Of a stretch of 64,000 nucleotides of DNA, positions 1 to 64,000 are shown piece after piece (within the stretch, counting starts at the first letter, position 1; the number at the start of each line of letters is the position of its first letter). The notes below the pieces were generated by a model. It did not search any database. It saw only the letters and a list, made by a program, of their open reading frames with translations, and was not told the origin of the DNA. The translations under genes and the position numbers were made by a program. The stretch is from Alphaproteobacteria bacterium. GTDB taxonomy: Bacteria; Pseudomonadota; Alphaproteobacteria; VGDZ01. The stretch covers positions 18,804 through 82,803 of the forward strand of contig VGDZ01000003.1 of assembly GCA_016869515.1 (NCBI GenBank), given 5' to 3'.

Positions 1-853
<853 letters not shown>

Positions 854-857
<4 letters not shown>

Positions 858-1702
858 CCGAGACCCGTCGCGCCGGCTGGCTGTTCGTGACGCCGATCGG
901 GTTGCTCTATCTGCTGATCCTGCTGGCGCCGCTGTCCTATTTTCTCTTGCTCAGCATCTTCAAGTATTCGGCCTTCGAGATGTATCTGTTCGAGCCCACC
1001 GCCGAGAACTACCAGCGCCTGCTGTTCGATCCCTACTACCGCGGCGTGATCTACCGCACGCTGCGCATTGCCGCCACCACCACCGTCTTCACCTTGCTGG
1101 TGGCCTATCCGCTGGCCTATTTCCTGGCCCGCTACGGCGGACCCGGGCGCGGCGTGCTGATGTTCCTGGTGATCGCGCCGCTGATGAGCGGGGTCATCGT
1201 CCGCACCTACGGCTGGATCGTGCTGCTGGGGGCCGAGGGCACGATCAACACCGCGCTGATCTGGCTGGGCGCGATCCAGCGCCCGATCCAGATCCTGCGC
1301 ACCGAGTTTGCGGTGATCATGGCGATGGTCCACATCCTGCTGCCCTACATGGTGTTTCCGCTGTTCTCGGCCATCGTCGCCCAGGAACGCAATCTCGAAC
1401 AGGCGGCGCGCACGCTCGGCGCCTCCAACTTGCGCATCTTCCTCGAGGTCACGCTGCCCTTGTCGCGGCCGGGCATCGTCATGGGCTCGGTGTTGGTGTT
1501 CACGCTTACCGCCGGCGCCATCGTCACGCCGCAACTGCTCGGCGGCAAGGAGATGAAGGTGCTGGGCATCCTGATCTACGACCTGGTGCTGACGACGCTG
1601 AACTGGCCCTTGGCCTCGGCGGTGGCCTCGCTGCTGGTGCTGCTGCAGTTCTCGGTCATCGTCCTCTATTTCCGGGGAGCGCGCGGCCGTGCCGCGGCGT
1701 GA
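854..1702 (+). CDS. ABC transporter permease (PotB-like)
   Basis: In-frame GTG at 854 overlapping upstream stop (GTGA); multi-TM protein with EAA-like loop ERNLEQAARTLGAS; the longer ORF from 569 is an N-terminal extension overlapping the ATPase gene. Confidence 0.8.
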
Positions 1703-2519
1703 CGAGATCGGCGGCTGGGGCGCGTTGCCGCGCTTCATCGGCGCGGCGGCGGTGACTCTTACCTACCTTTTCCTGCTGGCGCCGATCGTGATCGTGATCT
1801 TCACCTCGTTCAATCCGACCGAGGCCAACGCCTTTCCGCCGACTGGACTGTCGCTGCGCTGGTACCACGAGTTCGCCGAGAGCGACGGCTTCGTCTCGGC
1901 CTTTCTGTTCAGCCTGTGGCTGGGCATTCTGGCGGCGATCGGGGCGACGGCGATCGGTTTTCTCGCCGCCTACGCGCTGCTGCGCTTCTTCGCCCGCCGC
2001 CGCGAGCTTGGCCAGGCGCTGACCATGCTGCCGATGATGATCCCGCACGTGCTGATCAGCATCTCGCTGGTGTTCATGCTGACCGTGGTCGAGCTGCCCG
2101 AGACGCTGACGCTGCTGCTGGGTCATATCATCATCTGCCTGCCCTTCACCGTCGCCGGCATCCTCTCCAGCCTGGATGCGGTCGACCGCAATCTCGAGCA
2201 TGCCGCCTTCACGCTGGGTGCCTCGCGGGCGCGGGTGATGTGGGAGGTGACGCTGCCGCTGATCGCGCCCGGGCTGCTGTCGGCGCTGATCTTCGCTTTC
2301 ATCGTCTCCTTCGGCGACGTCTACATCGCCCTGTTCCTGTCCGGTCCGGGCAAGACCACGCTGCCGATCGAGATCTTCAATTACATGAATTGGCAGAGCA
2401 CGCCGGTGATCGCCGCCATCACCAGCGTCCAGGTGGCGATGATCGTCGTCCTGGGGCTGGCGATCGAGCGGCTGGTGGGCCTGCGTCACGTCATGCGCAT
2501 CGAGGAGACACGGCGATGA
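1689..2519 (+). CDS. ABC transporter permease (PotC-like)
   Basis: GTG start overlapping end of upstream permease; TM-rich; EAA-like loop DRNLEHAAFTLGASRARVMWEVTLPL. Confidence 0.8.
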   Translation: MPRRDEIGGWGALPRFIGAAAVTLTYLFLLAPIVIVIFTSFNPTEANAFPPTGLSLRWYHEFAESDGFVSAFLFSLWLGILAAIGATAIGFLAAYALLRFFARRRELGQALTMLPMMIPHVLISISLVFMLTVVELPETLTLLLGHIIICLPFTVAGILSSLDAVDRNLEHAAFTLGASRARVMWEVTLPLIAPGLLSALIFAFIVSFGDVYIALFLSGPGKTTLPIEIFNYMNWQSTPVIAAITSVQVAMIVVLGLAIERLVGLRHVMRIEETRR

Positions 2520-3508
2520 AACAGATCCAGGTCGGCACCGCGCGCGGCCAGGCCGGCGCGCGCACCGAAGGCGTGCTCAAAGTCGGCGTGCTGCCCGACG
2601 CCCGCCCGGTCGAGCTGCCGGTGATCGTGATGCAGGGCCCGGGCGACGGTCCGGTGCTATGGTTGCAGGGTTGCATCCACGGCAACGAGCAATGCGGCAC
2701 CTTCGTCATCCACCGCTTCCTCGCCGGCTTGGATCTGTCCAAGCTCAAGGGCGCGGTGATCGCGCTGCCGGTGCTGAACCTGACCGCATTCCAGTTCAAC
2801 CGCCGCACCAGCCCGTTCGAGATCTATCACGGCGGCGATCTCAACCGCGTCTTCCCGGGCGATCCCGGCGGCAACTTCACCCAGCAGATGGCGCACGTCA
2901 TCTTCCAGGCGCTGGTCGGCAATGCCGACTGCATGGTCGACTTCCACACCGCGCACCTCAAGGAGACGCGCTGGGCGCTGTTCACCAACCTGCCGGGCGC
3001 GGTCGGCAAGCGGGCCGAGCGCATGGCGCGTGCCTGGGGCTATGTGCCGACCTTCCCCACCCCGCCGACCACGCTGACCGGCGCCGCCTACATGCAGGCC
3101 GCGACCAAGCACGGCATTCCCGGGTTGATCGTCGAATGCGGCGGCAAGGGCCCGGCTTTCGACGAGGCCGCCGTCGCCGACGGCGCCGAGCGGCTGCGCA
3201 ACGTCGCCCGCGCGCTGGGCATGATCGAGGAGCCGGTGACGCGCCACGAGGGCGTGCATTACGTTTCGGACTTTGCCTGGGTGCGCGGCCGTTCGGGCGG
3301 GCTTTACCGCAACCTGGTCGAACCCGGCCAGCGCATCAAGAAGGGCCAGGTGATCGGCAAGCTGTTCGACATTTTCGGCAAGCCGCGCGAGAGCGTGCGC
3401 GCGCCCGAAGGCGGCTTTGTGCTGACGGTCAATCCGGGTCCGCTGCTGATCAGCGGCGACACGCTGATCCATATCGGCCTCAATCCGCGCCCGGCGCCGG
3501 CGCTGTAG
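2516..3508 (+). CDS. Succinylglutamate desuccinylase/aspartoacylase (AstE/AspA, M14-like zinc deacylase) family protein, paralog 1
   Basis: ATG at 2516 overlaps upstream stop (ATGA); zinc-binding HxxE motif CIHGNEQCG; NLNRVFPG, LIVECGG and C-terminal KGQVIG motifs shared with the other three paralogs; the ORF-track extension from 1916 overlaps the permease gene. Confidence 0.8.
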   Translation: MKQIQVGTARGQAGARTEGVLKVGVLPDARPVELPVIVMQGPGDGPVLWLQGCIHGNEQCGTFVIHRFLAGLDLSKLKGAVIALPVLNLTAFQFNRRTSPFEIYHGGDLNRVFPGDPGGNFTQQMAHVIFQALVGNADCMVDFHTAHLKETRWALFTNLPGAVGKRAERMARAWGYVPTFPTPPTTLTGAAYMQAATKHGIPGLIVECGGKGPAFDEAAVADGAERLRNVARALGMIEEPVTRHEGVHYVSDFAWVRGRSGGLYRNLVEPGQRIKKGQVIGKLFDIFGKPRESVRAPEGGFVLTVNPGPLLISGDTLIHIGLNPRPAPAL

Positions 3509-3518
3509 GAGCCCTGCC

Positions 3519-4550
3519 ATGGCCAAGACCAAATCGAAGACCAAGTCCAAGCCCGCCGCCGCCAAGCGCCCGGCCGATCTTGTCCTCGGCGATGCCCGCG
3601 CCAAGCCCGGCAGCAAGGCCTCGGGCTGGCTGCGCCTGGGCGATCTGCCCGATGGCCAGCCGCTGGCGATCCCGGTGCACCTGGTCAACGGCGCCAAGCC
3701 CGGTCCCTGCCTCTGGGTGCAGGCCTGCATCCATGGCGACGAATATTGCGGCGCTTTCACCGTCAATGCCTTGGTCGAACGGCTCGATCCCAAGGCGCTG
3801 GCCGGAAGGGTGATCGCGCTGCCGGCGCTCAACATCACCGCCTTCCAGGCCGGCCGCCGCACCAGCCCGTTCGAAATGCACGGCACCGGCGATCTCAACC
3901 GCTGCTTCCCGGGCAATGCCGAGGGCACCATCACCGAGCAGATGGGCCACGGCATCTTCACCGCGCTCAAGGCCCATGCCGACTACCTGATCGACTACCA
4001 CACCGGCGGGGTCAAGGAGACGCGCTGGACGCTCTATGCCGACCTGCCGGGCAAGGTCGGCGAAGCGGGAGCTGGTCTCGCCCGCGCCTACGGCTTCAAG
4101 GTGGTGCTGCCGACGCCGCCGACCACGCTCGGCGCCTCGGCCTTCATCAATGCCGCCAAGCAGGGCATTCCTTCGCTGATCGTCGAATCCGGCGGCTTCG
4201 GCCCGGCTTTCGATTCCCACCTGGTCGAGGACGGCGCCGAGCGGCTGTGCAACGTCGCCCGCCATCTCGGCATGCTGGCGGGCAAGGTCAAGGACTTCGG
4301 CCGCCAGACTTTCATCTCGGACTTCGCCTGGATCAACGGCACCACCGGCGGCCTGTTCCGGCCCACGGTCAAGGGCGGCGAGCGCATCGCCAAGGGCCAA
4401 GTCATCGGCCGCTTCACCGATCTCTACGGCGCGCTGATCGAGGAGGCCAAGGCGCCGGCCGCCGGCATCGTCCTCACCACCCATCCCGGGCCGATGATGG
4501 CCACCGGCGACACCTTGATTCAGATCGGCCTTAACCCGAAGGAAGTCTGA
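3519..4550 (+). CDS. AstE/AspA-family (M14-like) deacylase, paralog 2
   Basis: ATG 3519 ten nt after paralog 1 stop; CIHGDEYCG, DLNRCFPG, LIVESGG; closely resembles paralog 1. Confidence 0.8.
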   Translation: MAKTKSKTKSKPAAAKRPADLVLGDARAKPGSKASGWLRLGDLPDGQPLAIPVHLVNGAKPGPCLWVQACIHGDEYCGAFTVNALVERLDPKALAGRVIALPALNITAFQAGRRTSPFEMHGTGDLNRCFPGNAEGTITEQMGHGIFTALKAHADYLIDYHTGGVKETRWTLYADLPGKVGEAGAGLARAYGFKVVLPTPPTTLGASAFINAAKQGIPSLIVESGGFGPAFDSHLVEDGAERLCNVARHLGMLAGKVKDFGRQTFISDFAWINGTTGGLFRPTVKGGERIAKGQVIGRFTDLYGALIEEAKAPAAGIVLTTHPGPMMATGDTLIQIGLNPKEV

Positions 4551-4551
4551 C

Positions 4552-5805
4552 GTGAGCCAATCCCAAGTCATCGTCGGCGGCACGCTGCTGGACGGCACCG
4601 GCGCCGACCCGGTCAAGGGCGCGATGGTGGTGATCGAAAACGGCGAGATCGTCTTCGCCGGCAAGGAAAGCGCGCGCGGCCTGCCGCGCGATGCGGCGCG
4701 GATCGACGCCTCGGGCGCCAGCATCCTGCCCGGGCTGATGGACGTGCATGTCCATATCTCGCTCAACGCGCCCGCGGACCTGGTGGCCGAGGTGGTCGGA
4801 CGGCCGCTCGGCCAGGTGGCGTTCGAGGTCGCGGCCAATCTGCGCCAGACCGTGGCCGCGGGCGTCACCACCATCCGCACCGTCAGCGACCTGGCTCATC
4901 TCGACATCGCCGCCCGCGATGCCATCCGCAAGGGCATCGCCATCGGTCCGCGCATCCATCCCTGCGGCAAGGGCCTGACCACCACCGGCGGCCATGGCCA
5001 GTTGCTGCCGTGTTGGCTGTGCCAGTCGCATGGCGAGCTCAGCGAAGTGGTCGACGGCGTCGATGCCATCCGCCGCGCCGTCCGCCTGCAGGTCCAAGCC
5101 GGCGCCGCCTGGATCAAGCTGTTCCAGACCGGCGGCGTGGTCGATCCCGAGGGCCGCATCGACGCCGAGGAATTCACGCCGAGCGAATTCGCCGCCGCGG
5201 TCGAGACCGCGCATACCGCGGGACTGCCGGTGGCGGTGCACGCCCACAACCGCGCCGGCATCCTGCGTTCGATCGCCGAGGGCTGCCGCTCGATCGAGCA
5301 CGGCATGCATTTCGACGAGGAATGCGCCGCCGCGGCGCGGGCCAAGGGCGCCTACTACGTCCCGACGCTGACGGTGATGAACCGCATCATCCGCCACGGC
5401 GCCCAGGCCGGCATTCCCGACTACATGATCAAGAACGTGCGCGAGCGCCTGACCAAGCACCACCAATACGTCAAGCACGCCTTCGACATCGGCGTCGGCC
5501 TGGCTTGCGGCACCGATGCCGGCTCGCTCTTGACGCCGCACGGCTCGGCCGGTCGCGAAGTGGCGCATTTCGTCGATTGCGGGCTGAGCGTGCCGCAGGC
5601 GGTCAGCGCGGCGACGCTGGTGTCTGCGCGCATGCTCAAGGCCGAGGACAAGGTCGGCTCGCTGGCCGGCGGCAAGCGCGGCGATGCGATCGTGGTCGAG
5701 GGCGACGTCATGGCCGATGTGCGGCGGCTGGAAGTCGCCGGCAACATGCGCGCGGTGATGGTCGACGGACGCGTTGTGGCGCGCGCCGGCCATGCCCTGA
5801 GCTGA
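4552..5805 (+). CDS. Amidohydrolase-family metal-dependent hydrolase (imidazolonepropionase / Xaa-Pro dipeptidase-like)
   Basis: GTG start 2 nt after paralog 2 stop; N-terminal HxH metal motif DVHVHISLN; later conserved His/Asp (AVHAHN, GTDAGS). Confidence 0.8.
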   Translation: MSQSQVIVGGTLLDGTGADPVKGAMVVIENGEIVFAGKESARGLPRDAARIDASGASILPGLMDVHVHISLNAPADLVAEVVGRPLGQVAFEVAANLRQTVAAGVTTIRTVSDLAHLDIAARDAIRKGIAIGPRIHPCGKGLTTTGGHGQLLPCWLCQSHGELSEVVDGVDAIRRAVRLQVQAGAAWIKLFQTGGVVDPEGRIDAEEFTPSEFAAAVETAHTAGLPVAVHAHNRAGILRSIAEGCRSIEHGMHFDEECAAAARAKGAYYVPTLTVMNRIIRHGAQAGIPDYMIKNVRERLTKHHQYVKHAFDIGVGLACGTDAGSLLTPHGSAGREVAHFVDCGLSVPQAVSAATLVSARMLKAEDKVGSLAGGKRGDAIVVEGDVMADVRRLEVAGNMRAVMVDGRVVARAGHALS

Positions 5806-5822
5806 AGCGGAAGGAACCCGTC

Positions 5823-6791
5823 ATGCGCATCGGTACGCTATCGGTCAGGCCCGGCCAACGCCGCTCGGGTCAGCTGGTGCTCGGCCATTATCCCGACGGG
5901 CCGATCGTGGCCCCGCTGACGGTGGTGCGCGGCAAGCGCCCCGGCAAGACGCTGTGGATCCAGGGCTGCCTCCACGGCCAGGAGGTCGGCGGCACCGTCG
6001 GCCTGATCCGCTTTCTCGAGCGGCTCGACCCGGCTCGGATCGAGGGCGCGGTGATCGCGGTCAAGCTGGCCAATCCGCTGGCCTTTCGCGGCTATGCCCG
6101 CAACACCCCGATCGACGGCATCAACCTCAACCGGGTCTTTCCCGGCGACGCCGCGGGCTATCACTCCCAGCAGGTGGCGCATGCGCTGATGAGCACGGCG
6201 ATCGGCCACGCCGACGCTTTGGTCGATCTGCATTCCGGCGGCGAGAGCCACATCGTGCCGTTCTACGCGCTCTATCGCGACGACGGCTCGGCCGCCTCGC
6301 GCGAGGCCGGGCGCCTGGCACGAGCCGCGGCCACGGCCGACATTTGGGCTTCGCGCGATGCTTGGCTGGACGGAGCGCTGTTGACCCATTTCACGCTGCG
6401 CGGCAAGCCCGCCGTGATCGTCGAATGCGGCGGTGGCGGCGGCGTCAGCGAGCAGCAAGTTGCCAATTTCGCCGGCGCGCTCGAAGGCATGGCGCGGGCG
6501 CTGGGCATACTGCCCGGCCGGCCGCCCAGGCGCGCGCGCTATCGGGTGATGGACCAGGCGCTGCTGGTCTACAACCGCAAGGGCGGGCTGTTCCGCCCGG
6601 CGGTCGAGCCCGGCGCCGTCGTCCGCAAGGGCCAGGCGCTGGGGGCGATGCTCGACTTCGATGGCCGCGTCGTCGAGACTTTGGTTTCGCCCAACGGTCC
6701 GGCCTATGTCGCCGCCTTGCCGCGGCGCTACATGGCGCTGCACTCGGGCGCGCTGATCGCCGAAACCATCCGCATCGTCGAGGGAGGCTGA
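5823..6791 (+). CDS. AstE/AspA-family (M14-like) deacylase, paralog 3
   Basis: ATG 5823 with the long ORF 5010..6791 trimmed to the first ATG after the amidohydrolase stop; CLHGQEVGG, NLNRVFPG, IVECGGGGG; forms a second subfamily together with paralog 4. Confidence 0.8.
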   Translation: MRIGTLSVRPGQRRSGQLVLGHYPDGPIVAPLTVVRGKRPGKTLWIQGCLHGQEVGGTVGLIRFLERLDPARIEGAVIAVKLANPLAFRGYARNTPIDGINLNRVFPGDAAGYHSQQVAHALMSTAIGHADALVDLHSGGESHIVPFYALYRDDGSAASREAGRLARAAATADIWASRDAWLDGALLTHFTLRGKPAVIVECGGGGGVSEQQVANFAGALEGMARALGILPGRPPRRARYRVMDQALLVYNRKGGLFRPAVEPGAVVRKGQALGAMLDFDGRVVETLVSPNGPAYVAALPRRYMALHSGALIAETIRIVEGG

Positions 6792-6792
6792 C

Positions 6793-7776
6793 ATGGCCGC
6801 GGCCAGGAATTTCCGCATCGGCAGCGCCCTCGCCCGTCCCGGCAAGCGGGTCGAGGGCGAGTTGGTGCTGGGCCATTATCCCGATGCGCCGATCGCCACC
6901 AAGGTCACCATCGTCTCGGGCACGCGGCCGGGGCCGGTGCTGTGGGTGCAGGGCTGCATCCACGGCCCCGAGGTCGGCGGCGTGGTCGCCATGCTGCGTT
7001 TGCTCGAACGCCTCGATCCGCGCCGCATGCGCGGCAGCATCGCCTGCATCATGCTGGCCAATCCGACCGCCTTCCGCGGCTATTCGCGCAACACGCCGGT
7101 CGATACCACCAATCTCAACCGCGTCTTCCCCGGCGCGGCCGACGGCACGCACAGCCAGCAGAATGCGCACGTCCTGATCGAGACCGCGGCTTCGGTGGCC
7201 GATGCGGTGCTGGATCTGCATTCCGGCGGCGATCGCTCGCGCGTGCCCTATTACGGGCTCTATTGGGCCGAGAATTCGGACGCCTCGCGTGAGGCCGGAC
7301 GCCTCGCCCGCGCCTGCGGTACGCGCGACATCTGGGCCTCGATCGACGATTGGCTGGGCGGCGCCATGTTCACCGTGCTGACCAAGCGCGGCATTCCCTC
7401 GCTGATCGTCGAATGCGGCGGCGGCGGCCAGGTGCCCGAAGCCCATGTCGCCAATTTCGTCGCCGCCATGACCGGCGTGGCGCAATCCATGGGCATCCTG
7501 CCCGGCCGGCCCAAGCGCTTTGCGCGCTATCGCGTGTTCGACGAAAGTGCCCTGATCTACAGCCGCAAGGGCGGACTGTTCCGGCCGCTGGTCGAACCCG
7601 GCGACATCGTCGAGAAAGGCCATGTGCTGGGCGAGATCGTCGATCTCTCGGGCAAGGTGGTGGAACGGCCGCGGGCCAGCATCGGCCCGTCCTACATCGC
7701 CTCGATCCGCCGGCCCTGGATGCCGGTCTATTCGGGCGACCAGATCGCCGAATGCAACCGCGTCATCGCGAGCTGA
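6793..7776 (+). CDS. AstE/AspA-family (M14-like) deacylase, paralog 4
   Basis: ATG 6793 two nt after paralog 3 stop; CIHGPEVGG, NLNRVFPG, LIVECGGGG; high similarity to paralog 3. Confidence 0.8.
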   Translation: MAAARNFRIGSALARPGKRVEGELVLGHYPDAPIATKVTIVSGTRPGPVLWVQGCIHGPEVGGVVAMLRLLERLDPRRMRGSIACIMLANPTAFRGYSRNTPVDTTNLNRVFPGAADGTHSQQNAHVLIETAASVADAVLDLHSGGDRSRVPYYGLYWAENSDASREAGRLARACGTRDIWASIDDWLGGAMFTVLTKRGIPSLIVECGGGGQVPEAHVANFVAAMTGVAQSMGILPGRPKRFARYRVFDESALIYSRKGGLFRPLVEPGDIVEKGHVLGEIVDLSGKVVERPRASIGPSYIASIRRPWMPVYSGDQIAECNRVIAS

Positions 7777-7783
7777 AACGCCT

Positions 7784-8701
7784 CTAATCCAGGCCGACGG
7801 CGCGGCGGTAAAGCGCCTCCGCCTCCAGCGTCACCGGCCCGGGGCAGCCGCGGCCGATGGCGCGGCCATCGACCGCGCGCACCGGCGTCACCCCGCCCAG
7901 CGTGCCGGTGACAAAGGCCTCGTCGGCCGCATAGACCTCGGCCAGCGTGAAATCGCATTCCCGCGCCTGATTTCCGGCGGCGCGCCAGGCCTCGATCACG
8001 CTGCGCTGGGTGATGCCGGGAAAGCTGTAGCGATGGGTCGAGGTCCACAGCTCGCGGCCGCGGACGATGAAGAAATTGGTCGAGTTGCAGGAGGCGACGA
8101 AACCCCGCGGATCCAGCATCAACGCCTCGTCGGCGCCGGCCTTGATCGCCTGGATCAGCGCCTGGATCAGGTTTAGCCGGCTGTGCGAATTGAGCCGCAT
8201 GTCGAACTGGTCGGGCGCGGTGGTGCGGAAGGTCGAGGTGAATAGGGCATAGCCCCGCCGCTTGGCCTCGGGCGGCGGCGCCTTGTATTCGGCCACGATC
8301 ACCACCGTCGCCCCGCCGACCACGAAACGCGGATCCTGGTTGGGCGTGCGCTTGACGCCGCGTGTCACCATCACCCGCAGATGCGCGCCGTCAGTCATGG
8401 CGTTGCGTTCCAGCGTCGCCGCGATGGCGCGCTTCAGTCCATCGCGATCAAATCCGATGTCGAGGTCGATCGCCCGCGCCCCTTCGAAAAGCCGGTCGAG
8501 ATGCGCCTCGAGGCTGATCAGCCTTCCCTTGGCCAGGCGCAGCCCCTCCCACACCCCATCGCCCAGCACGAAGCCGGAATCGAACACCGAGACCCGTGCG
8601 CGGTCGCGCGGCACGAATTCGCCATTGACGTAGACCAGCACCGCGTCGTTGCGGGGATCGGGCAGGTAGGCCTGCGCGCTTTGTGCCGCCGTCGGGTTCA
8701 T
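7784..8701 (-). CDS. Class IV (fold-type IV) aminotransferase, branched-chain amino acid / D-amino acid aminotransferase family
   Basis: 305-aa ORF with ATG at 8701; fold-type IV motifs (ExHLDRL, NxFxV, TGTLGGVTPV). Confidence 0.8.
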   Translation of the reverse strand: MNPTAAQSAQAYLPDPRNDAVLVYVNGEFVPRDRARVSVFDSGFVLGDGVWEGLRLAKGRLISLEAHLDRLFEGARAIDLDIGFDRDGLKRAIAATLERNAMTDGAHLRVMVTRGVKRTPNQDPRFVVGGATVVIVAEYKAPPPEAKRRGYALFTSTFRTTAPDQFDMRLNSHSRLNLIQALIQAIKAGADEALMLDPRGFVASCNSTNFFIVRGRELWTSTHRYSFPGITQRSVIEAWRAAGNQARECDFTLAEVYAADEAFVTGTLGGVTPVRAVDGRAIGRGCPGPVTLEAEALYRRAVGLD

Positions 8702-8711
8702 GGTTGCGACC

Positions 8712-9476
8712 TCAGAGGCTGAACTGTTTATGGCTGGCGATGAAGGCCCGAGTCGCCGCCTGACGCGGTTCCTTCAGCACCTCGGCCGGCGTCCCCTGCT
8801 CGTGGATCAGTCCATCGGCCAGGAACAGCACGCGCGAGGCGACATGATAAGCGAACCCCAGCTCGTGGGTGACCAGCAGCATGGTGCGGCCGTCCTCGGC
8901 CAAGGCGCGGATCGTCCCCAGCACCTCGCCGACCAGCGCCGGATCCAGCGCCGAGGTCGGCTCGTCGAACAGCAGCAGCGCCGGATCCATCGCCAGCGCC
9001 CGGGCGATCGCCACGCGCTGCTTCTGTCCGCCGCTGAGATGGGCCGGGTAGGCATCGGCCTTGTCGGCCAGGCCGACCCGCGCCAGCTCGGCCCGGCCCC
9101 GCGCCTCGGCCTGGACCCGGTCTTGGCCGAGCACGGTCAGCGGCCCCTCCATGACGTTGCCCAGCGCGGTCATGTGCGGAAACAGGTTGAAGTGCTGGAA
9201 CACCATCCCGACCTGACGGCGGATTTGGGTCAGTTCGCGCTCGGCATAGCGGCGGCGGCCGTCGCGCTCGCTGCCGACGACCTGGCCGCCGAATTCGACC
9301 CGGCCCTCGTCCGGCAGTTCCATGAAGTTGATGCAGCGCAGCAGCGTGCTCTTGCCCGAGCCCGATGCGCCAAGGATGGCGATGCGCTCGCCGCGCTCGA
9401 CCGTAAGGTCGATGCCGCGCAGCACCGGGTTGGCGCCGAAGCGCTTGACCAGGCCGGCGAGGCGCAACACCGTCAT
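8712..9476 (-). CDS. Polar amino-acid ABC transporter ATP-binding protein (HisP/GlnQ family)
   Basis: Walker A GASGSGKST, signature LSGGQKQRVAIARAL, Walker B LLLFDEPTSALD; start is the internal Met (MTVLRL) that overlaps the upstream permease stop (ATGA); the first 100 aa of the track ORF overlap the permease gene. Confidence 0.85.
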   Translation of the reverse strand: MTVLRLAGLVKRFGANPVLRGIDLTVERGERIAILGASGSGKSTLLRCINFMELPDEGRVEFGGQVVGSERDGRRRYAERELTQIRRQVGMVFQHFNLFPHMTALGNVMEGPLTVLGQDRVQAEARGRAELARVGLADKADAYPAHLSGGQKQRVAIARALAMDPALLLFDEPTSALDPALVGEVLGTIRALAEDGRTMLLVTHELGFAYHVASRVLFLADGLIHEQGTPAEVLKEPRQAATRAFIASHKQFSL

Positions 9477-10132
9477 TCGCCCCCCTTCAGCCGCCGCTCG
9501 AGCCAATAGCTCAGCTGCACCAGCGGCCAGAGAATGACGGAGAAAATCGCCGCCACGGCGGTATAGACCTCGATCGGATTGTAGTAGAGCGAAGCGATCA
9601 GCTTGCCCTGCTGCAGCAGCTCGACATAGGCCACCGCCGAAGCCAGCGTCGACATCTTGAAGATCTCGATGGCACGGTTGGCCAGCGCCGGCAGCATGCG
9701 CTTGATCGCCTGCGGCAGGATCACGCGCCGCATCGCCTGCAGCCAGCTCATGCCCAGCGCCCGCGCTCCGTCCCATTGGCCGCGCTCGATCGACTGGATG
9801 CCGCCGCGGTAGATCTCGGCCGAGAACGCCGCCGAGTTGAGCGAGATGCCCAGCACCGCGGCCGTCAGCGGCCCGATCTGGAACGGCAGCAGGATCGGCA
9901 GCGCGAAGAAGAACCAGATGATCTGCACCAGCACCGGCGTGTTGCGGAAGAACTCGACAAACGCGGTCGCCGGCGCCCGCAGCCAGGGATTGCGGGCATA
10001 TCGCCCGAGTCCGACCGGCAGCCCGAGCCCCAATCCCAGCACCAGGCAGATGGCGAAGATACGCAGCGTGCCGACGGCGCCGATCGCCAGCACGTCGGCA
10101 TGCTCGATCACCGTGGCGAAATCCCAGCGCAT
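9473..10132 (-). CDS. Amino-acid ABC transporter permease (HisM/GlnP family)
   Basis: Starts at MRWDFATV (Met 107 of the track ORF); TM-rich; EAA loop IERGQWDGARALGMSWLQAMRRVILPQA. Confidence 0.85.
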   Translation of the reverse strand: MRWDFATVIEHADVLAIGAVGTLRIFAICLVLGLGLGLPVGLGRYARNPWLRAPATAFVEFFRNTPVLVQIIWFFFALPILLPFQIGPLTAAVLGISLNSAAFSAEIYRGGIQSIERGQWDGARALGMSWLQAMRRVILPQAIKRMLPALANRAIEIFKMSTLASAVAYVELLQQGKLIASLYYNPIEVYTAVAAIFSVILWPLVQLSYWLERRLKGGE

Positions 10133-10809
10133 CAGCCGACCGTCCCTTCGCCGCTGCGCGCCAGCCTGAGTTCGATCCGCCGCGCCAACAGACTCGCGCC
10201 GTAGATCACGGTGAAATAGGCCAGCGCCACCGCGGTATAGGTCTCGAGCGGGCGGAAGGTCTTTTGCGACACCTCGTTGGCGGCGAACAGCAGATCGGCA
10301 TAGGAGATGGTGGCGACCAGAGTGGTGGTCTTCATCAGTTCGATGGCGCGTTCCATGAAGGCCGGGATCATGCGCTTGACCGCCTGCGGCAGGACGATGC
10401 GCCGCAGCGCCTGGCCGCGGTTCATGCCCAGCGCCCGGGCGGCGTCCCACTGGCCACGCTCGATCGATTCGATGCCGGCACGGAACACTTCGGCGAAGAA
10501 CGCCGCCGATTGGATCGAGAAGGTCACCAGCGCCGCCAGATAGGGCGTCATTTCGACGCCGACCACCAGCGGCGCCGCGAAGTAGAACCAGAACAACTGC
10601 ACCAAAGGCGGCGTGGTGCGGAAGACCTCGATCACCAACCCGGCCGGCCAGGCTGCCCAGGGCCGCCGCGACAGCCGCATCAGCGCGAGCCCGAGGCCAA
10701 GCGCGACGCCGAACGCCAGCGCCGCGCCGGTCAGGCGCAGGGTGTTGAACAGCCCGATCGCCAGCAGATCGAGATGGGCGGCGACCGGCGCGAAGTCCCA
10801 GCGATACAC
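10132..10809 (-). CDS. Amino-acid ABC transporter permease (HisQ family)
   Basis: 225 aa; MYRWDFAPV start resembles the neighbouring permease; EAA loop IERGQWDAARALGMNRGQALRRIVLPQA. Confidence 0.85.
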   Translation of the reverse strand: MYRWDFAPVAAHLDLLAIGLFNTLRLTGAALAFGVALGLGLALMRLSRRPWAAWPAGLVIEVFRTTPPLVQLFWFYFAAPLVVGVEMTPYLAALVTFSIQSAAFFAEVFRAGIESIERGQWDAARALGMNRGQALRRIVLPQAVKRMIPAFMERAIELMKTTTLVATISYADLLFAANEVSQKTFRPLETYTAVALAYFTVIYGASLLARRIELRLARSGEGTVG

Positions 10810-10825
10810 CGGCCTCGCGCCGGCG

Positions 10826-11662
10826 CTACTTGATCATTTCCTTCATCACCGGCGGCGCCAGCTTGGGATCGAGCCCGAACTCGCTCAGCGCCTGCTCGTA
10901 CCATTTCTGGGTCTGGCCGCTCTGGTAGTACTGCACCAGCTGCTTGTCGACCCAGGCGGCGAAAGCGGTGTCGCCCTTGCGCAGCGCAGCGCTCGAGGCC
11001 TGCGATTGCGCCGGCGTCGGCACCACGATCGCGCCCTTGCCCAGCCGCTGGCGCGCCGCCAGCAGCGGCGGGTGGAACAAGCAGACGGCGTCGGCGCGCC
11101 CCGACTGGAAGGCGGCGATGGCGGCGGCGTTGTCGGGATAGCGCTGGATCTCGGCCTTGGCGGCGTGCTCGGTGAGGAAGCGATCCATCGACGAAGCCTG
11201 GGGCACGGCGATGCGCACGCCCGGCTTGTTGAGATCCGCCCACGCCTTGACCGGCAGGTCCTCGCGCGCCAGCACCGCCAGCGAATAGAAGAGCAGCGGC
11301 GCTTCCGGGAAGTCGACCGCCTGGCGCCGTTCGGCGGTGGCGTCGAGCATGAACATCAAGTCGATCTTGTCCGATTGCAACGCCGCGATCGCGGTGCCCC
11401 AGGCGACCTCGACCGTCTCCATCTTGACGCCCAGCGTCTGCGCCATCGCCCGGCCCATGGCGATGCCGAGGCCGGAATTCCATTCCCCGCTGCGCGGGTC
11501 CTTGGAATACCAGGGCGGCGCCTGGGTGACGCCGATGCGGAAAGTGCCGCGTTTTTTGACGTCGTCGAGCGTGGCGGTCTGGCCAAAGGCGAGGAAGGGC
11601 TGCCCCGCAAGGCCGGCGCCGGCGGCGATGATGGCTAGGCTGTGGCGGCGGGTGATGGTCAT
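10826..11662 (-). CDS. Amino-acid ABC transporter substrate-binding protein (family 3), Tat/Sec signal peptide
   Basis: Start at the internal Met (MTITRRHSLAIIAAGAGLAG, twin-arginine-like signal), ATG at 11662; periplasmic-binding-fold sequence. Confidence 0.8.
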   Translation of the reverse strand: MTITRRHSLAIIAAGAGLAGQPFLAFGQTATLDDVKKRGTFRIGVTQAPPWYSKDPRSGEWNSGLGIAMGRAMAQTLGVKMETVEVAWGTAIAALQSDKIDLMFMLDATAERRQAVDFPEAPLLFYSLAVLAREDLPVKAWADLNKPGVRIAVPQASSMDRFLTEHAAKAEIQRYPDNAAAIAAFQSGRADAVCLFHPPLLAARQRLGKGAIVVPTPAQSQASSAALRKGDTAFAAWVDKQLVQYYQSGQTQKWYEQALSEFGLDPKLAPPVMKEMIK

Positions 11663-11854
11663 GGCGGTCCTCCCAAGCTTGGCTTTCGGGTTATCGGCGC
11701 ACTCTATCCACCGCGCCCTGGCCGGGCAACTCACGCCAAATTGCTCTTCGGCTTGGCCGAATTTCGAGGCCTGAAACTCAAGCCCGGTTCCCTATCTGTC
11801 CGCCAGGCCTCATGGGCCGGTCGGGCGTCTCACAGAGCGGTCGGCGCTGATGGC

Positions 11855-11975
11855 GTTGCCATAGCCGGTGTCGGCGTCGGCCATCACCGGAATGTCGACC
11901 GCATCGCAGACATAGCCGGGTACTTGCACCACCTCGCTCATCGTCGTCAGGCCGACACCGGGCTCGCCGACAGCG
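11855..11975 (-). pseudogene. Gene remnant: ~120-bp internal fragment of a PEP mutase/isocitrate lyase-family gene, about 95% identical to 29417..29535
   Basis: DNA read directly: gccatagccggtgtcggcgtcggccatcaccggaatgtcgaccgcatcgcagacatagccgg..ttgcaccacctcgctcatcgtcgtcaggccgaca.cgggct.gccga matches the gene at 28747..29688 with about five mismatches; encodes VGLTTMSEVVQVPGYVCDAVDIPVMADADTGYGNAI inside an otherwise unrelated 92-aa ORF. Confidence 0.6.
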
Positions 11976-12180
11976 AATAGCCCGCCTCGGCCTCGCGATG
12001 ACGGTCGGCCTTGACCCGCTCCAGCGTCATGCCGCGCATGGCGAATTGCTTGAACTCCTGAAGCATGGGCATTCTCCCGCAGGATCACGGCCGGCAGTTA
12101 GGCAGAAACCCAAACCGCCCGTACCGCGGCGGCGCGTGATCGGGGCTTGCGCCCGGTGCGGCGATGCCGACAATGTCGCC

Positions 12181-12833
12181 ATGCCGACCCGGACCGACAC
12201 CGAACTGCTCGCACGCTGCCGACGCATCGGCACCAGCACCTGGTCCGACGCGCTGGACGAATGCGGCATCGACGGCGTGGTGCGGGGGCTGGTCAAGCGC
12301 GGCGGCCAAGGCCGCGTCGCCGCCTTCGCCGTCACCGCCACCGAAATCGTCGGCCACCGCGGCCAATTCGCCAAGAGCGAATTCGGCGTCGGCCGGCTAG
12401 TCGCGGCCTGCGGCCCCGATGTCGCCTTGCTGGTCGACATGGGCGGAGCCGAGGTCTCGACCTTCGGCGGGCTGGCCTCGCTGGCGGCCTCGATGCGTCG
12501 CGCCGGCGCCGTAATCGTCGACGGCGCCTGCCGCGATGCCGACGAGATCGCCGCCACCGGCCTTTGGCTCGCCAGCCGGCACGTCACGCCCACCACCGGC
12601 AAGACGCGGGTCAAGCTGACGGCGATGGGCGAGCCGGTGACCATCGGCGGCATCGTCGCCCGCCAGGGCGATCTGGTGGTGGCCGACGACACCGGTATCG
12701 CCATCGTTCCGCGCGGCGAGGTCGCTCGCGTGCTGGCGGTGGCCGAGCGCATGCTCGGCATGGATCATCAGATCGAGCGCGCCATCCGCGACGGCCAAAG
12801 CTTCGCCGACGCCGCCAAGGCGGCCAACTACAT

Positions 12834-12837
<4 letters not shown>
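12181..12837 (+). CDS. RraA / 4-hydroxy-4-methyl-2-oxoglutarate aldolase (HMG/CHA aldolase, oxaloacetate decarboxylase) family protein
   Basis: ATG 12181 (Met 62 of the track ORF); about 218 aa; RraA-like core (GAVIVDGACRDADEIAATGL, DDTGIAIVP). Confidence 0.7.
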
Positions 12838-13873
<1,036 letters not shown>

Positions 13874-13877
<4 letters not shown>

Positions 13878-14686
13878 GGTTGTTCCTCCTCGGCTACGAA
13901 CTTGACCGGCCGCGGCCGCGTCAGCGCCTGCAAGGCCAGCAGCAGGGGCACGATCATCAGAAAGAACACCAGGGTATAGGCGCTGCCGATTTCGAGCCGC
14001 AGCGAGGCATAGGCGTCGGCCAAGCCGACCGGCAGGGTCTTGGTCAGGGGCGTGTGCAAGAGCCAGGTCATGTTGAACTCGCCCATCGACAGCGTCACCA
14101 CCATCAGCGATCCGGCCAATATGCCCGAACGGCAATTGGGCAGGACGATGTGGAAGAACCGCTGGGCGAAACCGGCGCCTAGGCTGGCGGCGCCCTCCTC
14201 CAGCGTCTTGAGATCGATCGCGCTCAGCACCGCCAGCACCGAGCGCACCATGAAGGGCAAGGTGAACAGCACATGCCCGACCAGGATGAAGCTCCACGAG
14301 GTGCGGAAGGCGCCGGCCGCACCGTAGGTCACGATCAGCGCCAACGCCGTCGCCAAGCCCGGCACCGCCACCGGCATCACCAGCAATTCCTCGATGGCGC
14401 GCGACAACGCGCTTTGACGCTTGGCCAGCACATAGGCCGCCGGCACGCCCAGCACCAGCGTGCCGGCCAGACAGCACAGCGAAATCCCGATCGAAAGAAA
14501 AATCGTCTCGCGATAGCCCGACCACACCTCGCCCACCCAGCGCAGCGTCAGCCCGCTCTGCACGCCGCTGAGGTAATTGGCGGTCAGCCCGGCCAGCATC
14601 GAAAGGATCACCGGCACGATCAGGAAGGCGCAGACCACCAGCGTGAATCCCAGCTGCAGCGAGAACAGGAGGCGCCGCTCGGCCAT
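13874..14686 (-). CDS. ABC transporter permease (PotC-like)
   Basis: Start at MAERRLLF (ATG 14686, 2 nt after upstream gene stop); TM-rich; EAA loop LEEGAASLGAGFAQRFFHIVLP. Confidence 0.8.
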
Positions 14687-14687
14687 T

Positions 14688-15521
14688 TCAGCCCGCCGCC
14701 GCCACACTCGAGCCGGCCGCCGTCCGCGCCAACGCCAGCACCACCCAGGTCACCGCGCCGAGAACGAAGCTCAGCGCTGCCGCCATCGCCATGTTGGCCT
14801 GCAGCGTGAACTCGGTATAGATCACCATCGGCAGCACGTTGATGCGCGTCGCCAGCGTGAAGGCGGTACCGAAGGCGCCGACCGCGGTGGCGAAGCAGAT
14901 CGCCCCGGCCGAGATGAAGGCCGGCTTGAGTCCCGGGATGATGACGTCCAGCACCACCCGCCAGGTCGGCGCACCGAGCGAACGCGCCGCCTCCTCCAGT
15001 TTGGGATCGAGCTTCTCGGCCGCGGCCATCACGGTGAGAATGGTGCGCGGGATCGAGAAATAGACATAGCCCATGAACAACCCGGCCATGGAATAGGCGA
15101 ACACCAGCTTCTCGCCGGTCAGGAACTGCGTGACGTCGCCGATCAGGCCCTGGCGCCCGGCCAGCATGATCACCATGAAGCCGATCACCACGCCCGGAAA
15201 AGCCAACGGCAAGGTCAGCATCGCCACCAGCAAGCCATTGCCCGGGAACTTGCGGCGCTGCAGGAACACGCCGCTCAGGCCGCTGACGATCAGCGTGGCG
15301 ACGGTGGTGGCCATCGCCAAACCGAGCGTCGACACCAGGCTGGCGAAATAATTGCGGTCGGTGACGATGGCGGCATAGGCGGCGAAGCCTTCGGCGCCGC
15401 TGCCGCCGATGAAGAACAGCCGGGTCAGCGGCAAGAGGAAAAACGCCAGGAAGAAAATTCCGGCCGGCAACAGCAGAGAAAAGAGTCGGAACGACTCGCG
15501 GCGCATGGCGGTCGCGCTCAC
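14688..15521 (-). CDS. ABC transporter permease (PotB-like)
   Basis: 277-aa TM protein; EAA loop LEEAARSLGAPTWRVVLDVIIP; GTG at 15521, alternative ATG at 15506. Confidence 0.8.
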   Translation of the reverse strand: MSATAMRRESFRLFSLLLPAGIFFLAFFLLPLTRLFFIGGSGAEGFAAYAAIVTDRNYFASLVSTLGLAMATTVATLIVSGLSGVFLQRRKFPGNGLLVAMLTLPLAFPGVVIGFMVIMLAGRQGLIGDVTQFLTGEKLVFAYSMAGLFMGYVYFSIPRTILTVMAAAEKLDPKLEEAARSLGAPTWRVVLDVIIPGLKPAFISAGAICFATAVGAFGTAFTLATRINVLPMVIYTEFTLQANMAMAAALSFVLGAVTWVVLALARTAAGSSVAAAG

Positions 15522-15570
15522 GCGGGCGGCGGGAAGTCGGGGCGGCGGCCGCCCGCCGCCCCTGGCGCGC

Positions 15571-16581
15571 TCAGTTCACTTCGTTCTTGTAGCGATCGAT
15601 GATCATCTTCTGCGCCGTCGCCAGCCGCTTGAGGTCGATCGGCTTGGCGCGGGCGTATTCGCTGTCGGGCAGGAATTTGGACTTGGCGTCGGCCGACAGC
15701 TTGTCGGCGAACACCGGCCGCAAATAGGCATTGCCCCACATCACCTGGCTGTCGTCCGACAGCGTGAAGTCCAGCACTTTCTGGCCGTTGGCCGGATTGG
15801 GTCCGCCCTTGACCAGGCCCATGACGTAGGGGAACACCACCGTCCCCTCTCTGGGGATGACGAACTGGACCGGCGCCTTGTCGGTGTACTGGCCGCGATA
15901 GGCGTTGAAGTCGTAGTCGAACAGGATCGGGATTTCGCCCGAGATCACCCGCGCATAGCTGGTCTGCTTGGGCACGATCGGCTGGTTCTTGGACAGGTCC
16001 TTGAAATACTTGATGGCGGCGTCGATGTTGTCGTAGTTGCCGCCCAGCGCCAGGTTGATCGCCATCACGCCCAACTGGCCGACCGCGGCCGAAGTCGGAT
16101 CGAGATAGCCGACCAGGCCCTTGTATTCGGGCTTGAGCAGGTCGGCCCAGGATTGCGGCACCGGCTTGTTGCCCAGCGCCTGCTTGTTGACGAACAGGCC
16201 GAGCGTGCCGGAGTGGATGGTGAACCAAAAACCGTCCGGGTCCTTGAGTCCGGCCGGAATCCGGTCCCAGCCCGCGGGCTTGTAGGGCACCAGCACGCCC
16301 GCATCCTTGGCCGGATCGGCGGCGATGCCGCCGAGATAGGTGATGTCGGCGACCGGATTGGCCTTTTCGGCGATCAGGGCGGCGATGGCCTGGCCCGAAT
16401 TCTTGTTGTCGGGCGGAACCTGGATGCCGAGCTTGGACTGGATCGCGCGCAGCTGCGAACCCCAATCGGCCCATTCCGGCGGGCAGTTGTAGCAGATGGC
16501 GCGGCTCTGGGCGGCGGTCTCGGCCGCCGGCAGCAGCGCCGCAATCACCAGCGCTGCGGCGGTCAGGATCGGTTTCAACAT
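15571..16581 (-). CDS. ABC transporter periplasmic substrate-binding protein (PotD/PotF polyamine/Fe3+/aminoethylphosphonate-type fold)
   Basis: Start at MLKPILTAAALVIAALLPAAETAAQ (signal peptide), ATG 16581; the upstream 360 aa of the track ORF are antisense to the + strand gene at 16744. Confidence 0.8.
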   Translation of the reverse strand: MLKPILTAAALVIAALLPAAETAAQSRAICYNCPPEWADWGSQLRAIQSKLGIQVPPDNKNSGQAIAALIAEKANPVADITYLGGIAADPAKDAGVLVPYKPAGWDRIPAGLKDPDGFWFTIHSGTLGLFVNKQALGNKPVPQSWADLLKPEYKGLVGYLDPTSAAVGQLGVMAINLALGGNYDNIDAAIKYFKDLSKNQPIVPKQTSYARVISGEIPILFDYDFNAYRGQYTDKAPVQFVIPREGTVVFPYVMGLVKGGPNPANGQKVLDFTLSDDSQVMWGNAYLRPVFADKLSADAKSKFLPDSEYARAKPIDLKRLATAQKMIIDRYKNEVN

Positions 16582-16743
16582 CGCGTTTTCCCCCGGCTGA
16601 AACGTTGACGATGGAGCATGATTCGAAATGCTAGAGGATGAATCGGACCGGCGCCAGAGTGTCTTCCATTCCACCGCCTGGGCGCGCGCTTGACGAAATC
16701 GGCGCGGATGCGAAAGTCCGCCAGCGGAACGGAGGACAGGTCG

Positions 16744-17631
16744 ATGGGTCAGAGCAAAGCGGCGCGGTTGCGGGCGGCGCTCGGCGGCGGGGACATCGTC
16801 GTCGCCGCCGGGGTCTACGACATGATCTCGGCGCGCATCGCCGACGGCATGGGCTTCAGCGCGCTCTACATGACCGGCTACGGCACGGTCGCCTCGGCGC
16901 TGGGCATCGCCGATGCCGGTCTGGCCAGTTATACCGAAATGGTCGAGCGCGTCGCGGTGCTGGCTGGCGGCACGGCGACGCCGATGATCTGCGACGCCGA
17001 CACCGGCTATGGCGGGCTGCTGAACGTGCGGCGCACGGTGCAGGGCTACGAGGCGGCGGGCGCCGCCGGCATCCAGATCGAGGACCAGGAGATGCCGAAG
17101 AAATGCGGTCATACGCTGGGCCGCCGCGTCGTGCCGCTGGAGGACATGGTGCTCAAGATCCGAGTCGCGGTCGAGGCGCGGCGCGATCCGGCAACGCTGA
17201 TCGTGGCGCGCACCGACTGCCGCACCACGCTCGGCATCGACGAGGCGCTGCGGCGCGGCGAGGCCTTCGCCAAGGCCGGCGCCGACGTGGTGTTCATCGA
17301 GAGTCCAGAAAGCCGCGCCGAACTCGAACGCATCGGCAAGGCGCTTTCGGGTTCGGCCTGGCTGCTGTGCAACATGGTCTATGACGGCCGCACGCCCGAG
17401 ACTCCGGCCGACGACCTCAAGCGCATGGGCTTCAGCATCGCCATCTATGCCGGCATGGCGCACAAGGCCGCGGCCGGCGCGCTGGAAGCGGCCTATCGCC
17501 ATCTCAAGGTCAAGCGCACCCAGATGGACATGCCGGGGCCGATGTATTCCAGCGCCAAGATGCACGAACTGATGGGTTTCCCCGAGGTCTGGGCGTTCGA
17601 GAAGCGCTGGGACCAGGGCCAGGCCGGCTGA
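16744..17631 (+). CDS. PEP mutase / isocitrate lyase superfamily enzyme (2-methylisocitrate lyase / dimethylmalate lyase / carboxyPEP mutase-like), paralog 1
   Basis: ATG 16744 (Met 19 of the track ORF); hallmark motifs DADTGYGG, IQIEDQ, KKCGH, VVFIE. Confidence 0.8.
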   Translation: MGQSKAARLRAALGGGDIVVAAGVYDMISARIADGMGFSALYMTGYGTVASALGIADAGLASYTEMVERVAVLAGGTATPMICDADTGYGGLLNVRRTVQGYEAAGAAGIQIEDQEMPKKCGHTLGRRVVPLEDMVLKIRVAVEARRDPATLIVARTDCRTTLGIDEALRRGEAFAKAGADVVFIESPESRAELERIGKALSGSAWLLCNMVYDGRTPETPADDLKRMGFSIAIYAGMAHKAAAGALEAAYRHLKVKRTQMDMPGPMYSSAKMHELMGFPEVWAFEKRWDQGQAG

Positions 17632-17644
17632 GCGGAGGCACGAG

Positions 17645-18322
17645 ATGGAACTGTCGAACAAGACCGCGCGTCAACTCTACGAGGAGATCAAGGCCAAGCC
17701 GCCGCGCAAGCGCATGGGCTTCGGCCGCCGCGCCGGGTTGATCAACATCGACCTGCAGCGCTCCTACACCAAGGTCGGCACCTACGTCACCGCCTACGAG
17801 ACCGACCCGCGCCAGATCGAATACGTCAACCGGCTTGCCGAGCTTTGCCGCCGCGCCGGCTTCCCGGTGGTGTGGACCTATGTCGCCTACATGGCCGACG
17901 GCTCGGATGCCTGCGCCTGGGGCACGCGCTCGAACACCCCCGACAGCCTGCAGAACATCAAGGAGGGCTCGGACCGGGCGACGCTGGACGAGCGGCTGGC
18001 GATCGACCGCCAGCGCGACATGGTGGTCAACAAGCGCATGGCCTCGGGCTTCCACGAGACGCCGGTGCTGTCCTGGTTCAACTGGCACCAGGTCGACACC
18101 GTGATCGTCACCGGCGGCTCGACCTCGGGCTGCGTGCGGGCGACGGTGGTCGACGCGATCTCGCGCGGCTTCCGGCCGGTGGTGCCCGAGGAATGCGTCG
18201 CCGACAAGCACGAAAGCCCGCACTTCTCCAATCTCTACGACATGGCGTTGAAATACGCCGACGTGATTCCGGTGTCCGAGGTGGTGGGTTGGCTGAATCA
18301 ACGGCCCGAGGCGGCGTCGTGA
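17645..18322 (+). CDS. Isochorismatase-family cysteine hydrolase (N-carbamoylsarcosine amidase / maleamate amidohydrolase-like)
   Basis: 225 aa; catalytic-Cys context VIVTGGSTSGCVRATVVDA; conserved Asp and Lys positions typical of the family. Confidence 0.8.
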   Translation: MELSNKTARQLYEEIKAKPPRKRMGFGRRAGLINIDLQRSYTKVGTYVTAYETDPRQIEYVNRLAELCRRAGFPVVWTYVAYMADGSDACAWGTRSNTPDSLQNIKEGSDRATLDERLAIDRQRDMVVNKRMASGFHETPVLSWFNWHQVDTVIVTGGSTSGCVRATVVDAISRGFRPVVPEECVADKHESPHFSNLYDMALKYADVIPVSEVVGWLNQRPEAAS

Positions 18323-19242
18323 GCGAGGCCCCGCGACGGGCCGAGCCCGGGCTTTACGATTTCGTCCCGCCGCCCAAGCGTCCGCGCATCACATGGCCGA
18401 ACGGCGCGCGGCTGGCGTTCTGGGTCGCGCCCAACATCGAGTTCTACGAGCTCGATCCGCCGCCCAACGCCGCCCGCAACATGTGGACCCGACCCAACCC
18501 CGACGCCATGAACTATGGCTGGCGCGAATTCGGCAACCGGGTCGGCGTGTGGCGCATGATCGACGTCATGGCCGCGCTCGGCATCCGCGGCTCGGTCTCG
18601 CTCAACGTCGCCATCTGCGACCATCACCCCGAGATCGTCCGGCGCTGCCTCGACCTCGGTTGGGAGCTGTTCTCCCACGGCGTCTACAACACCCGCTTCG
18701 TCGCCAACATGAGCGAGGAGCAGGAACGCGCCATGATCCGCGACGTGGTCGACACCATCCGCCGCGCCTCGGGCCAGCAGGTCGAGGGCTGGCTGTCGCC
18801 GGCGCTGTACAACAACGACCGCACCATGGATCTCCTGGCCGAGCACGGCATCCGCTACACCTGCGATCTGTTCCATGACGACCAGCCGACCCCGGTGCGG
18901 ACCAAGACCGGGCGGATGTGCAGCATCCCCTATTCGCTCGAGATGAACGACATCCTGGTCTATGCGCGGCAGATGCAGACGCCGCGCGAATACGGCCGCA
19001 TGATCAAGGCCCAGTTCGACCAGCTCTACGAGGAGGGCGCCGAAAGCGGCACGGTGATGTGCGTGCCGCTGCATCCCTACATGGTCGGCCAGGCGCATCG
19101 GCTGGAGCCGTTCGCCGAGGCGCTGGATTACGTCGCGCGCCACGACAAGGTGTGGCTGGCGACCGGGGCCGAGATCGCGCGCTGGTATCTCGACCGTCAT
19201 TTCGATGCCGCGGTCGCCGCCGCGCGCGCCCCGGGAGGCTGA
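18319..19242 (+). CDS. Polysaccharide deacetylase (CE4 / PuuE-allantoinase-like) family protein, paralog 1
   Basis: GTG 18319 overlapping upstream stop (GTGA); the upstream part of the track ORF overlaps the isochorismatase gene; CE4-like motifs (WPNGARLAFWV, HH, LHPYMVG). Confidence 0.7.
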   Translation: MSEAPRRAEPGLYDFVPPPKRPRITWPNGARLAFWVAPNIEFYELDPPPNAARNMWTRPNPDAMNYGWREFGNRVGVWRMIDVMAALGIRGSVSLNVAICDHHPEIVRRCLDLGWELFSHGVYNTRFVANMSEEQERAMIRDVVDTIRRASGQQVEGWLSPALYNNDRTMDLLAEHGIRYTCDLFHDDQPTPVRTKTGRMCSIPYSLEMNDILVYARQMQTPREYGRMIKAQFDQLYEEGAESGTVMCVPLHPYMVGQAHRLEPFAEALDYVARHDKVWLATGAEIARWYLDRHFDAAVAAARAPGG

Positions 19243-19244
19243 CC

Positions 19245-20171
19245 ATGGCGCTGCCCGAGAGCTATCTGCAATATCCCCGCCGCGGTCCGGGCATGGATCA
19301 CGATTTCTATGCCTGGTCGCCGCTGCCAAATCGCAAGCCGATCCGATGGCCGCAAGGGGCACGCATTGCGCTGTGGGTCAACCTGACGGTCGAGCACTTT
19401 CCGCTCGACGCGGTCAACAAGCCGTTCCTGCCGCCGGGCGGGCTCGAGCGCGCCTATCCCGATCTCTGGAACTACACCTTGCACGATTACGGCAATCGAG
19501 TCGGCGTCTACCGGCTCTATCGCATGCTCGAAGGGCTCGGGCTCAAGGCGACGGTGGCGATGAACGCAGCCATCGCCGATCGTTATCCCTTTCTTGTCCA
19601 GGATACGGCGCGCCGGGGCCATGAGATCATGGCCTGCGGCGTCGACATGAACCGATTGCATCACTCCGGCCTTGCGATCGAGCGCGAGCGCGAGTCGATC
19701 GGAACCTCGGTCGAGACCCTGCGCCGCGCCTCGGGGCAGAAGGTGCGCGGCTGGATGTCGCCGGCCAAGGCCGAGAGCTTCAACACGCTCGGGTTGCTGC
19801 GCGAGCACGGCATCGACTATGTCTGCGACTGGCCCAACGACGACCTGCCCTATCCGCTGACCGGGCCGGCCGCTGGCCTTCACGCCATGCCGCATGCCTC
19901 CGAGCTGTCGGATCTGTGGTGCCTGCATCAATGGCATCACACCACCGACGAATTCGCCCAGCAGATCGGCGACCAGTTCCGGCTGCTCCATGCCGAGGCG
20001 GCGAAATCGGGCGGGCGGGTGATGAGCCTGACCCTGCACCCGTGGATCGCCGGACAGCCGCATCGCATCCGCCCGATCCGCGAGGCGCTGGCGGCGATCC
20101 TCCGCCATGCCGGGGTGTGGAACGCGACCGGCGCCGAGATCCTGGACGCCTTCAAGGCCCAACCCGGCTGA
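19245..20171 (+). CDS. Polysaccharide deacetylase (CE4 / PuuE-like) family protein, paralog 2
   Basis: ATG 19245 two nt after paralog 1 stop; parallel architecture to paralog 1 (WPQGARIALWV, LHPWIAGQPHR). Confidence 0.75.
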   Translation: MALPESYLQYPRRGPGMDHDFYAWSPLPNRKPIRWPQGARIALWVNLTVEHFPLDAVNKPFLPPGGLERAYPDLWNYTLHDYGNRVGVYRLYRMLEGLGLKATVAMNAAIADRYPFLVQDTARRGHEIMACGVDMNRLHHSGLAIERERESIGTSVETLRRASGQKVRGWMSPAKAESFNTLGLLREHGIDYVCDWPNDDLPYPLTGPAAGLHAMPHASELSDLWCLHQWHHTTDEFAQQIGDQFRLLHAEAAKSGGRVMSLTLHPWIAGQPHRIRPIREALAAILRHAGVWNATGAEILDAFKAQPG

Positions 20172-20176
20172 ACGCC

Positions 20177-21439
20177 ATGGGCATGACCGCGCTGGAAAAG
20201 ATCTTCGCCCGCGCCAGCGGGGCGAAGTCGGTCGCGCCCGGCGATCTGGTGGTGGTCAACGTCGACACCGTGGTGATGCTCGACAGCAGTTTCTTTCCCT
20301 CGGTGCGGCGCGAGGTGGTCAAGGTCCACGATCCGCGCAAGGTGGCGGTGATCTACGATCATTTCGTGCCGGCGCCGGACGAAAAAGCCGCCGCCGCCCA
20401 GGCCTATGGCCGCGCCTTCGCGCGCCGCTTCGGCATCGAACGCTTCCACGACGTCGGCCCCGATCAAGGCATCAGCCACGCCGTGGTGGCGGATCACGGC
20501 TATGCCCTGCCGGGCAGCGTGCTGGTGTGCTCGGATTCGCACACTTGCGCCTCAGGGGCGTTCAACTGCGCCGCGCGCGGGATCGGCGCGCCCGACATGA
20601 TCTATGCCCTGACCACCGGCCAGACCTGGTTCCAGTTGGGCGGCACGGTGCGCTACGACCTGAGCGGTCGCCTGCGGGCAGGGGTCTCGGCCAAGGACGT
20701 GTTCCTGCATCTGGCCGGAACCTACGGCGATCACGCCAATTGCAATATCGAGTTCGGCGGCCCGGCTTTGGCCGATCTTGGCATCGGCGCGCGGCGCACG
20801 CTGGCGGCGATGGGCGCCGAGCTGAGCGCCGAGTTCGTCACCTTCGAGCCCGACCAGGCGCTGATCGACTACGTCAAGGCGCGCAATCCGGCGCCGTTCG
20901 AGCCGCAATACCCCGATGCCGAAGCGCGCTATCTCGACCGCCGCCGGGTCGATCTGGGCGCGATCGAGCCGCTGGTGGCGCGGCCGGACTCGGTGATCCG
21001 CAATTCGGTCGCGGTCGGCGCGGTCGCCGGCCAGCGCATCGACCAGGCCTTCATCGGTTCCTGCGCCAACGGCTCGCTCGACGACCTGGCCGAGGCGGCG
21101 CGCATCGTCGCAGGCCGCAAGGTGGCGCGCGGCGTGCGCTTCCTGGTGACGCCGGGTTCGCAGCGGGTCTATGCCGCCGCGCTGAAGGCAGGCCATGTCC
21201 AGACCTTGACCGAGGCCGGCGCGGTGGTCACCGCCGCCACCTGCGGCGCCTGCTTCGGCGGCCATATGGGCGTGCTGGGTCCGAACGAGGTCTGCATCAC
21301 CGCCTCGACCCGCAACTTCAAGGGCCGCATGGGCGCGGCCAGCGCCCGCATCTTCATGGCCTCGCCGGCGACGGTCGCCGCCTCGGCCATCGCCGGCAGC
21401 ATCGTCCATCCCGGCGAGTTCGCGGGAGGGCGCGCGTGA
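20177..21439 (+). CDS. Aconitase-family dehydratase large subunit (LeuC / dimethylmaleate hydratase DmdA-like, short ~420-aa type)
   Basis: ATG 20177; Fe-S cluster ligand motifs VCSDSHTC, IGSCANGS and TCGACFG. Confidence 0.8.
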   Translation: MGMTALEKIFARASGAKSVAPGDLVVVNVDTVVMLDSSFFPSVRREVVKVHDPRKVAVIYDHFVPAPDEKAAAAQAYGRAFARRFGIERFHDVGPDQGISHAVVADHGYALPGSVLVCSDSHTCASGAFNCAARGIGAPDMIYALTTGQTWFQLGGTVRYDLSGRLRAGVSAKDVFLHLAGTYGDHANCNIEFGGPALADLGIGARRTLAAMGAELSAEFVTFEPDQALIDYVKARNPAPFEPQYPDAEARYLDRRRVDLGAIEPLVARPDSVIRNSVAVGAVAGQRIDQAFIGSCANGSLDDLAEAARIVAGRKVARGVRFLVTPGSQRVYAAALKAGHVQTLTEAGAVVTAATCGACFGGHMGVLGPNEVCITASTRNFKGRMGAASARIFMASPATVAASAIAGSIVHPGEFAGGRA

Positions 21440-21930
21440 TCGCCGGCCGGGTGTGGAAGTTCGGCGACGACATCAACACCGATCTGATGCTGCCGGGATC
21501 GGTGCTGTATGCCTCGGAGGAGGAACAGAAGCGCGCCGTGTTCGCCGCCAACCGACCGGGCTGGGTCGATCAGGTCAAGCCCGGCGACGTGCTGGTGGGC
21601 GGGCGCAATTTCGGCATGGGTTCGAGCCGGCCGGCGGCGCGGTCCTTGCGCAACCTCGGCCTCGCCTGCGTACTGGCCGAGTCGATCAACGGCCTATTTT
21701 TCCGCAACGCGGTCAATTTCGGCCTGATCGCCTTGGCCTGCCCGGGCGTGCACGCGGCGTGCGAGGAGGGCGACCGGTTGGAACTGGCGATCGCGGATTG
21801 GCGGGCAAGCAACGCACGGACCGGCGTGGCGCTTGCGGTGACGCCGATCCCCGAGGCGCTGCTCAAGCTGATGACCGGCGGCGGCATCTACCCGCATCTC
21901 GAGCAGCGCGGCCTGATCCTGCCGCGTTGA
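21436..21930 (+). CDS. Aconitase-family dehydratase small subunit (LeuD/DmdB-like)
   Basis: GTG 21436 overlapping large-subunit stop (GTGA); 164 aa; swivel-domain motif NFGMGSSR. Confidence 0.75.
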   Translation: MIAGRVWKFGDDINTDLMLPGSVLYASEEEQKRAVFAANRPGWVDQVKPGDVLVGGRNFGMGSSRPAARSLRNLGLACVLAESINGLFFRNAVNFGLIALACPGVHAACEEGDRLELAIADWRASNARTGVALAVTPIPEALLKLMTGGGIYPHLEQRGLILPR

Positions 21931-21939
21931 GCGGCCGGC

Positions 21940-22956
21940 TCAACTCTTCCGTTCCGTCTGCCAAGTATCCGGATCGCGTGCGCGGCGGCGGAATTCCTCG
22001 ATCCGGTCGAGGCGATGGCAGGCAGCGTGGCGTCCCGGCTCGACTTCGAGCAGCGCGGGTTCGGCCTCGCTGCAATGGTTCTCGGCAAACGGACAGCGCG
22101 GCGCGAAGCGGCAGCCGGCGGGCGGCGTCACCAGATCCGGCGGCGCGCCGGGGATCGAGATCAGCGCGCGCCCGCCGTCGTCGAGATCGGGAAAGGCATT
22201 GCACAGCCCGAGCGTATAGGGATGCAGCGGGCGTTCGAACACGGCGCGATCCCCGGTTTCGACCGCTCTTCCGCCATACATCACGGCAATGCGGTCGCAA
22301 TTCTCGGCCACCACCGCCATGTCATGGGTGATTAGCAGCATGGTCTTGCGCTGCTCGCGGTGCAGCGAGCGGATGTGCTGCAGGATCTGGTCCTGGACGA
22401 CGACGTCGAGGCCGGTGGTCGGCTCGTCGGCCACGATCAGGTCGGGATCCAGCGCCATCGCCATGGCGATCATGGCGCGCTGGCGCATGCCGCCCGAGAA
22501 CTGGTGCGGATAGTCGTCGAGCCGTGCGATCTCCAACCCGACGCGGGCGAACAGCGCGGCGATCCGTTCGGCGCGCGCCGGCGCCGCCATGGCGCCGTGG
22601 GCCAGGATCGCTTCGTCGAGCTGGGCGCGGACGGTATAGACCGGATCGAAGGCGTTCATCGCGCTTTGCGGTACCAGCGCCATGCGCCGGCCGCGCAATT
22701 CCCGGGACCGCTCGGGATCGAGCGTCGCCAAGTCCTGGCCGCGAAACCGAATCCGGCCGGCGGCAATGCGGCCATTGGGCGGCAGGATGCCCATCACCGC
22801 CCGCGCGATGGTCGACTTGCCGCAGCCGGATTCGCCGACCAGGCCGAGGCATTCGCCTTCGGCCAGTGCCAGCGACACGCGATCGACCGCGCGCGCCTCG
22901 CCCTGGCGCGTGGCGTAGCGCACTTCCAGCCCTTCGAGCGCCAGCACCGGATCCAC
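21940..22956 (-). CDS. Dipeptide/oligopeptide-type ABC transporter ATP-binding protein (DppD/OppD-like)
   Basis: GTG 22956 three nt below the upstream permease stop; Walker [10 protein letters not shown], signature [16 protein letters not shown]-terminal oligopeptide-ATPase domain with CxxC; the upstream 260 aa of the track ORF overlap the permease in another frame. Confidence 0.8.
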
Positions 22957-22958
22957 GG

Positions 22959-23816
22959 CTAGACCGCGCGCAGCCGCGGATTGAGGATCTCTTCGTAGGC
23001 GCGGCCGACCATGAAGATCGCCATCACGAACAGCGACAGCGCCACCCCCGGCGGCAGCACCCACCACCACGCGGTACGCATGGCACCGGCGCGGAAGGCG
23101 GCATTGAGCATGATGCCCCAGCTTTGGGCGTGCGGATCGCCGAAACCGAGAAAGGACAGCGCGGCCTCGAGCATGACGCCGGTCTGCACGCCCACGGCGA
23201 CGTAGAGGAAGCTGAGCGGCAGCACGTTGGGCGCGATGTGGCGGAACAGGATCGCCCAATGGCCGGCGCCCGCGGCGCGCGCCGCCCAAACGAAAGGCCG
23301 CTCCTTGAGCGACAGCGTTTGGGCGCGGATCACCCGCGCCGTGGTCCGCCACAGGAAGAAGATCACCAAGAGGATCACCAGGCCGAGGCTGGGCTCGGCC
23401 ATGGCGATCACCACCAGCGCAAAAGGGAGGAACGGAATGCCGAAGGCGACGTCGGTCAACCGCATCAACACGTCGTCGATCCATCCGCCGAAATAGCCCG
23501 ATACCAGCCCGATCAGCGTCCCGACCACGACGCTGCCCAGCGCCGACAAGAGGCCGACCGTGAGCGCGACGCGCGAGCCCCATACCAACTGGCTGAACAC
23601 GTCCATGCCCTGATTGGTGGTGCCGAACCAATTGCGGGCCGAAGGCGGAGCCAAGCGCGGCACGCTGCGGTCGGGCCCGAACGCCACCTCGAACGGGCCG
23701 TAGGGCGCGATCAGCGGCGCGGCCACAGCCAATGCGACGAAACCGCATATCAGCGCCAAGCCGACCGCGGCCGAAGGATTGCGCCCAAGCACATCGAGGA
23801 AACGCGGCCCGGTCAC
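22959..23816 (-). CDS. Dpp/Opp-type ABC transporter permease (DppC-like)
   Basis: 285-aa TM protein with ATG 23816; typical binding-protein-dependent transport signature region. Confidence 0.85.
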   Translation of the reverse strand: MTGPRFLDVLGRNPSAAVGLALICGFVALAVAAPLIAPYGPFEVAFGPDRSVPRLAPPSARNWFGTTNQGMDVFSQLVWGSRVALTVGLLSALGSVVVGTLIGLVSGYFGGWIDDVLMRLTDVAFGIPFLPFALVVIAMAEPSLGLVILLVIFFLWRTTARVIRAQTLSLKERPFVWAARAAGAGHWAILFRHIAPNVLPLSFLYVAVGVQTGVMLEAALSFLGFGDPHAQSWGIMLNAAFRAGAMRTAWWWVLPPGVALSLFVMAIFMVGRAYEEILNPRLRAV

Positions 23817-23825
23817 CGGCCGATC

Positions 23826-24800
23826 CTACTCATAGGTAACCCGAGGATCGATCGCGCCGTAGAGCAGATCGGCGATCAGGTTCAAGGCCAAGGTCACCAG
23901 CGCCATCAGATAGAGCGCCGCTTGCGCCACCGGAAAATCGAGATGGGTCAGCGCCTGGACCAGCTCGCGTCCCAACCCCGGCCAGGCGAAGATGATCTCG
24001 AGCAGAACCTGGCCCTGGAACAGGATTCCGGTCATCACCGCGACATAGGTCACCAGCGGCAAGAGCGCATTGCGCGTGGCATGGACCACGATCCGGCCCT
24101 CGCCCAGCCCCTTGGCGCGCAACATGTCGAGAAAGTCGCTGCCCTTGACCTCCAGCATCGAGGACCGCAGCAAGAGGATCGGCCCGGTGATCTCGCGGCT
24201 GACCAGCACCAGCCCGGGCAGGACGAGATGCTTCCAATAGTCGGGCGAGGCCAGCATGCCCCACAGCGTGTCCGGCCCGCCCAGCGGCACCATCCCGCCG
24301 GGCGGCAGCCAGCGCAACTGATAGGAAAACACCATCAGCGCCAGGATGCCGACGAAGAAAGACGGCACCGAATGCAGCACCAGCGAGGTCGCCACCGCCG
24401 CGCGCTCGAACACGCTGCCGCGCGTCCAGCCGGCATAGGCGCCGATCAGGGTGCCGAACACCACGCTGACCAGCAGCGCCGGCACGATCATCAGGCAGGT
24501 GTTGCGGACCTTGTCGAGCATGATCTCGGCCACCGACTCGTTCTGAAAGAAAGGATGGCCGAAATCGAACAACAGCATGTTGCGCAGATAGCGCAGATAC
24601 TGCACCCACCACGGATCGTTCAGCCCCCACAGCATGCGCTGGCGCTGGATCATGTCCTCGGTGAAGTTGTTGTCGACGAAGATCGCGGTCGGATCGCCCG
24701 GCATCAGCTTGAACAGCAGAAACATGATGGTCAGGATGCACCAGACGACGAAGCCGGCTTGCGCCAGCCGTCGCAGCAAATAGCGCCGGAATCCCCCCAT
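23826..24800 (-). CDS. Dpp/Opp-type ABC transporter permease (DppB-like)
   Basis: 324-aa TM protein with ATG 24800. Confidence 0.85.
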   Translation of the reverse strand: MGGFRRYLLRRLAQAGFVVWCILTIMFLLFKLMPGDPTAIFVDNNFTEDMIQRQRMLWGLNDPWWVQYLRYLRNMLLFDFGHPFFQNESVAEIMLDKVRNTCLMIVPALLVSVVFGTLIGAYAGWTRGSVFERAAVATSLVLHSVPSFFVGILALMVFSYQLRWLPPGGMVPLGGPDTLWGMLASPDYWKHLVLPGLVLVSREITGPILLLRSSMLEVKGSDFLDMLRAKGLGEGRIVVHATRNALLPLVTYVAVMTGILFQGQVLLEIIFAWPGLGRELVQALTHLDFPVAQAALYLMALVTLALNLIADLLYGAIDPRVTYE

Positions 24801-24824
24801 GTGCCGTGACGCGCGCCCGGCGTC

Positions 24825-26657
24825 CTATCCGCCGAGCATCTTGAGTCCGCCCCAAGTCAGGCCAGGCTTCGAGACGCGGACCACGCGTTGCCGCCAGCCG
24901 GCGTTGACGGGCGCGGGATAGACCAACCGCCCATCGCTGGCCCAGGCGTATCCGGCCGCGCGCAGGATCTCGCGCGCCTTGCCGAGGTCGAAGCCCGGCA
25001 CCGCCGGCAGGTCGGGATTGTGCCAAGGATTGCCTTCGGCCAGGAAGGTGTTGGACTTGGGCACGCGGCCGGCGCCTTCCCAAGGAACCTTGACCAGGAA
25101 TTCGCGGTCGATGCTGTGCTGCCAGGCCAGGCGGAACTCGTAGTCGCGCCAGGGCAGCACCGAGGCCCGCACCACGCCGTGCAGCCAGTTGACGTCGGGC
25201 GTGCGCTCGATGCGCACATGCGAGGACTTGGCCAACTGGGCGGCCTGGCTCGGAGTCAGGCTGATATTGCTCGATTCGATGACGTCGATCTCGCGGCTCT
25301 CCAGCCGCCCCATCAGCCCGTCGAGCGAGGGCGTCACCACCACCCAGATGTCGTCGACTTGGGGCGGATCGAAGTGCTTCTTGTTGGCGATCAGCTGCAG
25401 CTCGGTGTCCTTGCGGTGCCGGCCGAAGCGATAGGGGCCCGAGCCGATCGGCGTGTCGATCCGCAACCGCCGCGGATCGCCGGCGGTGTTCTGCTCCTCC
25501 ATGATGTTGCCCCAGATGTGCTGGGGCAGGACGACGTTGAGCTGCATGAAATAGCTCTCGAACTGGCCGTAGGGCTGCTTGAATCGGGTACGCAGCACGC
25601 CATTGGCCTCGTCGACGATCTCGGCGCTTTCGAGGAAGCGGTTGGCGGTCCAGAATATGCCGCGCTCGTACTTGACCATGAAATCGAGGGTGAACTTGAG
25701 GTCGCGCACCGTCACCGGCCGGCCGTCGTGGAACTCCATGCCCTTGCGCAGGGTCAGGTCCCAAGTCCGCTCGTCCAGCCGCCGCCAGGATTCCACCGCC
25801 CAGGGGATGACGTTGAGGTTCTCGTCGTAATAGGCCAAGCGATCGTAGATCATGCGCCCGATGGCGCGCATGTTGTTGGTCGCGCCCAGGAGATTGGTGG
25901 TCTCGAGCAGGTTGGTCATGCCGACCCGCAGGCTCTTGCGATTGCCCTTGGGCTTGACCCGCGAGAAGCCGAGGAAGGCGTTGAAATTGCCAATACCGAA
26001 GCCGCGCGACTTGACGAAATTGTCCCAATCGCCGCCGTTATAGGCCTCGATGATCGAGGGCCCCCAGCCGAACACGCAGGGATAGAGATCCTCGGCCATG
26101 ACCCGCGCCGCCTCGCGCACCAGCTTGAGGCGCTCGGCCGGATCGCTGGCGGCGGATTGGCGGTCGATCAAGTCGTCGTATTGCTCGACCACCCATTCGC
26201 CGTAATTGCGGCGGTCGCTGCCATAGCCGCGCGAGACGATCCATTCCGCCGGATCGACCCGCTCGGGCCGGAGGACGGCGGGGTGGACCTCGATGTCGCC
26301 GTGGCGGTGGACGTTGATTTCCTCGAGCCAGCGCGCCTGGGACATCTGTTCGAGCTTGTAGCGCAAGCCCAGTTGCTCGCCGTCCTTGGACCATTTGCGG
26401 AAGGCATCCAGCCAGGCCGGCTCGGTATTGGGGATGATGACCCGGATCTCGGGCACGCGCTCGCCGGCCTGCGGCCAGGTCAGGCGCGCGGCCGTCTCCT
26501 TCACCCATTGCGGGTCCTTGATGTAGTAGCCGGCGACATCGTCGTAGAATTTGCGGTATTTGGGGTTGACGACATCGATCGCGGGCTCGGCCTGGGCCAA
26601 AGCCGGGCCGGCGGCACCGCTGGCGGCCATCAGCATCATCAGGCTGCGGCGATCCAT
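24825..26657 (-). CDS. ABC transporter substrate-binding protein, family 5 (DppA/OppA-like), Tat-type signal
   Basis: Start chosen at MDRRSLMMLMAASGAAGPALA (RR signal); alternative start at 26690; about 610 aa, typical for family 5. Confidence 0.8.
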   Translation of the reverse strand: MDRRSLMMLMAASGAAGPALAQAEPAIDVVNPKYRKFYDDVAGYYIKDPQWVKETAARLTWPQAGERVPEIRVIIPNTEPAWLDAFRKWSKDGEQLGLRYKLEQMSQARWLEEINVHRHGDIEVHPAVLRPERVDPAEWIVSRGYGSDRRNYGEWVVEQYDDLIDRQSAASDPAERLKLVREAARVMAEDLYPCVFGWGPSIIEAYNGGDWDNFVKSRGFGIGNFNAFLGFSRVKPKGNRKSLRVGMTNLLETTNLLGATNNMRAIGRMIYDRLAYYDENLNVIPWAVESWRRLDERTWDLTLRKGMEFHDGRPVTVRDLKFTLDFMVKYERGIFWTANRFLESAEIVDEANGVLRTRFKQPYGQFESYFMQLNVVLPQHIWGNIMEEQNTAGDPRRLRIDTPIGSGPYRFGRHRKDTELQLIANKKHFDPPQVDDIWVVVTPSLDGLMGRLESREIDVIESSNISLTPSQAAQLAKSSHVRIERTPDVNWLHGVVRASVLPWRDYEFRLAWQHSIDREFLVKVPWEGAGRVPKSNTFLAEGNPWHNPDLPAVPGFDLGKAREILRAAGYAWASDGRLVYPAPVNAGWRQRVVRVSKPGLTWGGLKMLGG

Positions 26658-26711
26658 CTTTGGACCTTTGAAGCGCTCTTGCCTGCTCATGTCGCGTCCC
26701 CTTCTTCTCGC

Positions 26712-27713
26712 TCAATTCCCCGACTTGCCACCAGCGACCGCACCGCGTGCGCGCGGATCGTAGACGCCCAACGACCGATCATAGCGCTCCAGCGTCTCGG
26801 GCGGCAGGTAGCGCTGTTCCAGCTCCTGAACCTTGGGAAAGCCGGTCATGTCGAAAATCCCGAAGCCACCCAATGGGTGGTTCTTGTGGCGCTGGGCGAA
26901 CTCATTGTAGGCGTCGTCGCCGCGGCGCCGGTAATCGAGCAGGAAATCGTGCATCAGGATGGCGCCGATCCGCGCCACGTGCACGCCGGTCACGCACATG
27001 CCGTATTCGCGCATCTCGGCGTCGCTGATCGGCGGGTCGATCGCCCAGGGCGTGATCTTGAGCAGGGCCTTGGGAAAGGCCTGCCGCACGGCGCCGATTT
27101 CCTCGCGCGACTGCAGCGCCTCGACATAGAGCATGTCGATGCCGGCATCGAGATAGGCGCGGCCGCGCCGCAGCACCTCGTCCATGCCGCCGCCGACGGC
27201 GCCGCGGGCGTCGGTGCGGGCGACGATGACGAAATCGGGATCGAGCGCGTCGCGTGTCTCGCAGGCGGCGCGGTACTTGCCGACCGCCTCCTCCAGCGGA
27301 ATCATCTCCTTGCCCTTGACGAAGCCGCAGCGCTTGGGCGCCACCTGGTCCTCGATGAACAGCGAGGCGGCGCCGGCGCGGATGATTTCGTCGACCGTGC
27401 GCACGACGTTGATAGCGTTGCCGAAGCCGGTGTCGCAATCGACCATCACCGGGATCGACACCGCCTGGCAGATGCGGCGGGTGTTTTCGACCAACTCGGT
27501 TTGCGTAAGAAAGCCGGCATCGGGCAACCCCAATAGATGTGTCGAGGTGTTCGAGCCCGAAATGCCGAAGAACTTGAAGCCGGTGGCCTCGGCCAGTTGG
27601 GCGTGATGGGCGGTGCCGCCCCAGATGCCGTGGATCGGCAGGGGGCCCTCGCGCAGCATGGCGCGAAAGGCCTTGGACGGCGAGCCCTGGATCGCCAGAG
27701 GACGGAGGCGCAT
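26712..27713 (-). CDS. PEP mutase / isocitrate lyase superfamily enzyme, paralog 2
   Basis: ATG 27713 (Met 50 of the track ORF) preceded by an AAGGAGA-like ribosome-binding site; motifs DCDTGFGN, FIEDQ, KRCGF. Confidence 0.8.
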   Translation of the reverse strand: MRLRPLAIQGSPSKAFRAMLREGPLPIHGIWGGTAHHAQLAEATGFKFFGISGSNTSTHLLGLPDAGFLTQTELVENTRRICQAVSIPVMVDCDTGFGNAINVVRTVDEIIRAGAASLFIEDQVAPKRCGFVKGKEMIPLEEAVGKYRAACETRDALDPDFVIVARTDARGAVGGGMDEVLRRGRAYLDAGIDMLYVEALQSREEIGAVRQAFPKALLKITPWAIDPPISDAEMREYGMCVTGVHVARIGAILMHDFLLDYRRRGDDAYNEFAQRHKNHPLGGFGIFDMTGFPKVQELEQRYLPPETLERYDRSLGVYDPRARGAVAGGKSGN

Positions 27714-27733
27714 GGCGGATTCTCCTTGCGGCG

Positions 27734-28750
27734 TCAGTTGAAACGCGGGTTCTCGATCAGATGGCAGGCGGCCTGGTGGCCCTCGCCGACCGCCACCGGC
27801 TGCGGCGCGACCTCGCGGCACAGCGTGCCGGCGTGCCGACAGCGGGGGTGGAAGTGGCAACCGCGCGGCGGGTCTATCGGGTTGGGCACCGCGCCCGGCA
27901 GGGCGATGCGCGCGCGCCGGCGTGGGCCCATCGCCGGCACCGCCGCCATCAGCGCCTGGGCATAGGGGTGCCGCGGCGAGTCGAGCACGGCGCGCGCCGG
28001 GCCGATCTCGACGATGCGGCCGAGATACATCACCGCCACGCGCCGGCAGATATGGCGCATGGTCGACAGGTCGTGCGAGACGTAGAGGATCGCCATCGCC
28101 TGCTCCTCGGCGAAGCGGCGCAGCAGGTTCAGGATTCCGGCCCGGATCGAAATGTCGAGCATCGACACCGGCTCGTCGGCCACCAGGAAACTGGGCTCGA
28201 CGGCGATGGCGCGGGCGATGGCGACGCGTTGCAATTGGCCGCCGGAAAGCTGATGCGGAAAGCGCTCGAGATAGGTCGCGACCGGACTAAGGCCGGCGCG
28301 CTCGAGCGCGCGCACTATTCGTTCCCGGCGTCCCGCCGGGCTGTCGTCGAAATGAATCGCCACCGGCTCGCCGACCGCGTCGGCCACGGTGAAGCGCGGA
28401 TTGAGCGCCTCATAGGGGTTCTGGAACACGATCTGGGCGCGGCGGCGGAATGCCTTGAGCCGCGCGCCCGAAAGTCCGGCGGTATCTTCGCCTGCAAATC
28501 GGATCTCGCCGGCGCTGGGCGAGAGCAGGCGCAGCACCGTCATGCCGGTGGTCGACTTGCCGCAGCCGCTTTCGCCGGCGAGGCCCAGCACTTCGCCCGG
28601 GACCAGGCTGAAGCCGACGCCGTCGACCGCGCGCACATGGCGTTCGACGGCGCCGGCCAGAGTCGCAATCAGGCCGCGCCGCACCGGAAACCATTTGCGC
28701 AGCGCCTCGACCGCGATCACCGGGGCGGGCCCCGGCGCCGGTGCGCTCAC
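27734..28750 (-). CDS. Dipeptide/oligopeptide-type ABC transporter ATP-binding protein (DppF/OppF-like)
   Basis: GTG 28750 overlapping upstream gene stop (GTGA); Walker [10 protein letters not shown], signature LSGGQLQRVAIARAI, Walker B LVADEPVSMLD; the upstream 160 aa of the track ORF are out-of-frame overlap. Confidence 0.8.
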   Translation of the reverse strand: MSAPAPGPAPVIAVEALRKWFPVRRGLIATLAGAVERHVRAVDGVGFSLVPGEVLGLAGESGCGKSTTGMTVLRLLSPSAGEIRFAGEDTAGLSGARLKAFRRRAQIVFQNPYEALNPRFTVADAVGEPVAIHFDDSPAGRRERIVRALERAGLSPVATYLERFPHQLSGGQLQRVAIARAIAVEPSFLVADEPVSMLDISIRAGILNLLRRFAEEQAMAILYVSHDLSTMRHICRRVAVMYLGRIVEIGPARAVLDSPRHPYAQALMAAVPAMGPRRRARIALPGAVPNPIDPPRGCHFHPRCRHAGTLCREVAPQPVAVGEGHQAACHLIENPRFN

Positions 28751-29688
28751 GGCCGGAAGCCGATCGAGCCCTCGTAACGTCGCTGCATCTCTTCGGTCGG
28801 CAGGTACTGTTCCTCGAGCTTGCGGATCGCGGGGAAGCCGACAAAGGTATGGAAATCGGCCGCCGGGTGGCCGTTGAGTTCCGGCTTGAGCCGCTCCTCC
28901 AGCGCCGCGTCCTCGCGCGCGAAATCGTGCAGATAGTCCCACATCGCCCGCGCCGCGGCGCGCATCGCGCCGCCGGCATTGGCGACCAGGAACACCTTCA
29001 TCTGGTTCATCTCGGCCAAGGTCAGGTTGGGCGAAACCCCGGTCCGGTTGTAGAGCAGCGGCGCCTTGACCTCGCGCGCCACCCGCTCCATCTCGGCGCG
29101 GCTCAGCAGGCCCTCGGGAAAGAACACGTCCATGCCGGCGTCGATGTAGGCCTTGCCGCGGCGGATGGTCTCTTCGAGGCTGCCGCCGGCAACGCCGCGC
29201 GCATCGCAGCGCGCGATCAGCACCACGTCCTTGTCGCAACGATCGCGCGTCGCCACCGCGGCGCGGTACTTGCCGACCGCTTCCTCCAGCGAGATGATCT
29301 GCTTGCCCGAGACGTGGCCGCAGCGCTTGGGCGCGACTTGGTCCTCCATGAACATGCCGCCGACGCCGGCCTTGATGAACTGCTCGACCGTGCGGATGGC
29401 GTTGATGGCGTTGCCGTAGCCGGTGTCGGCGTCGGCCATCACCGGAATGTCGACCGCATCGCAGACATAGCCGGTGACTTGCACCACCTCGCTCATCGTC
29501 GTCAGGCCGACATCGGGCTTGCCGATCAGCGTCGCCGACAGCGAATAGCCCGAGACGCCGACGGTCTCGAAGCCGGCCTTTTCGGCGATCTGCGCCGACA
29601 TGGCGTTGAACACGCCCGGCTGCACGTAGGTCTTGCCGCCCCGCAGCATTTCGCGGAAACGACGGGACATGCCCTTGAGTCCGGCCAT
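28747..29688 (-). CDS. PEP mutase / isocitrate lyase superfamily enzyme, paralog 3
   Basis: ATG 29688 (MAGLKGM); motifs DADTGYGN, FMEDQ, KRCGH; source gene of the remnant at 11855..11975. Confidence 0.8.
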   Translation of the reverse strand: MAGLKGMSRRFREMLRGGKTYVQPGVFNAMSAQIAEKAGFETVGVSGYSLSATLIGKPDVGLTTMSEVVQVTGYVCDAVDIPVMADADTGYGNAINAIRTVEQFIKAGVGGMFMEDQVAPKRCGHVSGKQIISLEEAVGKYRAAVATRDRCDKDVVLIARCDARGVAGGSLEETIRRGKAYIDAGMDVFFPEGLLSRAEMERVAREVKAPLLYNRTGVSPNLTLAEMNQMKVFLVANAGGAMRAAARAMWDYLHDFAREDAALEERLKPELNGHPAADFHTFVGFPAIRKLEEQYLPTEEMQRRYEGSIGFRP

Positions 29689-29874
29689 CGGCGCCCTCCC
29701 TTGGCGATCGATCAAGATCGAGCGATGAGTGTCAAAAGCGCGCCTGGGCGAGTCAACCCGATTTTTCCCCATGACTGCCTGGCGAAAATAGGGTTGCCGA
29801 CAGCCGTGCATGTGCCCGTTCCGGGACTAGAATGGACCTCCGGCAACGAGGCCGATCGTCTTCGGGGAACGCAC

Positions 29875-31287
29875 ATGACCGGACCACGGACATTCTTCGA
29901 GAAGGTTTGGAGCGATCACGTCATCGCCGACCTCGGCGACAACACCGCGCTGCTGCAGATCGACCGGCTGTTCCTGCACGAGATGAGCGGCTCGGTGGCG
30001 ATGCGGCAGCTGGCCGAGTCCGGTCGCGAGCCGGCCATGCGCGAGCTGGTGTTCACCGTCATCGACCACGTCATCGACACCGCGCCCGGGCGCGGGCTCG
30101 ACCAGTCGCGCTCCAAGGCCGGCCCCGAGATGATCCGCGCGGCACGCGCGGGGTCGCGCAGATACGGATTCAATTTCGTCGACGTCGACGATCCCCGCCA
30201 GGGCATCGTCCACGTCATATCGCCCGAGCTGGGCGTGGCCTTGCCTGGATTGACCCTGGTTTGCGGCGACAGCCATACCTGCACCGTCGGCGGCGTCGGC
30301 GCGCTGGCCTGGGGCATCGGCTCGACCGAGGGCGAGCACGTGCTGGCGACGCAGACCCTGCCGCAAGTCAGGCCCAAGGCGATGCGGGTCAATTTCGAGG
30401 GCAAGCCGGCGAAGGGGGTCTATCCCAAGGACATGGTGCTGGCGTTGATCGGCAAGATCGGCGCCAATGGCGGCATCGGCTATGCGGTCGAGTTCGCGGG
30501 ATCGGCGATCCGCGAAATGCCGGTCGAGGGGCGGTTGACGATCTGCAACATGGCGATCGAGTTCTCGGCCAAGTACGGCTTCGTCGCGCCCGACGAGATC
30601 ACCATCGACTATCTCAAGGGCCGCGAATATGCGCCCAAGGGTGCGGCTTGGGAGGCGGCGGTGCGCTATTGGCGATCCCTGCCCAGCGATCCCGGCGCGC
30701 GTTTCGAACACGAAGTCACGGTCGACTGCGGCGGGTTGAGCCCGCAGGTCACCTGGGGCACCAGCCCGCAGCAGGTGGTCGGCATCGACGGCCGCGTGCC
30801 CGACCCGGCGTCGGCCGACGATCCCGGCACGCGGACGCTGATCGAACGCGCGGCCGAATACGCCAAGCTCAAGCCCGGCCAGCCGATCCAGGGCGTCAAG
30901 ATCGACGTCGCCTATATCGGCTCCTGCACCAATGCGCGGCTGTCGGATCTGCGCGTGGCGGCGAACGTTCTCAAGGGCAAGCGCATCGCCGGCGGCGTGC
31001 AGGGCATTTGCGTTCCCGGCTCGACCGCGGTCAAGCGTGCGGCCGAGGCCGAGGGTCTCGACCGCGTGTTTCGCGATGCCGGCTTCGAATGGCACGAATC
31101 CGGCTGCGCCATGTGCGGTCACATGGGCAACGACCGGCTGGCGGATTTGCGCGTGATCAGCACCACCAACCGCAATTTCGAGGGTCGCCAGGGGCCGGCC
31201 ACCCGCACCCATCTCGCCAGCCCGGCGACGGTGGCGGCGTCCGCGCTGCGCGGACAGATCGCCGACGTCCGCGGCCTGATCGGCTAG
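29875..31287 (+). CDS. 3-isopropylmalate dehydratase large subunit-like (LeuC, ~470-aa bacterial type)
   Basis: ATG 29875; motifs VCGDSHTCT, IGSCTNARLSD and CAMCGHMG (Fe-S ligands). Confidence 0.85.
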   Translation: MTGPRTFFEKVWSDHVIADLGDNTALLQIDRLFLHEMSGSVAMRQLAESGREPAMRELVFTVIDHVIDTAPGRGLDQSRSKAGPEMIRAARAGSRRYGFNFVDVDDPRQGIVHVISPELGVALPGLTLVCGDSHTCTVGGVGALAWGIGSTEGEHVLATQTLPQVRPKAMRVNFEGKPAKGVYPKDMVLALIGKIGANGGIGYAVEFAGSAIREMPVEGRLTICNMAIEFSAKYGFVAPDEITIDYLKGREYAPKGAAWEAAVRYWRSLPSDPGARFEHEVTVDCGGLSPQVTWGTSPQQVVGIDGRVPDPASADDPGTRTLIERAAEYAKLKPGQPIQGVKIDVAYIGSCTNARLSDLRVAANVLKGKRIAGGVQGICVPGSTAVKRAAEAEGLDRVFRDAGFEWHESGCAMCGHMGNDRLADLRVISTTNRNFEGRQGPATRTHLASPATVAASALRGQIADVRGLIG

Positions 31288-31296
31288 GCGCGCACC

Positions 31297-31944
31297 ATGG
31301 AAAGCCTGGTGCGGATCAAGGGCGTGGCGGCGCCGCTTTTGCGCATCAATGTCGATACCGACCAGATCATCCCGGGGCCCGAGATCATGGCCTCGGTCGA
31401 CGAGAGCTATGCGCGCTGGGGCACCGGCCTGTTCGCTTATTGGCGCTATCTCGACGGCGCCGGTGGGGCGCACACGCCGAATCCCGAGTTCGTCCTCAAC
31501 CGGCCGCCCTATGACCGCGCCGTGATCCTGCTGGCGGACCGCAATTTCGGCTGCGGCTCCTCGCGCGAGCCGGCACCCAAGGCGCTGCGCGGCTTCGGAA
31601 TCCGTGCCGTGATCGCGCCGTCCTTCGGCGGCATCTTCTTCAACAACTGTTTCCGCAACGGGGTCCTGCCGATCGAGCTGTCGATCGAAGCGGTGCGCGA
31701 ACTGGCGGGCCAGGTCGAGCGCTCGCAAGGGCGCGGCGAGATATCTGTCGACCTGGAAGCCCAACGCATCACCGCGCCCGAAGGCGACGGCTACGGCTTC
31801 AGGACGCCGCCCTTGTTGCGACGCATGCTGCTCGAAGGCCTGGACGAGATCGGCGCCACGCTGGCTCGGCGCGGCGAGATCGAAGGTTTTCGCGGTCGAG
31901 ACCGATCGCGACGTCCCTGGGCCTATCGGCCCGGACTGGCTTGA
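31297..31944 (+). CDS. 3-isopropylmalate dehydratase small subunit-like (LeuD), copy 1
   Basis: 215 aa; NFGCGSSRE, APSFGGIFFNNCFRNG. Confidence 0.85.
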   Translation: MESLVRIKGVAAPLLRINVDTDQIIPGPEIMASVDESYARWGTGLFAYWRYLDGAGGAHTPNPEFVLNRPPYDRAVILLADRNFGCGSSREPAPKALRGFGIRAVIAPSFGGIFFNNCFRNGVLPIELSIEAVRELAGQVERSQGRGEISVDLEAQRITAPEGDGYGFRTPPLLRRMLLEGLDEIGATLARRGEIEGFRGRDRSRRPWAYRPGLA

Positions 31945-31955
31945 GAGGTGCCGCC

Positions 31956-32585
31956 ATGGAAAAACTGACCAAGATCTCGGCCATTGCCGCGCCGATGCTG
32001 CGCATCAACATCGACACCGACCAGATCATTCCCGCCCGCTTTTTGGTTCGCGTCACCAATGACGGCCTGGGCGAGGGCCTGTTTGCCGGCCAGCGCTACG
32101 GACGCGACGGCAAACCCAATCCCGACTTCATTCTCAATCGCGCGCCTTACGATCGCGCCGAGATCCTGCTGGCCGACCGCAATTTCGGCTGCGGCTCCTC
32201 GCGCGAGGCGGCGCCGATGGCGCTGCGGCAACGCGGCTTCCGGGCGGTGATCGCGCCCTCCTTCGGCGGCATCTTTTTCAACAATTGCTTTCGCAACGGC
32301 GTCGTTCCGGTCGAGCTGCCGATCGAGGCGGTGCGGCAGATCGCGGCCGAAGTCGAGGCGACGCAGGGCCAGGGCAAGGTCGGCGTCGATCTCGAAGGCG
32401 AGGCCGTGACCACGCCCAGCGGCGCGGTGTTCAAGTTCCGCTCGCCGCCGCTATTGCGCGAAATGCTGTTGGCGGGGGCGGACGAGGTCGATCTGACCCT
32501 GCGCCGCGGCGAACAGATCGGCGACTTTCGCGGCAAGGACTCGGCCAAGCGTCCCTGGGCCTATCGGCCGGGTCTGGCGAACTGA
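31956..32585 (+). CDS. 3-isopropylmalate dehydratase small subunit-like (LeuD), copy 2 (tandem duplicate)
   Basis: ATG 31956 preceded by GAGAGG; near-identical core motifs to copy 1 (NFGCGSSREAAP, APSFGGIFFNNCFRNG). Confidence 0.8.
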   Translation: MEKLTKISAIAAPMLRINIDTDQIIPARFLVRVTNDGLGEGLFAGQRYGRDGKPNPDFILNRAPYDRAEILLADRNFGCGSSREAAPMALRQRGFRAVIAPSFGGIFFNNCFRNGVVPVELPIEAVRQIAAEVEATQGQGKVGVDLEGEAVTTPSGAVFKFRSPPLLREMLLAGADEVDLTLRRGEQIGDFRGKDSAKRPWAYRPGLAN

Positions 32586-32622
32586 TCGCCCGGTGTCGCT
32601 GTAGGGTCCCTGGGCTTACGTC

Positions 32623-33852
32623 ATGACCGACGCGCAACGTCTTGCCGCGGGAGTCGATCCGCGCCGCGCGCTCGACTTTCTTGCCGCGATGGTTCGCCAC
32701 AAGAGCTACAGCAATACGCCGGGTGAGACCGAGCTTGCGCGCTTCATGGTGGCGGAAATGCAGAAACTCGGCATGGATGCGCGCCTGCAGCCGGTCGAGG
32801 GCGAGCGCTGCAACGCCATCGGCGTGTGGAAGGGCACGGGCGGCGGCAAGAGCCTGCTGTTCAACGGCCATCTCGATACCAATCCCGTCACCGGCGGCTG
32901 GACGGTCGATCCCTGGGGCGGGTTGGTAGACGACAAATTCATTTACGGCATCGGCGTCTCCAACATGAAGGCGGGCGACGCCGCTTATTTCTGCGCCGTG
33001 CGCAGCTTGATCGAGAACGGCGTTCGGCTGCGCGGCGACGTCGTCCTGACTTATGTTGTCGGCGAGTTGCAGGGCGGGGTTGGCACCATCAAGGCGATCG
33101 AAGCGGGCATTCGTGCCGATTATTTCATCAATGCCGAGCCGACCGACATCGCTGCCCTGACCTTGCACGCCGGCGCGTTCAACTGGACGGTCGAGCTCGA
33201 AGGCGTCACCCGCCACGTCTCCAAACGCGAGCAGGCCTGCGATGCGCTGCAGGCCGCGTCGGTGCTGGTGCCGCGACTGAACGCGCTTGAATTCAGCGGC
33301 GCCGCCAGCGAGGAGCACCGAGCCGTCAACCGCTGCCATGTCGGCGTGATGCGTTCGGCGCTGACGCCGGAATTCCACGATTGGCGCCCGCCGCAGGTAG
33401 CCGATTTCGCGCGACTGATCGGTACCGGTCGCTACGCCCCCAGCCAATCCGAGGACAGCGTCCTGGCCGACATTCGCCGCGAACTTGATTGGTTGCAACG
33501 CGAGTTTCCCGGCCTCAAGGCCAAGGTCGAACGCCAGCGCACCGGCCAGGTACAGCGGGCCTCGATGCTGCCCTTCGAGGTCGACCGATCCAGCCCGATC
33601 GTGCAGGCGATCAACGCCGCCCATCGGGCCGTCCGCCGAACGCCGCAGCCGACCGGTGCGATCGCGCCGCAATGCTATTACGGCACCGATGCCGCGCACC
33701 TGCAGCATCGCGCCGGAATGCAAGGCATCGTCTGCGGCCCGGGCGGCCGTTACAACACCATGCCCGACGAACGTGTGGACATTGTCGACTATCTCGACGC
33801 CGCCAAGATCTATCTCTTGACCGTGCTCGACATCTGCGGCCGGTCCGCCTAG
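32623..33852 (+). CDS. M20-family metallopeptidase / deacylase (ArgE/DapE/ACY1-like)
   Basis: 409 aa; metal-binding motifs NGHLDT, GVSNMKAG, and C-terminal YGTDAAHL. Confidence 0.8.
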   Translation: MTDAQRLAAGVDPRRALDFLAAMVRHKSYSNTPGETELARFMVAEMQKLGMDARLQPVEGERCNAIGVWKGTGGGKSLLFNGHLDTNPVTGGWTVDPWGGLVDDKFIYGIGVSNMKAGDAAYFCAVRSLIENGVRLRGDVVLTYVVGELQGGVGTIKAIEAGIRADYFINAEPTDIAALTLHAGAFNWTVELEGVTRHVSKREQACDALQAASVLVPRLNALEFSGAASEEHRAVNRCHVGVMRSALTPEFHDWRPPQVADFARLIGTGRYAPSQSEDSVLADIRRELDWLQREFPGLKAKVERQRTGQVQRASMLPFEVDRSSPIVQAINAAHRAVRRTPQPTGAIAPQCYYGTDAAHLQHRAGMQGIVCGPGGRYNTMPDERVDIVDYLDAAKIYLLTVLDICGRSA

Positions 33853-33915
33853 ACCGCGATTCACGGTTTGCATGGAATCGCCGACGCTGTTCCATGCAAA
33901 CCGTGAATCGCGGTC
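33852..33915. terminator. Perfect 26-bp-stem / 12-nt-loop hairpin immediately after the M20 peptidase stop codon (terminator or protein-binding palindrome)
   Basis: gaccgcgattcacggtttgcatggaa-tcgccgacgctg-ttccatgcaaaccgtgaatcgcggtc read directly; no U-tract follows. Confidence 0.55.
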
Positions 33916-33942
33916 CAGGGCGGGATCCGAGGGCATGAGTCA

Positions 33943-33978
33943 CGCTCGGTCTCGAACCATGGGGTTCTAGACCGAGCG
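33943..33978. promoter_or_regulatory. 16-bp near-perfect inverted repeat containing GAACC-N4-GGTTC, 22 bp upstream of the GntR start: candidate autoregulatory operator
   Basis: cgctcggtctcgaacc-atgg-ggttctagaccgagcg with one mismatch. Confidence 0.45.
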
Positions 33979-33999
33979 ATCTTGCCCTAGACTGACGTC

Positions 34000-34761
34000 A
34001 TGGCGCGAGTTGGAAAACCGCGCGGCTCGAGCCGGCGCGACCACTTCGGCGATGCGGTCTACGCCCAGATCAAGGCCGACATCTTCGACTTTCGCCTGCT
34101 GCCCGGCGCCCGCTTCTCGGAAAACGAGGTCGCCCGGCGGGCGCGCGTTTCGCGCACGCCGGTGCGCGAGGCACTGATGCGGCTCGAGCGGGAGGGCTAT
34201 CTTCAGGTCCACGCCAAGAGCGGTTGGAGCGTCTGCCCGCTCGATTTCGCGCAGTTCGACCACCTCTACGACCTGCGCGTCGTGCTCGAACTGGCGGCGG
34301 TGCAGAAGCTGTGCGCCGGCAAGGACATCGCCGCCCTCGATCGGCTGCGTGCGATCTGGCTGGTGAGTCCGTCCCTGCGCGTGGTCGACGGCGCCAAGCT
34401 GGCCCGGATGGACGAGGAGTTCCACTCGACCCTGGTCGCCGCCGCCGGCAATCCCGAAGTCGCGCGCATCCATCACGGCATTACCGAGCGCATCCGCATC
34501 CTGCGGCGGCTCGACTTCACTCATCCCGAACGCATCATCTACACCTATCGCGAACACGCCGAGATCCTGCGCGCGCTGCTGGCGCGCGACGCCGATCGCG
34601 CCTCGGCTTTGTTGCGCGCGCATATCGAGGCCAGCCGGGCGGTGGTGCAGACCATCACCCTGCACCGGCTGCACCTTGCGCATCTCGATGCCAAACCGTC
34701 TGCCAGGACCAACGGGGCCGCACGCAAGCCGGCCGCCGCGCGTGCCCCTCGCCGGCGCTAG
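34000..34761 (+). CDS. GntR-family transcriptional regulator (FadR/FCD subfamily)
   Basis: N-terminal wHTH (EVARRARVSRTPVREAL) and helical FCD-type C-terminal domain. Confidence 0.85.
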   Translation: MARVGKPRGSSRRDHFGDAVYAQIKADIFDFRLLPGARFSENEVARRARVSRTPVREALMRLEREGYLQVHAKSGWSVCPLDFAQFDHLYDLRVVLELAAVQKLCAGKDIAALDRLRAIWLVSPSLRVVDGAKLARMDEEFHSTLVAAAGNPEVARIHHGITERIRILRRLDFTHPERIIYTYREHAEILRALLARDADRASALLRAHIEASRAVVQTITLHRLHLAHLDAKPSARTNGAARKPAAARAPRRR

Positions 34762-34783
34762 GGCATGATCCGCAACCCGCCTT

Positions 34784-34849
34784 GAACCGCGCGGTTCACG
34801 GCCGATCGCCAATGTCCTGGGCCGCGATCGGTCCCGAACCTTGCGGTTC
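34784..34849. promoter_or_regulatory. Two further GAACC-N4-GGTTC palindromes (34784..34797 gaaccgcgcggttc; 34836..34849 gaaccttgcggttc) upstream of the NCS2 permease gene
   Basis: Read directly; same half-sites as the motif upstream of the GntR gene. Confidence 0.45.
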
Positions 34850-34876
34850 AAGACCGATCGATCCCGCCCCTGCCGA

Positions 34877-36229
34877 CTACTCTTCCTTGGGGAAGACCAG
34901 GTTCAGCCCCATCGCCAGCATGATGCCCATGACGATGCCGTCGGTGACGAGGATGCGCAGCGCCTGCGGGATGGCGTCGAACGCCCCCGGCGGCGCCGCC
35001 TGAATCCCCAAGCCCAGCCCCAGCGAGGCGGCCAGGATCAAGGCGTCGCGGCGCGAGGTCATGTTGCGGCCGATGATGTCGATGCCGACCGAGGCCACCA
35101 TCCCGAACATGAACAGCAGCACGCCGCCCAGCACCGCGTTCGGCATCAGGGCGATGATCGCTCCCACCTTCGGCACCAGCGCCATCAGGATCAGGAAGAA
35201 GCCGCCGAAGGCGACGACGAAGCGGCTGCCGACGCCGGTCAGCGAGATGACGCCGATGTTCTGCGAATAGGACGTCAATGCCATGCCGCCGAACAGGGCC
35301 GACAGCGTCGAGCCGATGCCGTCATTCGAGACCGCGCCGCGGATGCGCCAGCCTTCGGCCGGAACGCCGCAGATGCGCGATACCGCCAGGGTATGGCCGG
35401 TGGTCTCGACCGCGGTGGCGAAGAAGCACACCACCACCGCAATGATGCCGACGATGCCCGGCCATTCCAGGCCGCCATAGGGAAACGGCATCGGCACCGC
35501 GATCCAGTCGGCCTTGCCGACCGCGCTGATGTCGATCAGGCCGGCCGCGGCGGCGACGAGATAGCCGATGATCATGGTCACGAACAGCGACAGCGCGCGC
35601 ACGAACCCCTTGGCAAAGCGGCTGATGACCAGGATCAACACGATCATCAGCGCCGCCAGGCCGATGGTCAGCGGCTTGCCGAAGGCGGGCGTGCCGAAAC
35701 CCGAGGCGACGTTGATGCCGATCTTCATCAGACCGGTGCCGATCAGCAGGATGGTGGTGCCGGTGACGATCGGCGGGAAGAAGCGATGCAGTCTGCCGAT
35801 CAGCGGACTCCAGGCGAACTGCACCAGGCCGCCGATCATCAGCGCCGTCATCGCCGCCGCCAGGCTTACGTCCTTGGCGATGGCGACCATGGGGCCGATG
35901 AAGATGTAGAACACGCCCATCACGATCGGCAGGCGCGGCCCGATGAAGGACATGCCCAGCGCCGAAATCATGGTGGCGACGCCGCAGCCGATCATGGTGC
36001 CCGAGACCATCAGGATGCGGGTCTCTTCGGACAGGTTGAGCAGCCGCCCGACGATCAGCGGTCCGCCGACCATGGCGGTGAACATCACCAGCACGTGCTG
36101 AATGCCGAACAGCGCGGTCTTGACCGGCCCGGGATAGTCGTTCAGCTCGTAGTCGAGCTTGACGAAACCGCGATCGCCCCCGTGTCCGCCATGCGCTTGC
36201 GCGGCGGCTGCGTTTTCTTGGCTGCTCAT
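34877..36229 (-). CDS. Nucleobase:cation symporter-2 (NCS2) family purine/xanthine/uric-acid-type permease
   Basis: 450 aa with about 12-14 TM segments; NCS2-like glycine-rich TM composition. Confidence 0.8.
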   Translation of the reverse strand: MSSQENAAAAQAHGGHGGDRGFVKLDYELNDYPGPVKTALFGIQHVLVMFTAMVGGPLIVGRLLNLSEETRILMVSGTMIGCGVATMISALGMSFIGPRLPIVMGVFYIFIGPMVAIAKDVSLAAAMTALMIGGLVQFAWSPLIGRLHRFFPPIVTGTTILLIGTGLMKIGINVASGFGTPAFGKPLTIGLAALMIVLILVISRFAKGFVRALSLFVTMIIGYLVAAAAGLIDISAVGKADWIAVPMPFPYGGLEWPGIVGIIAVVVCFFATAVETTGHTLAVSRICGVPAEGWRIRGAVSNDGIGSTLSALFGGMALTSYSQNIGVISLTGVGSRFVVAFGGFFLILMALVPKVGAIIALMPNAVLGGVLLFMFGMVASVGIDIIGRNMTSRRDALILAASLGLGLGIQAAPPGAFDAIPQALRILVTDGIVMGIMLAMGLNLVFPKEE

Positions 36230-38055
36230 GGTTTATCCTTCCCTTCCTTGACGAAATTGCGCCAGCTGCCGAGATTCGAAATATCCCACGCCGCGCGCAC
36301 GGCGTGGGCCTCGCACAAGAACCCTTTGACCTGGGTGCCGTCTTCCAGCGCCACCGTTCCGATGCCCAGCGGCGCCGGAATGCCGTCGACGAAGCCGCCG
36401 AAGCCGGCGGCCGGCACCTCCCACACCTCGACCTCGATCGACGCGCCGGACTCGGCGCGCACCAGGCCCGGTCGCGGCGGCGAGAACTCGGTCAAGGCGT
36501 AGAAGCGATAGAGCGGCGCCGTCCGGCATTTGCGCGCCAGCCGCCCGCCGCGCTCGGTCAGCTGGTGGTTGAGCGGCAGCCCCGACATGTGCGCTCCGCA
36601 CACCGCGACCTGGATGGTGGCGTTCGCCTTGGCCGGCGCGGCCAGCGTCGCCGGTCGCCCCGACGGCAAGGCCGTTCCGGTCGCGCCCATGGTGCCGCCC
36701 GCCGCCCGCTGCAGCGCGTCGGCCAGGACGCACAGCGATTCGTCGGCGAAGGCCGGGGCGATCAGGGTGATGCCGAAAGGCAGCCCGTCGGCTTGAAAGC
36801 CCGCCGGCAGCGCGATCGCCGACAGGTCGAGCAGGTTCATGAAATTGGTGTAGTGGCCAAGATTGCTGTTGGTGCGGATCGGATCGGCTTCGACCTCGGA
36901 GATCCGGTAGATGGTTCCCGCGGTCGGCGTCACCAGGATGTCGAATTCGTCCCAGACCGGCGCGGTCTCCCGCCGCAGCGCCTTCAAGCGATCGAACGCG
37001 GCGAACGCATCGACCGCGGTGAAGCGCGTCGCCCCGCCGATGATCTTCCGCGTCACCGGGTGCAGCGCCTCGGGCCGTTTTTCGATGAAGTCGCGGATGG
37101 CGACATAGCGCTCGGCTACCCAAGGCCCTTCGTAAAGCAGCCGCGCGGTGGCGAAGAACGGCGCAAAATCCACCTCCGCCCTCTCGGCCCCGAGCGCATC
37201 CAGTCGCGCCATCGCCTGTTCGAACAGGCCGGCGGCGTCGCGGTTGCCGAAGAACTCCAATTGATTCTTGCGCGGCACGCCGATGCGGAGACCTGCGAAC
37301 GCGATCGGCACAGCCCCATGGCCAGCGCCTCGATCCGGGCGCGAATAGGGGTCGGCAGCATCGAACCCGCGCGCCACCCGCAACACCGACGCCGCGTCGG
37401 CCGCGGTCAAGGCGAAGATCGACACGCAATCGAGCGACCGGCAGGCCGGCACGACCCCACGCGTGCTAAGCAGCCCGCAGCTGGGCTTGAGTCCGATCAG
37501 GTTGTTGAACGCCGCCGGCACTCGACCGGAGCCGGCGGTGTCGGTGCCGAGCGCGAAGCTGGCAAGCCCGGCGGCGACCGCGATCGCCGAGCCCGAGCTG
37601 GAACCGCCCGGGACATAGTCCGCATCGAAGCTGTTGGCGGGCACGCCATAGGGCGACCGCACGCCGACCAGGCCGGTGGCGAACTGGTCGAGATTGGTCT
37701 TGCCGATGGGGATCGCCCCCGCCGCCACCAGTTTTTCGACCACCGGCGCCGAGCCGCCCGCGAGGTAGCGGAAATCCGGGCAGCCGGCGGTGGTGGGGTG
37801 CCCGGCGAGGTCGATGTTGTCCTTGATCGCGAAAGGGATGCCGTAGAGCGGCAGACCGTCCGGCCCGCGGCGCTCGAGTGCCGCAGCCTGGGCCCGCAAG
37901 GCGTCGTCGGCCAGGCGGTGGATCCAGACCTTGTCGTCGCCGCGCCTGGACAGCCGCCGCAGCAATCCCTCGACCATCTGGCTTGGACGCAGCGCCCCGG
38001 CCCGATACCGCGCGCCGAGCGTATCCAGGTCGAGCGAGTCCCCCTCATCCAGCAT
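36226..38055 (-). CDS. Allophanate hydrolase-like protein (amidase-signature domain plus C-terminal AtzF-type domain)
   Basis: Start at MLDEGDSLDL (ATG 38055) because the track start at 38112 is a TTG inside the upstream palindromic region; amidase-signature stretch GGSSSGSAIAVAAGLASFALGTDTAGSGRVPAAFNNLIGLKPS; about 600 aa as expected for allophanate hydrolase. Confidence 0.8.
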   Translation of the reverse strand: MLDEGDSLDLDTLGARYRAGALRPSQMVEGLLRRLSRRGDDKVWIHRLADDALRAQAAALERRGPDGLPLYGIPFAIKDNIDLAGHPTTAGCPDFRYLAGGSAPVVEKLVAAGAIPIGKTNLDQFATGLVGVRSPYGVPANSFDADYVPGGSSSGSAIAVAAGLASFALGTDTAGSGRVPAAFNNLIGLKPSCGLLSTRGVVPACRSLDCVSIFALTAADAASVLRVARGFDAADPYSRPDRGAGHGAVPIAFAGLRIGVPRKNQLEFFGNRDAAGLFEQAMARLDALGAERAEVDFAPFFATARLLYEGPWVAERYVAIRDFIEKRPEALHPVTRKIIGGATRFTAVDAFAAFDRLKALRRETAPVWDEFDILVTPTAGTIYRISEVEADPIRTNSNLGHYTNFMNLLDLSAIALPAGFQADGLPFGITLIAPAFADESLCVLADALQRAAGGTMGATGTALPSGRPATLAAPAKANATIQVAVCGAHMSGLPLNHQLTERGGRLARKCRTAPLYRFYALTEFSPPRPGLVRAESGASIEVEVWEVPAAGFGGFVDGIPAPLGIGTVALEDGTQVKGFLCEAHAVRAAWDISNLGSWRNFVKEGKDKP

Positions 38056-38093
38056 CGATTGGCCCTTGGCGAAGTTCCCTGATCCGGCACTAG

Positions 38094-38124
38094 TATACAA
38101 CATGGTATACAAAGCAACCTATAC
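38094..38124. promoter_or_regulatory. Low-GC divergent promoter region with repeated GTATAC-type GntR-like boxes between the allophanate hydrolase and fdrA genes
   Basis: tagtatacaacatggtatacaaagcaacctatacagatat: GTATAC at 38094 and 38105, CTATAC at 38119. Confidence 0.4.
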
Positions 38125-38154
38125 AGATATTGGGACCGGTGCTAGAGTTTGTTC

Positions 38155-39693
38155 ATGGTGAGCGCGACCCGGATCTTCCCCAACCTCTACCGCGACTCCA
38201 TCTCCCTGATGCAACTATCGGCCGTGCTGGCGGCGCGGCCGGGCATCGACAACGTCTCGGCGGTGATGGCGACGCCGGCCAATTTGGCGCTGCTGGCCGA
38301 GGCGGGATTGGCGCCGGGCCGCGTCGCCGCCGGACCCAACGACCTGCTGATCGTCGCCCGCGGCAAGGACTCGGCGGCGGTAACGGCGGCGCTCGATGCC
38401 GCCGCCGCCGAGATCGCCAGGCCGACCGTTGCCGCCGCCGGCGTCGCTGGTCCGAGTCTGCCGCGCAGCCTGCGCTCCGCCCGGCTGCAGGTTCCGGCCG
38501 CCAATCTGGCGCTGGTTTCGACCCCGGGCGAATACGCCGCCGCCGAGGCGATGAAGGCGTTGCGCCTGGGCCTCAACGTCATGCTGTTCAGCGACAACGT
38601 GGATCTCGACGACGAGGTCGCGCTCAAGCGCCTGGCCAAGGCGCGCGGGCTGATGGTGATGGGGCCCGATTGCGGCACCGCCATCGTCAACGGCGTTCCG
38701 CTCGGCTTCGCCAATGCGGTGCGACGCGGCGCGATCGGCGTGGTCGGCGCCTCGGGCACCGGCACCCAGCAGGTGACTTGCCTGGTGCACCGGCTCGGCG
38801 CCGGCATTTCCCACGCCATCGGCACCGGCGGCCACGACCTCAGCCGCCGGGTGGGCGGCATCACCATGGTGCAGGGCATCCGGGCGCTGGCTGCCGACCA
38901 GGCGACCAAGGTCATCGTGCTGATCTCCAAGCCACCGGCGCCGGAGGTGGCGCGGGCCGTGCTCAAGGCGGCCAGAAACTGCGGCAAGCCGGTGGTGGTG
39001 AACTTCATCGGCGCCGCGCCGGACAGCGTGCGCGGCCAGAATCTGCATGTCGCCGCTACCCTCGATCACGCGGCCCGCGTCGCCGTCGCCCTGGCGCAAG
39101 GAGGCGCGCCGCCCGGCCCCGATCTCGGGCAGCTGCCGCCGGTGCGTCTCGGCCCCATGGCCGCCGGCCAAAGATACGTTCGCGGCCTCTATAGCGGCGG
39201 CACCTTCTGCTACGAGGCATCCGCCATGCTGGGCGCTGCGCTGGGGACGGTCTGGTCCAATGCGCCGGTCGATCCCAGGCGGCGGCTGGGCGATGCCCGC
39301 AAGTCGAAGGGCCATACCCTGATCGACCTCGGCGACGACGCATTCACCCGCGGCCACCCGCATCCGATGATCGACTTCCGCCTGCGCAACGAACGCCTCT
39401 TGCGCGAGGCCGAGGATGCGGAAGTGGCGGCGATCGTGCTCGACGTGGTGCTGGGCTTCGGTGCCCACCCCGATCCGGCGGCCGAACTGGCGCCGGTGAT
39501 CGAAAAGGCGCGGGCGACCGTGCGCCGACGGGGTCGCGAGATCGCCGTGGTCGGCTTCGTTTGCGGGACCGAACTTGACCCGCAAGGTTTGGACCGCCAG
39601 GCAAATGCGCTGCGTTCCGCCGGCATGATCCTGACCGAAAGCAATGCGCAGGCGGCGCGGCTGGCTGCGTCGATTGCAGGAGGGCGCCGATGA
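38155..39693 (+). CDS. fdrA: FdrA-family protein (CoA-binding/succinyl-CoA-synthetase-like; oxamate carbamoyltransferase-associated)
   Basis: About 510 aa with FdrA-like architecture (N-terminal domain plus CoA-ligase-like repeats, GPDCGTAIVNG, VGASGTGTQ); ATG 38155, track start TTG at 38149. Confidence 0.75.
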   Translation: MVSATRIFPNLYRDSISLMQLSAVLAARPGIDNVSAVMATPANLALLAEAGLAPGRVAAGPNDLLIVARGKDSAAVTAALDAAAAEIARPTVAAAGVAGPSLPRSLRSARLQVPAANLALVSTPGEYAAAEAMKALRLGLNVMLFSDNVDLDDEVALKRLAKARGLMVMGPDCGTAIVNGVPLGFANAVRRGAIGVVGASGTGTQQVTCLVHRLGAGISHAIGTGGHDLSRRVGGITMVQGIRALAADQATKVIVLISKPPAPEVARAVLKAARNCGKPVVVNFIGAAPDSVRGQNLHVAATLDHAARVAVALAQGGAPPGPDLGQLPPVRLGPMAAGQRYVRGLYSGGTFCYEASAMLGAALGTVWSNAPVDPRRRLGDARKSKGHTLIDLGDDAFTRGHPHPMIDFRLRNERLLREAEDAEVAAIVLDVVLGFGAHPDPAAELAPVIEKARATVRRRGREIAVVGFVCGTELDPQGLDRQANALRSAGMILTESNAQAARLAASIAGGRR

Positions 39694-41096
39694 ATCCGCT
39701 GCTCTCGGCGCCGCTGTCGGTGCTCAATGTCGGCGTCGGTTCCTTCGCCGACGCCATCGCGTCCCAAGGCGGCACGGCGACGCGAATCGATTGGACCCCG
39801 CCCGCGCAGGGCGATCGGGCCGCCGGCATGGCGCTTGCCCGCTTGGTCAACCATCCCAGGATCGAGGCCGCCAACGCCAAGGCCTATCGAAAGCTTGTGG
39901 CGGCGCAGCCGCGGCTGATCGGAATCGGCGTCGCCGGCAAGACCTTGCCGGGCATAGGCCGGCGCATGATCCTGCACGCCGGGCCGCCGATCGCATGGGC
40001 GCGCATGTGCGGCCCGATGCAGGGCGCCATCATCGGCGCCATCCTGTTCGAGGGCTGGGCGACCAGCGCCGCCAAGGCGCGGGCGCTGGCGGCCAGCGGC
40101 AAGATCGGCTTCGCGCCTTGTCATCATCACGGCGCGGTCGGCCCAATGGCCGGCATCATCAGCCCCTCGATGCCGGTGTGGGCGATCGAGAACGCCGCCG
40201 GCGGCAACCGCACCTACAGCAATCTCAACGAGGGCCTGGGCAAGGTGCTGCGCTTCGGCGCCAACGGCGCCGAAGTGATCGAGCGCTTGCGCTGGATGAG
40301 GACCGTCCTGGCGCCGACCCTGCAGGCCGGCCTCGCGCGCCTCGGTCCGGTCGAACTCAAGCCGCTGATGGCCCAGGCCCTGCACATGGGCGACGAAGTG
40401 CACAACCGCAACGCCGCCGCGACCTCGCTGCTGATCAAGAAGCTGGCGCCGGCGCTGCTCAAGAGCGGCGCGGCATCGGCCGACATCGCCGCCACCATCG
40501 AGTTCATGGCCGGGACCGACCACTTCTTTCTCAACCTGTCGATGGCGGCCTGCAAGGCGATGCTCGACGCCGCGCACGGCGTGCCCTACAGCAGCCTGGT
40601 GACGACCATGGCGCGCAACGGCGTCGATTTCGGGATCCGCGTCGGCGGGCTGGGCCGCCGCTGGTTCACGGCGCCGGCGCCGGTAGTCGACGGACTCTAT
40701 TTCGCCGGCTACGCGATGGCCGACGCCGCCGCCGATCTCGGCGACAGCGCCATCACCGAGACCGCCGGCATCGGCGGCTTCGCCATGGCGGCGGCGCCGG
40801 CGATCGTCAAGTTCGTCGGCGGCACCGCCGCCGATGCCTTGGCCAACACCGTGGCGATGACCCACATCACCCTCGGGCGCAACAACGCCTTCACCCTGCC
40901 GGCGCTGGATTTCGCCGGCACGCCTTGCGGCATCGATGCGCGGCTTGTGGTCGACACCGGCATCCTGCCGGTGATCAACACCGGCATCGCCCACAAGGCG
41001 CCGGGCGTGGGCCAGATCGGTGCCGGCGTCACCCGCGCCCCGCTTGCCTGCTTCACGCAGGCCGTGACGGCGCTGGCAGCCGCGGTCAAGGGCTAG
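39690..41096 (+). CDS. DUF1116-family protein (YlbE-like)
   Basis: ATG overlapping the fdrA stop (ATGA); 468 aa; gene order fdrA-DUF1116-carbamate kinase as in enterobacterial fdrA-ylbE-ylbF-arcC clusters. Confidence 0.7.
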   Translation: MNPLLSAPLSVLNVGVGSFADAIASQGGTATRIDWTPPAQGDRAAGMALARLVNHPRIEAANAKAYRKLVAAQPRLIGIGVAGKTLPGIGRRMILHAGPPIAWARMCGPMQGAIIGAILFEGWATSAAKARALAASGKIGFAPCHHHGAVGPMAGIISPSMPVWAIENAAGGNRTYSNLNEGLGKVLRFGANGAEVIERLRWMRTVLAPTLQAGLARLGPVELKPLMAQALHMGDEVHNRNAAATSLLIKKLAPALLKSGAASADIAATIEFMAGTDHFFLNLSMAACKAMLDAAHGVPYSSLVTTMARNGVDFGIRVGGLGRRWFTAPAPVVDGLYFAGYAMADAAADLGDSAITETAGIGGFAMAAAPAIVKFVGGTAADALANTVAMTHITLGRNNAFTLPALDFAGTPCGIDARLVVDTGILPVINTGIAHKAPGVGQIGAGVTRAPLACFTQAVTALAAAVKG

Positions 41097-41103
41097 CGCC
41101 GTC

Positions 41104-42051
41104 ATGTCGGCGCGCGGTCTGGCGGTGCTGGCGATCGGCGGCAATGCCTTGATCCGCGATCGCCAGCACGAATCGATTCCCGATCAGTCCCGCATGGTCG
41201 AAGCCATCGCCGTCGACATCGCCGACATGATCGTCGAGGGATGGAACGTGGTGGTCACCCACGGCAACGGCCCTCAGGTCGGCTTCATTTTGCGGCGTTC
41301 GGAAATCTCGATCGACGAAGTGCCGCCGGTGCCGATGGACTACGCCGGCGCCGACATCCAGGGCGCGGTCGGTTGGATGTTCGTGCGGGCCTTGCGCAAC
41401 GAATTCCGCCGCCGCGGCATGGCGCGCGAGGCGGTGGCGGTGGTGACGCAGACCGTGGTCGATCGTGCCGATCCGGCCTTCGCCGCGCCGACCAAGCCGA
41501 TCGGTTCGCACATGGACGAAAGCAAGGCCAAGCTCCTTGCTGGCAAGTACGGCTGGACGGTGCGCGAGGATGCCGGGCGCGGCTGGCGGCGGGTGGTGCC
41601 CTCGCCGCGGCCGATCGCCATCGTCGAGGCTGCCGTCATTCGCGACTTGGTCCGGGCCGGCTACGTGGTGGTGGCCTGCGGCGGCGGCGGCATCCCGGTG
41701 GTCAAGGAAGACAACGGCGATCTGCGCGGCGTCGAGGCGGTGATCGACAAGGATCTCGCCTCCAGCCTGCTGGCGCGCAACCTGGGTGCCGACGCGTTGG
41801 TGCTGCCGACCGGCGTCGAGAAAGTCGCGCTCGACTTCAACAAGCCGACCCAGCGCTGGATCGATCGCATGACCCTGGCCGAAGCCAGGCGCCATGCGGC
41901 CGAAGATCAGTTCGACAAGGGCAGCATGGGACCCAAGGTCGCCGCCCTGATCGATTTCGTCGGCGGCGGCGGCAAGCTCGGCCTGATCACCAATCCGCCC
42001 AACCTGCCGCGCGCCTTGCGCGGCGAAACCGGAACCCGCATCGTCGCGTAG
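41104..42051 (+). CDS. arcC: Carbamate kinase
   Basis: Motifs IGGNAL, VTHGNGPQVG, VVACGGGGIPV; 315 aa. Confidence 0.85.
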   Translation: MSARGLAVLAIGGNALIRDRQHESIPDQSRMVEAIAVDIADMIVEGWNVVVTHGNGPQVGFILRRSEISIDEVPPVPMDYAGADIQGAVGWMFVRALRNEFRRRGMAREAVAVVTQTVVDRADPAFAAPTKPIGSHMDESKAKLLAGKYGWTVREDAGRGWRRVVPSPRPIAIVEAAVIRDLVRAGYVVVACGGGGIPVVKEDNGDLRGVEAVIDKDLASSLLARNLGADALVLPTGVEKVALDFNKPTQRWIDRMTLAEARRHAAEDQFDKGSMGPKVAALIDFVGGGGKLGLITNPPNLPRALRGETGTRIVA

Positions 42052-42233
42052 GGCCTCGCCTCGGCCAGCGATGGCCGCAGTTGCTCCAGTCGATTCGAGC
42101 CAGGCGGTTACGGCAATCGATCGCAGCCCTTGGCTCGCTTTTCCGAGTCCTTCCGGATCCCGCCGTCACCCTCCACGGACCACGCCGCGTCCAGGCACGC
42201 GATCGCGCCCAGTTCCGGCGCGTACCCTGCCGC

Positions 42234-43790
42234 TTATTTGCGGTAGGTCCGACCTTTGGGGCCGAGCTGCTCGGGCAAGATGCGATAGGCATCCTCGACC
42301 CAATCGCAAAGCCGTGCGCGGGTTTCGCGCGGATCGATGATGTCGGGCACGCGAAAGCGCTCGGCGGTCAGGAAGGGCGAGGCCAAGTGCTCGTATTTGG
42401 CGTCGAACTCGATCAGGCGCTGCGCGCGCTCCTCGGGCGACAGGCCATCGAGTTCGCGCCGATAGGCGGCGGCGATGCCGCCCTCGAACGGGATCGAACC
42501 CCAGCGCCCCGATGGCCAAGCATAGTGCAAGTTGATGCCCTGCATTCGGGCATAGGCGGTGCCGGCCAGACCGAACAGCCGGCGAATGACGATGGCGCAC
42601 CACGGCACCTTGCTCTGCTCGATCGCCGAGACCACGCGCACCGAGCCGCGGACATTGCCTTGGCGCTCACCCTCGATTCCCACCACCGTGCCGGGCTGAT
42701 CGACGAAATTGACGATCGGCAGATGGAAGGTGTCGCAGAAGTCGACGAAGGTCTCCATTTTCTCGGCCGCCGGGCGATTGAGCCCGCCGCCGAACTTGTA
42801 GGGATCGTTGGCGATGACGCCGACCGGGTAGCCGTCGAGCCGCGCCAGGCAGGTAACCACCGAGCCGCCGAAATTGGGCGTCATCTCGAACACCGAGTCC
42901 CGGTCCATCACCAGTTCGACGATGCGGCGGACCTTGTAGACCTGCCGGCGATCGCGCGGAATGATCGACAGCAGCGCTTCCTCGGCGCGATTGGGGTCGT
43001 CCCCCGATTGCCTGCGCGGCGGCATTTGAAATACCGAATCCGGCACATAGGACAGCCAGCGCCGAATCAGGGCGAAGGCGTGCTCCTCGCTCTCGGCCTC
43101 GTTGTCGATCACGCCCGATTGCCGGGTGTGAAGCGCGGAGCCGCCCAACGCCTCCTTGTCCGGACGCGAGCCCATGCCGCGCTCGACCACCGGCGGCCCG
43201 CCCGCCATGACCTGGCTGGTGCCCTTGACCATGACCGAAAAATGCGCGCAGGCCGCTTTTAGCGCTCCCAGTCCGGCGCAGGGTCCCATGGCGATGGCGG
43301 CGACCGGGATGTAGCCCAGCAAGCCGACCATCTGCCAGGTCGGATAGCCCGGAATCTTGGTCGAGCCCTGCTGCTCGACCAGCCGCACCGAGCCGCCGGC
43401 ACTTTCGACCAGCCGGATCAGCGGCATGCGATGCTCGAAGGCGTAGTTTTCCGAGTAGATCCATTTCTCCGACACCGTCGCCTCGGACGAACCGCCGCGC
43501 ACGGTGAAATCGTCGGCGTCGATCGAGACCTTGCGGCCGTCCAGCCTGGCGGTGCCGATGATGGTGTTGGAGGGACGCACCGCGACCAGCCGATGATTCT
43601 TGTCGTATTCGGCCTTTCCCGCCAGCATGCCGAGTTCCCGCCAGCTGCCCTTGTCGACCAGCCGGTCGATCCGCTCGCGGGCCGTCAGGCGGCCTTCGGC
43701 GTGCTGCCGCTCGATTCCCTCCTTGCCGCCCAGTTCCAACGCGAAGGCACGCCGCCGCTTCAGTTCCTCGACCTCAGGCCCCCAACTCAT
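42234..43790 (-). CDS. Acyl-CoA carboxylase carboxyltransferase subunit (propionyl-CoA carboxylase beta / methylmalonyl-CoA carboxyltransferase 12S-like), paralog 1
   Basis: Start at MSWGPEVEEL (Met 162 of the track ORF); two crotonase-like CT domains (GGSxE, GPCAGLGA, IANDPYKFGG). Confidence 0.85.
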   Translation of the reverse strand: MSWGPEVEELKRRRAFALELGGKEGIERQHAEGRLTARERIDRLVDKGSWRELGMLAGKAEYDKNHRLVAVRPSNTIIGTARLDGRKVSIDADDFTVRGGSSEATVSEKWIYSENYAFEHRMPLIRLVESAGGSVRLVEQQGSTKIPGYPTWQMVGLLGYIPVAAIAMGPCAGLGALKAACAHFSVMVKGTSQVMAGGPPVVERGMGSRPDKEALGGSALHTRQSGVIDNEAESEEHAFALIRRWLSYVPDSVFQMPPRRQSGDDPNRAEEALLSIIPRDRRQVYKVRRIVELVMDRDSVFEMTPNFGGSVVTCLARLDGYPVGVIANDPYKFGGGLNRPAAEKMETFVDFCDTFHLPIVNFVDQPGTVVGIEGERQGNVRGSVRVVSAIEQSKVPWCAIVIRRLFGLAGTAYARMQGINLHYAWPSGRWGSIPFEGGIAAAYRRELDGLSPEERAQRLIEFDAKYEHLASPFLTAERFRVPDIIDPRETRARLCDWVEDAYRILPEQLGPKGRTYRK

Positions 43791-43922
43791 CGTCCCGCTC
43801 CTTCCGCCGAGGGTTCGCCACCGCCGGCCGTATCGTTTTCGGGTTTGCACGTGCGCTTGTTGACAATCATACACGAACAACGTTGACTGAACGCAAGCAT
43901 CGCACGGGAGTTTTGCGCCGCC

Positions 43923-45458
43923 ATGGCATTCGAGAAGCACATCGCCGAGCACGCGCAGCGCCTGGCCAAGGTCAAGGCCATGGGAGGACCGGCCAAGCTC
44001 AAGCGGCTCTCGGACCAGGGACTGCTCAACGCGCGACAGCGGGTCGACTACCTGTTCGATCCCGGCAGTTTCCTGGAGGTCGGAGAATTCGCGGTCTCGG
44101 ATCGCGCCGACGCCAAGGACGACACCCCGGCCGACGGCAAGGTCACCGGCTATGGCCGCATCGACGGCCGCGAGGCGGCGGTGGTGTCGCACGACATCAC
44201 CGTCAAGAGCGCCTCGTCCTCGCCGATCAATGTCCGCAAGATGGCGCATATGCGCCGCGTCTCGCAAAGCCAAGGCATCCCCTTGGTGCTCCTGAACGAA
44301 AGCTCAGGCGCGCGAATTCCCGACACCATGGGCGCGATCGGCACCGGCACGCTTGGCCAGGACCCGTCGCAGTTCGTGCGCTTCCGCGAGAACCCCTATG
44401 TCTCGGCGGTGCTGGGCCCGGCCTTCGGCACCGCCTGCTGGTTCTCGATGCTGTCGGATTTCGTGGTGATGCGGAAGGGCGCGCAGCTGGCGATCTCCAG
44501 CCCGCGGGTGACGTCGATCGCCATCAACCAGCACATCGATCCCGAGGAACTGGCCGGCGCGCGCATGCACCAAGAGGTCACCGGCAAGGTCGATTTCGTG
44601 GTCGATTCCGACCAGGCCGCGATCGACATGGTCAAACGTTTCCTGTCCTACCTTCCCAGCCACCACAACGAATTGCCGCCGGTGGCGGCGGTTCCGGCCG
44701 GTTCGGACGACGCCGCGCGCGGCCTGCTCGACATCGTTCCCGAGGATCGAGCCAAGGTCTACGACGTCCGCAAGGTGATTGCCGCCATCGCCGACACCGG
44801 CAGCGTGCTGCCGCTGAAGGAGAAGTTCGCCCGCACCGCGGTCACTGCGCTCGGGCGCATCGAAGGGCAGACGGTCGGCTTCGTCGCCTCCAATCCGCTG
44901 ATCAAGGCCGGCTCGCTGGATGCCGATTCCTGCGACAAGATCACCACCTTCCTGGTGCTGTGCGATTCCTTCAACATCCCGATCGTCCTGCTGGTCGATA
45001 CCCCGGGGTTCCTGATCGGGGTCGAGGGCGAGCGCAAGAAGGCGCCCGGCCGGGTGATGAACTTCATGGCCGCGCTGCAGATGTGCACGGTGCCCAAGTT
45101 CTCGATCGTCATGCGCAAGAGCTACGGCCAGGCCTATCTCAACATGGGCGGAACGCGCAACACCGACGAGATGCTGGCCTGGTACTGCGCCGATGTCGGC
45201 TTCATGGATCCCAATGTCGGCGTCAACGTGGTCTATGGCGTGACGCGCGAGAAGGAGCCCGAGCGCTTCCAGCAACTGGTCGACGAGATCCGCCGCGGCT
45301 CCGGCCCCTACGACCTGGCGTCGATCTTCGCCGCGCAGAAGGTGATCGATCCGCGCGAAAGCCGCTCGGTGCTGGCGCGCCTGCTGCAGGTCCATCGCAA
45401 GCGCCCCAGCCGCGGCATTGGCAAGCACCATCTGGGCAATTGGCCCACGACCTTCTAG
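43923..45458 (+). CDS. Acyl-CoA carboxylase carboxyltransferase subunit, paralog 2 (divergently transcribed)
   Basis: 511 aa; same two-domain CT architecture as paralog 1 (ITVKSASS, GPAFGTACWFS, VASNPLIKAGSLD). Confidence 0.85.
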   Translation: MAFEKHIAEHAQRLAKVKAMGGPAKLKRLSDQGLLNARQRVDYLFDPGSFLEVGEFAVSDRADAKDDTPADGKVTGYGRIDGREAAVVSHDITVKSASSSPINVRKMAHMRRVSQSQGIPLVLLNESSGARIPDTMGAIGTGTLGQDPSQFVRFRENPYVSAVLGPAFGTACWFSMLSDFVVMRKGAQLAISSPRVTSIAINQHIDPEELAGARMHQEVTGKVDFVVDSDQAAIDMVKRFLSYLPSHHNELPPVAAVPAGSDDAARGLLDIVPEDRAKVYDVRKVIAAIADTGSVLPLKEKFARTAVTALGRIEGQTVGFVASNPLIKAGSLDADSCDKITTFLVLCDSFNIPIVLLVDTPGFLIGVEGERKKAPGRVMNFMAALQMCTVPKFSIVMRKSYGQAYLNMGGTRNTDEMLAWYCADVGFMDPNVGVNVVYGVTREKEPERFQQLVDEIRRGSGPYDLASIFAAQKVIDPRESRSVLARLLQVHRKRPSRGIGKHHLGNWPTTF

Positions 45459-45492
45459 TGGTTTCCGGTCAACCGACAAGTGGAGCGAAAAC

Positions 45493-45714
45493 GTGGCCGT
45501 CGAAAAAGTAAAATCCGAGATCACCGGCAAGGTCTGGAAGCTGATCGCCAAGCCCGGCCAGAAACTGGCCGAAGAAGAGACCATCATCCTGATCGAATCG
45601 ATGAAGATGGAAATCCCGGTGATGGCGCCCGCCGCCTGCACGCTCAAGCGCGTTCTGGTCGGCGAGGGCGACGATGTGGCCGAGGGCCAGGATCTGGCGG
45701 AGATCGAGCTTTGA
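45493..45714 (+). CDS. Small biotin carboxyl-carrier / biotinyl-domain protein (~73 aa)
   Basis: GTG 45493 preceded by a GGAG ribosome-binding site; biotinylation motif IESMKMEIPV. Confidence 0.7.
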   Translation: MAVEKVKSEITGKVWKLIAKPGQKLAEEETIILIESMKMEIPVMAPAACTLKRVLVGEGDDVAEGQDLAEIEL

Positions 45715-45787
45715 CCGGTTCGCGCCGCCGCCGTTTCCGCCCGCCGTGCTAGGCTCCGGTACGATGCCGGCTGCGGGGAATAGTGGC

Positions 45788-46525
45788 ATGAGCAAGACGC
45801 CCTTTCGCGGCGCCGCGGGCGCCTTCGGCCGCGACGACCTGAACTGGACGCCCAGCCGCGTCGCGCAGACATTGTCGCTGTCGGAGCAGATCGCCGGCAA
45901 CGTCGGCAATGCCATCATCAGGGGCGACTACCAGCCCGGCCAGCGCGTGCAGGAACAGGAACTGGCCGACCAGTTCCATGTCAGCCGCGGCCCGGTGCGC
46001 GAGGCGCTGCGGCTGCTGGAGCGCGACGGGCTGGTGCAGATCCATGCCCGCCGCGGCGCCCACGTCACCCAGCTCGGCCGCGACGAGGTCAGCGATCTGT
46101 TCGAGGTGCGGATCGTGCTGATCGGGTTGGCCGCCAAGATCATCGCCGAGAACCGCAATCCCGACGTGGTGCGCGAGATCCGCCGCGGCGTCGAGCAGCT
46201 CGGGCGCCTGGTCAAGGACCGCGCCGGCACCGACAGCTATGTCGGCGCGATCTATCGGCTCAATCTGGTGCTGGCCGAGGGCAGCGGCAATCCCTATCTC
46301 GGCGACATGATCTTTTCGCTGGCGCATCGCACGCTGCGCTATGCCCGGCTGGGCCTGTCGACCGAGGCGCGACGCCAGCAATCGGTGCGAACCTGGCGCC
46401 AGGTGATCGCGGCGATCGAACGCGGCGACGCCGATGCGGCGCGCGCTCAGGCCGAAAAGCTGGTGCGCGCCAGCCGCGACATGGCGGTCAGTCTCTTGCC
46501 CGCGCCGACGTCGAAGCCGGATTAG
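45788..46525 (+). CDS. GntR-family transcriptional regulator (FCD subfamily)
   Basis: wHTH LADQFHVSRGPVREAL; FCD-type C-terminal domain; alternative ATG at 45764. Confidence 0.8.
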   Translation: MSKTPFRGAAGAFGRDDLNWTPSRVAQTLSLSEQIAGNVGNAIIRGDYQPGQRVQEQELADQFHVSRGPVREALRLLERDGLVQIHARRGAHVTQLGRDEVSDLFEVRIVLIGLAAKIIAENRNPDVVREIRRGVEQLGRLVKDRAGTDSYVGAIYRLNLVLAEGSGNPYLGDMIFSLAHRTLRYARLGLSTEARRQQSVRTWRQVIAAIERGDADAARAQAEKLVRASRDMAVSLLPAPTSKPD

Positions 46526-47970
46526 CCGGTCGAGCCGGCGCTGCGCTCGAATCCCGCTACCGCGGCCAGGGCGATTGCGGCCTGGCTCATCTCGTCGAAC
46601 ACCGGAATGCCGAGCGCGACCGCGCGCGCACGATAACCGCGCTTGCGGGCGTCGACCTCGGCCGAGCCGTCGGAGCGCAACACCAGGACCAGATGCGCGG
46701 CGCCGGGATGCCGCGATCGTGCCCGCAGCGCCGCCTGCACCAGGTTCTCGACGAAATCGGCGCGTTGATCGGCCGAGGCGGCGAAGACCGGCAGGTTGAT
46801 GTGCATGACCACCGCGTCGGGCCGCTCGAGCCGCAGCACGGCGTCGAGGACCCGCTCGGCGACGCGGCCTTCGTCCTGGCGCAAGGCCCCGGCCGGGGCG
46901 TCGATCGGATTGACCACGCTCGTGCCGGGCGGCAGCTGCAAGGCCTCCAGCGCCGCGATCGCGTCCGGCGCCATCGCCGCCACCGACAGGCCGGCGCGGG
47001 CGAAGGCGTCGGCCGCCAGCACGCTGGTTCCTCCGCCATTGCCGAACAGCACCACCCGCCGCGTTCCCGCGCCGGGGCGCGGCGCCAGGGTCTGGAAAGC
47101 CAACAGCGTGTCCAGGAACCGATCGAGCGTGCTCGTCATCGCCGCGCCGGTCTGGCGGGCAAGGCCGCTCCAGATGCGGGCATCCGAGGCCAGCGATCCG
47201 GTGTGCGAGGCGGCGGCCTTGCGTCCCTGCTCGGTCTGGCCGCCGAGCAGCAGCACCACCGGCTTGACGCCGCGGGCCGCGCGCATGGCCTCGAAGAAGC
47301 GGCGGCCGTCCTTGACGTCCTCGAGATAGAGCCCGATCGCCCGCGTCGCCGGATCGTCGAGGTAGAATGCCAGCAAATCGGCCGGACCGAGGTCGAGGCT
47401 GTTGCCGATGGTGACCACGCCCGAAAACCCCAAGCCGCGCTGGGCGCCGCGCAAGATGATGTCGACCGCGAGACCGCCCGATTGCGAGACGATGCCGATC
47501 GCGCCCTCGGCCGGCGGCGAACCGCCGACGAAACTGATGCGGCCGCGCGGGCTGTAGGTGCCGAGGCAGTTGGGCCCCAGCAGCCTCACCCCGCTCTCGG
47601 CCACCGCCGCCCGCAGCTTGGCGTCGAGCGCTTGACCCGCAGCGATCTCGCCGAAGCCCGAGGAGATCACTTGGGCGAAACGCAACTTGCCCTTGGCGCC
47701 GGCGATCACCGCCGGCACTTGGGTCGCGCCGACCGCGACATAGGCATAGTCGACCGGCTCCGGCAGCTCGGCAAAGCCGCGCGCGCAGGGCAAGCCCTCG
47801 ATGCTGGCCGCGGTGGGATGAATCGGAACGATCTTGCCGGCGAAACCCAATGCCAGGCTGTGGCGAATGAATTCGTTGCCGGGCGTGATTCCGGTCGCGG
47901 ACGCGCCGATCACCGCGACCGTGCGCGGCGCGAACAACGGCGCAAAGCGCGCGCCGATCGGATCGCTCAT
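46522..47970 (-). CDS. Acyl-CoA synthetase (ADP/NDP-forming) alpha-type CoA-binding subunit
   Basis: 482 aa; CoA-binding N-terminus (VAVIGAS, KIVPIHP) and succinyl-CoA-synthetase-alpha-like ligase domain (GPNCLG, IVSQSGG). Confidence 0.75.
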   Translation of the reverse strand: MSDPIGARFAPLFAPRTVAVIGASATGITPGNEFIRHSLALGFAGKIVPIHPTAASIEGLPCARGFAELPEPVDYAYVAVGATQVPAVIAGAKGKLRFAQVISSGFGEIAAGQALDAKLRAAVAESGVRLLGPNCLGTYSPRGRISFVGGSPPAEGAIGIVSQSGGLAVDIILRGAQRGLGFSGVVTIGNSLDLGPADLLAFYLDDPATRAIGLYLEDVKDGRRFFEAMRAARGVKPVVLLLGGQTEQGRKAAASHTGSLASDARIWSGLARQTGAAMTSTLDRFLDTLLAFQTLAPRPGAGTRRVVLFGNGGGTSVLAADAFARAGLSVAAMAPDAIAALEALQLPPGTSVVNPIDAPAGALRQDEGRVAERVLDAVLRLERPDAVVMHINLPVFAASADQRADFVENLVQAALRARSRHPGAAHLVLVLRSDGSAEVDARKRGYRARAVALGIPVFDEMSQAAIALAAVAGFERSAGSTG

Positions 47971-48677
47971 GCCGGCACGATCCGGGCGTCGCAGGCGACC
48001 GCGCCCCGGGGCGCGACGATCAGCGGATTGACGTCGAGCGATCGAATCGACGCCCCCAGCCGCTCCATCAAACCTCCAGCGCCCCCTACCGCCAGCAGCG
48101 CCGCGACCACTGCCGCTTCGTCAAGGCGGGGACCGCCGCGCGCGCCGCGCAGCAGGGCCACCGCACGCAACTCCTCTAGCATGTCCTTTGCGTCGGCGGG
48201 CGCGACCGGGCAGACGCGAAACGCCACGTCTTCGAACAGTTCGACGAATATCCCGCCCAGCCCGGCCATGATCACAGGACCGAAGCGCGGGTCGACCACG
48301 CCGCCGATCACCATCTCGCAACCGGCCGGCGCGGTCTCCTCGACCAGCAGGCCGTCCAAACCGAGGCCGCGCTCGCGCGCCAGGCGGGCCAAGGCCTCAA
48401 GCGCCTCCAGCAGCGCTGCCGCATCGCTTAGGCCCAGCCGAACGCCCCCGAGATCGCTCTTGTGGACGGCGTCGGGCGAGACCAGCTTGGCCACCAGCGG
48501 GAAGGTCAAGCCCGCGGTCGCCGCGGCCCGCGCCGCCGCCGCCGGATCCGCGCCGACCACGCCCCGCGGAACCGCGATTCCGGCATCGACCAGGATGCGC
48601 TTGGAAGACACTTCGTCCAGCGCGGTACGCCCTTCGGCCCGGGCGGCCGCCACCAATCGCTTGGCGAGGTCCATAGC
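47967..48677 (-). CDS. Acyl-CoA synthetase (ADP-forming) beta-type ATP-grasp subunit
   Basis: Start at MDLAKRL (Met 132 of the track ORF); ATP-grasp-like (FPLVAKLVSPDAVHKSDLGGV); 4-bp overlap with the downstream alpha subunit. Confidence 0.7.
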   Translation of the reverse strand, partial: AMDLAKRLVAAARAEGRTALDEVSSKRILVDAGIAVPRGVVGADPAAAARAAATAGLTFPLVAKLVSPDAVHKSDLGGVRLGLSDAAALLEALEALARLARERGLGLDGLLVEETAPAGCEMVIGGVVDPRFGPVIMAGLGGIFVELFEDVAFRVCPVAPADAKDMLEELRAVALLRGARGGPRLDEAAVVAALLAVGGAGGLMERLGASIRSLDVNPLIVAPRGAVACDARIVPA

Positions 48678-49426
48678 TAGCGACCCCCGCCGACATCGAC
48701 GATCGCCCCGGCGACATAGGACGCGCCGGGAGAGGCCAGCCAGAGAATGGCGTCGGCAACTTCGACGGCGTCGCCGGCGCGCCGCATCGGAATCTGGGTC
48801 TTGGCCTTTTCGACGCGATCGGGCAGCCCTGCCGCGACATGGATCTCGGTATCGATCAGGCCGGGGCGGACGCAATTGACCCGGATGCCCTCGCCGGCCA
48901 GCTCCTGGGCCGCGCCGATGGTGAAGGCATCGAGCGCGCCCTTGCTGGCGGCATAGTCGACCCAAAGACCCGGCGCCCCCACCCGCGCTGCCAGCGAACC
49001 CACCACCACGATCGATCCGCCCTTGCCGCCATGGCGGGTGGACATGCGGCGGATGGCCTCGCGCGCGCACAGAATGACGCCGGTGACGTTGACCGCCAGC
49101 AGGGCATTGATGTCGGCGGCCACGGCCGCTTCGAGGTGCCGCCTGCGGCCACCGGAGGTGCCGGCATTGGCGACCACCGCGTCGATCCGTCCGAATTCGG
49201 CGTCGACGGCAGCGAACATCCGCACGATGTCCGCTTCCTGGGCCATGTCGGCCTGGACGGCGAGCGCGCGACGGCCCGCGGCACGCACGGCCTCGGCCAC
49301 GCCCAGCGCCGCCGGACCGTCGCGCCGGTAGGCGATGGCGACATCCCAGCCGCGCTCGGCCGCCAGACGGGCGGTGGCGGCGCCGATGCCGCGGCTGCCG
49401 CCGGTGACCAGCATCACCCCGGTCAT
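48677..49426 (-). CDS. SDR-family short-chain dehydrogenase/reductase
   Basis: TGGSRGIG cofactor motif, NAG, catalytic YAASKGA (YxxxK). Confidence 0.8.
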   Translation of the reverse strand: MTGVMLVTGGSRGIGAATARLAAERGWDVAIAYRRDGPAALGVAEAVRAAGRRALAVQADMAQEADIVRMFAAVDAEFGRIDAVVANAGTSGGRRRHLEAAVAADINALLAVNVTGVILCAREAIRRMSTRHGGKGGSIVVVGSLAARVGAPGLWVDYAASKGALDAFTIGAAQELAGEGIRVNCVRPGLIDTEIHVAAGLPDRVEKAKTQIPMRRAGDAVEVADAILWLASPGASYVAGAIVDVGGGR

Positions 49427-49467
49427 CGCCACTCCTTCAATTGACGCCTCGCGCCATTGCCAGGACA

Positions 49468-50391
49468 ATGCCGACCCCTATGAACGAGAGTCAACAAGAC
49501 GAATGTCACCCCGAGGCGCCGGCTTGGTTCCGCTGGGCCTTGGCCCAGCCGGTCGAGGCGCGGGAGATCGCCGTTGCCGGCACCGTCATCCGCTATCGCC
49601 GCTGGGGCGGCGCCGGCAAGCCCGGCCTGCTTCTGGTCCACGGCAACGGCGCCCATTCGCGCTGGTGGGATTTCATCGCGCCCTGGTTCGCAAGCACGGC
49701 GACGGTGGCGGCGCTCGACCTGGCGGGCATGGGCGACAGCGGCCAGCGCGCCGACTACACGCCGGAAAGCTACGGCGCCGACATTCGCGCCGTGGCCGGC
49801 GACATGGATGCGGCGGGGCCGATCGATTTGGTGGCGCATAGCTTCGGTGGCCTGGTCGGCGTGGTGGCGGTGCGGGACCGGCCAGACCTGTTCGCGCGCG
49901 TGATGGCGATCGACACCCCTTACGATATGAGGCGGCGCGGCTCGGCGCCGCCGAGTTTCGATCGCAACCCGGCCAAGACCTATTATCCCGATTTCGCCGC
50001 GGCGCGCGCCCGGTTTCGCCTGCTGCCGGCGCAGGACTGCCGCCACGCCTTCATTCTGGATCATGTCGCCCGGCATTCGATCAAGCGCACCGCGGACGGG
50101 TTCTGCTGGAAGTTCGAGGCCAATCCGTGGAATTTCCCCGGCTTCGATCGCGGCTTTTGGAACATGCTGCGCGCGACGGTGCCGATATTGCCGCGCCCGA
50201 TGGCCTTCTTGCGCGGCGCCGACAGCGCGCTTTGTACATCCGAGACCGAGGACGATTGGCGGCGCTTGCGCCCCGAGGCGCCGATCGTCGTCCTGCCCGA
50301 GGCTCGCCATCATGTCTGGCTGGATCAACCGTTGGAGCTGGTGGCGGCGCTCCGTGCTTTGCGGGCCGGGTGGCGCGCCCCAAGCGCATAA
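49468..50391 (+). CDS. Alpha/beta-fold hydrolase
   Basis: HGNGAHS and nucleophile elbow AHSFGG (GxSxG); start ambiguous (TTG 49441, ATG 49468, ATG 49480). Confidence 0.7.
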   Translation: MPTPMNESQQDECHPEAPAWFRWALAQPVEAREIAVAGTVIRYRRWGGAGKPGLLLVHGNGAHSRWWDFIAPWFASTATVAALDLAGMGDSGQRADYTPESYGADIRAVAGDMDAAGPIDLVAHSFGGLVGVVAVRDRPDLFARVMAIDTPYDMRRRGSAPPSFDRNPAKTYYPDFAAARARFRLLPAQDCRHAFILDHVARHSIKRTADGFCWKFEANPWNFPGFDRGFWNMLRATVPILPRPMAFLRGADSALCTSETEDDWRRLRPEAPIVVLPEARHHVWLDQPLELVAALRALRAGWRAPSA

Positions 50392-50537
50392 GCCGTCCCT
50401 CGCCGATATTGGCGACGAGCAAGTCGCGCCGGCCGCCGCTGTCCATCGCCATGCCGTTGGGATCGCTGCCCATGGTCCCGATCAAGGCCTGATCGCCGTC
50501 GGGACCGATCCTGACCGCGCCGCCGCGACCTTGGCGG

Positions 50538-51449
50538 TCACGGGGCTAGGGCATGATCGCTCGACGCGATGCGGGCTAGACGGACGACGTCGTCGATCGA
50601 ATCCGCCACGCGCGCGCCGGCCGCGCGCAGCATGGCGCGCTTTTCAGTGGCCGAATCGCCCGAGCCGGCGATCATCGCCGCGACGTGGCCGAAACTGACG
50701 CCGGCGGGATAGCGTTCCTGGAAGCGCCCGGCAATCAGGGCGATTATCGGCTTGGTCAGTTCGCCGGCGCGCATGGCCTGCGCGACGCCGGCCTCGTTGT
50801 CGGTCCCGGGTTCGCCGAAGATCACCATGGCGCGGGTTTCCGGGTCGGCCTGAAACAGGCGCAGATACTCGACCATCTTGCGGCCGGTCAGCGGATCTCC
50901 GCCCATCGAGATGCAGGTCGAGACGCCGAGACCGACTTGCTTGAGCGCGACCGCAAGCTCCGCCGACATCCCGCCCGAGCGCGACACGATTCCGACCGCA
51001 CCGGGGACATAGAGATCGGCGGTGCGATCGCCGCCGATCCCGCCGAGCCGGCATTTCCCCGGAGAAATCGCGCCGTTGGTGTTGAAGCCGATCAAAGTGG
51101 TGCCGGCTGTCCGCGCCAGCGCGATCGCCGCGGCGGCATCGTGCCGCGGCACGTTCTCGGCGGTCGCCAAGATGACCTTGACGCCGGCCTCGACCGCCTC
51201 GGTCACCGCATCCTTGACGCCGCGCGCCGGCACATAGAGCACGCTGGCATCCGCCCCCGTCGCGGCGACGGCGGCAGCCACCGTATCGAACACCGGCACG
51301 CCCTCGACCACCTCGCCGCCGCGACCCGGGGTCACCCCGGCGACGATGCGCGTGCCGTAGGCCAGGCAATAGCGGGTATCGAACCGGCCCTGATTGCCGG
51401 TGATGCCCTGCACGACGACGCGCGTGTCGCGATCGATCAGGATGCTCAC
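50538..51449 (-). CDS. Succinyl-CoA synthetase alpha subunit-like (SucD-like CoA ligase alpha)
   Basis: GTG 51449 overlapping the upstream stop (GTGA); motifs VVVQGITGNQG, GIVSRSGG, catalytic-His context GHVAAMIAGSG. Confidence 0.8.
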   Translation of the reverse strand: MSILIDRDTRVVVQGITGNQGRFDTRYCLAYGTRIVAGVTPGRGGEVVEGVPVFDTVAAAVAATGADASVLYVPARGVKDAVTEAVEAGVKVILATAENVPRHDAAAAIALARTAGTTLIGFNTNGAISPGKCRLGGIGGDRTADLYVPGAVGIVSRSGGMSAELAVALKQVGLGVSTCISMGGDPLTGRKMVEYLRLFQADPETRAMVIFGEPGTDNEAGVAQAMRAGELTKPIIALIAGRFQERYPAGVSFGHVAAMIAGSGDSATEKRAMLRAAGARVADSIDDVVRLARIASSDHALAP

Positions 51450-52642
51450 GATCCCGGCCCCCGCTGGGCCATGGCCGCCAACGCGGCGCGAACCGCGTCG
51501 CTCAGGCTGGCCTCCCGCGGCAGGTATTGGATCCCCGGCAGCGTCGCCGCGATGGCGCGCGCTTCCGCCTCCTTCGGTCCGAACAACCGCACCACGATCG
51601 GAAAACGCCGTGGATCGATGGCCTTTTCGCGCAGCACCGACACCAAAGCCTCGATCACCAAGTCGCACGGCGCCATTTGCAGGAAGTTGTACCCGATCAG
51701 CAGCCCGCGGACCCTGGGGTTGGACAGCATGGCATCGATCAGGGCACGCGGCTTGTCGACCGTCGGTGCCGGCGACAGGTCGGTATGGCAAGCCGGGCGC
51801 CCGCCAAGATCGACCACGAGGTCGTGCTGCACCAGTCCGGCCCCGCCTCCGGCGACCATCAACGCAAGATCGCCGTCCAACTCGGTGTATCGGATGGCGC
51901 CGCCGGAGAATTTCCGATCGGCCGCGATCACGGCGCGCTCGCGCGCGTTCCGTGCCTGAAGCAGGTCGGCGGCTTCCAGCGACTGCCATTCGGGATGCCG
52001 GAACAAGGCCGCATCGTCGATCTCGACCATGGCTCCGACCAGGGTCAATGTCTCAGCCGCGTCGAGCGCGATCGGGTTGAGCTCGAGCATAAGGGCGTCG
52101 CCGGCACGGAAAGCCTCGCCTAGGGAGGCCGTCAATCGCGCCAACTTGGGCAACAAGGGGCCCGAGATCCCTGCCTCGGTCCAAAGCGCCGTCGCCTCCC
52201 ACGGCCGCAAGCCGCGCGCCGGATCGATATCGCGGGTGGCGATCGCGGCAGGACTGTCGCGATGCACCTGTTCGATCTCGACTCCGCCTTCGCGGCAGGC
52301 CATGACCCGCGGTAGGATCGAGCCGAAAGCGAAGCCGAGATAGAATTCGCGGACGATGGCGACGGCGCGCTCGACATAGACCCGCTCGACCGCATGCCCG
52401 GCGATGCTCCGCCCCAGCAGGGCAGCGGCGGCGGCCTCGGCTTCCGACGGGGTGGTCGCCAGCGCCACCCCGCCCGCCTTGCCGCGACGGCCGGCGGGTA
52501 TCAGCGCCTTGACCGCAACCCGGCCGCCGAATCGCGCCGCGGCCTCCGCGACCGCCGCAGGCGAGGATGCCGCCATGCCTTCGGGAACCGGAAGGCCCTG
52601 GCCGCGCAGCCACGCCTTGGCATGGTCCTCGGTCAAGCGCAT
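51446..52642 (-). CDS. Succinyl-CoA synthetase beta subunit-like (SucC-like ATP-grasp CoA ligase beta)
   Basis: 398 aa; ATP-grasp N-terminus (VAVKALIPAGRRGKAGGV) and ligase C-terminal domain. Confidence 0.8.
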   Translation of the reverse strand: MRLTEDHAKAWLRGQGLPVPEGMAASSPAAVAEAAARFGGRVAVKALIPAGRRGKAGGVALATTPSEAEAAAAALLGRSIAGHAVERVYVERAVAIVREFYLGFAFGSILPRVMACREGGVEIEQVHRDSPAAIATRDIDPARGLRPWEATALWTEAGISGPLLPKLARLTASLGEAFRAGDALMLELNPIALDAAETLTLVGAMVEIDDAALFRHPEWQSLEAADLLQARNARERAVIAADRKFSGGAIRYTELDGDLALMVAGGGAGLVQHDLVVDLGGRPACHTDLSPAPTVDKPRALIDAMLSNPRVRGLLIGYNFLQMAPCDLVIEALVSVLREKAIDPRRFPIVVRLFGPKEAEARAIAATLPGIQYLPREASLSDAVRAALAAMAQRGPGS

Positions 52643-52845
52643 GCGTGGAATTCCGCCTTTGGCATCGTCTGAGTTTGAGCTATTGTATTCGTGTTAACAA
52701 GCTGCCTGTTGACGCCAAAGCGGGACATCGGAAAGGATGTGCCCGCCAGGCCGCGGACCGCCGCGGGAAAGTCGGCGTCGACGGGTTGACAGGGCCGCGG
52801 CCAGCGCCGGAGAGTCGGCGCTGCGCGGGAGAAGGGGGAAAGGCA

Positions 52846-53865
52846 ATGACCAATCGTTCGTTCCGAGGGGCAATCGTCCATGCCGTCGTGGCGGCATTCT
52901 CCTTGTGCTGCGTCGCCGCAAGCGCGCAAGAGCGTTTGGCCCGCATCTCCTATCATTGGGCGCCCGACCACGAAAGCGCGCAGCACTCGAAAAAGTTCAC
53001 CGACCTGGCGAATGCCGCCCTGGGCGGCAAGCTCAAGATCGATACGTTTCACTCCGGCCAGCTCTACACCATCCGCCAGATCGTCGGCGCGCTGTCGGCC
53101 GGATCGGTCGAGATGGGCGGGGTGGTGACCTTCAACCAATTCACCGCCATCGACAAGGACTGGAACATCACCGTCTTTCCGGGCTACTTCAAATCGATCG
53201 AGCACCAGCGCAAGTTCTTCGACGAAGTGCCGGAGGGCATCGCGCTGCGCAAGCGGGTGCTGGAGAAGACCGGGCTGGTGCACATCGCCTACGTTCCCGT
53301 CGGCCCCTACGTCACCTTCTCGACCAAGAGCGAGATGAAGACCGTGGCCAGCATGGCCGGGCTCAAGGCCCGCGCCTTGGCGCCCAACGAACGGCCCGGC
53401 TATGTCGCCCGCAAGATGGACGTGGTGTCGCTGTCGACCGAGGAGATCTTCACGGCGCTGCAAAGCGGCATGGTCGACACGCTTTCGACCGTGCCGACGG
53501 CGGTCAAGGCATACAACTGGTGGCAGTATCTGAAATACGTCCAACTGCCCTATTCGGTCTATGCCGATTCCGAGATCATGGCCAACGGCAAGTGGTTCGC
53601 CGGGCTGCCGGCCGACATGCAGAAATCCCTGCTTGAAATCGGTGCCAGGATTTCCGAGGAAGCCACTCGCAACACCATGGCCGGCAACGACGCGGCGCTG
53701 AAGGAGATGGTCGAGAAGCACGGCGGCAAGATCACGCATCTCGAGGGCGCGGCCCTGGCCGAGTTCCAGAAGCTGGATCGCGAGCGTACCGAGGTCGAAT
53801 TGGCCAAGATGGTGTCGCCCGAGATTTTGGCCGCGGCGCGGCGCTATATCGGCCGAACCAACTGA
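52846..53865 (+). CDS. dctP: TRAP transporter substrate-binding protein (DctP family)
   Basis: ATG 52846 preceded by a GAAGGGGGAAAGG ribosome-binding site; signal peptide; DctP-like fold. Confidence 0.85.
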   Translation: MTNRSFRGAIVHAVVAAFSLCCVAASAQERLARISYHWAPDHESAQHSKKFTDLANAALGGKLKIDTFHSGQLYTIRQIVGALSAGSVEMGGVVTFNQFTAIDKDWNITVFPGYFKSIEHQRKFFDEVPEGIALRKRVLEKTGLVHIAYVPVGPYVTFSTKSEMKTVASMAGLKARALAPNERPGYVARKMDVVSLSTEEIFTALQSGMVDTLSTVPTAVKAYNWWQYLKYVQLPYSVYADSEIMANGKWFAGLPADMQKSLLEIGARISEEATRNTMAGNDAALKEMVEKHGGKITHLEGAALAEFQKLDRERTEVELAKMVSPEILAAARRYIGRTN

Positions 53866-53889
53866 TCGTCCAGGGGCCGGCGATCGGCG

Positions 53890-54420
53890 ATGCGGTTTCT
53901 GGGTCGGCTCAAGGGCATCAACGATGTCCTTGAGCGGGTGGTGCGAGGGCTCGGGGGTGCGCTGATCGCGGTCATCCTGTTTGCCTTGTTCGCCAGCGCC
54001 GCGACCCGCTATGTCACCGGCATCGGCTACGACTGGCTGACCGAATTGCCGCCGCAATTGCTGCCGTGGATCGTGTTTCCGATGATCGGCGTGCTGCTGC
54101 GCCATGACGGCCATGTCACGGTCGATGTGCTGCCGCATTTCCTGCACGGCCGCAACCTGACCCGGCTTCGCGCCGTGGTATTCGCGTTCTCGACCCTGGC
54201 GTGCCTCGCCTTCGCGATCTTCGGCGTCGACGCCGTCGGGTTCTATCAGCGCCTTGGCCAGCGGACCGCGACCGAAGTCGAGATTCCGCTGTGGCTGCTG
54301 TACCTGTCCTTTCCCATCGGCTTCTTCATGGCGGCGAGCTTTACCGGCGAAGCTCTGCTGCGGCTGTTGGTCAGGCGCGAGGGCGATGCGCCCGTGGCCG
54401 CGCCCGGCGGGCGGGCATGA
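53890..54420 (+). CDS. dctQ: TRAP transporter small permease (DctQ family)
   Basis: 176 aa with 4 TM segments between dctP and dctM. Confidence 0.8.
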   Translation: MRFLGRLKGINDVLERVVRGLGGALIAVILFALFASAATRYVTGIGYDWLTELPPQLLPWIVFPMIGVLLRHDGHVTVDVLPHFLHGRNLTRLRAVVFAFSTLACLAFAIFGVDAVGFYQRLGQRTATEVEIPLWLLYLSFPIGFFMAASFTGEALLRLLVRREGDAPVAAPGGRA

Positions 54421-55682
54421 TCGCGCTGTTTGGCCTGTCGGCCTTGGCGCTGGCGATCCTGTCGGTGCCGATCTTCCTGGTCTTCGGCGTGTCCTCCACC
54501 GCGGTGGCATTGTGGGGCCTCAAGCTGCCCTCGGCCATGCTGATGCAGATCAGCTTTGACGCCATGACCAAGCAGGTGCTGGTGGCGATCCCGTTGTTTC
54601 TGTTTGCCGGCAACGTCATGCTCAAGGGCGGCACCGCCAGGCGCTTGGTCGATCTCAGCTTGGCGGCCGTCGGCCACCTGCCCGGCGGGTTGGCGCTGGC
54701 GATGATCCTGGCGATGGCGTTTTTCGCGGCATTCTGCGGCTCGATCCTGGCCGCGATCGGGGCGATCGGCACGGTGCTGCTGCCGACCATGATCGAGCGC
54801 GGCTATCCCAAGGCCTTCGTCATCGTGCTGGCGGCCTGCGCCGCCATCATCGAGGCTCTGATCCCGCCTTCCAATACCGCCATCCTCTATTCGGCCATCA
54901 CCCATGTCCCGGTAACCAAGACTTTCGCCGCGGGAGTGCTTCCCGGGCTGGTGCTGATGACGTTGCTCATGCTGTACACGCTCTTGGTGTGCCGGAACAT
55001 GCCGCGCCCGCCGCGGGCGTCTTGGCCGGTCTTGCGCGACGCCGTGCTCGGTGCCCTGCCGGCGCTGTTGACGCCGGTGATCATCATCGGCGGCATCTAT
55101 GGCGGCTTGTTCACCGCCGCCGAATCCGCCGCCGTGGCCGGCGTCTGGGGCATTGTCCTCGGCCGTTACATCTACCGCGAGCTGACCCTGAAGGGCTTGT
55201 GGGAGGCGTTGAAGGCGACCGCCGAGTCGACCACGGTGATTTTCGCCATCATCGCCATGGCGATCTTCCTGTCGATCGTCCTGACCTACACCAAGACGCC
55301 CCAGGCGATCGTCGAATACATGGTCCAGCTGGGCATCACCCAGGTCACGTTCTTCCTCGCCGCCGGACTGACGCTGCTGTTTCTCGGCGCATTCATCGAA
55401 GTGGTGCCGGTTTTCTATTTGACCCTGCCGATTTTCATTCCGGTCATCCACTCCCTGAAGATCGACACGCTGCAGTTCTACGTCTTTTTCACCGGCTTGG
55501 TCGGGATCGGCCTGTTGACGCCGCCGGTCTGCGTCGGCGTCTACATGGCGGCGTCGGTGGTGCGCGAGCCGCCCGAGCGGGTCTTCAAGGCGGTGCCGGG
55601 CTTCATCGTCATCGGCATCATCTACGCCGCGATCATGGCCAGCTTCCCCTGGCTGGCGACGTGGCTTCCCTCGAAGCTCTAG
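54417..55682 (+). CDS. dctM: TRAP transporter large permease (DctM family)
   Basis: ATG overlapping the dctQ stop (ATGA); 421-aa polytopic membrane protein. Confidence 0.85.
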   Translation: MIALFGLSALALAILSVPIFLVFGVSSTAVALWGLKLPSAMLMQISFDAMTKQVLVAIPLFLFAGNVMLKGGTARRLVDLSLAAVGHLPGGLALAMILAMAFFAAFCGSILAAIGAIGTVLLPTMIERGYPKAFVIVLAACAAIIEALIPPSNTAILYSAITHVPVTKTFAAGVLPGLVLMTLLMLYTLLVCRNMPRPPRASWPVLRDAVLGALPALLTPVIIIGGIYGGLFTAAESAAVAGVWGIVLGRYIYRELTLKGLWEALKATAESTTVIFAIIAMAIFLSIVLTYTKTPQAIVEYMVQLGITQVTFFLAAGLTLLFLGAFIEVVPVFYLTLPIFIPVIHSLKIDTLQFYVFFTGLVGIGLLTPPVCVGVYMAASVVREPPERVFKAVPGFIVIGIIYAAIMASFPWLATWLPSKL

Positions 55683-55834
55683 CAGGCTGCTGAAAAACTT
55701 GGTGGGAATGGTGAAACACGAAACGAAAGAATCGTGGCGTGCGTAACGACGAAAGATCAGAATCGAAAGTCGATCCATTTTGATTCAATGTTGCTCGCTG
55801 ACACGCCTCGAAACCCTTATTCAGCAGCCTGCTA
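55678..55834. mobile_element. MITE-like element: 16-bp perfect terminal inverted repeats (ctagcaggctgctgaa / ttcagcagcctgctag) flanking ~125 bp of low-GC sequence with GAAAGAATC-like reiterations
   Basis: Read directly; the left inverted repeat overlaps the dctM stop codon; interior cgaaacgaaagaatcg...cgaaagatcagaatcgaaagtcgatcc. Confidence 0.4.
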
Positions 55835-56050
55835 GCGCCCATAACAGGGAAACTGTCCGAGCGAACACGGAATTCGCGCTATCGAGCAGGGATTCAAACT
55901 CCGACCAGGCACCGGGCAAATGCGTCGCCGAATTTTCTTTGCTTTGTCTGTCTTCTCTGCGGTCGAGTCCGTGAGGATAGAGTGGCCGCATGGCTGAATC
56001 CGCCCACTCCATCACCATTGCCGCAGCCCCATTTTGGACACTGGCCGGGA

Positions 56051-56842
56051 TCACGCTTTTATTTCCGGAGCAACACCGCCATCGCGCGGCAGCGGCCAGA
56101 TTTCGGCCAGTTCCTTGGCCGCATCCATGACCACCGGGGCGATTTCGAGGGCGCGGGCCTCGGTCAGTCGGAACGCCGGGCCGGAGACGCTGACCGCGCC
56201 GACGGCACGTCCCGAATTCCGTTCGCGGATGGCAACCGCCACGGTCGCGATTCCCTGAACCATCTCTTCGAACGACAGGCCGAAACCCCGCTGCTTGATC
56301 TTGGAAAGCTCGGTGACCAGGCTTGCCTCGTCCGTTACCGCCGACCGGATATAGGTCGGCGGAAGAATGAAACCCCTGGCCTTGACCAAGGCTACCGCGT
56401 CTTCCGTCGGCATCGTGGCAAGCCAGACGCGGCCATTGGCCGTAGCTTGCGGTGCCGTGATGATCCGCCCCAATTCTTCGTCGTATCGGACGCCAGTCGA
56501 CGCGCCTTGGGCGTTGGCAACAAATATCATGGACCCGGACTCGACCACCGCCAGTCGCGCCAATTCGGCCGTGCGAGCAGCCAATCGGTCGAGCACCGGC
56601 TGGCATAAGTCGATCAGCCCCGCCTTGCCGAAAAAACGATGTCCGATCACGGCGAATCGTATGGCAAGCCGGTAACGCTTGCTGACCTCGTCCTGAACCG
56701 CATAGCCGCGCTTAATGAAGATGCTGAGCAGCCGATGCGCCTCGCTCTTGGAGGTCTTGAGACGGCGTGCCACGTCGGAGATCGGAATCCCCTCCGGAAA
56801 GTCCGCCAAAAGCTCGACCACGTTGAAAACGCGATCAATCAT
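56051..56842 (-). CDS. IclR-family transcriptional regulator
   Basis: N-terminal wHTH (ISDVARRLKTSKSEAHRLL) and IclR effector domain; start at MIDRVFNVV. Confidence 0.8.
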   Translation of the reverse strand: MIDRVFNVVELLADFPEGIPISDVARRLKTSKSEAHRLLSIFIKRGYAVQDEVSKRYRLAIRFAVIGHRFFGKAGLIDLCQPVLDRLAARTAELARLAVVESGSMIFVANAQGASTGVRYDEELGRIITAPQATANGRVWLATMPTEDAVALVKARGFILPPTYIRSAVTDEASLVTELSKIKQRGFGLSFEEMVQGIATVAVAIRERNSGRAVGAVSVSGPAFRLTEARALEIAPVVMDAAKELAEIWPLPRDGGVAPEIKA

Positions 56843-57039
56843 CGACCCGGCAGGCACACGAACCCCTTGTACGAACGTTGTTATTTGAATTTGGATTATA
56901 ACACACAGAAATCTGATCAGAAAATGCTTTATTTACGAATGTCGTTCTGTTATAGGCCATTTTATGAATAACCAGGTGGCGCCGCTCAACGCCAAAAAAG
57001 CTGAACGGAACCGCGGAACCGACTGGGAGCAAGTTCGCA

Positions 57040-59142
57040 ATGGGTGATCGGCCGAAAGCCGTTCTGTCGGTGGACATTGGCGGGACGTTTACCGATGTCG
57101 TAGTGCGCTGGGGCGAGCGTTTGGCCACGGCAAAGGTCCTGACTACGCCCAAGGCTCCGGCTGACGGCGTGATGACCGGCATCGCCCAGGTTCTCGGTTC
57201 CGCCGTCTTGGCGCCGACCGATATCGGATTGATCGTCCATGGAACCACGCTTGCGACCAATGCCCTGATCGAGCGCAAGGGCGCCCGTACGGCCCTCGTA
57301 ACCACCGCTGGATTCAGGGACGTGATCGAAATCGCCTGCGAACACCGTTTCGAGCAGTACGACATCCACATCGACAAGCCCCTGCCCCTTGTGCCGCGCC
57401 GTTGGCGGTTCGAAGTCGCCGAAAGACTGGACGCAAGGGGCCGGGTCCTGGTCCCGCTGGACGAAAAGGGAGTCGATCAAGTCGGCTATGCACTGCTTGC
57501 GGCCAAGATCGAGAGCGTCGCCATCGGCTTCCTGCATAGCTACATCGACGCCAGCCACGAACGCCGTGCTGCGGAACTCCTGCGCCGCCGCCTGCCCGAT
57601 GCGTATTTCAGCCTGTCGTCGGAAGTGTGCCCCGAGATTCGGGAATACAACCGGTTTTCGACGGTCTGCGCCAACGCCTACGTCCAGCCGCTGATGGCCC
57701 GCTATCTCTCCTTGTTGCGGCAGGATTTGGCCGAGGCCGGGTTTCGGGCGCCGGTACTGCTGATGACGTCCGGCGGCGGCCTTACGACCCTCGATACCGC
57801 CATTCGCTATCCGATCCGTCTGGTCGAATCCGGACCAGCCGGCGGCGCCATCCTGGCCTCGACCCTATCCCGCCAACGCGGATTGGATCGCGTGCTGTCC
57901 TTCGACATGGGCGGAACCACCGCCAAAATCTGCTTGATCGACGACGGCGAAGCCCAAGCGACGCGGGACTTCGAGGTGGCACGCGCCTACCGCTTCGCAA
58001 AGGGCAGCGGCCTGCCGCTGCGGATTCCCGTGATCGAGATGGTCGAGATCGGCGCCGGGGGCGGCTCGATCGCCAGCGTCGACAATTTGGGCCGGATCCA
58101 GGTCGGACCGGAAAGCGCGAACTCGGATCCGGGGCCGGCTTGTTACGGTCTGGGCGGCAACGCGCCGACGGTCACCGACGCCGACTTGATCGTCGGACGA
58201 ATCGATCCCGATCGATTCGCCGGCGGACGAATCGCCTTGTCGCGCGATCACAGCGAACGCGCCATCGCTTCGGCCGTCGGCAACAAGCTGCTTCTCGGCG
58301 TCGTCCAGTCATCGGCCGGCATCGCCGAAATCGTCGAGGAAAACATGGCGAGCGCCGCCCGCGTCCATGCGGTCGAGCGCGGCAAGCAACTCGACGATCG
58401 GACCTTGATTGCCTTCGGCGGAGCCGCACCGCTGCATGCCGCGCGGCTGGCCGAAAAACTCGGCATCCGCCACGTCGTCGTTCCGGCTAGTGCCGGCGTC
58501 GGGTCTGCAGTCGGCTTCCTGTTGGCGCCGGTAGCCTTCGAGGTGGTGCGGAGTCACCCCATTCGACTTGACGATCTGGTCGTGTCCGAGCTGCAGGCCT
58601 TGCTCGACGGCATGCATGCCGAGGCGCTCGAGGTCGTTGGCTCCGCCGTACCCGACGCGCCGCTTGAGATCGTTCGGCATGCCGACATGCGCTATGTCGG
58701 CCAAGGGCATGAAATCTCGGTTTTGCTGCCTTCGGGTCGGGTCGACCCTCGATTCGTCGGCGAGTTGAGGAACCGCTTCTCGGCGCTGTACGAGCGCCTG
58801 TATACCCGCTCCATCCCAAGTCTCGAAATCGAAATCTTGAGTTGGTCCGTGCGCCTGGCCGAACGGCGGGCCGCGCCGCCGCGGTGCCAGGCGCCCAAGG
58901 TCAATGGGGCATCGCCACCGCTGGCCGGTTCGCGGGCGGTGTTCGATCCGGATCTCGAGTCCATGATCGCGGCCAAGATTGTCCGCCGCGACACTTTCGC
59001 CGAAGGCACTTCGATAGTCGGCCCGGCATTGATCGTCGAGGACGAGACCACGACCTATGTCACTCCGAATTTCGTCGCGGCAATCAATGTGCTGGGTCAT
59101 ATCGAGATGTGGGCTAGAGACAAGAGCGGGGGCCGCGCGTGA
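57040..59142 (+). CDS. hyuA: Hydantoinase/oxoprolinase family protein, A subunit (HyuA / N-methylhydantoinase A-like)
   Basis: 700 aa; N-terminal LSVDIGGTFTDVV ATPase-fold motif. Confidence 0.85.
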   Translation: MGDRPKAVLSVDIGGTFTDVVVRWGERLATAKVLTTPKAPADGVMTGIAQVLGSAVLAPTDIGLIVHGTTLATNALIERKGARTALVTTAGFRDVIEIACEHRFEQYDIHIDKPLPLVPRRWRFEVAERLDARGRVLVPLDEKGVDQVGYALLAAKIESVAIGFLHSYIDASHERRAAELLRRRLPDAYFSLSSEVCPEIREYNRFSTVCANAYVQPLMARYLSLLRQDLAEAGFRAPVLLMTSGGGLTTLDTAIRYPIRLVESGPAGGAILASTLSRQRGLDRVLSFDMGGTTAKICLIDDGEAQATRDFEVARAYRFAKGSGLPLRIPVIEMVEIGAGGGSIASVDNLGRIQVGPESANSDPGPACYGLGGNAPTVTDADLIVGRIDPDRFAGGRIALSRDHSERAIASAVGNKLLLGVVQSSAGIAEIVEENMASAARVHAVERGKQLDDRTLIAFGGAAPLHAARLAEKLGIRHVVVPASAGVGSAVGFLLAPVAFEVVRSHPIRLDDLVVSELQALLDGMHAEALEVVGSAVPDAPLEIVRHADMRYVGQGHEISVLLPSGRVDPRFVGELRNRFSALYERLYTRSIPSLEIEILSWSVRLAERRAAPPRCQAPKVNGASPPLAGSRAVFDPDLESMIAAKIVRRDTFAEGTSIVGPALIVEDETTTYVTPNFVAAINVLGHIEMWARDKSGGRA

Positions 59143-60827
59143 ACCGCCATCCCTCGCTGTCGCCGATTCGCGTTCAAATCCTCTGGAACCGACTGATCTC
59201 CGTGGTCGAGGAGCAGGCGCAAACCTTGATTCGATGCGGATTCAGCACGTCGACCCGCGAAGCCGGAGACCTTTCGGCCGGCGTTTTCGACATCGACGGC
59301 CAGATGCTGGCGCAGGCCGTCACCGGGACTCCAGGGCACGTCAACTCCATGGCCGGCGCCGTAGGCCATTTCCTGCGCCGCTTCCCGCTCGCGACCATGC
59401 GGCCGGGGGATTCCTTCGTCACCAACGATCCCTGGGTCGGGACCGGCCATCTCAACGACTTCACCGTCGTCACTCCGATTTTTCGCGGCACCCAGCCGGT
59501 GGCGCTGGTGGCCTCGACCTGCCACGTCGTCGACATCGGCGGTCTCGGAACCAGTGCGGACGGCCGCCAGGTTTTCGAGGAAGGCCTGACGATTCCGGTG
59601 ATGCGGCTGGCCGAGGCACGCGGCGTCAACGAGGACTTGATCGAGATCGTGCGGGCCAATGTGCGCGAGCCGATCCAGGTGGTGGGCGACCTCTATTCCT
59701 TGGTCGCCTGCAACGAAGTCGCGGGTCGGCGTCTCAACGAGGTGATGGACGAATTCGAGCTGGCCGACATAGACGCATTGGCGCGCGAAATCCTGGAGCG
59801 ATCCAAAGCCGGCATGTCGGCAGAGATCGCGAAATTGCCGCGCGGGACCTATGCCTACAGCATGGAGGTCGACGGCATGGACGAGCCGATCCGGCTTGCC
59901 GCCAGCATGTCGATCGGCCCTGCCGGCATCGAAGTCGATTTCGAGGGAAGTTCCGGGCCGGCGGCACGCGGCGTCAACGTACCGCTGCAATATACGGCCG
60001 CCTATGCCTCCTACGGCGTCAAATGCGTGGTCGCGCCCACCATTCCCAACAACGCCGGATCGCTCTCCACCATGCGGTTCGCGGCGCCCGAAAACACCAT
60101 TCTCAACGCCAGGCGACCGGCGGCGGTCTGCGCGCGCCACGCTGTCGGACAGCTGTTGCCGGACCTGATGTTCGGCTGTCTGCGACAGGCCGTACCCGAG
60201 CGAGTTCCAGCCGAGGGTTGTTCGGCGCTTTGGAGCCTGTTCCTGTCCGGCGGCTTCGGCCGGGTGGATGCCGATGCCAAGGGTCTGGCAAACGCCACCC
60301 CCTTCAGCGTCCTCAGCTTTCATTCCGGCGGCGTCGGAGCGCGACCGGCCAAGGACGGACTTTCGGCGACCGCCTTCCCCAGCGGCGTTAGGTCGGTTCC
60401 GACCGAGATCACCGAGGCGATATCGCCGGTCCTGATCTGGCGCAAGGAGCTTCGCGCCGACTCGGCCGGCGCCGGCCGCTATCGCGGCGGATACGGCCAG
60501 ATCATGGAAGTCGCCAATCGCGAAGGCGCGGCTTTCACAATCGACGCCATGATGGACCGCATCGATCATCCGGCTCAAGGCGCCATGGGCGGGGGTCCCG
60601 GTACCGCTGGCCGGCTGCGGCTCGCCTCGGGCAAGTCACTGCGCGGCAAAGGCAAGCAAGTCGTGCCTGCGGGCGACCGGTTGATCGTCGAAATGCCCGG
60701 CGGCGGCGGGTACGGCGATCCTCGCGAGCGCGATCCGGCATCGATCGCCGCGGACATGGCCGATGGCCTGCTGTCTGGCGACGAAGCCGCCCGCGTCTAC
60801 GGGTACCCAAGCCGCTCGAAAACCTGA
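59139..60827 (+). CDS. hyuB: Hydantoinase B/oxoprolinase family protein (HyuB)
   Basis: GTG overlapping the hyuA stop (GTGA); 562 aa HyuB-like. Confidence 0.85.
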   Translation: MNRHPSLSPIRVQILWNRLISVVEEQAQTLIRCGFSTSTREAGDLSAGVFDIDGQMLAQAVTGTPGHVNSMAGAVGHFLRRFPLATMRPGDSFVTNDPWVGTGHLNDFTVVTPIFRGTQPVALVASTCHVVDIGGLGTSADGRQVFEEGLTIPVMRLAEARGVNEDLIEIVRANVREPIQVVGDLYSLVACNEVAGRRLNEVMDEFELADIDALAREILERSKAGMSAEIAKLPRGTYAYSMEVDGMDEPIRLAASMSIGPAGIEVDFEGSSGPAARGVNVPLQYTAAYASYGVKCVVAPTIPNNAGSLSTMRFAAPENTILNARRPAAVCARHAVGQLLPDLMFGCLRQAVPERVPAEGCSALWSLFLSGGFGRVDADAKGLANATPFSVLSFHSGGVGARPAKDGLSATAFPSGVRSVPTEITEAISPVLIWRKELRADSAGAGRYRGGYGQIMEVANREGAAFTIDAMMDRIDHPAQGAMGGGPGTAGRLRLASGKSLRGKGKQVVPAGDRLIVEMPGGGGYGDPRERDPASIAADMADGLLSGDEAARVYGYPSRSKT

Positions 60828-60880
60828 TGGCACAACCGACAGCACGACCAACCAGGGAAACGGAAAAGGAGGCTAGTGAC

Positions 60881-62035
60881 ATGACAACGCAAACGAGGAT
60901 GGGCGTCGTTGCCTTATTCCTGGGCGCGGCGATGTCAAGTTCGGGCATGGCGCAAGAGCCGATCAAGATCGGCCTGACGTCCAGCTTTACAGGCACGGCA
61001 GCGTTGTTCGGCCAGCACGATCGCTATGGGGTCGAAATGGCGTTGGCCGAACTAAACGACAAAGGCGGCGTGCTGGGGCGCCGATTTGTGCTCGAGGCGG
61101 AAGACAACAAATGCAGCCCGGCCGAAGGCGTCAAGGCCGCGACAAAGCTGCTATCCGAGCACAAGGTCACGGCGATCATCGGAGCGATGTGCAGCTCGGT
61201 CACGCTGGCCATCATGCCGCTGATCCAACGCGCCGAAACGCCGCTGGTCATCCCGGTCTCGACCAGCCCGGCGATCTCGCCGCTCTCGGGCAAGGGCGGA
61301 AACAATTGGGCCTTCCGGACTACGCCTTCCGACGACGGCATGGCCATGGCGATCGGGCGCTACCTCAAGGACAAGGGGGTCAAGCGCATGGCGGTCGTGG
61401 CCGAAGATACCGACTATGGGCGCGGCGGCGCGAGGGGCATGACCGAAGCGCTGAAGGCGGTCGGAATCAGCCTGGTCGCGACCGAGTTCATTCCCCAAAA
61501 TACGCCCGATTTCACGACGCTGCTGACCAAGATCGACGCCATGAACGTCGACCGGGTCGCGGTCTATCTGTTGTCGACCGATGTCCAAAACTTCTTTCGG
61601 CAATACGAGGCGCTCGGGGCCCGCACGCGCGTGACCGGCCGTGCCGAGATGTCGGTGGTGCGAGGGGCCGTCACACCGGAATTCCTCGCCAAGGGCGGCC
61701 TCGACGGCACCAGCGGCCTGAACCCCTATGCCTTCGGCCTGGACACGCCGGAAAACAAGGATTTCGTCGCTCGCTTCCGGGCGCGCTACAACACCGATCC
61801 GATCCAGATGAGTTTCTACTCGTACGAAGCCACCAAGGTTCTCGCGGAAGCCATCGCCCGGGCCGGCAAGGTCGACCGCCACGCCATTCGCGAGGCGCTG
61901 GCCAAGACCAAGTACAAATCGATCATGGGCGGCCAGATCGAATTCGACGACTTCAATCAGTCTCACAACAATACCATCATGATCGAACTCAAGGACGGCG
62001 GTAAAGTCGCCATCGTCGGGCTCTACAAGAGCTGA
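60881..62035 (+). CDS. livK: Branched-chain amino-acid ABC transporter substrate-binding protein (LivK/LivJ family)
   Basis: ATG 60881 preceded by an AAAAGGAGG ribosome-binding site; signal peptide; type-I periplasmic-binding-fold. Confidence 0.85.
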   Translation: MTTQTRMGVVALFLGAAMSSSGMAQEPIKIGLTSSFTGTAALFGQHDRYGVEMALAELNDKGGVLGRRFVLEAEDNKCSPAEGVKAATKLLSEHKVTAIIGAMCSSVTLAIMPLIQRAETPLVIPVSTSPAISPLSGKGGNNWAFRTTPSDDGMAMAIGRYLKDKGVKRMAVVAEDTDYGRGGARGMTEALKAVGISLVATEFIPQNTPDFTTLLTKIDAMNVDRVAVYLLSTDVQNFFRQYEALGARTRVTGRAEMSVVRGAVTPEFLAKGGLDGTSGLNPYAFGLDTPENKDFVARFRARYNTDPIQMSFYSYEATKVLAEAIARAGKVDRHAIREALAKTKYKSIMGGQIEFDDFNQSHNNTIMIELKDGGKVAIVGLYKS

Positions 62036-62053
62036 TCGGAAGCGAATCGAGTC

Positions 62054-62079
62054 GGCCCCCGCGTCGGAACGCGCGGGGG
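62054..62079 (+). terminator. GC-rich hairpin between livK-like and livH-like genes (attenuator/terminator-like)
   Basis: cccccgcg-tcggaa-cgcggggg read directly. Confidence 0.4.
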
Positions 62080-62108
62080 GCGGCTTGCCGAAAGCGGCGA
62101 GAATAGGC

Positions 62109-62984
62109 GTGGAACTCCAATACCTCCTGCAGTTGGCAGCGAACGGCATCGTCATCGGCAGCGTATATGCGCTGCTGGCGATCGGCTTGTCGCTGATCTT
62201 CGGTATTCTCGGCGTGGTCAACTTTGCCCATGGCGAGTTCTACATGCTCGGTGCGACCGCAACCTACGCTTTGGTCGCGTTGCTCGGCCTCGACTATTGG
62301 GTCTCGATCGTTCTGGTGATGTTGGTCGCGGCCGCGATCGGGATCGCGCTGCACGATCTCTTCCTCAAGCGCATCGGACGCCACGAGTTCGAGCGCAGCA
62401 TGCTGCTTACCCTCGGCCTTGCCATGATCCTGCAGAACGGTGCGCTCGCGATCTGGGGCGCCGATCCCAAGTTCGTCAGGGTGCCCGCCTTGAGCGGCCT
62501 GATTTCGCCCTTCGAAGTCCGCATCCCCCTCACCCGTGCCGCCGCCTTCGCGGCGGCGATCGCTGGGCTTTTCGGGCTGATCTACCTGCTTCACCGCACG
62601 CGTCTGGGCCAGGCCATGCGCGCGGTCGCTTCGAATCCGACCGCCGCATCCGTGGTCGGCATTCCCGCCAATCTCATCGCCCGGGCGACGGTCGCGGTCG
62701 GATTGGCGATGTGCGGACTGGCAGGGGCCGCGCTGGCGCCGATCTATACCGTCCACCCGCTGATGGGAACCCTGTTCGTCTTCAAGGCATTCGCCATCGT
62801 CATCATCGGCGGCATGGGCAGCCTGAGCGGCGCCGCGATCGTCGCCTTCGCTCTCGGCATCGTCGAAAGCACGGTCGGCGCCTATGTCTCGCTGTCGACC
62901 ACCGAGGGCATCGTCTTCGCGGTCATGATCGCCGTCCTGTTGTTCCGGCCGCTGGGCCTGTTCGGGCGAGGCCTGCGCGTATGA
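62109..62984 (+). CDS. livH: Branched-chain amino-acid ABC transporter permease (LivH family)
   Basis: TM protein; start GTG 62109 (VELQYLLQLAANG) preferred over the TTG at 62085. Confidence 0.8.
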   Translation: MELQYLLQLAANGIVIGSVYALLAIGLSLIFGILGVVNFAHGEFYMLGATATYALVALLGLDYWVSIVLVMLVAAAIGIALHDLFLKRIGRHEFERSMLLTLGLAMILQNGALAIWGADPKFVRVPALSGLISPFEVRIPLTRAAAFAAAIAGLFGLIYLLHRTRLGQAMRAVASNPTAASVVGIPANLIARATVAVGLAMCGLAGAALAPIYTVHPLMGTLFVFKAFAIVIIGGMGSLSGAAIVAFALGIVESTVGAYVSLSTTEGIVFAVMIAVLLFRPLGLFGRGLRV

Positions 62985-63979
62985 ATGAAACGGGAGCGCG
63001 ACCGCGCAGGCTCGAACTCGGGATCGGGGCAGCGGCCGCAGCCCTGCTCTACCTGCTGCCGACGGCCGGATTCTCGGACTACGTCATGGCGGTTGCGACC
63101 AGTGCCTGCGCCTACTGCATCCTCGCAGTGGGATTGAACCTGGTCTACGGCTACACTGGGCTCTTGTCGCTGGGCCAAGTGGCTTTCTGGGGTCTCGGCG
63201 CCTATGTCGCAGCGCTTGCCGCCGTCGACCTGAAATGGTCGATCTGGGCTGGGGTATTGGTCGGCGGCGTCATAGCCGGAATATCGGGCATCGCCGTCGC
63301 CTTCAGTTCGCTCCGTCTGTCGCGTCACGCCTTCGCCATAGTGACCTTGATTTTCGCGTTGTTGATGCAACTGATCGCGCGCGACTGGTCCGAAGTCACC
63401 CGCGGCCCGCTCGGCATTCCGGCCCTGCCGCAGCCGACTCTCGACCTGCCCGGCTTGGGCCGCTTCGTATTCGACACGCCAGCGCGATACTACGTCCTGA
63501 TGCTGACGCTGGCCCTGGCATCGATCGTCGTCGTCTATTCGATCGTGCACTCTCGCATCGGTCGCGCCTTGGTGGCGATCCGCGACAATGAGGCCTTGGC
63601 CGAATCCCAGGGCATGAACACGCTGCACTACAAGCTGCTGGCGGTCGGGGTATCCGCAGCCTTGGCGGGCTTGGCGGGTGGTCTGTACGTCTTTCACCTT
63701 TCGGTGGTCGATCCGTCGATCTTCGATTTCGCCTATACCGAGGCCACCGTCATCATGGTCATCGTCGGCGGCCCGGGCTGCTTTTGGGCCGTGATCGCAA
63801 GCAGCATCGGCTTTTCGATTTTGCCGGAAGCGCTGCGCGTGACCGACCGCGTGCGCTACGTGTTGTATGGGGCGATTCTCGTTGCGGCGATGCTGGTGAT
63901 GCCGAAGGGCATCGGCGGCCTGCTGCAACAGCGTCGCATCGCGGCCATGCGCCCGCGCCCGGGGCAAGGCGGAACATGA
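62981..63979 (+). CDS. livM: Branched-chain amino-acid ABC transporter permease (LivM family)
   Basis: ATG overlapping the livH stop (ATGA); 332-aa TM protein. Confidence 0.85.
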   Translation: MNETGARPRRLELGIGAAAAALLYLLPTAGFSDYVMAVATSACAYCILAVGLNLVYGYTGLLSLGQVAFWGLGAYVAALAAVDLKWSIWAGVLVGGVIAGISGIAVAFSSLRLSRHAFAIVTLIFALLMQLIARDWSEVTRGPLGIPALPQPTLDLPGLGRFVFDTPARYYVLMLTLALASIVVVYSIVHSRIGRALVAIRDNEALAESQGMNTLHYKLLAVGVSAALAGLAGGLYVFHLSVVDPSIFDFAYTEATVIMVIVGGPGCFWAVIASSIGFSILPEALRVTDRVRYVLYGAILVAAMLVMPKGIGGLLQQRRIAAMRPRPGQGGT

Positions 63980-64000
63980 GTGCGGCCGCGCCCTTCTTTC
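63976..64000 (+). CDS. Start of next gene (probably LivG-type ATPase), 3' truncated by window end
   Basis: ATG 63976 overlapping the livM stop (ATGA); only 8 codons visible. Confidence 0.3.

Follow-up and report, generated by a model that had tools for sequence, protein, structure and literature searches.

A two-hairpin, CTAG-bounded repeat as the probable source of a perfect palindrome after an M20 peptidase gene in an uncultured alphaproteobacterium

The perfect 26-bp palindrome directly downstream of an M20 peptidase gene in a 64,000-nucleotide stretch of alphaproteobacterial DNA (the window) is probably the first of two stem-loop modules in a non-coding, CTAG-bounded repeat of about 142 bp that belongs to a REP/MITE-like family. 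The carrier of the repeat is likely to be an uncultured, GC-rich alphaproteobacterium with a family of palindromic intergenic repeats. As found, the family comprises 2 copies of the first module (hairpin 1) in 2 contigs, 4 copies of the hairpin-2 type, and 1 fragment. Since the element recurs beside unrelated genes, it is read as a genomic repeat of the REP/MITE-like kind and not as a locus-specific signal. A preliminary description of this DNA had proposed that multiple copies would point to a generic repeat; such copies were found, one in a second contig (L083) and relatives within the window, and the idea of a locus-specific signal is abandoned here. Thus, a striking palindrome at a gene end would be a generic repeat, and its annotation as a terminator or operator for the operon is unwarranted. 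The elements would make up a family of two-hairpin, CTAG-bounded repeats, not described before, from an uncultured lineage of Alphaproteobacteria. The features are as follows.

33849 to 33990, plus strand: composite repeat, copy A, 142 bp, consisting of CTAG, hairpin 1, a linker, hairpin 2, and GATCTTGCCCTAG
33850 to 33852, plus strand: TAG stop codon of the M20 peptidase gene (ORF 32623-33852), inside the left CTAG of the element and the base of the extended stem
33852 to 33915, plus strand: hairpin 1, perfect 26-bp arms and a 12-nt loop, from reading of the sequence and a repeat finder
33916 to 33942, plus strand: linker CAGGGCGGGATCCGAGGGCATGAGTCA, from reading of the sequence
33943 to 33978, plus strand: hairpin 2, with a 4-nt loop between 16-bp arms, CGCTCGGTCTCGAACC atgg GGTTCTAGACCGAGCG
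33978 to 33990, minus strand: right terminus motif CTAGGGCAAGATC, ending 9 nt before the gntR ATG
34000 to 34761, plus strand: gntR, a GntR/FCD regulator gene that has inverted copies of the terminus motif on either side; context, outside the repeat
34758 to 34870, minus strand: element C, a rearranged relative in inverted orientation; it has the same termini and two stem-loops of the hairpin-2 type, without hairpin 1
50546 to 50563, plus strand: remnant D, an 18-nt copy of the element terminus (CTAGGGCATGATCGCTCG)

Structure of the repeat and its copies

Of the 147 bp that separate the M20 peptidase stop codon from the gntR start, copy A takes up nearly all. In hairpin 1, the left arm (33852-33877, GACCGCGATTCACGGTTTGCATGGAA) has its exact reverse complement at 33890-33915, and the 12-nt loop between the arms reads tcgccgacgctg. 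Because G33852 is also the last base of the peptidase TAG, hairpin 1 abuts the stop codon, as the preliminary description had stated. The stem can be extended to 30-nt arms with one mismatch (33848-33877 / 33890-33919), and this extended stem covers the whole TAG. The C-terminus of the peptidase is as long as that of its orthologues (tblastn matches to residues 405-409 of 409; comparison with locus L003).

The RNA fold of 33848-33919 has an energy of -57.6 kcal/mol, compared with -18.8 +/- 2.7 for shuffled sequences (z = -14.2); as single-stranded DNA, the extended stem folds at -36.4 kcal/mol (z = -12). Just three perfect inverted repeats with arms of at least 20 nt are present in 1.05 Mb of related GC-rich DNA. 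With up to 3 mismatches allowed, the 26-mer of hairpin 1 occurs at two sites only in the 64-kb window (100 dinucleotide shuffles, used as a control, gave 0 matches). The suggested search for other 26-mer copies thus yielded none further in the window, and it was in L083 that a copy of the element was found. Against Rfam 15, hairpin 1 gave only sub-threshold, generic microRNA-precursor matches that are typical of any long hairpin; no Rfam match in the window reached the gathering threshold, and a search for tRNA and tmRNA found none.

The right half of the element has its own symmetry. Within the linker, a motif that mirrors the right terminus in inverted orientation (AGGGC..GATC / GATC..GCCCT) occurs twice in tandem, and in the RNA fold of 33916-33990, CAGGGCGGGATC is paired with GATCTTGCCCT. 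The CAGGGGCGGGATC motif of this linker is also found at the end of element C. The hairpin-2 module carries imperfect inverted ends of 11-13 nt of this same pattern. Similarity between the outer ends of the composite element is weak, and they form no convincing terminal inverted repeats. The terminus motif CTAGGGCAWGATC is present 3 times in the window, versus 0.11 expected. Homology between the arms of hairpin 1 and hairpin 2, which have GATTCACG in common, was considered and rejected as not significant (z about 1-3). The coding content of copy A is a 14-codon ORF only, and the two differences between copies within this ORF are both non-synonymous. Over its last ~19 nt, copy A is similar to the leader conserved among gntR orthologues (14/19 positions).

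Copy B was found by a 19-mer scan of metagenome contigs. Positions 1-139 of contig L083 align with 33849-33990 over all 142 columns, the homology ends exactly at the right CTAG, and nhmmer gives E values of 2e-49 for copy A and 3e-48 for L083. An M23 peptidase gene, encoded on the opposite strand, has its stop codon directly beside copy B; gntR is not the neighbor of this copy, and the contig begins exactly at the first CTAG of the element. The other matches of the scan, 5 of 6 (L084-L088), are chance or unrelated and have the 19-mer alone in common. Between the two copies, hairpin 1 differs by one loop substitution and one 3-nt indel (67 columns), and the attached module by 13 further changes. 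This unusual contrast in conservation between modules could serve for studying how palindromic repeats spread and how they remain perfect.

The near-identical copy in L083 excludes an assembly artefact. Fold-back chimeras, whether from assembly or amplification, can yield perfect palindromes, and the contigs of an independent Logan assembly (L001/L002, SRR7985589) do break at the position of hairpin 1. However, that assembly has exactly the same hairpin sequence as the NCBI/JGI contig, the diverged copy (with its 3-nt indel, loop substitution, and 13 further differences) lies in a separate contig with different flanks, and the genes flanking hairpin 1 are intact and in frame. A chimeric fold-back is effectively refuted.

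Element C, with stem-loops at 34773-34814 and 34822-34863, fills the 115-bp interval that separates the stop codon of gntR (34759-34761) from that of a convergent permease gene (34877-34879), and its minus strand folds into a single long hairpin (-67.7 kcal/mol). The distance between these stops is 0 nt in the orthologous locus L092 and 6 nt in L091, and in L093 the two genes overlap, versus 115 nt here, the presence or absence of the element being judged against these three loci of distant orthologues (GntR 75-81% identity). A native spacer, tgccga, still adjoins the permease stop beside element C. Thus, element C provides a clean comparison of a filled with an empty site for one family member. 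Remnant D lies within the last codons of a minus-strand succinyl-CoA-ligase-alpha-like gene.

Over the four hairpin-2-type copies, 89% of cells are paired, compared with 19-44% in slid controls; compensatory change is present, with 4 pairs altered on both sides, and in the window a covariance model of hairpin 2 matches these copies only. The copies are located 3' of genes (A, M20 peptidase; B, M23 peptidase) or between convergent genes (C). Of the candidates in the preliminary description, it is the REP-like palindrome that is upheld: the ~142-bp composite recurs in L083, and relatives and a fragment are present at two other sites in the window.

Locus-specific readings of the peptidase-gntR junction

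In intrinsic terminators, a U-tract follows a GC-rich stem of about 5-14 bp. Hairpin 1 is like them in being a GC-containing stem-loop right after a stop codon, and a locus-specific terminator or operon boundary, selected to part the peptidase operon from gntR, would fit its position between co-directional genes, its great stability (-57.6 kcal/mol), and the second strong hairpin downstream. A promoter scan detected none of the sigma-70-like kind for gntR, which could make control of read-through important. Hairpin 1 differs from an intrinsic terminator in its missing U-tract, in a stem two to four times the usual length, and in its repetition in unrelated loci. The remark that the stem exceeds typical terminator length and has no U-tract was correct: inspection of both strands revealed no T-run 3' of hairpin 1, and a terminator scan did not call it. 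Furthermore, a 142-bp element of identical layout is present beside the unrelated M23 peptidase gene in L083, and no comparable hairpin follows the M20 stop in any of 80 orthologue loci (up to 72% identity). Because there is no U-tract and the same element is present in unrelated loci, termination is not considered the reason for the hairpin. A selected terminator is therefore unlikely, and the earlier proposal of a strong terminator or operon boundary is not supported.

The boundary between gene modules that had been noted at this position is a genuine break in synteny. In 0 of the 80 M20 peptidase orthologue loci is gntR the neighbor, and the module of gntR, permease, and allophanate hydrolase genes is conserved at other loci that have no such element. 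This lineage-specific junction is consistent with hairpin 1 being a single-copy palindrome at a recombination or rearrangement breakpoint, either as the site or as a by-product of the event by which two catabolic modules were joined, and L083 would then be the same locus, in a relative, with another right-hand partner. The L083 sequence starts at the element, and hairpin 1 was seen in two contexts only (copies A and B, in two contigs). Because the left flank of L083 lies beyond the contig start, the single-copy reading retains some probability for hairpin 1. However, the attached hairpin-2 module is multi-copy within the contig, the Logan graph branches on the arm of hairpin 1, and the scanned ORFs of the window include no integrase or recombinase. 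An attC site contains R''/L''...L'/R' sites with RYYYAAC / GTTRRRY cores and extrahelical bases, and intI is nearby. Hairpin 1, in contrast, is a bulge-free, perfect stem with the ends GACCGCG / CGCGGTC and no R''/R' core sites of this type. A breakpoint palindrome is quite improbable, and the suggested dedicated recombination site, with neither attC core motifs nor an integrase or recombinase gene nearby, finds no support.

The perfect dyad lies beside a regulator gene, related palindromes flank gntR on both sides, and symmetric (compensatory) changes are also expected of a site bound by a dimer. These features would suit a palindrome bound by a protein, as the operator of the neighboring GntR/FCD regulator or as the site of some other dimeric DNA-binding protein. 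GntR-family operators, however, are dyads of about 12-20 bp around GT-Nx-AC, and the 26-bp arms are far longer. The same element is located 3' of the M23 peptidase gene in L083, no similar palindrome is present upstream or downstream of gntR orthologues (75-81% identity), and element C, between two stop codons, has no obvious use as an operator. Together, these observations make an operator very unlikely. Hairpin 2 by itself was also considered as a GntR operator and rejected, as it is missing from the orthologous gntR loci and present beside the M23 peptidase gene.

Relation to known palindromic repeats

REP super-families of Enterobacteria and Pseudomonas carry, at one end of a 20-40-bp palindrome, a GTAG or CGTC tag that is conserved and unpaired; they are biased in location toward the 3' side of genes and toward the intervals between genes that are unidirectional or convergent (Di Nocera et al. 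2013, PMC3733652). The element described here is like REP and BIME sequences in that it is short, non-coding, palindromic, extragenic, and located 3' of genes; its copies are mosaics of different stem-loops in which palindromy is kept, and they may act as RNA hairpins once transcribed. Unlike REPs, it has neither tag, since hairpin 1 ends in CTAG / CCAG and the hairpin-2 module in CAGGG / CCCTAG. Its stems of 26 bp (hairpin 1) and 16 bp (hairpin 2) contrast with REP stems of 8-9 bp in the alphaproteobacterial CGTC families or roughly 10-15 bp in others. In addition, the arms of hairpin 1 are not palindromes themselves, two copies of hairpin 1 are present in two contigs, and no associated RAYT was seen in the window.

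A more specific possibility is a REPIN, an inverted REP doublet mobilized by a RAYT, a Y1 HUH transposase that acts on single-stranded DNA hairpins. REPINs are long hairpins with two identical inverted arms and a short spacer (PMC3337134), an architecture that hairpin 1 matches, and the extragenic position 3' of genes and the maintained palindromy are also as expected. However, the single arms of hairpin 1 form no significant hairpin as single-stranded DNA (-2.8 and -4.0 kcal/mol, z about -1), the ends are CTAG / CCAG in place of GTAG / CGTC, and a RAYT gene, which could lie elsewhere in the genome, is absent from the window; no transposase, RAYT, or Y1 transposase was found among the about 45 ORFs scanned there. 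These differences render a REPIN improbable.

The Correia repeat enclosed elements (CREE) of Neisseria are MITEs that fold into long hairpins; in transcripts, these hairpins bind or are cut by RNase III, and the expression of neighboring genes is altered (PMC2649163). By analogy, a similar RNase III effect on neighboring genes is plausible for the present element. According to Tenzen & Ohtsubo (1991), as cited in PMC2170065, IS630 inserts at the TA within CTAG. At 142 bp, non-coding, and with ends that pair, the element is like a MITE (<300 bp), and the TA-containing CTAG on both sides of copies A and B is like that of MITEs derived from IS630/Tc1. The comparison of a filled site with empty orthologous loci, available for element C only, is a further likeness. 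The differences are that the ends of the composite are only weakly inverted repeats of each other, the element being built instead from two internal hairpins, that element C is without TA/CTAG on one side, and that a parent IS with matching ends is not known.

RIMEs, the intergenic mosaic elements specific to Rhizobium (Osteras et al. 1995), and the Sinorhizobium Sm-repeats, or AB and C palindromes, are large palindromes with conserved sequence and secondary structure, to which the summary in PMC2573895 assigns no function. As summarized there, they resemble the present family in being alphaproteobacterial intergenic mosaics built of large palindromes. As for sequence, the element had no match in a plasmid and megaplasmid collection that includes rhizobial replicons or in the 80 alphaproteobacterial loci, the comparison with RIMEs being by description.

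Wider searches likewise returned no further copies. A 21-mer of the hairpin 1 arm has 0 matches in 185,579 representative genomes, and an nhmmer profile of copies A and B found nothing in the 80 M20 orthologue loci (~0.95 Mb of related MAG loci). When 33000-35000 was compared by megablast with a plasmid collection, the sole match was the peptidase coding region (77% identity), and a distant blastn search of the element against plasmids and megaplasmids, rhizobial replicons included, gave no match. In viral contigs, an 18-mer of the hairpin 1 arm had 0 matches, a 14-mer of the terminus had 46, all by chance, and the profile had none. The copy number of the element may be small. When closer relatives with an exact empty site were sought, the nearest GntR was 81% identical and the nearest M23 peptidase 58-62%, which is not strain-level similarity.

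Possible origin and effects on mRNA

CTAG is rare in this DNA (26 per 64 kb in the window vs 52-194 expected), and 6 of the 26 sites are at or within elements. The element ends fall on this rare tetranucleotide, and three overlap a TAG stop codon; copies A and B each have a CTAG at either end, and C has one at a single end. The element, or hairpin 1 separately, may have inserted at a CTAG composed of the last base before the M20 stop and the stop itself. Without the element, the junction would be gcCTAGactgacgtcATG, placing the peptidase stop 9 nt before gntR. The insertion model predicts that an element-free M20-gntR junction in related strains would read ...CTAGACTGACGTCATG, and under TA-in-CTAG insertion the empty site would read gcCTAGACTGACGTCATG. 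Because the permease side of element C has no TA/CTAG, insertion at TA within CTAG does not fit some of the ends.

Spread would presumably depend on a trans-acting enzyme encoded outside the window. A DDE transposase of the IS630/Tc1 type that targets TA/CTAG is a tentative best guess; the gene of the mobilizing enzyme, whether of the IS630/Tc1, IS5, or RAYT type, would be flanked by GACCGCGATTCACGG... or ...GATCATGCCCTAG. The perfection of hairpin 1 would reflect a young or homogenized repeat, not one needed by the locus.

A bolder possibility, and a rather doubtful one, is that hairpin 1 itself is a young, still-active palindromic mini-transposon that targets CTAG and is nested in the CTAG-like end of an older hairpin-2 MITE. 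Such nesting would account for the roughly tenfold better conservation of hairpin 1 between copies, relative to the attached module. In a GC-rich genome, the CTAG targets of a mini-transposon would mostly be TAG stop codons preceded by C, and its insertion, or recombination between copies, would have joined the M20/aconitase-like module to the gntR-ureide module. Since the native leader of gntR would then have been displaced, gntR would be expressed by read-through past a hairpin that sequesters a stop codon and is sensitive to RNase III.

For the composite repeat preferred here, effects on mRNA are likely to be incidental. Once transcribed, a perfect stem of 26-30 bp would very probably have side effects on the 3' ends of mRNA. 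The RNA duplex would probably sequester the M20 stop codon, block 3' exonucleases and so stabilize the upstream mRNA, and reduce read-through into gntR without canonical intrinsic termination. It would also be a plausible substrate for RNase III.

The Logan contigs, assembled at k=31, have an overlap of exactly 30 nt that falls on hairpin 1's right arm, and the assembly graph has a branch point on the hairpin 1 arm itself. The 30-nt overlap and the start of L083 on the first CTAG are indirect hints of more copies of the element. Repeats of this kind break metagenome assemblies at their own borders, as in the two assemblies here, which matters for binning and scaffolding in this lineage.

Structure and setting of the hairpin

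The inverted repeat at the end of the M20 peptidase gene (hairpin 1, 33852-33915) is real and far beyond chance. Its left arm (GACCGCGATTCACGGTTTGCATGGAA, 33852-33877) is separated by a 12-nt loop, tcgccgacgctg, from an exact reverse complement at 33890-33915, and the perfect stem opens with the G of the peptidase TAG stop codon. Direct reading of the sequence and a repeat finder agree with the preliminary description throughout (26-bp arms, 12-nt loop, abutting stop codon, no U-tract); the repeat finder also ranks hairpin 1 as the top inverted repeat of the 64-kb window and extends its arms, with one mismatch, to 30 nt (33848-33877 and 33890-33919). RNA folding of 33848-33919, a check that had been proposed, yields -57.6 kcal/mol versus -18.8 +/- 2.7 for shuffles (z = -14.2), and the ssDNA fold -36.4 kcal/mol. 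Folded alone, the single arms form no hairpin of their own. Elsewhere in the window the 26-mer has no match at up to three mismatches, and shuffled sequence contains none either. Perfect inverted repeats whose arms reach at least 20 nt number only three in 1.05 Mb of comparable GC-rich DNA.

The other two, from about 1 Mb of related loci, lie at L012:11834-11922 (Tistlia consotensis) and L066:7766-7830; with arms of 31 and 20 nt around loops of 25-27 nt, they look like other alphaproteobacterial palindromic repeat families. The 10-mer that opens hairpin 1, CTAGACCGCG, also occurs without a hairpin at 22959-22968, where a minus-strand gene has its stop codon; this could be a preferred target context or a chance occurrence (rough p about 0.02). 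A 14-codon ORF (MQTVNRGPGRDPRA, 33894-33938) begins within the right arm and is also open in the second copy of the element (L083:46-90). It is probably meaningless, since the two copies differ in it at two positions, both non-synonymous, and a Shine-Dalgarno sequence is absent.

Features around hairpin 1 and its relatives in the window

5' of the M20 peptidase gene, +: aconitase-large-subunit-like gene and two aconitase-small-subunit-like genes
32623-33852, +: M20 peptidase ORF, 409 aa, Pfam PF01546
33943-33978: hairpin 2, 16-nt arms, in the same 147-bp spacer as hairpin 1
33978-33990: CTAGGGCAWGATC motif, inverted, just before gntR
34000-34761, +: gntR, GntR/FCD regulator (MBM3567420.1)
34758-34770: CTAGGGCAWGATC motif, overlapping the gntR stop codon
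34758-34870: element C, inverted, rearranged relative, 113 nt
34877-36229, -: xanthine/uracil-family permease gene
36226-38112, -: allophanate hydrolase gene
Beyond allophanate hydrolase: AllF/FdrA-like, AllG and carbamate-kinase-like genes
50546-50558: CTAGGGCAWGATC motif
50546-50563: terminal fragment, 18 nt, 17/18 identical to the end of the copy before gntR

The spacer from the peptidase gene to gntR is 147 bp, and that from gntR to the permease gene 115 bp. Upstream, the aconitase-large-subunit-like gene and the two tandem genes for aconitase C-terminal-domain (small-subunit-like) proteins occupy 28741-32585 and, with the M20 peptidase gene, form an unusual hydratase/isomerase cluster. 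Downstream, the module of gntR, permease, allophanate hydrolase, AllF/FdrA-like, AllG (oxamate carbamoyltransferase subunit) and carbamate-kinase-like genes (34000-42051) is conserved, with identical gene order in a distant JGI contig (L092:684-8568; GntR 76% identical), and looks like a ureide or N-heterocycle catabolic cluster controlled by GntR. The gntR orthologue on contig L090 neighbours AtzD/TrzD, amidase and hydantoinase genes. Farther along, GC falls to 0.59-0.60 at 55000-57000; two minus-strand ORFs there (55821-56606 and 56835-57377) have no Pfam match and are flanked by a TRAP transporter operon on one side and by hydantoinase A/B genes on the other.

A second full copy and the two hairpin modules

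Hairpin 1 is a module within a non-coding, palindromic repeat element located at gene 3' ends. A 21-mer of its arm matches none of 185,579 representative genomes. When JGI metagenome contigs were scanned with a 19-mer, six loci emerged, five of which have the 19-mer alone in common. The contig L083 (Ga0194120_10142124; 1450 bp, 70% GC) contains the equivalent of all of 33849-33990, so the proposed search for other copies recovered the whole element in a different gene context. Both copies (A in the window, B in L083) consist of CTAG, hairpin 1, a linker CAG(G/A)GCGGGAT(C/A)CGAGGGCATGA, hairpin 2 and GATC(T/A)TGCCCTAG, and the alignment spans all 142 columns (nhmmer E about 1e-48). Similarity stops exactly at the right-hand CTAG. 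Beyond it the window runs into the gntR leader, and L083 into an opposite-strand M23 peptidase gene, entered from its 3' end; the stop codon of that gene is the CTA of the CTAG. Thus, by comparison of right flanks (L083 starts precisely on the element's first CTAG), the composite element is present in at least two different gene contexts. Two Logan contigs that cover the window locus (SRR7985589; k = 31) share, at the end of one and the start of the other, exactly 30 nt of the right arm (33889-33918), which marks a branch node in that sample's assembly graph. That two independent assemblies, the Logan contigs and L083, break at the element is an indirect hint of further copies in those samples.

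The two modules have diverged unevenly. Across CTAG and hairpin 1 (67 columns), copies A and B differ by a single loop substitution and by a 3-nt deletion that B carries in one arm, versus 13 substitutions in the remaining 75 nt (Fisher p = 0.0017). Within hairpin 2, three of the differences between A and B are full compensatory pair changes. Element C supplies two of the four hairpin-2-type copies, A and B one each; over all four, 89% of cells are paired versus 19-44% in slid controls, and four pairs are altered on both sides; palindromy is thus maintained across copies. A covariance model of hairpin 2 matches, in the window, only the known hairpin-2-type copies. The arms of hairpins 1 and 2 have GATTCACG in common, with no significant overall similarity. 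Set against the diverged hairpin 2 module, the close match between the hairpin 1 copies suggests either that hairpin 1 is under much stronger constraint or that it was a recent, independent insertion into an older hairpin-2 element, at the CTAG-like left end of the latter.

Relatives in the window and orthologous sites

In the window, three occurrences of the 13-nt motif CTAGGGCAWGATC compare with 0.11 expected. One occurrence belongs to element C, in the gntR-permease spacer. This element consists of the same terminus (CTAGGGCATGATC), two stem-loops of the hairpin-2 type and the linker motif CAGGGGCGGGATC, which stands at the far end. Element C lacks hairpin 1, and its minus strand folds into one long hairpin (-67.7 kcal/mol). 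At 50538-50563, the last six codons of a minus-strand succinyl-CoA-ligase-alpha-like gene (D H A L A P, stop) are encoded by a repeat-terminus fragment, GATCATGCCCTAG; the coding 3' end seems to have taken up the end of a repeat.

Sequence comparison shows relatives of the element at positions where orthologues are empty. The comparison used the contigs that encode GntR homologues of 75-81% identity. L092 has the gene order of the window (gntR, permease, allophanate hydrolase, AllF-like, AllG, carbamate kinase), and its gntR and permease stops abut (0 nt); the stops are 6 nt apart (cgccgg) in L091, and the genes overlap in L093, versus 115 nt in the window. Judged against these loci, therefore, element C is an insertion. 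The window gap is all element C except its last six bases, tgccga, which are similar to the L091 spacer. For element A, the 13 nt from the right CTAG to the gntR ATG match the L090 and L093 leaders at 10/13 positions, which places the right boundary of the element at that CTAG. At 80 loci with M20 peptidase orthologues, neither a comparable hairpin nor this gntR follows the peptidase gene, so the M20/gntR junction is evidently a lineage-specific synteny break, filled by element A; at the closest orthologue locus, the next gene begins 31 nt past the stop.

The last ~19 nt of element A (33969-33990) resemble the conserved leaders of gntR orthologues (L090:9965-9985 and L093:1050-1070; 14/19), and copies in unrelated contexts also finish with this terminus. 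The likeness could be coincidence, a target preference, or a terminus derived from a gntR leader.

Proposed insertion, class membership and possible RNA effects

CTAG is strongly avoided in the window, with 26 observed versus 52 (first-order Markov) to 194 (base composition) expected, yet 6 of the 26 lie at or in repeat elements. About eight of the 26 are TAG stop codons after C. CTAG forms both ends of copies A and B and one end of element C, and overlaps a TAG stop codon in three cases (M20 peptidase, gntR and the L083 M23 peptidase). The TA within CTAG is a target of some IS5-family groups. Deleting copy A and one CTAG in silico leaves gcCTAGactgacgtcATG, with the peptidase stop at the orthologue position, 9 nt before gntR; tentatively, this is the product expected of insertion into TA within CTAG, the target given for IS630 (Tenzen & Ohtsubo 1991, as cited in PMC2170065). 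The insertion model is tentative because the permease side of element C lacks TA/CTAG, the outer ends of the composite element are weak inverted repeats, and there is no transposase or RAYT among about 45 window ORFs. We infer, with moderate confidence, that the element reached the M20 site by insertion at the stop-codon CTAG, and that hairpin 1 would be perfect because it is young or homogenised.

Several identities were weighed. An intrinsic terminator, proposed earlier as a locus-specific signal, is not supported, given the missing U-tract (hairpin 1 has no T-run after it on either strand, and a terminator scan of the window made no call there) and the same sequence at unrelated loci. Nor is the suggested recombination site, be it attC or another dedicated type: the stem is perfect and free of bulges, it has no RYYYAAC/GTTRRRY cores, and the window ORFs scanned include no integrase. 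If the suggested protein-binding palindrome is taken as a GntR operator, the arm length is far too great, the element stands at gene 3' ends elsewhere, and orthologous gntR loci lack it. Neither tags nor stem lengths fit GTAG- or CGTC-tagged REPs, and the arms are not themselves palindromes as in REPINs. Matches to known RNA families are sub-threshold and microRNA-precursor-like, as is usual for any long hairpin. An assembly artefact is countered by an independent assembly with the same sequence and by the diverged second copy. Tests of membership thus failed for GTAG/CGTC REPs, REPINs, attC sites and terminators; those for MITEs passed in part. What gained support is the broader REP-like suggestion, a repeated palindromic element with a second gene context at gene 3' ends, and we rate the element as belonging to the general class of palindromic intergenic mini-repeats and as working like them.

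REPs can stabilise mRNA, and RNase III requires about two helical turns of duplex. In the peptidase transcript, a 26-30-bp duplex would sequester the stop codon, would hinder 3' exonucleases and would be a candidate RNase III substrate; it would also lower read-through into gntR. The models for these effects are REPs (PMC3733652) and Correia elements (PMC2649163).

Follow-up and report, generated by a model that had tools for sequence, protein, structure and literature searches.

An AllH-less AllF-AllG-carbamate kinase cassette joined to allophanate hydrolase: a possible ATP-yielding lower pathway for cyanurate/biuret-type ureides

To our knowledge, oxamic transcarbamylase is known from one organism, with one substrate and in a three-subunit composition, and the cyanurate and biuret pathways described so far are all purely hydrolytic. 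The closest described system is allFGH-allK (fdrA-ylbE-ylbF-ybcF) of Escherichia coli, which encodes oxamic transcarbamylase and a catabolic carbamate kinase (Kim & Kim 2022, 2024; PMC9843812, PMC11326118). The genes for the transcarbamylase were assigned only in 2024, and the only AllFG(H) substrate shown biochemically is oxalurate/oxamate, in E. coli (PMC11326118). Approximately 93% of the flux in E. coli depends on AllH: about 7% of oxamate formation is left in a ΔallH mutant, and allFG alone restores 7% (PMC11326118). The co-location of allFGHK with biuH/atzF is already known from nitrifier MAGs. In comammox Nitrospira and archaeal MAGs, biuH/atzF/trtA clusters collocate with allFGHK; they were read there as two adjacent pathways, one for biuret and one for oxalurate, and a link to cyanuric acid hydrolase is absent from that report (PMC12625717). 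Cyanurate is degraded through AtzD, AtzEG/AtzH, and then AtzF in Pseudomonas sp. ADP and through AtzD/TrzD, BiuH, and then AtzF in Rhizobium and Herbaspirillum (PMC6219798, PMC5806882).

Here, we analyzed a stretch of 64 kb (the window) from the 96-kb contig of an incomplete alphaproteobacterial MAG. Positions 34000-42051 hold six genes, encoding a GntR/FCD regulator, an NCS2 permease, an allophanate hydrolase (AH), FdrA/AllF, AllG (DUF1116), and a carbamate kinase (CK). Apart from the regulator gene, they form two divergent operons, NCS2-AH on the minus strand and allF-allG-arcC on the plus strand (Table 1). Profile matches found all six where the preliminary description of this DNA had put them, and the ATGA overlap of the DUF1116 gene with fdrA was verified in the sequence. 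The NCBI annotation of the region runs consecutively (MBM3567419-425) with no additional gene in between, and all six ORFs are full length, without frameshifts.

Table 1. Features of the cassette and its control region, in window coordinates
Feature	Position	Strand	Evidence
GntR-family regulator with FCD effector domain, 253 aa	34000..34761	+	PF00392 58.7 bits, PF07729 74.5 bits
Long hairpin in the gap where the GntR and NCS2 genes converge	34774..34859	.	Only generic hairpin (miRNA) models, either strand, sub-threshold
NCS2 nucleobase:cation symporter-type permease, 450 aa	34877..36229	-	PF00860 254 bits
Allophanate hydrolase, 609 aa from ATG at 38055	36226..38055	-	PF01425 305 bits, PF21986 165 bits
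Divergent control region	38056..38154	.	GntR/FadR-type boxes read from sequence
FdrA/AllF homologue, 512 aa	38155..39693	+	NF004760 513 bits, cutoff 433
AllG (DUF1116), 468 aa	39690..41096	+	PF06545 329 bits
Carbamate kinase, 315 aa	41104..42051	+	NF009007 373 bits (cutoff 266), TIGR00746 352 bits

By homology, FdrA/AllF (40.7% identity with E. coli FdrA across 499 aa; PDB 3DMY match, E 1e-88) is the succinyl-CoA-synthetase-alpha-like type of subunit of oxamic transcarbamylase. It shares the CoA_binding and Ligase_CoA folds with the succinyl-CoA synthetase/ATP-citrate lyase alpha superfamily, and likewise a conserved loop with a histidine, G[RK]PHPMI, which is GHPHPMI here. Unlike in that superfamily, its partner is AllG (DUF1116, PDB 3CLQ) and not an ATP-grasp beta subunit. 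AllG shares 50.5% identity with E. coli YlbE, and PDB 3CLQ matches it at E 2e-128; together with its PF06545 match, this bears out the relatedness to YlbE on which the preliminary description relied. The gene boundary is shifted compared with that in E. coli: what in E. coli forms the last ~50 aa of FdrA stands at the start of AllG (its first ~50 aa) in the window and in the relatives examined, and this tail homology has an E of 1e-7. CK is 37% identical to E. coli AllK/YbcF and starts 7 nt 3' of allG. Homologous AllF, AllG, and CK are thus encoded in the same order as in E. coli, allF-allG-...-CK, and by analogy the carbamoyl group is presumed to pass to phosphate and then to serve for making ATP. 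Unlike the E. coli system, the window has neither AllH nor nearby allantoin genes (allB/C/D/E), the cassette is divergently joined to AH and the NCS2 permease, and a GntR/FCD regulator takes the place of AllS/AllR/ArcA control.

AH reaches 797 bits with the TIGR02713 equivalog model (cutoff 511) and 858 bits with NF006043. It consists of an amidase-signature domain, which keeps the GGSSSGS and AIKDN motifs (Ser-cisSer-Lys), and a C-terminal AH_C domain, whose PF21986 match spans model positions 1-122 of 123. The gene for the NCS2 permease (TIGR03173 pbuX 380 bits, under the cutoff of 414) overlaps the AH stop codon by 4 nt. An Rfam search found no riboswitch or other RNA family, guanidine and other AH-associated riboswitches included; the hairpin downstream of the regulator gene is a probable bidirectional terminator. 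Megablast of the region against plasmids gave short, partial matches that cover 5-13% of the query; among the matches listed, the majority lie inside the AH gene, and one (Embleya) lies inside allG.

We searched the whole window for AllH (DUF2877, PF11392). An iterated profile HMM of 59 AllH sequences found none at E≤10 among six-frame ORFs of at least 70 aa. In tblastn across the same 64 kb, the best E was 0.59 for E. coli YlbF and 0.035 for nine AllH proteins from related loci, the latter with unclustered matches. These searches confirm that AllH is missing from the window, as first described. A frameshifted DUF2877 gene just 3' of arcC was also considered and rejected, since the DNA there codes for a minus-strand carboxyltransferase. 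No AllH from this MAG's accession block (MBM35...) was present among the NCBI-sourced members of the best 120 matches to the nearest AllH. The expectation that AllH should lie between DUF1116 and arcC was mistaken: in subfamily relatives, it lies upstream of fdrA or of the GntR gene and never in the AllG-arcC interval. Because AllH is present directly upstream of GntR in sister loci L005, L009, and L010 and in the P0130 contig, its loss from the window cassette is, judged by gene order, derived. In Caballeronia, AllH was lost in situ and independently, with FdrA, AllG, and CK left intact: a relic of 63 aa survives in L052 (E 4e-9), but none in L054 or L055. No named AllH is listed for Caballeronia temeraria or Caballeronia sp. 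J97, a listing that "MULTISPECIES" entries blur. An isochorismatase-AllH "fusion" (P0275) was rejected as a physical link, being a 377-aa relic beside flagellar genes.

We compared the cassette with 84 related loci, counting neighborhoods over 85. At least five other contigs also contain the AllH-less six-gene cassette, in different surroundings. The same gene order, with GntR facing the reversed NCS2 and AH genes and then FdrA, AllG, and CK on the opposite side of the control region, is found in L006, L089, L091, and the P0109 contigs, none of which has AllH within ±10 kb; L092 has the same cassette genes and a truncated flank. Flanks vary among loci, and some contain transposase genes. Purifying selection acts on each of the six genes (dN/dS 0.12-0.24, reaching 0.30 for the regulator): values are 0.12-0.15 for the permease, which is 88-90% identical in L005 and L006, 0.14-0.20 for AH, 0.18-0.24 for FdrA, 0.16-0.21 for AllG, 0.12-0.17 for CK, and 0.20-0.30 for the regulator, whose positional counterparts in L005 and L006 are 72-75% identical to it. 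The AllH-less cassette is a conserved arrangement and no accident of one genome, and the joining of allF-allG-arcC to AH and an NCS2 permease that was first noticed in the window is found in other contigs as well. Given that the cassette has spread, and has persisted, with no AllH, we infer that AllF-AllG is most likely a working core on its own. Sister locus L005 has AllH, a BiuH-like hydrolase, and a 515-aa transporter, none of which is in the window; the 515-aa membrane family aligns with NCS2 at a probability of 43% and an E of 2.5e-4 (hhalign). Two carboxyltransferases near the cassette are of the PF01039 acyl-CoA type. Since Halanaerobiales relatives have a Na+-decarboxylase between AllH and FdrA, the carboxyltransferases 3' of CK were weighed as members of the module, and they were rejected: close relatives do not conserve them, and a GntR regulator of their own accompanies them.

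The preliminary description framed the cluster by anaerobic allantoin/oxalurate catabolism. The gene neighborhoods lend this frame no support. Neither the window nor any of 80 related loci has an AllA, AllC, AllD, AllE, or Gcl homologue by phmmer with E. coli queries, and AllB-type (allantoinase/amidohydrolase) matches were limited to L069 and L070. What recurs instead are genes for hydrolysis of cyanuric acid, biuret, and allophanate. A BiuH-like hydrolase is present in 41 of the 85 loci (NF050097 270-287 bits, under the cutoff of 370), a full AH is present in 16, and an AH_C-only protein stands beside CK in 25. Cyanuric acid hydrolase occurs in 7 loci from Firmicutes, Desulfovibrionaceae, Enterobacteriaceae, and Betaproteobacteria, including L091 (80% AllG identity), and the three that were scored are at equivalog level (NF052395 452-580 bits, cutoff 360). 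An NCS2 gene adjoins cyanuric acid hydrolase in L056, and in L074 one membrane-protein gene lies between them. At least one of the cyanuric acid hydrolase, BiuH-like, AH, and AH_C genes is found in 57/85 loci and in 52 of the 65 CK-positive loci; CK is immediately 3' in 65/85. These subfamily neighborhoods point to a substrate from the series leading from cyanuric acid through 1-carboxybiuret/biuret to allophanate, and allantoin-derived oxalurate is less likely. Thus, of the variant ureide, oxalurate, or allophanate pathway proposed at first, the allophanate-type link stands across the AllG subfamily, but the oxalurate part is unsupported, with no oxalurate-forming genes near the cluster in the 80 relatives.

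The window itself contains no ring-opening amidohydrolase (AtzD/TrzD, PF09663) at E≤1 with an HMM of four AtzD-type proteins and no BiuH-like gene, and the substrate thus has no local source. At E≤1e-10, NCBIfam gave no match to the sole isochorismatase-family gene of the window (17573-18319), and a Pfam/NCBIfam scan found neither urea carboxylase nor AtzE/H among the ORFs of ~13.8-60.8 kb. The cassette resembles the known cyanuric acid pathways in its equivalog-level AH and in having relatives that adjoin AtzD-equivalog and BiuH-like genes. However, those pathways yield no ATP and are without FdrA, AllG, and CK, whereas the window is without AtzD and BiuH. As in the Nitrospira and archaeal clusters, OXTCase-type genes and CK stand beside biuret/allophanate hydrolase genes and a GntR regulator. 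Those clusters have AllH and biuH and the window has neither, and AH and allF share a control region in the window, unlike in those clusters.

This control region contains tandem GntR/FadR-type boxes 12 bp apart, TAGTATACAA at 38091-38100 and TGGTATACAA at 38103-38112, and a third, degenerate box, CCTATACAGA, at 38118-38127, all in the gap between AH and FdrA. Elsewhere in the window, the boxes recur only as one single-mismatch site, at 6565 (3 matches versus 0.19 expected). Paired GTATAC boxes with a 12-bp spacing are in the same place in L006, L089, L091, L092, L016, and L019. L005, L007, and L009 have one GTATAC box with a GTGTAC half-site 12 bp downstream, and L008, L010, and L012-L014 have a single box. 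Both marks of a FadR-type regulon are present, namely, HTH and FCD domains in the regulator and GT-N-AC palindromic operators in the target promoter. The GntR/FCD protein would then be a repressor that pairs with the tandem GTATAC candidate operators, whose conservation in the AH-FdrA gap would tie both operons to it.

We asked whether the locus could instead encode an oxamic transcarbamylase of the canonical three-subunit kind that uses oxalurate, with AllH elsewhere in the genome and AH and the permease doing a separate job. The identities of AllG and FdrA to the E. coli subunits (50.5% and 40.7%), the need for AllH for most of the E. coli flux, and the incompleteness of the MAG would all fit with this, and AllH can be unlinked, as some relatives, such as L005, L010, L058, and L071, have several kb between it and fdrA. 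However, at least five further copies of the cassette sit in unrelated flanks, all without AllH within ±10 kb, and in Caballeronia AllH was deleted in situ with the remaining operon left intact. AH is also no casual neighbor, because the operator-bearing control region that it shares with allF is conserved across loci. Oxalurate-forming genes were found in 0/80 relatives, and the lack of an AllH from this MAG's accession block among the best 120 matches is weak evidence in the same direction. We consider this explanation unlikely. A two-subunit AllF-AllG enzyme could also act on oxalurate that is taken up or arises abiotically from urate/parabanate, after which the AH-type amidase would hydrolyze oxamate or oxalurate so that both nitrogens are released. 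Oxalurate is allophanate lengthened by one carbonyl, the homology to the E. coli enzyme agrees with such a substrate, and complete nitrogen release would explain the coupling of an amidase with AllFG and CK. This does not fit well with an AH that is well over the allophanate hydrolase equivalog cutoff and retains the N-carboxycarbamate-specific AH_C domain, and it leaves the recurrent cyanuric acid hydrolase and BiuH-like partners unexplained. We regard it as quite improbable.

Two further explanations carry far less weight. According to an older annotation, FdrA-AllG would be an acyl-CoA synthetase-type enzyme for an organic acid, with no carbamoyl transfer, and the CoA_binding and Ligase_CoA domains of FdrA do resemble succinyl-CoA synthetase alpha. 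It is very hard to reconcile with the purified E. coli complex, which is oxamic transcarbamylase (PMC11326118), or with the 65 of 85 loci that have CK directly downstream, and we give it little credence. The absence here of the AllH, BiuH-like hydrolase, and 515-aa transporter of L005 would also be expected of a decaying, non-functional remnant of an allFGHK operon that had lost AllH and the BiuH-like gene. We give this hardly any credence at all: the six ORFs are full length and without frameshifts, dN/dS against relatives is low, and the reduced cassette is conserved in several genomes, as are its operators.

The reading that we prefer, with about an even chance of being correct, is that the cassette is an ATP-yielding lower pathway for cyanurate/biuret/allophanate-type ureides with an AllF-AllG core. 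It would be a self-contained catabolic cassette with a single regulator and a common control region for both operons. The permease would import a nitrogen-rich ureide or ring precursor. AllF and AllG, whose homologues in E. coli are the two large oxamic transcarbamylase subunits, probably catalyze carbamoyl transfer here as well and would pass the terminal carbamoyl of an N-acyl-urea on to phosphate, for example, converting carboxybiuret and Pi to carbamoyl phosphate and allophanate. CK would then form ATP, NH3, and CO2 from carbamoyl phosphate and ADP, and AH would mineralize the leftover ureido-carboxylate (allophanate). A point against the lower-pathway reading is that AH would compete if AllFG used allophanate itself. 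More tentatively, and with our own judgment leaning against it, AllF-AllG may be an AllH-free two-subunit N-carbamoyl phosphorylase acting on 1-carboxybiuret and/or allophanate, possibly on biuret, that together with CK would make up a so far unrecognized, ATP-conserving branch of s-triazine/biuret mineralization, widespread from Firmicutes to Proteobacteria, with NCS2 as a cyanurate-type importer.

The cassette and its relatives suggest that the catalytic core of the transcarbamylase may be AllF-AllG alone and that the main ecological role of the family may be the breakdown of cyanuric acid, biuret, and allophanate with ATP recovery via carbamoyl phosphate. Cultured candidates include Huaxiibacter chinensis, Flavonifractor porci, and Caballeronia species with and without AllH. 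If true, this would change genome annotation for the degradation of s-triazine herbicides, the pool-chlorine stabilizer, and urea-fertilizer by-products, and it would account for how anaerobes could draw energy from cyanurate/biuret-type compounds.

We called the genes of the window by ORF listing together with Pfam and NCBIfam searches, which confirmed all six members of the cassette named in the preliminary description: genes for a GntR regulator, an NCS2 permease, an allophanate hydrolase (AH), FdrA (AllF), the DUF1116 protein AllG, and a carbamate kinase (CK). The proteins of the cassette region match MBM3567419-425 of an Alphaproteobacteria MAG, encoded on a 96-kb contig, at 100% identity. 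Identities to the E. coli K-12 proteins are 40.7% for AllF, 50.5% for AllG, and 37% for AllK; the AllG value and its PF06545 match bear out the proposed relationship to YlbE. The ATGA overlap of fdrA and allG was verified in the sequence, and the AH stop and NCS2 start overlap by 4 nt.

Coordinates of the cassette and of other features in the window and in related loci (L handles)
Feature	Position	Strand	Basis or remark
GntR/FCD regulator	34000-34761	+	ORF, Pfam, NCBIfam
NCS2 permease, pbuX-like	34877-36229	-	380 bits, under cutoff of 414
AH	36226-38055	-	Amidase and AH_C domains; TIGR02713, 797 bits (cutoff 511)
FdrA/AllF	38155-39693	+	NF004760, 513 bits (cutoff 433)
AllG/DUF1116	39690-41096	+	PF06545, 329 bits
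AllG segment homologous to E. coli FdrA tail	39690-39845		pairwise E of 1e-7
CK	41104-42051	+	ORF, Pfam, NCBIfam
Carboxyltransferase/GntR/acyl-CoA-synthetase-like set	42237-43760 (-), 43923-45458 (+), ~45490-45715 (+), 45674-46525 (+), 46525-48120 (-)		directly downstream of CK
Inverted repeats	33848-33919, 33943-33978		between M20 peptidase and GntR genes
Isochorismatase-family gene	17573-18319		not BiuH-like
Aconitase-family large subunits	19625-21436, 28612-31284		upstream of cassette
Aconitase_C small subunits, tandem	31288-31941, 31941-32585		upstream of cassette
Hydantoinase A/B-like genes	56968-60824		families as in L027 and L035
~415-aa membrane protein	L010 6988-8403; L056 1325-2578; L060 1387-2643; L074 4830-6113
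~515-aa membrane protein	L005 2152-3699
AllH relic, Caballeronia sp. J97	L052 8096-8284		E of 4e-9
FdrA-AllG clusters, Betaproteobacteria MAGs	L027, L035, about 1100-14000
Halanaerobiales clusters	L058, L071, L078, L083, about 2800-17000

Two features of the AllF and AllG proteins were also observed. Of 79 related FdrA ORFs, 69 keep a G[R/K]PHPMI loop (FdrA residues ~400 to 410); the window protein has GHPHPMI and is alone among those compared in carrying His there. The window AllG begins with ~50 residues homologous to the C-terminal ~50 of E. coli FdrA, and the long form of AllG (~468 aa) was present in 80 of 80 related loci. Thus, relative to these loci, the junction of fdrA and allG is moved ~50 codons downstream in E. 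coli, which implies that the shifted segment is located at the AllF-AllG interface.

The reported lack of a DUF2877 (AllH) gene held up throughout the window. The best tblastn E values were 0.59 with E. coli YlbF and 0.035, with scattered matches, for nine AllH proteins of related loci, and an iterated profile of 59 AllH sequences found nothing at an E value of ≤10 among six-frame ORFs. A frameshifted or broken copy downstream of arcC was ruled out, because the 1.9 kb there is a minus-strand carboxyltransferase. The expected position of AllH between DUF1116 and arcC was itself mistaken, since relatives carry the gene upstream of GntR or fdrA.

To place the cassette, we compared 85 nonredundant loci, made up of 80 loci from GTDB genomes plus contigs from an exact protein look-up. 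In the AllG tree, a tight clade (L005 to L009; 78 to 80% AllG identity to the window) forms the sister group of the window; throughout this clade, a full AH gene and fdrA are divergently oriented. AllH lies immediately upstream of the GntR gene in L005, L009, the outgroup locus L010, and the P0130 contig. The bare six-gene cassette, with no AllH within ±10 kb, occurs in the window, L006, L089, L091, and the P0109 contigs, in unrelated flanks that include transposase genes in some cases; L092 has the same six genes and a truncated flank. Thus, the AllH-less state is derived and has persisted stably. Among 53 loci whose flanks each span at least 5 kb (from the first 82 analyzed), AllH was present in 43 and absent from 10. 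Other lineages have lost the gene as well: L014 lacks it, and the related L012 of the same subclade has it. In Caballeronia sp. J97, AllH is reduced to a 63-residue C-terminal relic between a BiuH-like gene and fdrA; C. temeraria (L054) and L055 have no remnant there, with FdrA, AllG, and CK intact. AllH seems prone to decay in the Caballeronia lineage. Several truncated AllH proteins (160 to 210 aa) were also seen in Caballeronia-type metagenome matches.

In E. coli, allFGH encode oxamic transcarbamylase (OXTCase), and oxamate formation is abolished by ΔallF and by ΔallG (Kim & Kim, PMC11326118). The ΔallH strain keeps ~7% of oxamate formation (1.2 versus 17.7 mM), allFG without allH restores 7%, and AllH is apparently substoichiometric in the purified complex (PMC11326118). 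From this residual activity, the conserved AllH-less cassette, and the repeated in situ losses, we infer that the window enzyme is independent of AllH. The different subunit composition suggested earlier is possibly correct. An AllH gene may instead lie elsewhere in the metagenome-assembled genome. That the cassette is a decaying remnant is ruled out by dN/dS values of 0.12 to 0.24, a purifying signal, in all six genes between the window and its relatives. No description of an AllH-less form was found in the literature searched.

The 99-bp gap between AH and allF contains TAGTATACAA and TGGTATACAA, 12 bp apart, and a degenerate third box. The GT-N-AC palindrome is the consensus of FadR-type GntR regulators, and the boxes fit it, are essentially unique within the window, and are predicted operators. 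Paired boxes of matching position and spacing are present in L006, L089, L091, L092, L016, and L019; in L005, L007, and L009, one GTATAC box is followed 12 bp downstream by a second half-site, GTGTAC, and single boxes occur in several other relatives. Their location and conservation would place AH-NCS2 and allF-allG-CK in a single regulon. The search for riboswitches was negative. Two strong inverted repeats precede the GntR gene, the first with 30-nt arms (97% complementary, 12-nt loop) and no further copy in the window, the second with 16-nt arms. Lying at the left end of the cassette, they probably act as terminators or as an insulator.

The variant pathway proposed earlier stands as to its ureide/allophanate type, but it was framed on the wrong upstream pathway: allA, allC, allD, and allE were absent from all 80 related loci examined. 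The oxalurate-supplying context of E. coli is missing there. A hydrolase of the isochorismatase family that best matches biuret amidohydrolase (BiuH; NF050097, 270 to 287 bits, below the cutoff of 370) was found in 41 of 85 loci, full AH in 16, a 137-aa AH_C-only protein directly after CK in 25, and a cyanuric acid hydrolase (AtzD) gene in 7, from distant lineages. Genes of the cyanurate/biuret/allophanate series, one or more per locus, are present in 57 of 85 loci and in 52 of the 65 with CK. The AtzD loci are from Flavonifractor porci, a Desulfovibrionaceae MAG, Huaxiibacter chinensis, three Betaproteobacteria lineages, and L091, whose AllG is 80% identical to that of the window; the three that were scored against NCBIfam (L035, L056, and L074) all reached equivalog level (NF052395, 452 to 580 bits; cutoff 360). 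The Huaxiibacter order, on one strand, is membrane protein, AtzD, NCS2, AllH, FdrA, AllG, CK. The AtzD-linked loci are scattered over the AllG tree, so the association is family-wide rather than confined to one branch. Neither AtzD nor BiuH was found in the window itself. In comammox and archaeal MAGs, allFGHK has been noted beside biuH/atzF and interpreted as two neighboring pathways (PMC12625717); the literature searched held no report linking cyanuric acid hydrolase with FdrA/DUF1116/CK.

Other neighbors were observed in these loci. In four AllFG(H) loci of different phyla, the cyanuric acid hydrolase gene adjoins one for a ~415-aa polytopic membrane protein without a Pfam match, which may transport cyanuric acid or a related compound. 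A ~515-aa membrane family without Pfam or NCBIfam matches accompanies BiuH-like/AllFGH clusters in L005 and 23 other loci, sometimes in tandem; hhalign against NCS2 gave a probability of 43%, which is only suggestive. In L027 and L035, FdrA-AllG lack both CK and AllH and are enclosed by hydantoinase A/B-like genes, a cyanuric acid hydrolase of AtzD-equivalog level, an ABC transporter, and an AtzE-like amidase. The loci of the anaerobic Halanaerobiales have a complete Na+-translocating biotin decarboxylase (carboxyltransferase, OAD gamma, biotin carrier, OAD beta) between AllH and FdrA. In L071 and L078, the two with scanned ORFs, CK and a three-subunit xanthine-dehydrogenase-family enzyme come next, and L078 adds a PucR regulator; no CK match lies within the flanks of L058. 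This is a different, likewise uncharacterized AllFGH context. In the window, the set after CK comprises two divergent PF01039 carboxyltransferases, a 73-aa biotinyl carrier, a second GntR/FCD regulator, and an ADP-forming acyl-CoA-synthetase-like pair. It contains no biotin carboxylase and is thus transcarboxylase- or decarboxylase-like; it is not conserved beside the cassette in relatives. The aconitase-family genes are interspersed with peptide/polyamine-type ABC transporters.

The best-supported reading of the cassette is a GntR-controlled lower pathway of three steps. AllF-AllG would remove the terminal carbamoyl group from an N-acyl-urea by phosphorolysis, CK would use the carbamoyl phosphate to make ATP, and AH would dispose of allophanate. 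To our knowledge, oxalurate is the only substrate ever shown for an AllFG(H)-type enzyme; the gene neighborhoods favor substrates of the cyanuric acid series. A candidate reaction is 1-carboxybiuret + Pi -> carbamoyl phosphate + allophanate, an attractive scheme that would explain both the co-regulation of AH with AllFG and the attached nucleobase-type permeases. This raises the question of whether OXTCase-type enzymes may serve as an ATP-conserving route for cyanurate/biuret nitrogen.

Follow-up and report, generated by a model that had tools for sequence, protein, structure and literature searches.

Two divergent PccB-class carboxyltransferases and a 73-residue biotin carrier in an alphaproteobacterial organic-acid module: probable parts of an acyl-CoA carboxylase with its biotin carboxylase in trans

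Two carboxyltransferases (CT1 and CT2) and a small biotin carboxyl carrier protein (BCCP), encoded side by side in an alphaproteobacterial genome, probably belong to an acyl-CoA carboxylase of several subunits that depends on ATP and biotin. Their genes lie in a conserved, probably GntR-regulated module for organic-acid utilisation (42234..55682), and the biotin carboxylase (BC) would act in trans. The window referred to throughout is the whole stretch of 64,000 nucleotides that was analysed. The features of the region are as follows.

42234..43790, minus strand: CT1, carboxyltransferase of the PccB/12S class, CT1 lineage, 518 aa (Pfam PF01039, E=2e-91)
43856..43867, no strand: palindromic operator-like element CTTGTTGACAAT (family consensus ATTGT(T/C)GACAAT)
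43923..45458, plus strand: CT2, carboxyltransferase of the PccB/12S class, CT2 lineage, 511 aa (PF01039, E=1e-97)
45493..45714, plus strand: BCCP, stand-alone biotin carboxyl carrier, 73 aa (PF00364, E=5e-13)
45674..46525, plus strand: GntR/FCD transcription regulator (PF00392 and PF07729), its true start probably lying downstream of 45674
46522..47970, minus strand: ACSa, alpha subunit of an ADP(NDP)-forming acyl-CoA synthetase (PF13380 and PF13607)
47967..48677, minus strand: ACSb, ATP-grasp beta subunit of an ADP-forming acyl-CoA synthetase (PF13549, E=4e-56)
48677..49468, minus strand: SDR, short-chain dehydrogenase/reductase (PF13561 and PF00106)
49441..50391, plus strand: alpha/beta-hydrolase (PF12697 and PF00561), outside the conserved module
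50538..51449, minus strand: succinyl-CoA-synthetase-like (SCS-like) ligase alpha, 303 aa (SucD-like, E=4e-68)
51446..52642, minus strand: SCS-like ligase beta, 398 aa (PF08442; GC3-supported ORF)
52691..52701, no strand: possible second, degenerate operator GTGTTAACAAG, read directly in the divergent SCS-beta/DctP region
52846..53865, plus strand: DctP, TRAP solute-binding protein, 339 aa with signal peptide (PF03480)
53890..54420, plus strand: DctQ, TRAP small membrane subunit (PF04290)
54417..55682, plus strand: DctM, TRAP large membrane subunit (PF06808, E=3.5e-81)

The sequence-only reading of this DNA described two divergent genes for acyl-CoA carboxylase beta-type carboxyltransferases of about 515 aa. 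The description holds: the products, of 518 and 511 aa, are both intact Carboxyl_trans proteins (PF01039 in each), with 29% identity to one another. Both are about 32% identical to PccB, the value for CT1 against S. coelicolor PccB being 32%. When compared with the PDB, CT1 matches PCC-beta proteins best (about 260 bits) and CT2 matches 1vrg best (304 bits); the 12S structure 1on3 scores 269 bits with CT2 and 231 bits with CT1, and among the solved relatives GcdA lies furthest from both, at 81–90 bits. TIGR01117 (mmdA) is the best NCBIfam model for CT1 and CT2, with scores of 310 and 343 bits against a cut-off of 998.8, and neither protein reaches the threshold for a Gcd/Mmd/Oad alpha subunit, whether by TIGR01117 or by GcdA. 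By sequence comparison, CT1 and CT2 are of the PccB/12S/MmdA class and far from GcdA. Relatives of CT2 were found in 556 species, and their hosts include Reyranella, Rhodobacteraceae, Burkholderiaceae and Limnohabitans. These lineages are mainly aerobic heterotrophs and not fermenters.

Neither protein has the canonical oxyanion-hole pairs, one residue of each being swapped. The PccB pair G182-G183 is replaced by G-L in CT1 (motif CAGLGA) and by G-T in CT2, and G419-A420 by L-A in CT1 (motif FGLAG) and by Q-A in CT2; the corresponding CT2 motifs are GPAFGT and YGQAYLNM. The replacements are kept family-wide, the CT1 motifs being retained in 27–30 of 31 orthologues and YGQAYLNM being invariant in 33 of 33. 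Since one glycine is replaced per pair in both CTs, the chemistry could differ from that of PCC. Oxyanion holes work through backbone amides, so that catalysis by CT1 and CT2 may well survive the swaps. In the orthologue alignments, columns that are otherwise invariant hold no private substitution in CT1 and five in CT2 (median 0, and the highest among 33 orthologues), a count that is inflated because nothing in the set is closely related to the window sequence, the nearest being 78% identical. The CT2 changes are mostly conservative or equal to the PccB residue, as in W213A.

The minimal biotinyl-domain protein with the motif IESMKMEIPV, reported earlier downstream of CT2, is indeed 73 aa long and ends at 45714. 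It follows the plus-strand CT gene as claimed, with a GTG start codon at 45493, 34 nt after the CT2 stop. Its ESMKME sequence matches the (A/S)MKM attachment motif of biotinyl domains, with Lys38 in SMKME (codon 45604–45606) as the predicted biotinyl-lysine. The NCBIfam models PRK08225 and PRK05889 match it below cut-off. Orthologues of 73 aa come after CT2 in loci L002, L005 and L086, and before BC in L089.

The CoA ligases previously placed at 46522..48677 and 50538..52642 do exist, but they are ADP-forming (an NDP-forming ACS and an SCS-like pair) and not AMP-forming. ACSa matches the NDP-forming acyl-CoA synthetase 4xyl in the PDB with E=4.5e-57, and the NCBIfam models nearest to ACSb are 3-hydroxypropionate- and 4-hydroxybutyrate-CoA ligases, far under cut-off. 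The SCS-like alpha gene, whose start was re-determined from the sequence, begins with a GTG that overlaps the beta stop. Alpha and beta are 68% and 55% identical over their full lengths to the Lautropia orthologues, and DctP, with its start corrected, is 66% identical to its own; there is no close liganded structure for DctP in the PDB. The ATG of DctM at 54417 overlaps the DctQ stop. All of the module ORFs are intact and have a strong coding GC3 bias. The alpha/beta-hydrolase is window-specific, with no tblastn match in 80 related loci; it adjoins the ACSb-SDR genes, where L015–L017 have BC next to ACSb.

The composition of the module was scored in 26 orthologous loci with adequate flanks, BC being counted within 10 kb. 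CT1 is present in 23 of these, where it co-occurs with CT2 and has a common operator with it, and the small BCCP in 24. A dedicated BC is found in 22 of the 26 (≤10 kb), and about 9 kb away in one further locus. TRAP genes are present in 19, ACS in 17, a GntR/FCD gene after CT2-BCCP in 16, SDR orthologues (50–65% identity) in 14, and the SCS-like ligase in 11. The window therefore contains the whole conserved module (CT1, CT2, BCCP, GntR, ACS, SDR, SCS-like ligase and TRAP) minus BC. The BC of the orthologous clusters is a stand-alone protein of 452–454 aa, and its position varies. It is directly after CT1 in Oceanibacterium and Rhodobacteraceae loci, including that of the cultured Oceanibacterium hippocampi, after CT2-BCCP in Burkholderiaceae loci, after CT2-BCCP-GntR in L005, and elsewhere beside ACS genes; in Lautropia, BCCP-BC is about 9 kb from CT1/CT2. 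Bordetella petrii and others have BC-CT-BCCP-ACSb-ACSa operons, with a CT of the CT2 type and no CT1. The Oceanibacterium gene string also encodes a biotin transporter of the ECF type (BioY, ABC_tran and CbiQ components). A search of the literature returned no characterised member of the family and no relevant paper.

The earlier observation that no BC lies within at least 10 kb on either side extends to the whole window: no BC gene that would complete a carboxylase operon is present near the cluster or elsewhere in the 64 kb. The BC hallmarks NxRxQVEH and GGGG(K/R)G are absent from all six frames of the window, tblastn of the window with two cluster-type BCs gave a best E of 0.07, and Pfam annotation of essentially all GC3-supported window genes revealed no BC. 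The ATP-grasp BC of an acyl-CoA carboxylase is thus missing from the 64-kb window. Logan contig L001 (SRR7985589) has the same gene order (AA_kinase, then CT1 divergent from CT2-BCCP-GntR, then ACS), and since this independent assembly is likewise BC-less, the arrangement is not a mis-join in the MAG. BC-less layouts recur, in that L011 and L012 have BCCP and no BC within 10 kb, and in principle they might work just as they stand.

The divergent promoter region between CT1 and CT2 (43791..43922) is 132 bp long, and contains TTGACA at 43859–43864 as originally described, but it is only slightly AT-richer than its surroundings (GC 0.61, against about 0.66 in the surrounding 2-kb windows). A consensus scan found no sigma-70 −10 element to pair with this TTGACA, which is instead the core of a conserved palindrome. 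The palindrome, CTTGTTGACAAT, is centred about 65 nt from the start codons of both CT1 and CT2, and is the sole exact match to the core within the 64-kb window; the operator sequence of the module is also given as ATTGTYGACAAT. In 27 of 36 orthologous loci, ATTGT(T/C)GACAAT occurs upstream of CT1/CT2, no more than 260 bp from CT2. In the relatives L007, L014 and L023 it precedes both BC and BCCP, and in L011 it precedes BCCP. Because the palindrome is common to CT1/CT2 and, in relatives, to BC/BCCP, and because BC is present in most orthologous loci, the family appears to be the regulon of an ATP-dependent carboxylase. The GntR/FCD regulator probably binds the palindrome. The degenerate site GTGTTAACAAG has two mismatches to the operator core, without statistical support.

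The two CT lineages differ consistently in their neighbours. Within 1.5 kb of CT2-type genes there is an ADP-forming ACS in 34 cases but never an SCS-like ligase, and within 1.5 kb of CT1-type genes there is an SCS-like ligase in 13 cases but never an ACS. This pairing suggests two acyl-CoA substrates served by one common BCCP, and bears out the earlier suggestion that the two CTs accept two acyl-CoA partners supplied by the nearby CoA ligases. CT1 and CT2 may form one mixed hexamer, but since some loci have only the CT2 type alongside BC/BCCP, and each lineage has its own ligase, two separate hexamers are equally possible.

In the pathway that we propose, the TRAP transporter would import a carboxylate, from which the NDP-forming ACS and the SCS-like enzyme, both of them ADP-forming ligases, would make CoA thioesters. 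The 73-aa BCCP, once carboxylated by BC, would hand CO2 to the two PccB-class CTs; CT2 would act on the product of the ACS and CT1 on that of the SCS-like ligase, each carboxylating the alpha-carbon of its own acyl-CoA, and the SDR would act on a pathway intermediate. We infer the direction of these reactions and the assignment of each CT to its thioester, and also the BC in trans, which may be either a relocated dedicated BC or the housekeeping AccC.

The sequence-only reading took the missing BC to indicate a BC-independent decarboxylase or transcarboxylase. That interpretation is not upheld: the orthologous loci carry BC with the same operator, and both the OAD_beta membrane subunit and the 5S-type HMGL/PYC_OADA subunit are absent from the window genes and from the Pfam-annotated related loci L002, L004, L005, L086 and L089. 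A transcarboxylase would here be one in which the SCS-like ligase makes a dicarboxylyl-CoA of the malonyl or methylmalonyl type, CT1 strips off its carboxyl group and loads this onto BCCP, and CT2 passes it on to the acyl-CoA formed by the ACS, so that this genome would need no ATP-dependent BC. The absence of BC from 64 kb, and from the neighbourhood of L011 and L012, would fit such a scheme, as would two ancient CT lineages, each beside a different CoA ligase and with one 73-aa BCCP and one operator in common; the SCS-like ligase is moreover of a kind that activates dicarboxylates. We nevertheless consider it improbable. BC is present in 22 of the 24 BCCP-bearing orthologous loci and shares the operator, which argues for ATP-dependent carboxylation in the family as a whole, and in the Bordetella-type operons, which have BC, the CT2 type appears to work although CT1 is missing. 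Furthermore, a transcarboxylase with two crotonase-fold CTs has no known precedent, and it is not evident what energy would be gained by swapping carboxyl groups between two acyl-CoAs. A GcdA/MmdA-type biotin-dependent decarboxylase, Na+-pumping or soluble, that releases CO2 from a dicarboxylyl-CoA seems very improbable. Its soluble parts would indeed be a CT and a small biotin carrier without BC, and mmdA is the top NCBIfam model for both CTs, but the scores are far under cut-off, no solved relative is more distant than GcdA, no OAD_beta-type subunit accompanies the genes in the window or the five related loci, the orthologous clusters have BC, and the hosts belong mostly to aerobic rather than fermenting lineages.

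It is also unlikely that the cluster is a non-functional remnant, which lost BC by rearrangement and is now decaying. BC is gone where relatives carry it, the window-specific hydrolase stands beside ACSb-SDR at the site of BC in L015–L017, and CT2 has more private substitutions than any of its orthologues. Against this, the ORFs are intact with their coding bias, CT1 has no private substitutions, those of CT2 are mainly conservative or PccB-matching and their number is inflated by the distance to the nearest sister, and the operator has been kept, as have the motifs for biotinylation and those of the active sites.

As parts of an ATP-dependent carboxylase, the proteins most resemble the multi-subunit acyl-CoA/propionyl-CoA carboxylases of the archaeal AccA/AccB/PccB type, which likewise have a crotonase-fold, two-domain CT of about 510–520 aa and a stand-alone BCCP with the MKM motif; a stand-alone BC of about 452 aa is found in the orthologous loci. 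The system described here differs in its low identity to PccB (about 32%) and its family-wide oxyanion-hole replacements, in having two CT paralogues (three in Rhodobacteraceae), in a BCCP that is only a 73-aa biotinyl domain, in a module that also encodes a TRAP transporter and a pair of CoA ligases of the ADP-forming kind, and in the lack of a BC gene at this particular locus. In the mycobacterial AccA3/AccD4/AccD5 complex, one BC/BCCP serves several CTs (PMC13012033, PMC13612425). By analogy, two PccB-class paralogues with different acyl-CoA specificities may share one BC/BCCP here, and in mycobacteria too the BC-BCCP gene need not adjoin the CT genes. There, however, BC and BCCP are fused (AccA3), an AccE epsilon subunit organises the (AccD4)2(AccD5)4 hexamer, and the role is biosynthetic; here every inspected locus has one gene for BC (452–454 aa) and another for BCCP (73 aa), and the module context looks catabolic or assimilatory.

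The methylmalonyl-CoA:pyruvate transcarboxylase of Propionibacterium (12S/5S/1.3S) also combines a 12S-type CT and a small biotinyl subunit in a locus without BC. It operates without any BC, whereas the orthologous clusters here include one under the same operator; the window has no 5S, and the second CT is another crotonase-fold CT. The Na+-translocating decarboxylases (GcdABCD, MmdABCDE) similarly have a CT alpha subunit and a small biotin carrier without BC, but the present module has no membrane beta subunit and its orthologues have BC. Clusters in Cupriavidus necator N-1 (pBB2) and Variovorax sp. SRS16 (plasmid 4) contain a CT of the CT2 lineage (54–55% identity), a 73-aa BCCP and a 451-aa BC, with several CT paralogues per BC/BCCP, each adjoining an acid-activating enzyme and a solute-binding protein. 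These are CaiB-type CoA-transferases and TctC-type binding proteins, in place of the ADP-forming ligases and TRAP system found here. The genes are generically annotated as "carboxyl transferase domain-containing protein", and both clusters are on megaplasmids.

CT1, CT2 and BCCP thus belong to a widespread organic-acid carboxylase gene module that normally has its own BC. The BC gene missing from this locus is most likely elsewhere in the genome, as the assumption of a BC in trans would have it, and its absence here is most likely not the sign of a new kind of enzyme.

The carboxyltransferase region of the window, whose GC content is high (about 0.67), contains two divergent Carboxyl_trans paralogues (CT1 and CT2) and a small biotinyl protein (BCCP), identified using GC3-based gene calling and Pfam:

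42234..43790, minus strand: CT1, full length, 518 aa, PF01039 (E=2e-91)
43923..45458, plus strand: CT2, full length, 511 aa, PF01039 (E=1e-97)
45493..45714, plus strand: BCCP, 73 aa, PF00364 (E=5e-13), biotinyl motif ESMKME

The BCCP gene starts 34 nt past the end of CT2 and is preceded by a GGAG Shine-Dalgarno sequence. CT1 and CT2 are 29% identical to one another, and CT2 is 100% identical to an NCBI entry, 'MAG: methylmalonyl-CoA carboxyltransferase [Alphaproteobacteria bacterium]'. The local gene order is reproduced in an independent Logan assembly of SRR7985589. In the 64-kb window no biotin carboxylase (BC) hallmark was found in any of the six frames, no annotated gene contains a BC domain, and tblastn using two cluster-type BCs gave a best E value of only 0.07. 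Of the 120 sequences most similar to the nearest cluster BC, none lies on the source contig. The window also contains neither an OAD_beta-type membrane subunit nor a 5S (HMGL/PYC_OADA) subunit. The sequence-only reading was therefore correct in observing two carboxyltransferases and a 73-aa biotin carrier with no BC.

The genes downstream of BCCP are predicted to encode a GntR/FCD regulator, a two-subunit ADP(NDP)-forming acyl-CoA synthetase (ACS), a short-chain dehydrogenase/reductase (SDR), an α/β-hydrolase, a succinyl-CoA-synthetase-like (SCS-like) ligase and a TRAP transporter. The SCS-like genes are not an odd split or fusion (219 aa plus 483 aa) but an α/β pair:

50538..51449: SCS-like α subunit, 303 aa
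51446..52642: SCS-like β subunit, 398 aa, canonical

One genome per species was scanned for relatives of CT2, which were found in 556 species and form a well-populated orthologue family. From these, 80 loci were fetched, and gene content was counted in the 26 that have a CT2 identity of at least 60% and flanks of at least 8 kb on each side.

Gene content of the 26 well-flanked CT2 loci
CT1: 23/26
Small BCCP: 24/26
Dedicated BC within 10 kb: 22/26
TRAP transporter: 19/26
ADP-forming ACS: 17/26
GntR regulator: 16/26
SDR: 14/26
SCS-like ligase: 11/26

On the basis of these counts, every part of the conserved module except the BC is present in the window, at 42234..55682. Clustering of ORFs across the orthologous loci revealed no additional strongly conserved family, and a full-text literature search on the composition of the module found nothing relevant. 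The position of the BC varies. In the cultured Oceanibacterium hippocampi, BC and CT1 are divergent from CT2, BCCP and GntR, and the next genes after GntR are those of an ECF biotin transporter (BioY, ABC_tran and CbiQ components). A second locus (L005) has the order CT2-BCCP-GntR-BC-SDR. Of two loci in which neither BC nor BCCP was initially apparent, one, that of Lautropia (L018), has them about 9 kb from CT1, in the order BCCP-BC-SDR-SCSβ-SCSα-GntR, together with a fused ACS. BCCP occurs without a nearby BC only in the window and in loci L011 and L012. The window shows a minority layout of a carboxylase regulon, in which the cluster lacks the BC gene.

The α/β-hydrolase (49441-50391) is an extra gene inside the module, with a counterpart in 0/80 related loci. 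It adjoins the ACSb and SDR genes, where loci L015-L017 have a BC beside ACSb, which points to rearrangement or replacement at this position.

A palindrome, ATTGT(T/C)GACAAT, recurs in the intergenic regions between the divergent CT1 and CT2 genes; in the window it is CTTGTTGACAAT (43856-43867). It occurs in 27 of 36 loci, in Alpha- as well as Betaproteobacteria, at a distance of about 65 nt from each of the two start codons. The TTGACA noted in the sequence-only reading is the core of this palindrome; as a sigma-70 promoter element it was rejected, no −10 partner being found. The same operator precedes BC by 57-62 nt in L007, L014 and L023, and BCCP by 68-88 nt in these three loci and in L011. 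It is also present ahead of BCCP-BC in Lautropia, and in L032 it lies between SCSβ and a third CT. The BC of these relatives thus belongs to the same regulon. The adjacent GntR/FCD protein probably binds the palindrome, given the GT-N2-AC core of the element and its position. The divergent SCSβ/DctP intergenic region of the window contains a further palindrome, GTGTTAACAAG (52691-52701), two mismatches from the operator core, which could be a second, weaker operator, although it has no statistical support.

CT1 and CT2 belong to the PccB/12S/MmdA class, with best PDB matches of 260-304 bits and about 32% identity to PccB of S. coelicolor, and are far from the β subunits of MCC and GCC (145-175 bits) and from GcdA (81-90 bits). 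This assignment points to α-carboxylation of an acyl-CoA. In both proteins, one residue of each PccB oxyanion-hole pair is replaced: G182-G183 of PccB is G-L in CT1 and G-T in CT2, and G419-A420 is L-A in CT1 and Q-A in CT2. D422 is replaced by T in CT1 and by L in CT2. The CAGLGA motif is kept in 30 of 31 CT1 orthologues, and all 33 CT2 orthologues have YGQAYLNM; these nearly invariant variants are family signatures and not signs of decay.

The two lineages also differ in the ligases beside them. Over all loci, CT2-type genes have an ACS within 1.5 kb in 34 cases and an SCS-like ligase in none, while CT1-type genes have an SCS-like ligase in 13 cases and an ACS in none. This pairing supports the earlier suggestion that the two CTs accept different acyl-CoA partners, supplied by neighbouring ligases. 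The BC-CT-BCCP-ACSb-ACSa operons of Bordetella petrii and others have just one CT, which is of the CT2 lineage (56%), and so a CT2-type subunit can work without CT1. As to the substrates, no module protein has an NCBIfam match at equivalog level. Generic NDP-forming synthetases are about as close to the ACS as are 3-hydroxypropionate and 4-hydroxybutyrate ligases, all being far below cut-off, and DctP (52846..53865) has only distant relatives among liganded PDB structures (E ~1e-16).

In Rhodobacteraceae and related loci (L029-L036 and L086), a third CT, of the CT1 lineage (about 44-48% identical to CT1; 45% for the Rhodobacteraceae protein used in the lineage assignment), is found at locus coordinates of about 5.2-6.9 kb, divergent from SCS-like genes, which makes three CTs per one BC/BCCP. 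Several CTs per BC/BCCP are also seen on megaplasmids of Variovorax (sp. SRS16 plasmid 4, L088) and Cupriavidus (necator N-1 pBB2, L087), where the unit 'TctC binding protein - CaiB CoA-transferase - carboxyl transferase' is repeated. The Variovorax sequence NZ_LR594669.1 has 5 CT matches, 4 of them within the fetched locus, around a single BC and 73-aa BCCP. The genes of both clusters carry only generic annotation, and they appear to form a modular carboxylase system that serves multiple substrates. There is a structural precedent for several CTs on one BC/BCCP in the mycobacterial (AccD4)2(AccD5)4-AccA3-AccE complex (PMC13012033, PMC13612425).

Upstream, an unrelated nitrogen-catabolism cluster (34000-42051) converges on CT1:

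34000-34761: GntR regulator
34877-36229, minus strand: xanthine/uracil-type permease
36226-38112, minus strand: allophanate hydrolase with AH_C domain
38149-39693: FdrA-like protein
39690-41096: AllG oxamate carbamoyltransferase subunit
41104-42051: carbamate kinase, above the NCBIfam PRK12352 cut-off

This cluster resembles the allFGH-allK oxalurate branch of E. coli with the addition of allophanate hydrolase; no separate AllH/DUF2877 gene was detected in it. Since BC is known to accept carbamoyl phosphate in place of its usual substrate, a functional link between the CTs and the FdrA-AllG-carbamate kinase/allophanate hydrolase genes was considered, but it was rejected because such genes lie beside CTs in 0/80 related loci. 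On the other side of the module are the following genes:

56051-56857, minus strand: IclR regulator
57040-59142: hydantoinase A
59139-60827: hydantoinase B
60827-62984: Leu/Ile/Val-type binding protein and permease

The hydantoinase A/B pair, next to the TRAP genes, corresponds to an ATP-dependent oxoprolinase/caprolactamase/acetone-carboxylase-like enzyme. Further away are two aconitase-family large subunits with a PEP-mutase/isocitrate-lyase-family gene between them (19916-21439; 26712-27860, minus strand; 28741-31944), one large subunit having an adjacent small subunit (31297-31944), which suggests another organic-acid pathway, methylcitrate- or isopropylmalate-like. At about 2516-7776, downstream of ABC-transporter genes, an amidohydrolase gene accompanies three paralogues of the AstE/AspA desuccinylase/aspartoacylase type; of these three, the one at about 2516-3508 is absent from the GC3 call and was predicted solely on Logan contig L090.

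We hypothesise that a carboxylate is imported by the TRAP transporter and processed via CoA thioesters made by the two ADP-forming ligases. BCCP would be carboxylated by BC at the expense of ATP, and would hand CO2 to both carboxyltransferases, with CT2 using the ACS product and CT1 that of the SCS-like ligase, while the SDR would work on an intermediate and the GntR/FCD protein would repress the regulon via the palindrome. The BC of this genome would be encoded outside the cluster, as either a relocated dedicated BC or AccC. The analysis shows the gene content, the homologies, the conservation of the module, the place of BC in the regulon of relatives and the pairing of CT lineages with ligases, while BC in trans, the direction of the reaction, the thioester for each CT, the composition of the hexamer, the link between regulator and operator and the substrate are inferred. 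As a whole, an ATP-dependent carboxylase with its BC in trans is the probable mechanism.

The sequence-only reading had instead proposed a BC-less decarboxylase or transcarboxylase, which is not supported, since orthologous clusters hold a conserved and co-regulated BC. A BC-free acyl-CoA:acyl-CoA transcarboxylase fits the gene content of the window and the two sub-modules, yet that BC contradicts it at the level of the family, and we regard it as distinctly unlikely. Its narrower form, confined to this genome and a few other BC-less loci such as L011 and L012, is very unlikely; in it, CT1, BCCP and CT2 would need no BC, and biotin would carry the carboxyl group of a dicarboxylyl-CoA formed by the SCS-like ligase to the acyl-CoA product of the ACS; if true, it would be the first transcarboxylase made of two crotonase-fold carboxyltransferases. 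A decarboxylase of the Gcd/Mmd type is extremely unlikely, as the β subunit is absent, the model cut-offs are missed and the orthologues carry BC. Nor is the cluster likely to be a decaying remnant. CT2 does have five private substitutions in otherwise invariant columns, more than any other of the 33 sequences, a count inflated by the window sequence having no close sister in the set; however, most of the five are conservative, with W213A giving the residue found in PccB, CT1 has none, and the ORFs, motifs and operator are all intact.

The system is an uncharacterised proteobacterial acyl-CoA carboxylase regulon, with separate BC, BCCP and CT proteins and two or three CT paralogues. As a BC-less enzyme it is mostly explained away; what is left is a large, unstudied family of proteobacterial biotin carboxylase modules, present in about 556 species, including the cultured Oceanibacterium hippocampi, Lutimaribacter degradans, Bordetella petrii and Cupriavidus necator N-1. 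What sets the family apart is its two or three ancient CT lineages, which have non-canonical active-site motifs and each go with an ADP-forming CoA ligase of their own, together with a single minimal BCCP and a single conserved operator. This operator, ATTGTYGACAAT, makes it simple to trace the regulon in any genome, and with it the missing BC. The substrates, once identified, would add new carboxylation reactions to the repertoire of biotin enzymes, and would provide an annotation for hundreds of genes that at present carry the label 'methylmalonyl-CoA carboxyltransferase' or 'carboxyl transferase domain-containing protein'.

Follow-up and report, generated by a model that had tools for sequence, protein, structure and literature searches.

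The sequence at the 3' end of dctM, in the genome of an uncultured alphaproteobacterium, is a candidate mobile element. We assign a probability of about 0.9 to the reading that it is a non-coding miniature transposon (MITE) with ends of the IS5/IS1182 type, inserted on the CTAG of the dctM stop codon. A preliminary description of the window (the whole 64-kb stretch of DNA that was analysed) had called it MITE-like, and that reading is supported by further copies at other loci, a target-site duplication (TSD), and ends common to autonomous insertion sequences.

The element and its probable insertion at dctM

The element is marked by an exact inverted pair, CTAGCAGGCTGCTGAA at 55679-55694 on the + strand and its reverse complement at 55820-55835. 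Both 16-nt arms had been recognized earlier, with coordinates one base low, and the unit size of 157 bp given at that time is correct when both CTAGs are counted. When extended, the arms reach 22 nt with 91% complementarity according to a repeat finder. Thirty local shuffles of the window yielded no perfect inverted pair of 16 nt or longer within 200 nt, and the same ends are found in hundreds of elements. A coincidental intergenic palindrome, for which the single occurrence in the window would speak, can therefore be dismissed. The 16-mer inverted pair represents one element copy only within the 64-kb window. The sole other near match to the 16-mer, ATGGCGGGCTGCTGAA at 17009-17024, has three mismatches and no partner arm and is most likely a chance match; with up to three mismatches, 0.4 occurrences are expected by chance.

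The 16-mer had been described as a 16-bp terminal inverted repeat (TIR). The inverted repeat stands, but to judge from sequence comparison its outer four bases are a CTAG TSD and the other 12 are the perfect part of a 15-nt TIR. We assign the outer CTAG to the TSD of a YTAR target rather than to the TIR because the flanking 4-mers of the wider family are direct duplications. The features so defined are collected in Table 1. The TIR arms pair perfectly at 12 of 12 positions, and at 14 of 15 over the consensus TIR. At the position of the right TIR, the copy designated L149 (described below) carries the consensus TTTTTCAG.

Table 1. Window coordinates of the element, its parts and the neighbouring genes.
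Feature	Position	Strand	Basis and remarks
dctP	about 52846-53865		First gene of dctPQM
dctQ	53890-54420		Middle gene of dctPQM
dctM, TRAP transporter large permease, 421 aa	54417-55682	+	ORF; ATGA overlap with dctQ; last gene of dctPQM
Left TSD copy, CTAG	55679-55682	+	55680-55682 is the TAG stop of dctM; YTAR TSD of the family; DctM C-terminal position
Element proper, 149 bp	55683-55831		TIR to TIR
Left TIR, CAGGCTGCTGAAAAA	55683-55697	+	15/15 match to the family consensus; same termini on IS5/IS1182-type insertion sequences
Non-coding interior, 119 bp, ~49% GC	55698-55816		Conserved only within its own subfamily (L148, L149: 89-97%)
Right TIR, TTATTCAGCAGCCTG	55817-55831	-	Reverse complement CAGGCTGCTGAATAA; one mismatch to left arm and consensus
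Right TSD copy, CTAG	55832-55835	+	Sequence; family TSD
IclR-family regulator gene, convergent, 263 aa	56051-56842	-	Exact protein on record, HTH_IclR and IclR_C

The interior is GC-poor, as first remarked: the GC fraction is 0.49 in the element region and about 0.65 in the flanking DNA. What had been pointed out there as reiterated GAAAG(A)ATC units corresponds to one 17-nt pair, but at 76% identity the pair is too weak to be given significance. The ORFs that cross the element are spurious only.

A protein identical to DctM is on record with the Pfam domain DctM, beside DctP and DctQ, and the IclR record is matched from the ATG start, the GTG-start version being without a record. The element sits in the 368-bp gap between the ends of dctM and the iclR gene. 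A succinyl-CoA-ligase-like pair (ATP-grasp_2/Ligase_CoA) and an alpha/beta hydrolase are encoded divergently from dctPQM (window 51446-52642 on the - strand and upstream; 98-3260 of contig L001). Together with dctPQM and the IclR gene they look like an organic-acid uptake and activation cluster, which has no connection with the MITE.

The TAG stop of dctM lies inside the left 16-mer, as the preliminary description observed. Its further suggestion that the insertion donated or re-created this stop is not borne out. The DctM homologues are 420-421 aa long with the same C-terminal register (39 of the 40 compared have this length), and the C-terminus ...ATWLPSKL* places the stop three residues past the conserved WLP, as in the 40 compared homologues. 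The stop is native, because DctM ends at this conserved family position. The nearest DctM homologue among 5.8 billion proteins is only 66% identical.

We propose that an IS5/IS1182-type DDE transposase supplied in trans bound both ends and excised or copied the element, which would then have entered a YTAR target through a staggered cut of 4 nt. This target would have been the CTAG made up of the terminal C of the last Leu codon (CTC) and the TAG stop of dctM, in a pre-insertion sequence ...GAAGCT-CTAG-CGCCCATAAC... with the empty junction ...GAAGCTCTAGCGCCCATAAC... Repair of the stagger would have duplicated the CTAG, leaving one copy on the left, where dctM still ends at its native position, and one on the right, ahead of the former 3' flank. 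Because the left copy still terminates dctM, the DctM protein is unchanged and the insertion tolerated; the duplication thus appears to have preserved the native stop, and the gene is intact. As a by-product, a dctPQM read-through transcript is predicted to gain a long, stable 3' hairpin, which might affect the stability of the mRNA 3' end or read-through towards iclR. That the element was mobile at the dctM locus we infer from these features.

Related copies and a shared terminal repeat

We identified two further copies of the element's own subfamily in a metagenome search with a 22-mer from the interior, which matched two contigs of the JGI metagenome Ga0194120 (L148 and L149). This is a different metagenome, and the copies perhaps come from a different, related organism. 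The copy at 5582-5730 of L149 is 97.3% identical, 149 bp long and flanked by CTAG on both sides, as is the window element. The copy at 571-719 of L148 (- strand) is 89.3% identical, also 149 bp long, and flanked by ATAG and CTAA. The flanks of L148 and L149 are unrelated to each other's setting and to the dctM locus, so that the three copies lie in three contexts. Both of the checks that had been proposed for a MITE, multiple copies and a TSD, were thereby answered in its favour. Another metagenome search, with the left-end 22-mer CTGCTGAAAAACTTGGTGGGAA, gave no matches because L149 and L148 each have a substitution inside that 22-mer. No match to the element was found by blastn among 72,556 plasmids.

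The sole other record of DctM from this locus is in the Logan assembly of the source sample, SRR7985589. One Logan contig ends at window position 55708 (L001) and another starts at 55771 (L144). In Logan contigs every 31-mer is unique per accession (PMC12424806). Position 55801 is A in the window copy and C in both L148 and L149, and the restart of the Logan assembly matches this divergence exactly. We infer that the breaks are the expected product of a repeat with slightly diverged copies, an explanation that is indirect but specific. The Logan assembly, with k=31, breaks on both sides within the element and the MAG contig spans it; contigs of this sample can be expected to end at copies of the MITE.

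A second repeat was observed at window 33849-33989. It consists of a 26-nt perfect inverted repeat (arms 33852-33877 and 33890-33915) with a 12-nt loop, directly after a CTAG. A copy of about 140 bp with 75% identity lies at 5444-5581 of L149, adjoining the MITE, and there the left CTAG duplication of the MITE doubles as the terminal CTAG of the neighbouring repeat. This repeat may be another small CTAG-targeting element, in an adjacent or nested insertion.

The TIR itself is far more widespread than the subfamily. Searching one genome per species for CAGGCTGCTGAA, followed by 105-135 nt and then TTCAGCAGCCTG, we identified at least 120 loci with elements of 129-159 bp that have this TIR. The hosts among the matches listed include Acidobacteriota, Alpha- and Gammaproteobacteria, Nitrospirota, NC10, Chloroflexi (Dehalococcoidia), Planctomycetes and Myxococcota. 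Positions 13-15 of the ends, which were free in the search, are at least 92% A among the matches listed; since these unrequired positions are also conserved, the TIR consensus is the 15-nt CAGGCTGCTGAAAAA.

Among the matches listed, 119 elements have enough flank for comparison, and 77 of them have the same 4-mer on both sides. These 77 pairs comprise 52 that are palindromic (51 of them CTAG) and 25 that are non-palindromic direct repeats, whereas only one pair in the 119 elements is inverted but not direct. The commonest flanking 4-mers in the same set are CTAG, TTAG and CTAA, and the direct repeats include TTAG/TTAG, CTAA/CTAA and CCAG/CCAG. The target of the family is YTAR, with a 4-bp direct duplication. 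Classical IS5 elements duplicate 4 bp of a YTAR/CTAG target, and the family of the window element shares with them both the target and the 4-bp TSD.

The interiors are extremely diverse. Together with that of the window element, the 121 interiors among the matches listed form 69 clusters, and none of the 121 is matched by the window's interior. Individual subfamilies can nevertheless be abundant within a host: nine copies of 130-132 bp belong to one family, seven of which (those with titles listed) are on contigs of a single Terriglobia MAG, and a 159-bp member occurs at 43 places in 7 replicons of Paracoccus versutus. A Lysobacter MAG contig (L073) has a pair of MITEs of the same subfamily at 264-413 and 640-790, in opposite orientation about 230 bp apart, a composite-like arrangement. 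At four further loci (L038 1032-1168, L113 3148-3286, L052 4016-4165 and L137 5785-5934) the outer 12 nt are mutually inverted (for example ggcacggcttta...tgaagccgtgcc) and there is no YTAR direct repeat; these elements may lie in the middle of a different palindromic repeat or represent a variant whose TIRs are longer. In the literature searched for the TIR string, only unrelated primers and no account of a cross-phylum family came up, which argues only weakly that none has been published.

Insertion sequences with the same ends

The 16-mer was also found at 22 loci in viral contigs, and at many of them it lies no more than about 100-200 nt from one end or the other of the contig stretch examined. 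At several of the loci it is followed, after about 90 nt, by the start of a transposase (MRG.DE...LFSYVDLE.RIPA.HPLR). A complete example is the 1364-bp insertion sequence at 2868-4231 of L011, which has two inverted copies of the end and one ORF for a 389-aa transposase with the Pfam domains DUF772 and DDE_Tnp_1. This protein scores 253.8 bits against the NCBIfam model transpos_IS5_4 (cut-off 140) and 186.8 against the IS1182 model, below the cut-off of 270. The same ends are carried by L145, L146 and L147 in addition to L011, and by several viral-contig insertion sequences; the full-length insertion sequences with this TIR are about 1.36 kb long.

A tblastn search of plasmids with this partner transposase matched 299 records, including the annotated ISRssp10 and ISRsp13 and a single copy on plasmid pYEE3 of Paracoccus yeei CCUG 32053. 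All three have CAGGC(T/C)GCTGAA termini. TTAA borders both ends of ISRsp13 and of the pYEE3 copy, and the ISRssp10 copy has CTAA at one end and TTAA at the other. ISRssp10 and ISRsp13 resemble the window element in these ends and in the TTAA or CTAA flanks. However, they are autonomous, at 1.36 kb with a 389-aa transposase, whereas the window element has the ends only. The TIR is thus predicted to be the recognition end of a widespread IS5/IS1182-type clade with a DDE transposase that has DUF772 at its N-terminus. A homologue of the partner transposase was not found in the 64-kb window by tblastn, nor in L148 or L149.

The ISRssp10 copy in L145 (Roseovarius sp. AK1035 plasmid NZ_CP030100.1) occupies positions 318-1681, at the 3' end of a TRAP large-permease gene (1-363). 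The annotated coding sequence reaches 46 nt into the insertion sequence, and the insertion therefore altered the C-terminus of that permease.

Because full-length insertion sequences have these ends and the window holds a single copy, the element could be an in-situ remnant, that is, an IS5/IS1182-type insertion sequence that inserted at dctM and lost its interior, the short form never having moved. Against this, there are three 149-bp copies of 89-97% identity in three flanking contexts. Copies of equal length at different loci imply that the short form itself transposed, and the L148 and L149 flanks are unlike those in the window and so give no sign of a segmental duplication. The interior also lacks any trace of subterminal sequence from the insertion sequences sampled: compared with the subterminal parts of 13 sampled ends, it gave no score above shuffles (highest z 2.6). 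We consider an in-situ remnant highly improbable. For the mobile MITE that we favour, descent from a particular insertion sequence by internal deletion likewise finds no support in the subterminal regions sampled.

The closest named elements are MITEPye1 and ISPye18 of Paracoccus yeei. MITEPye1 is 159 bp long, with 4-bp direct repeats and 18-bp TIRs that resemble those of ISPye18; it is present in 1-3 intergenic copies per chromosome that are 96-100% identical, and is predicted to form a long RNA hairpin (PMC11578231). ISPye18 is said to be on pYEE3 and was placed in the IS1182 family by the same authors (PMC11578231). The family of the partner is therefore ambiguous, since NCBIfam points to IS5. 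The sole insertion sequence of this clade on pYEE3, probably ISPye18, has the ends CAGGCCGCTGAAATA and a TTAA duplication, and its TIR is of the same type as that of the window element. The 159-bp Paracoccus versutus member (L068) has exactly the window's TIR.

MITEPye1 and the window element are alike in being small, without an ORF, located between genes and bounded by 4-bp direct repeats. However, the window element is 149 bp long rather than 159, its host is an uncultured alphaproteobacterial MAG, and its interior is unlike that of the 159-bp Paracoccus member L068; MITEPye1 itself was compared by its description. The window element is most likely not MITEPye1 but a new subfamily within its TIR superfamily. 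By analogy only, it also resembles Chunjie, a MITE found in Geobacter uraniireducens (Chen et al. 2008), which a review describes as 178-235 bp long, with conserved TIRs, direct repeats and many intergenic copies, one of them inside an operon that it did not destroy (PMC10969869). In that description Chunjie is longer and has another host.

RNA structure and stop codons

Short palindromic intergenic repeats of the REP/BIME type are, like the window element, often found at the 3' ends of genes, where they form RNA hairpins. However, REP/BIME units are 20-40 nt long, lack the architecture of TIR plus TSD, and depend on a Y1 (RAYT) transposase. The 149-bp unit, the DDE-type insertion sequence ends and the 4-bp TSD rule out this identity.

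A structured small RNA or an attenuator had been proposed as an alternative to a MITE. The element would then be a small RNA or a 3'-UTR regulatory element (attenuator, terminator or stabiliser) that was selected for its closing stem and is not mobile. It does lie directly 3' of an operon, between convergent genes, and the RNA of the + strand has a predicted fold of -61.4 kcal/mol (z = -4.5 compared with shuffles), closed by a stem of about 17 bp. However, this stem is accounted for by the TIRs themselves. An Rfam search up to an E-value of 10 gave nothing near a gathering score, the best overlap being CRISPR-DR27 with 21 bits against 35 (E = 2.3), and no sigma-70-like promoter and no + strand terminator of hairpin and U-run were found in the element. 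The closing stem is followed by GCGCCCATAAC, and the dctM strand lacks the U-run of an intrinsic terminator. One weak terminator-like site is present on the - strand within the element, at chance level.

Comparison of the copies also argues against selection for RNA structure. The same 149 bp occur in unrelated contexts in L148 and L149, and the arm substitutions in these copies are uncompensated; in L148, CAGGGTG against CAGGTCG leaves one broken pair and one wobble. Across the family, conservation is confined to the 15-nt ends, and the interiors among the matches listed are unrelated from one of the 69 clusters to the next. A non-mobile RNA element is thus very unlikely.

The family shows a marked association with stop codons. 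Among the matches listed, 31 of 105 elements (about 30%) have one TSD copy that serves as the stop codon of an ORF of 200 codons or more. At the same loci, 33 of 168 MITE sides (19.6%) are on stops, compared with 177 of 4406 background YTAR sides (4.0%), an odds ratio of 5.8 (p = 3e-13). The simplest reading of this excess is that YTAR contains TAG or TAA and that insertions within genes are purged.

This association bears on whether the window element, a MITE by origin, has since been exapted as a stabiliser of the RNA 3' end or as an insulator between dctPQM and iclR, which would be compatible with the MITE reading. The hairpin is predicted to be stable and lies exactly at the end of the operon, as about 30% of the family among the matches listed lie exactly at stop codons, and effects of this kind have been proposed for MITEPye1 (PMC11578231) and in a review (PMC10969869). 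However, target choice and purging explain the stop-codon excess more simply, and no stop codon adjoins the L149 copy. Exaptation at this locus seems to us unlikely.

More broadly, and tentatively, the elements might constitute one MITE superfamily, perhaps undescribed as a whole, in which near-invariant CAGGCTGCTGAAAAA ends enclose dozens of unrelated interiors. Such a superfamily could systematically supply 3'-UTR hairpins across phyla, which were possibly exapted to protect mRNA 3' ends or to insulate.

For annotation, we advise that the 15-nt CAGGCTGCTGAAAAA be masked as a MITE or insertion sequence signature and not be called a small RNA or terminator. At the dctM locus the element appears to be of little consequence, a tolerated passenger that explains both the GC-poor palindrome and the breaks in short-k assembly. 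With the YTAR target of the IS5 type, a transposon can settle on a stop codon and leave the gene unharmed, of which dctM is a clean case, and the family data suggest that stop codons serve this superfamily as a major safe harbour in many phyla.
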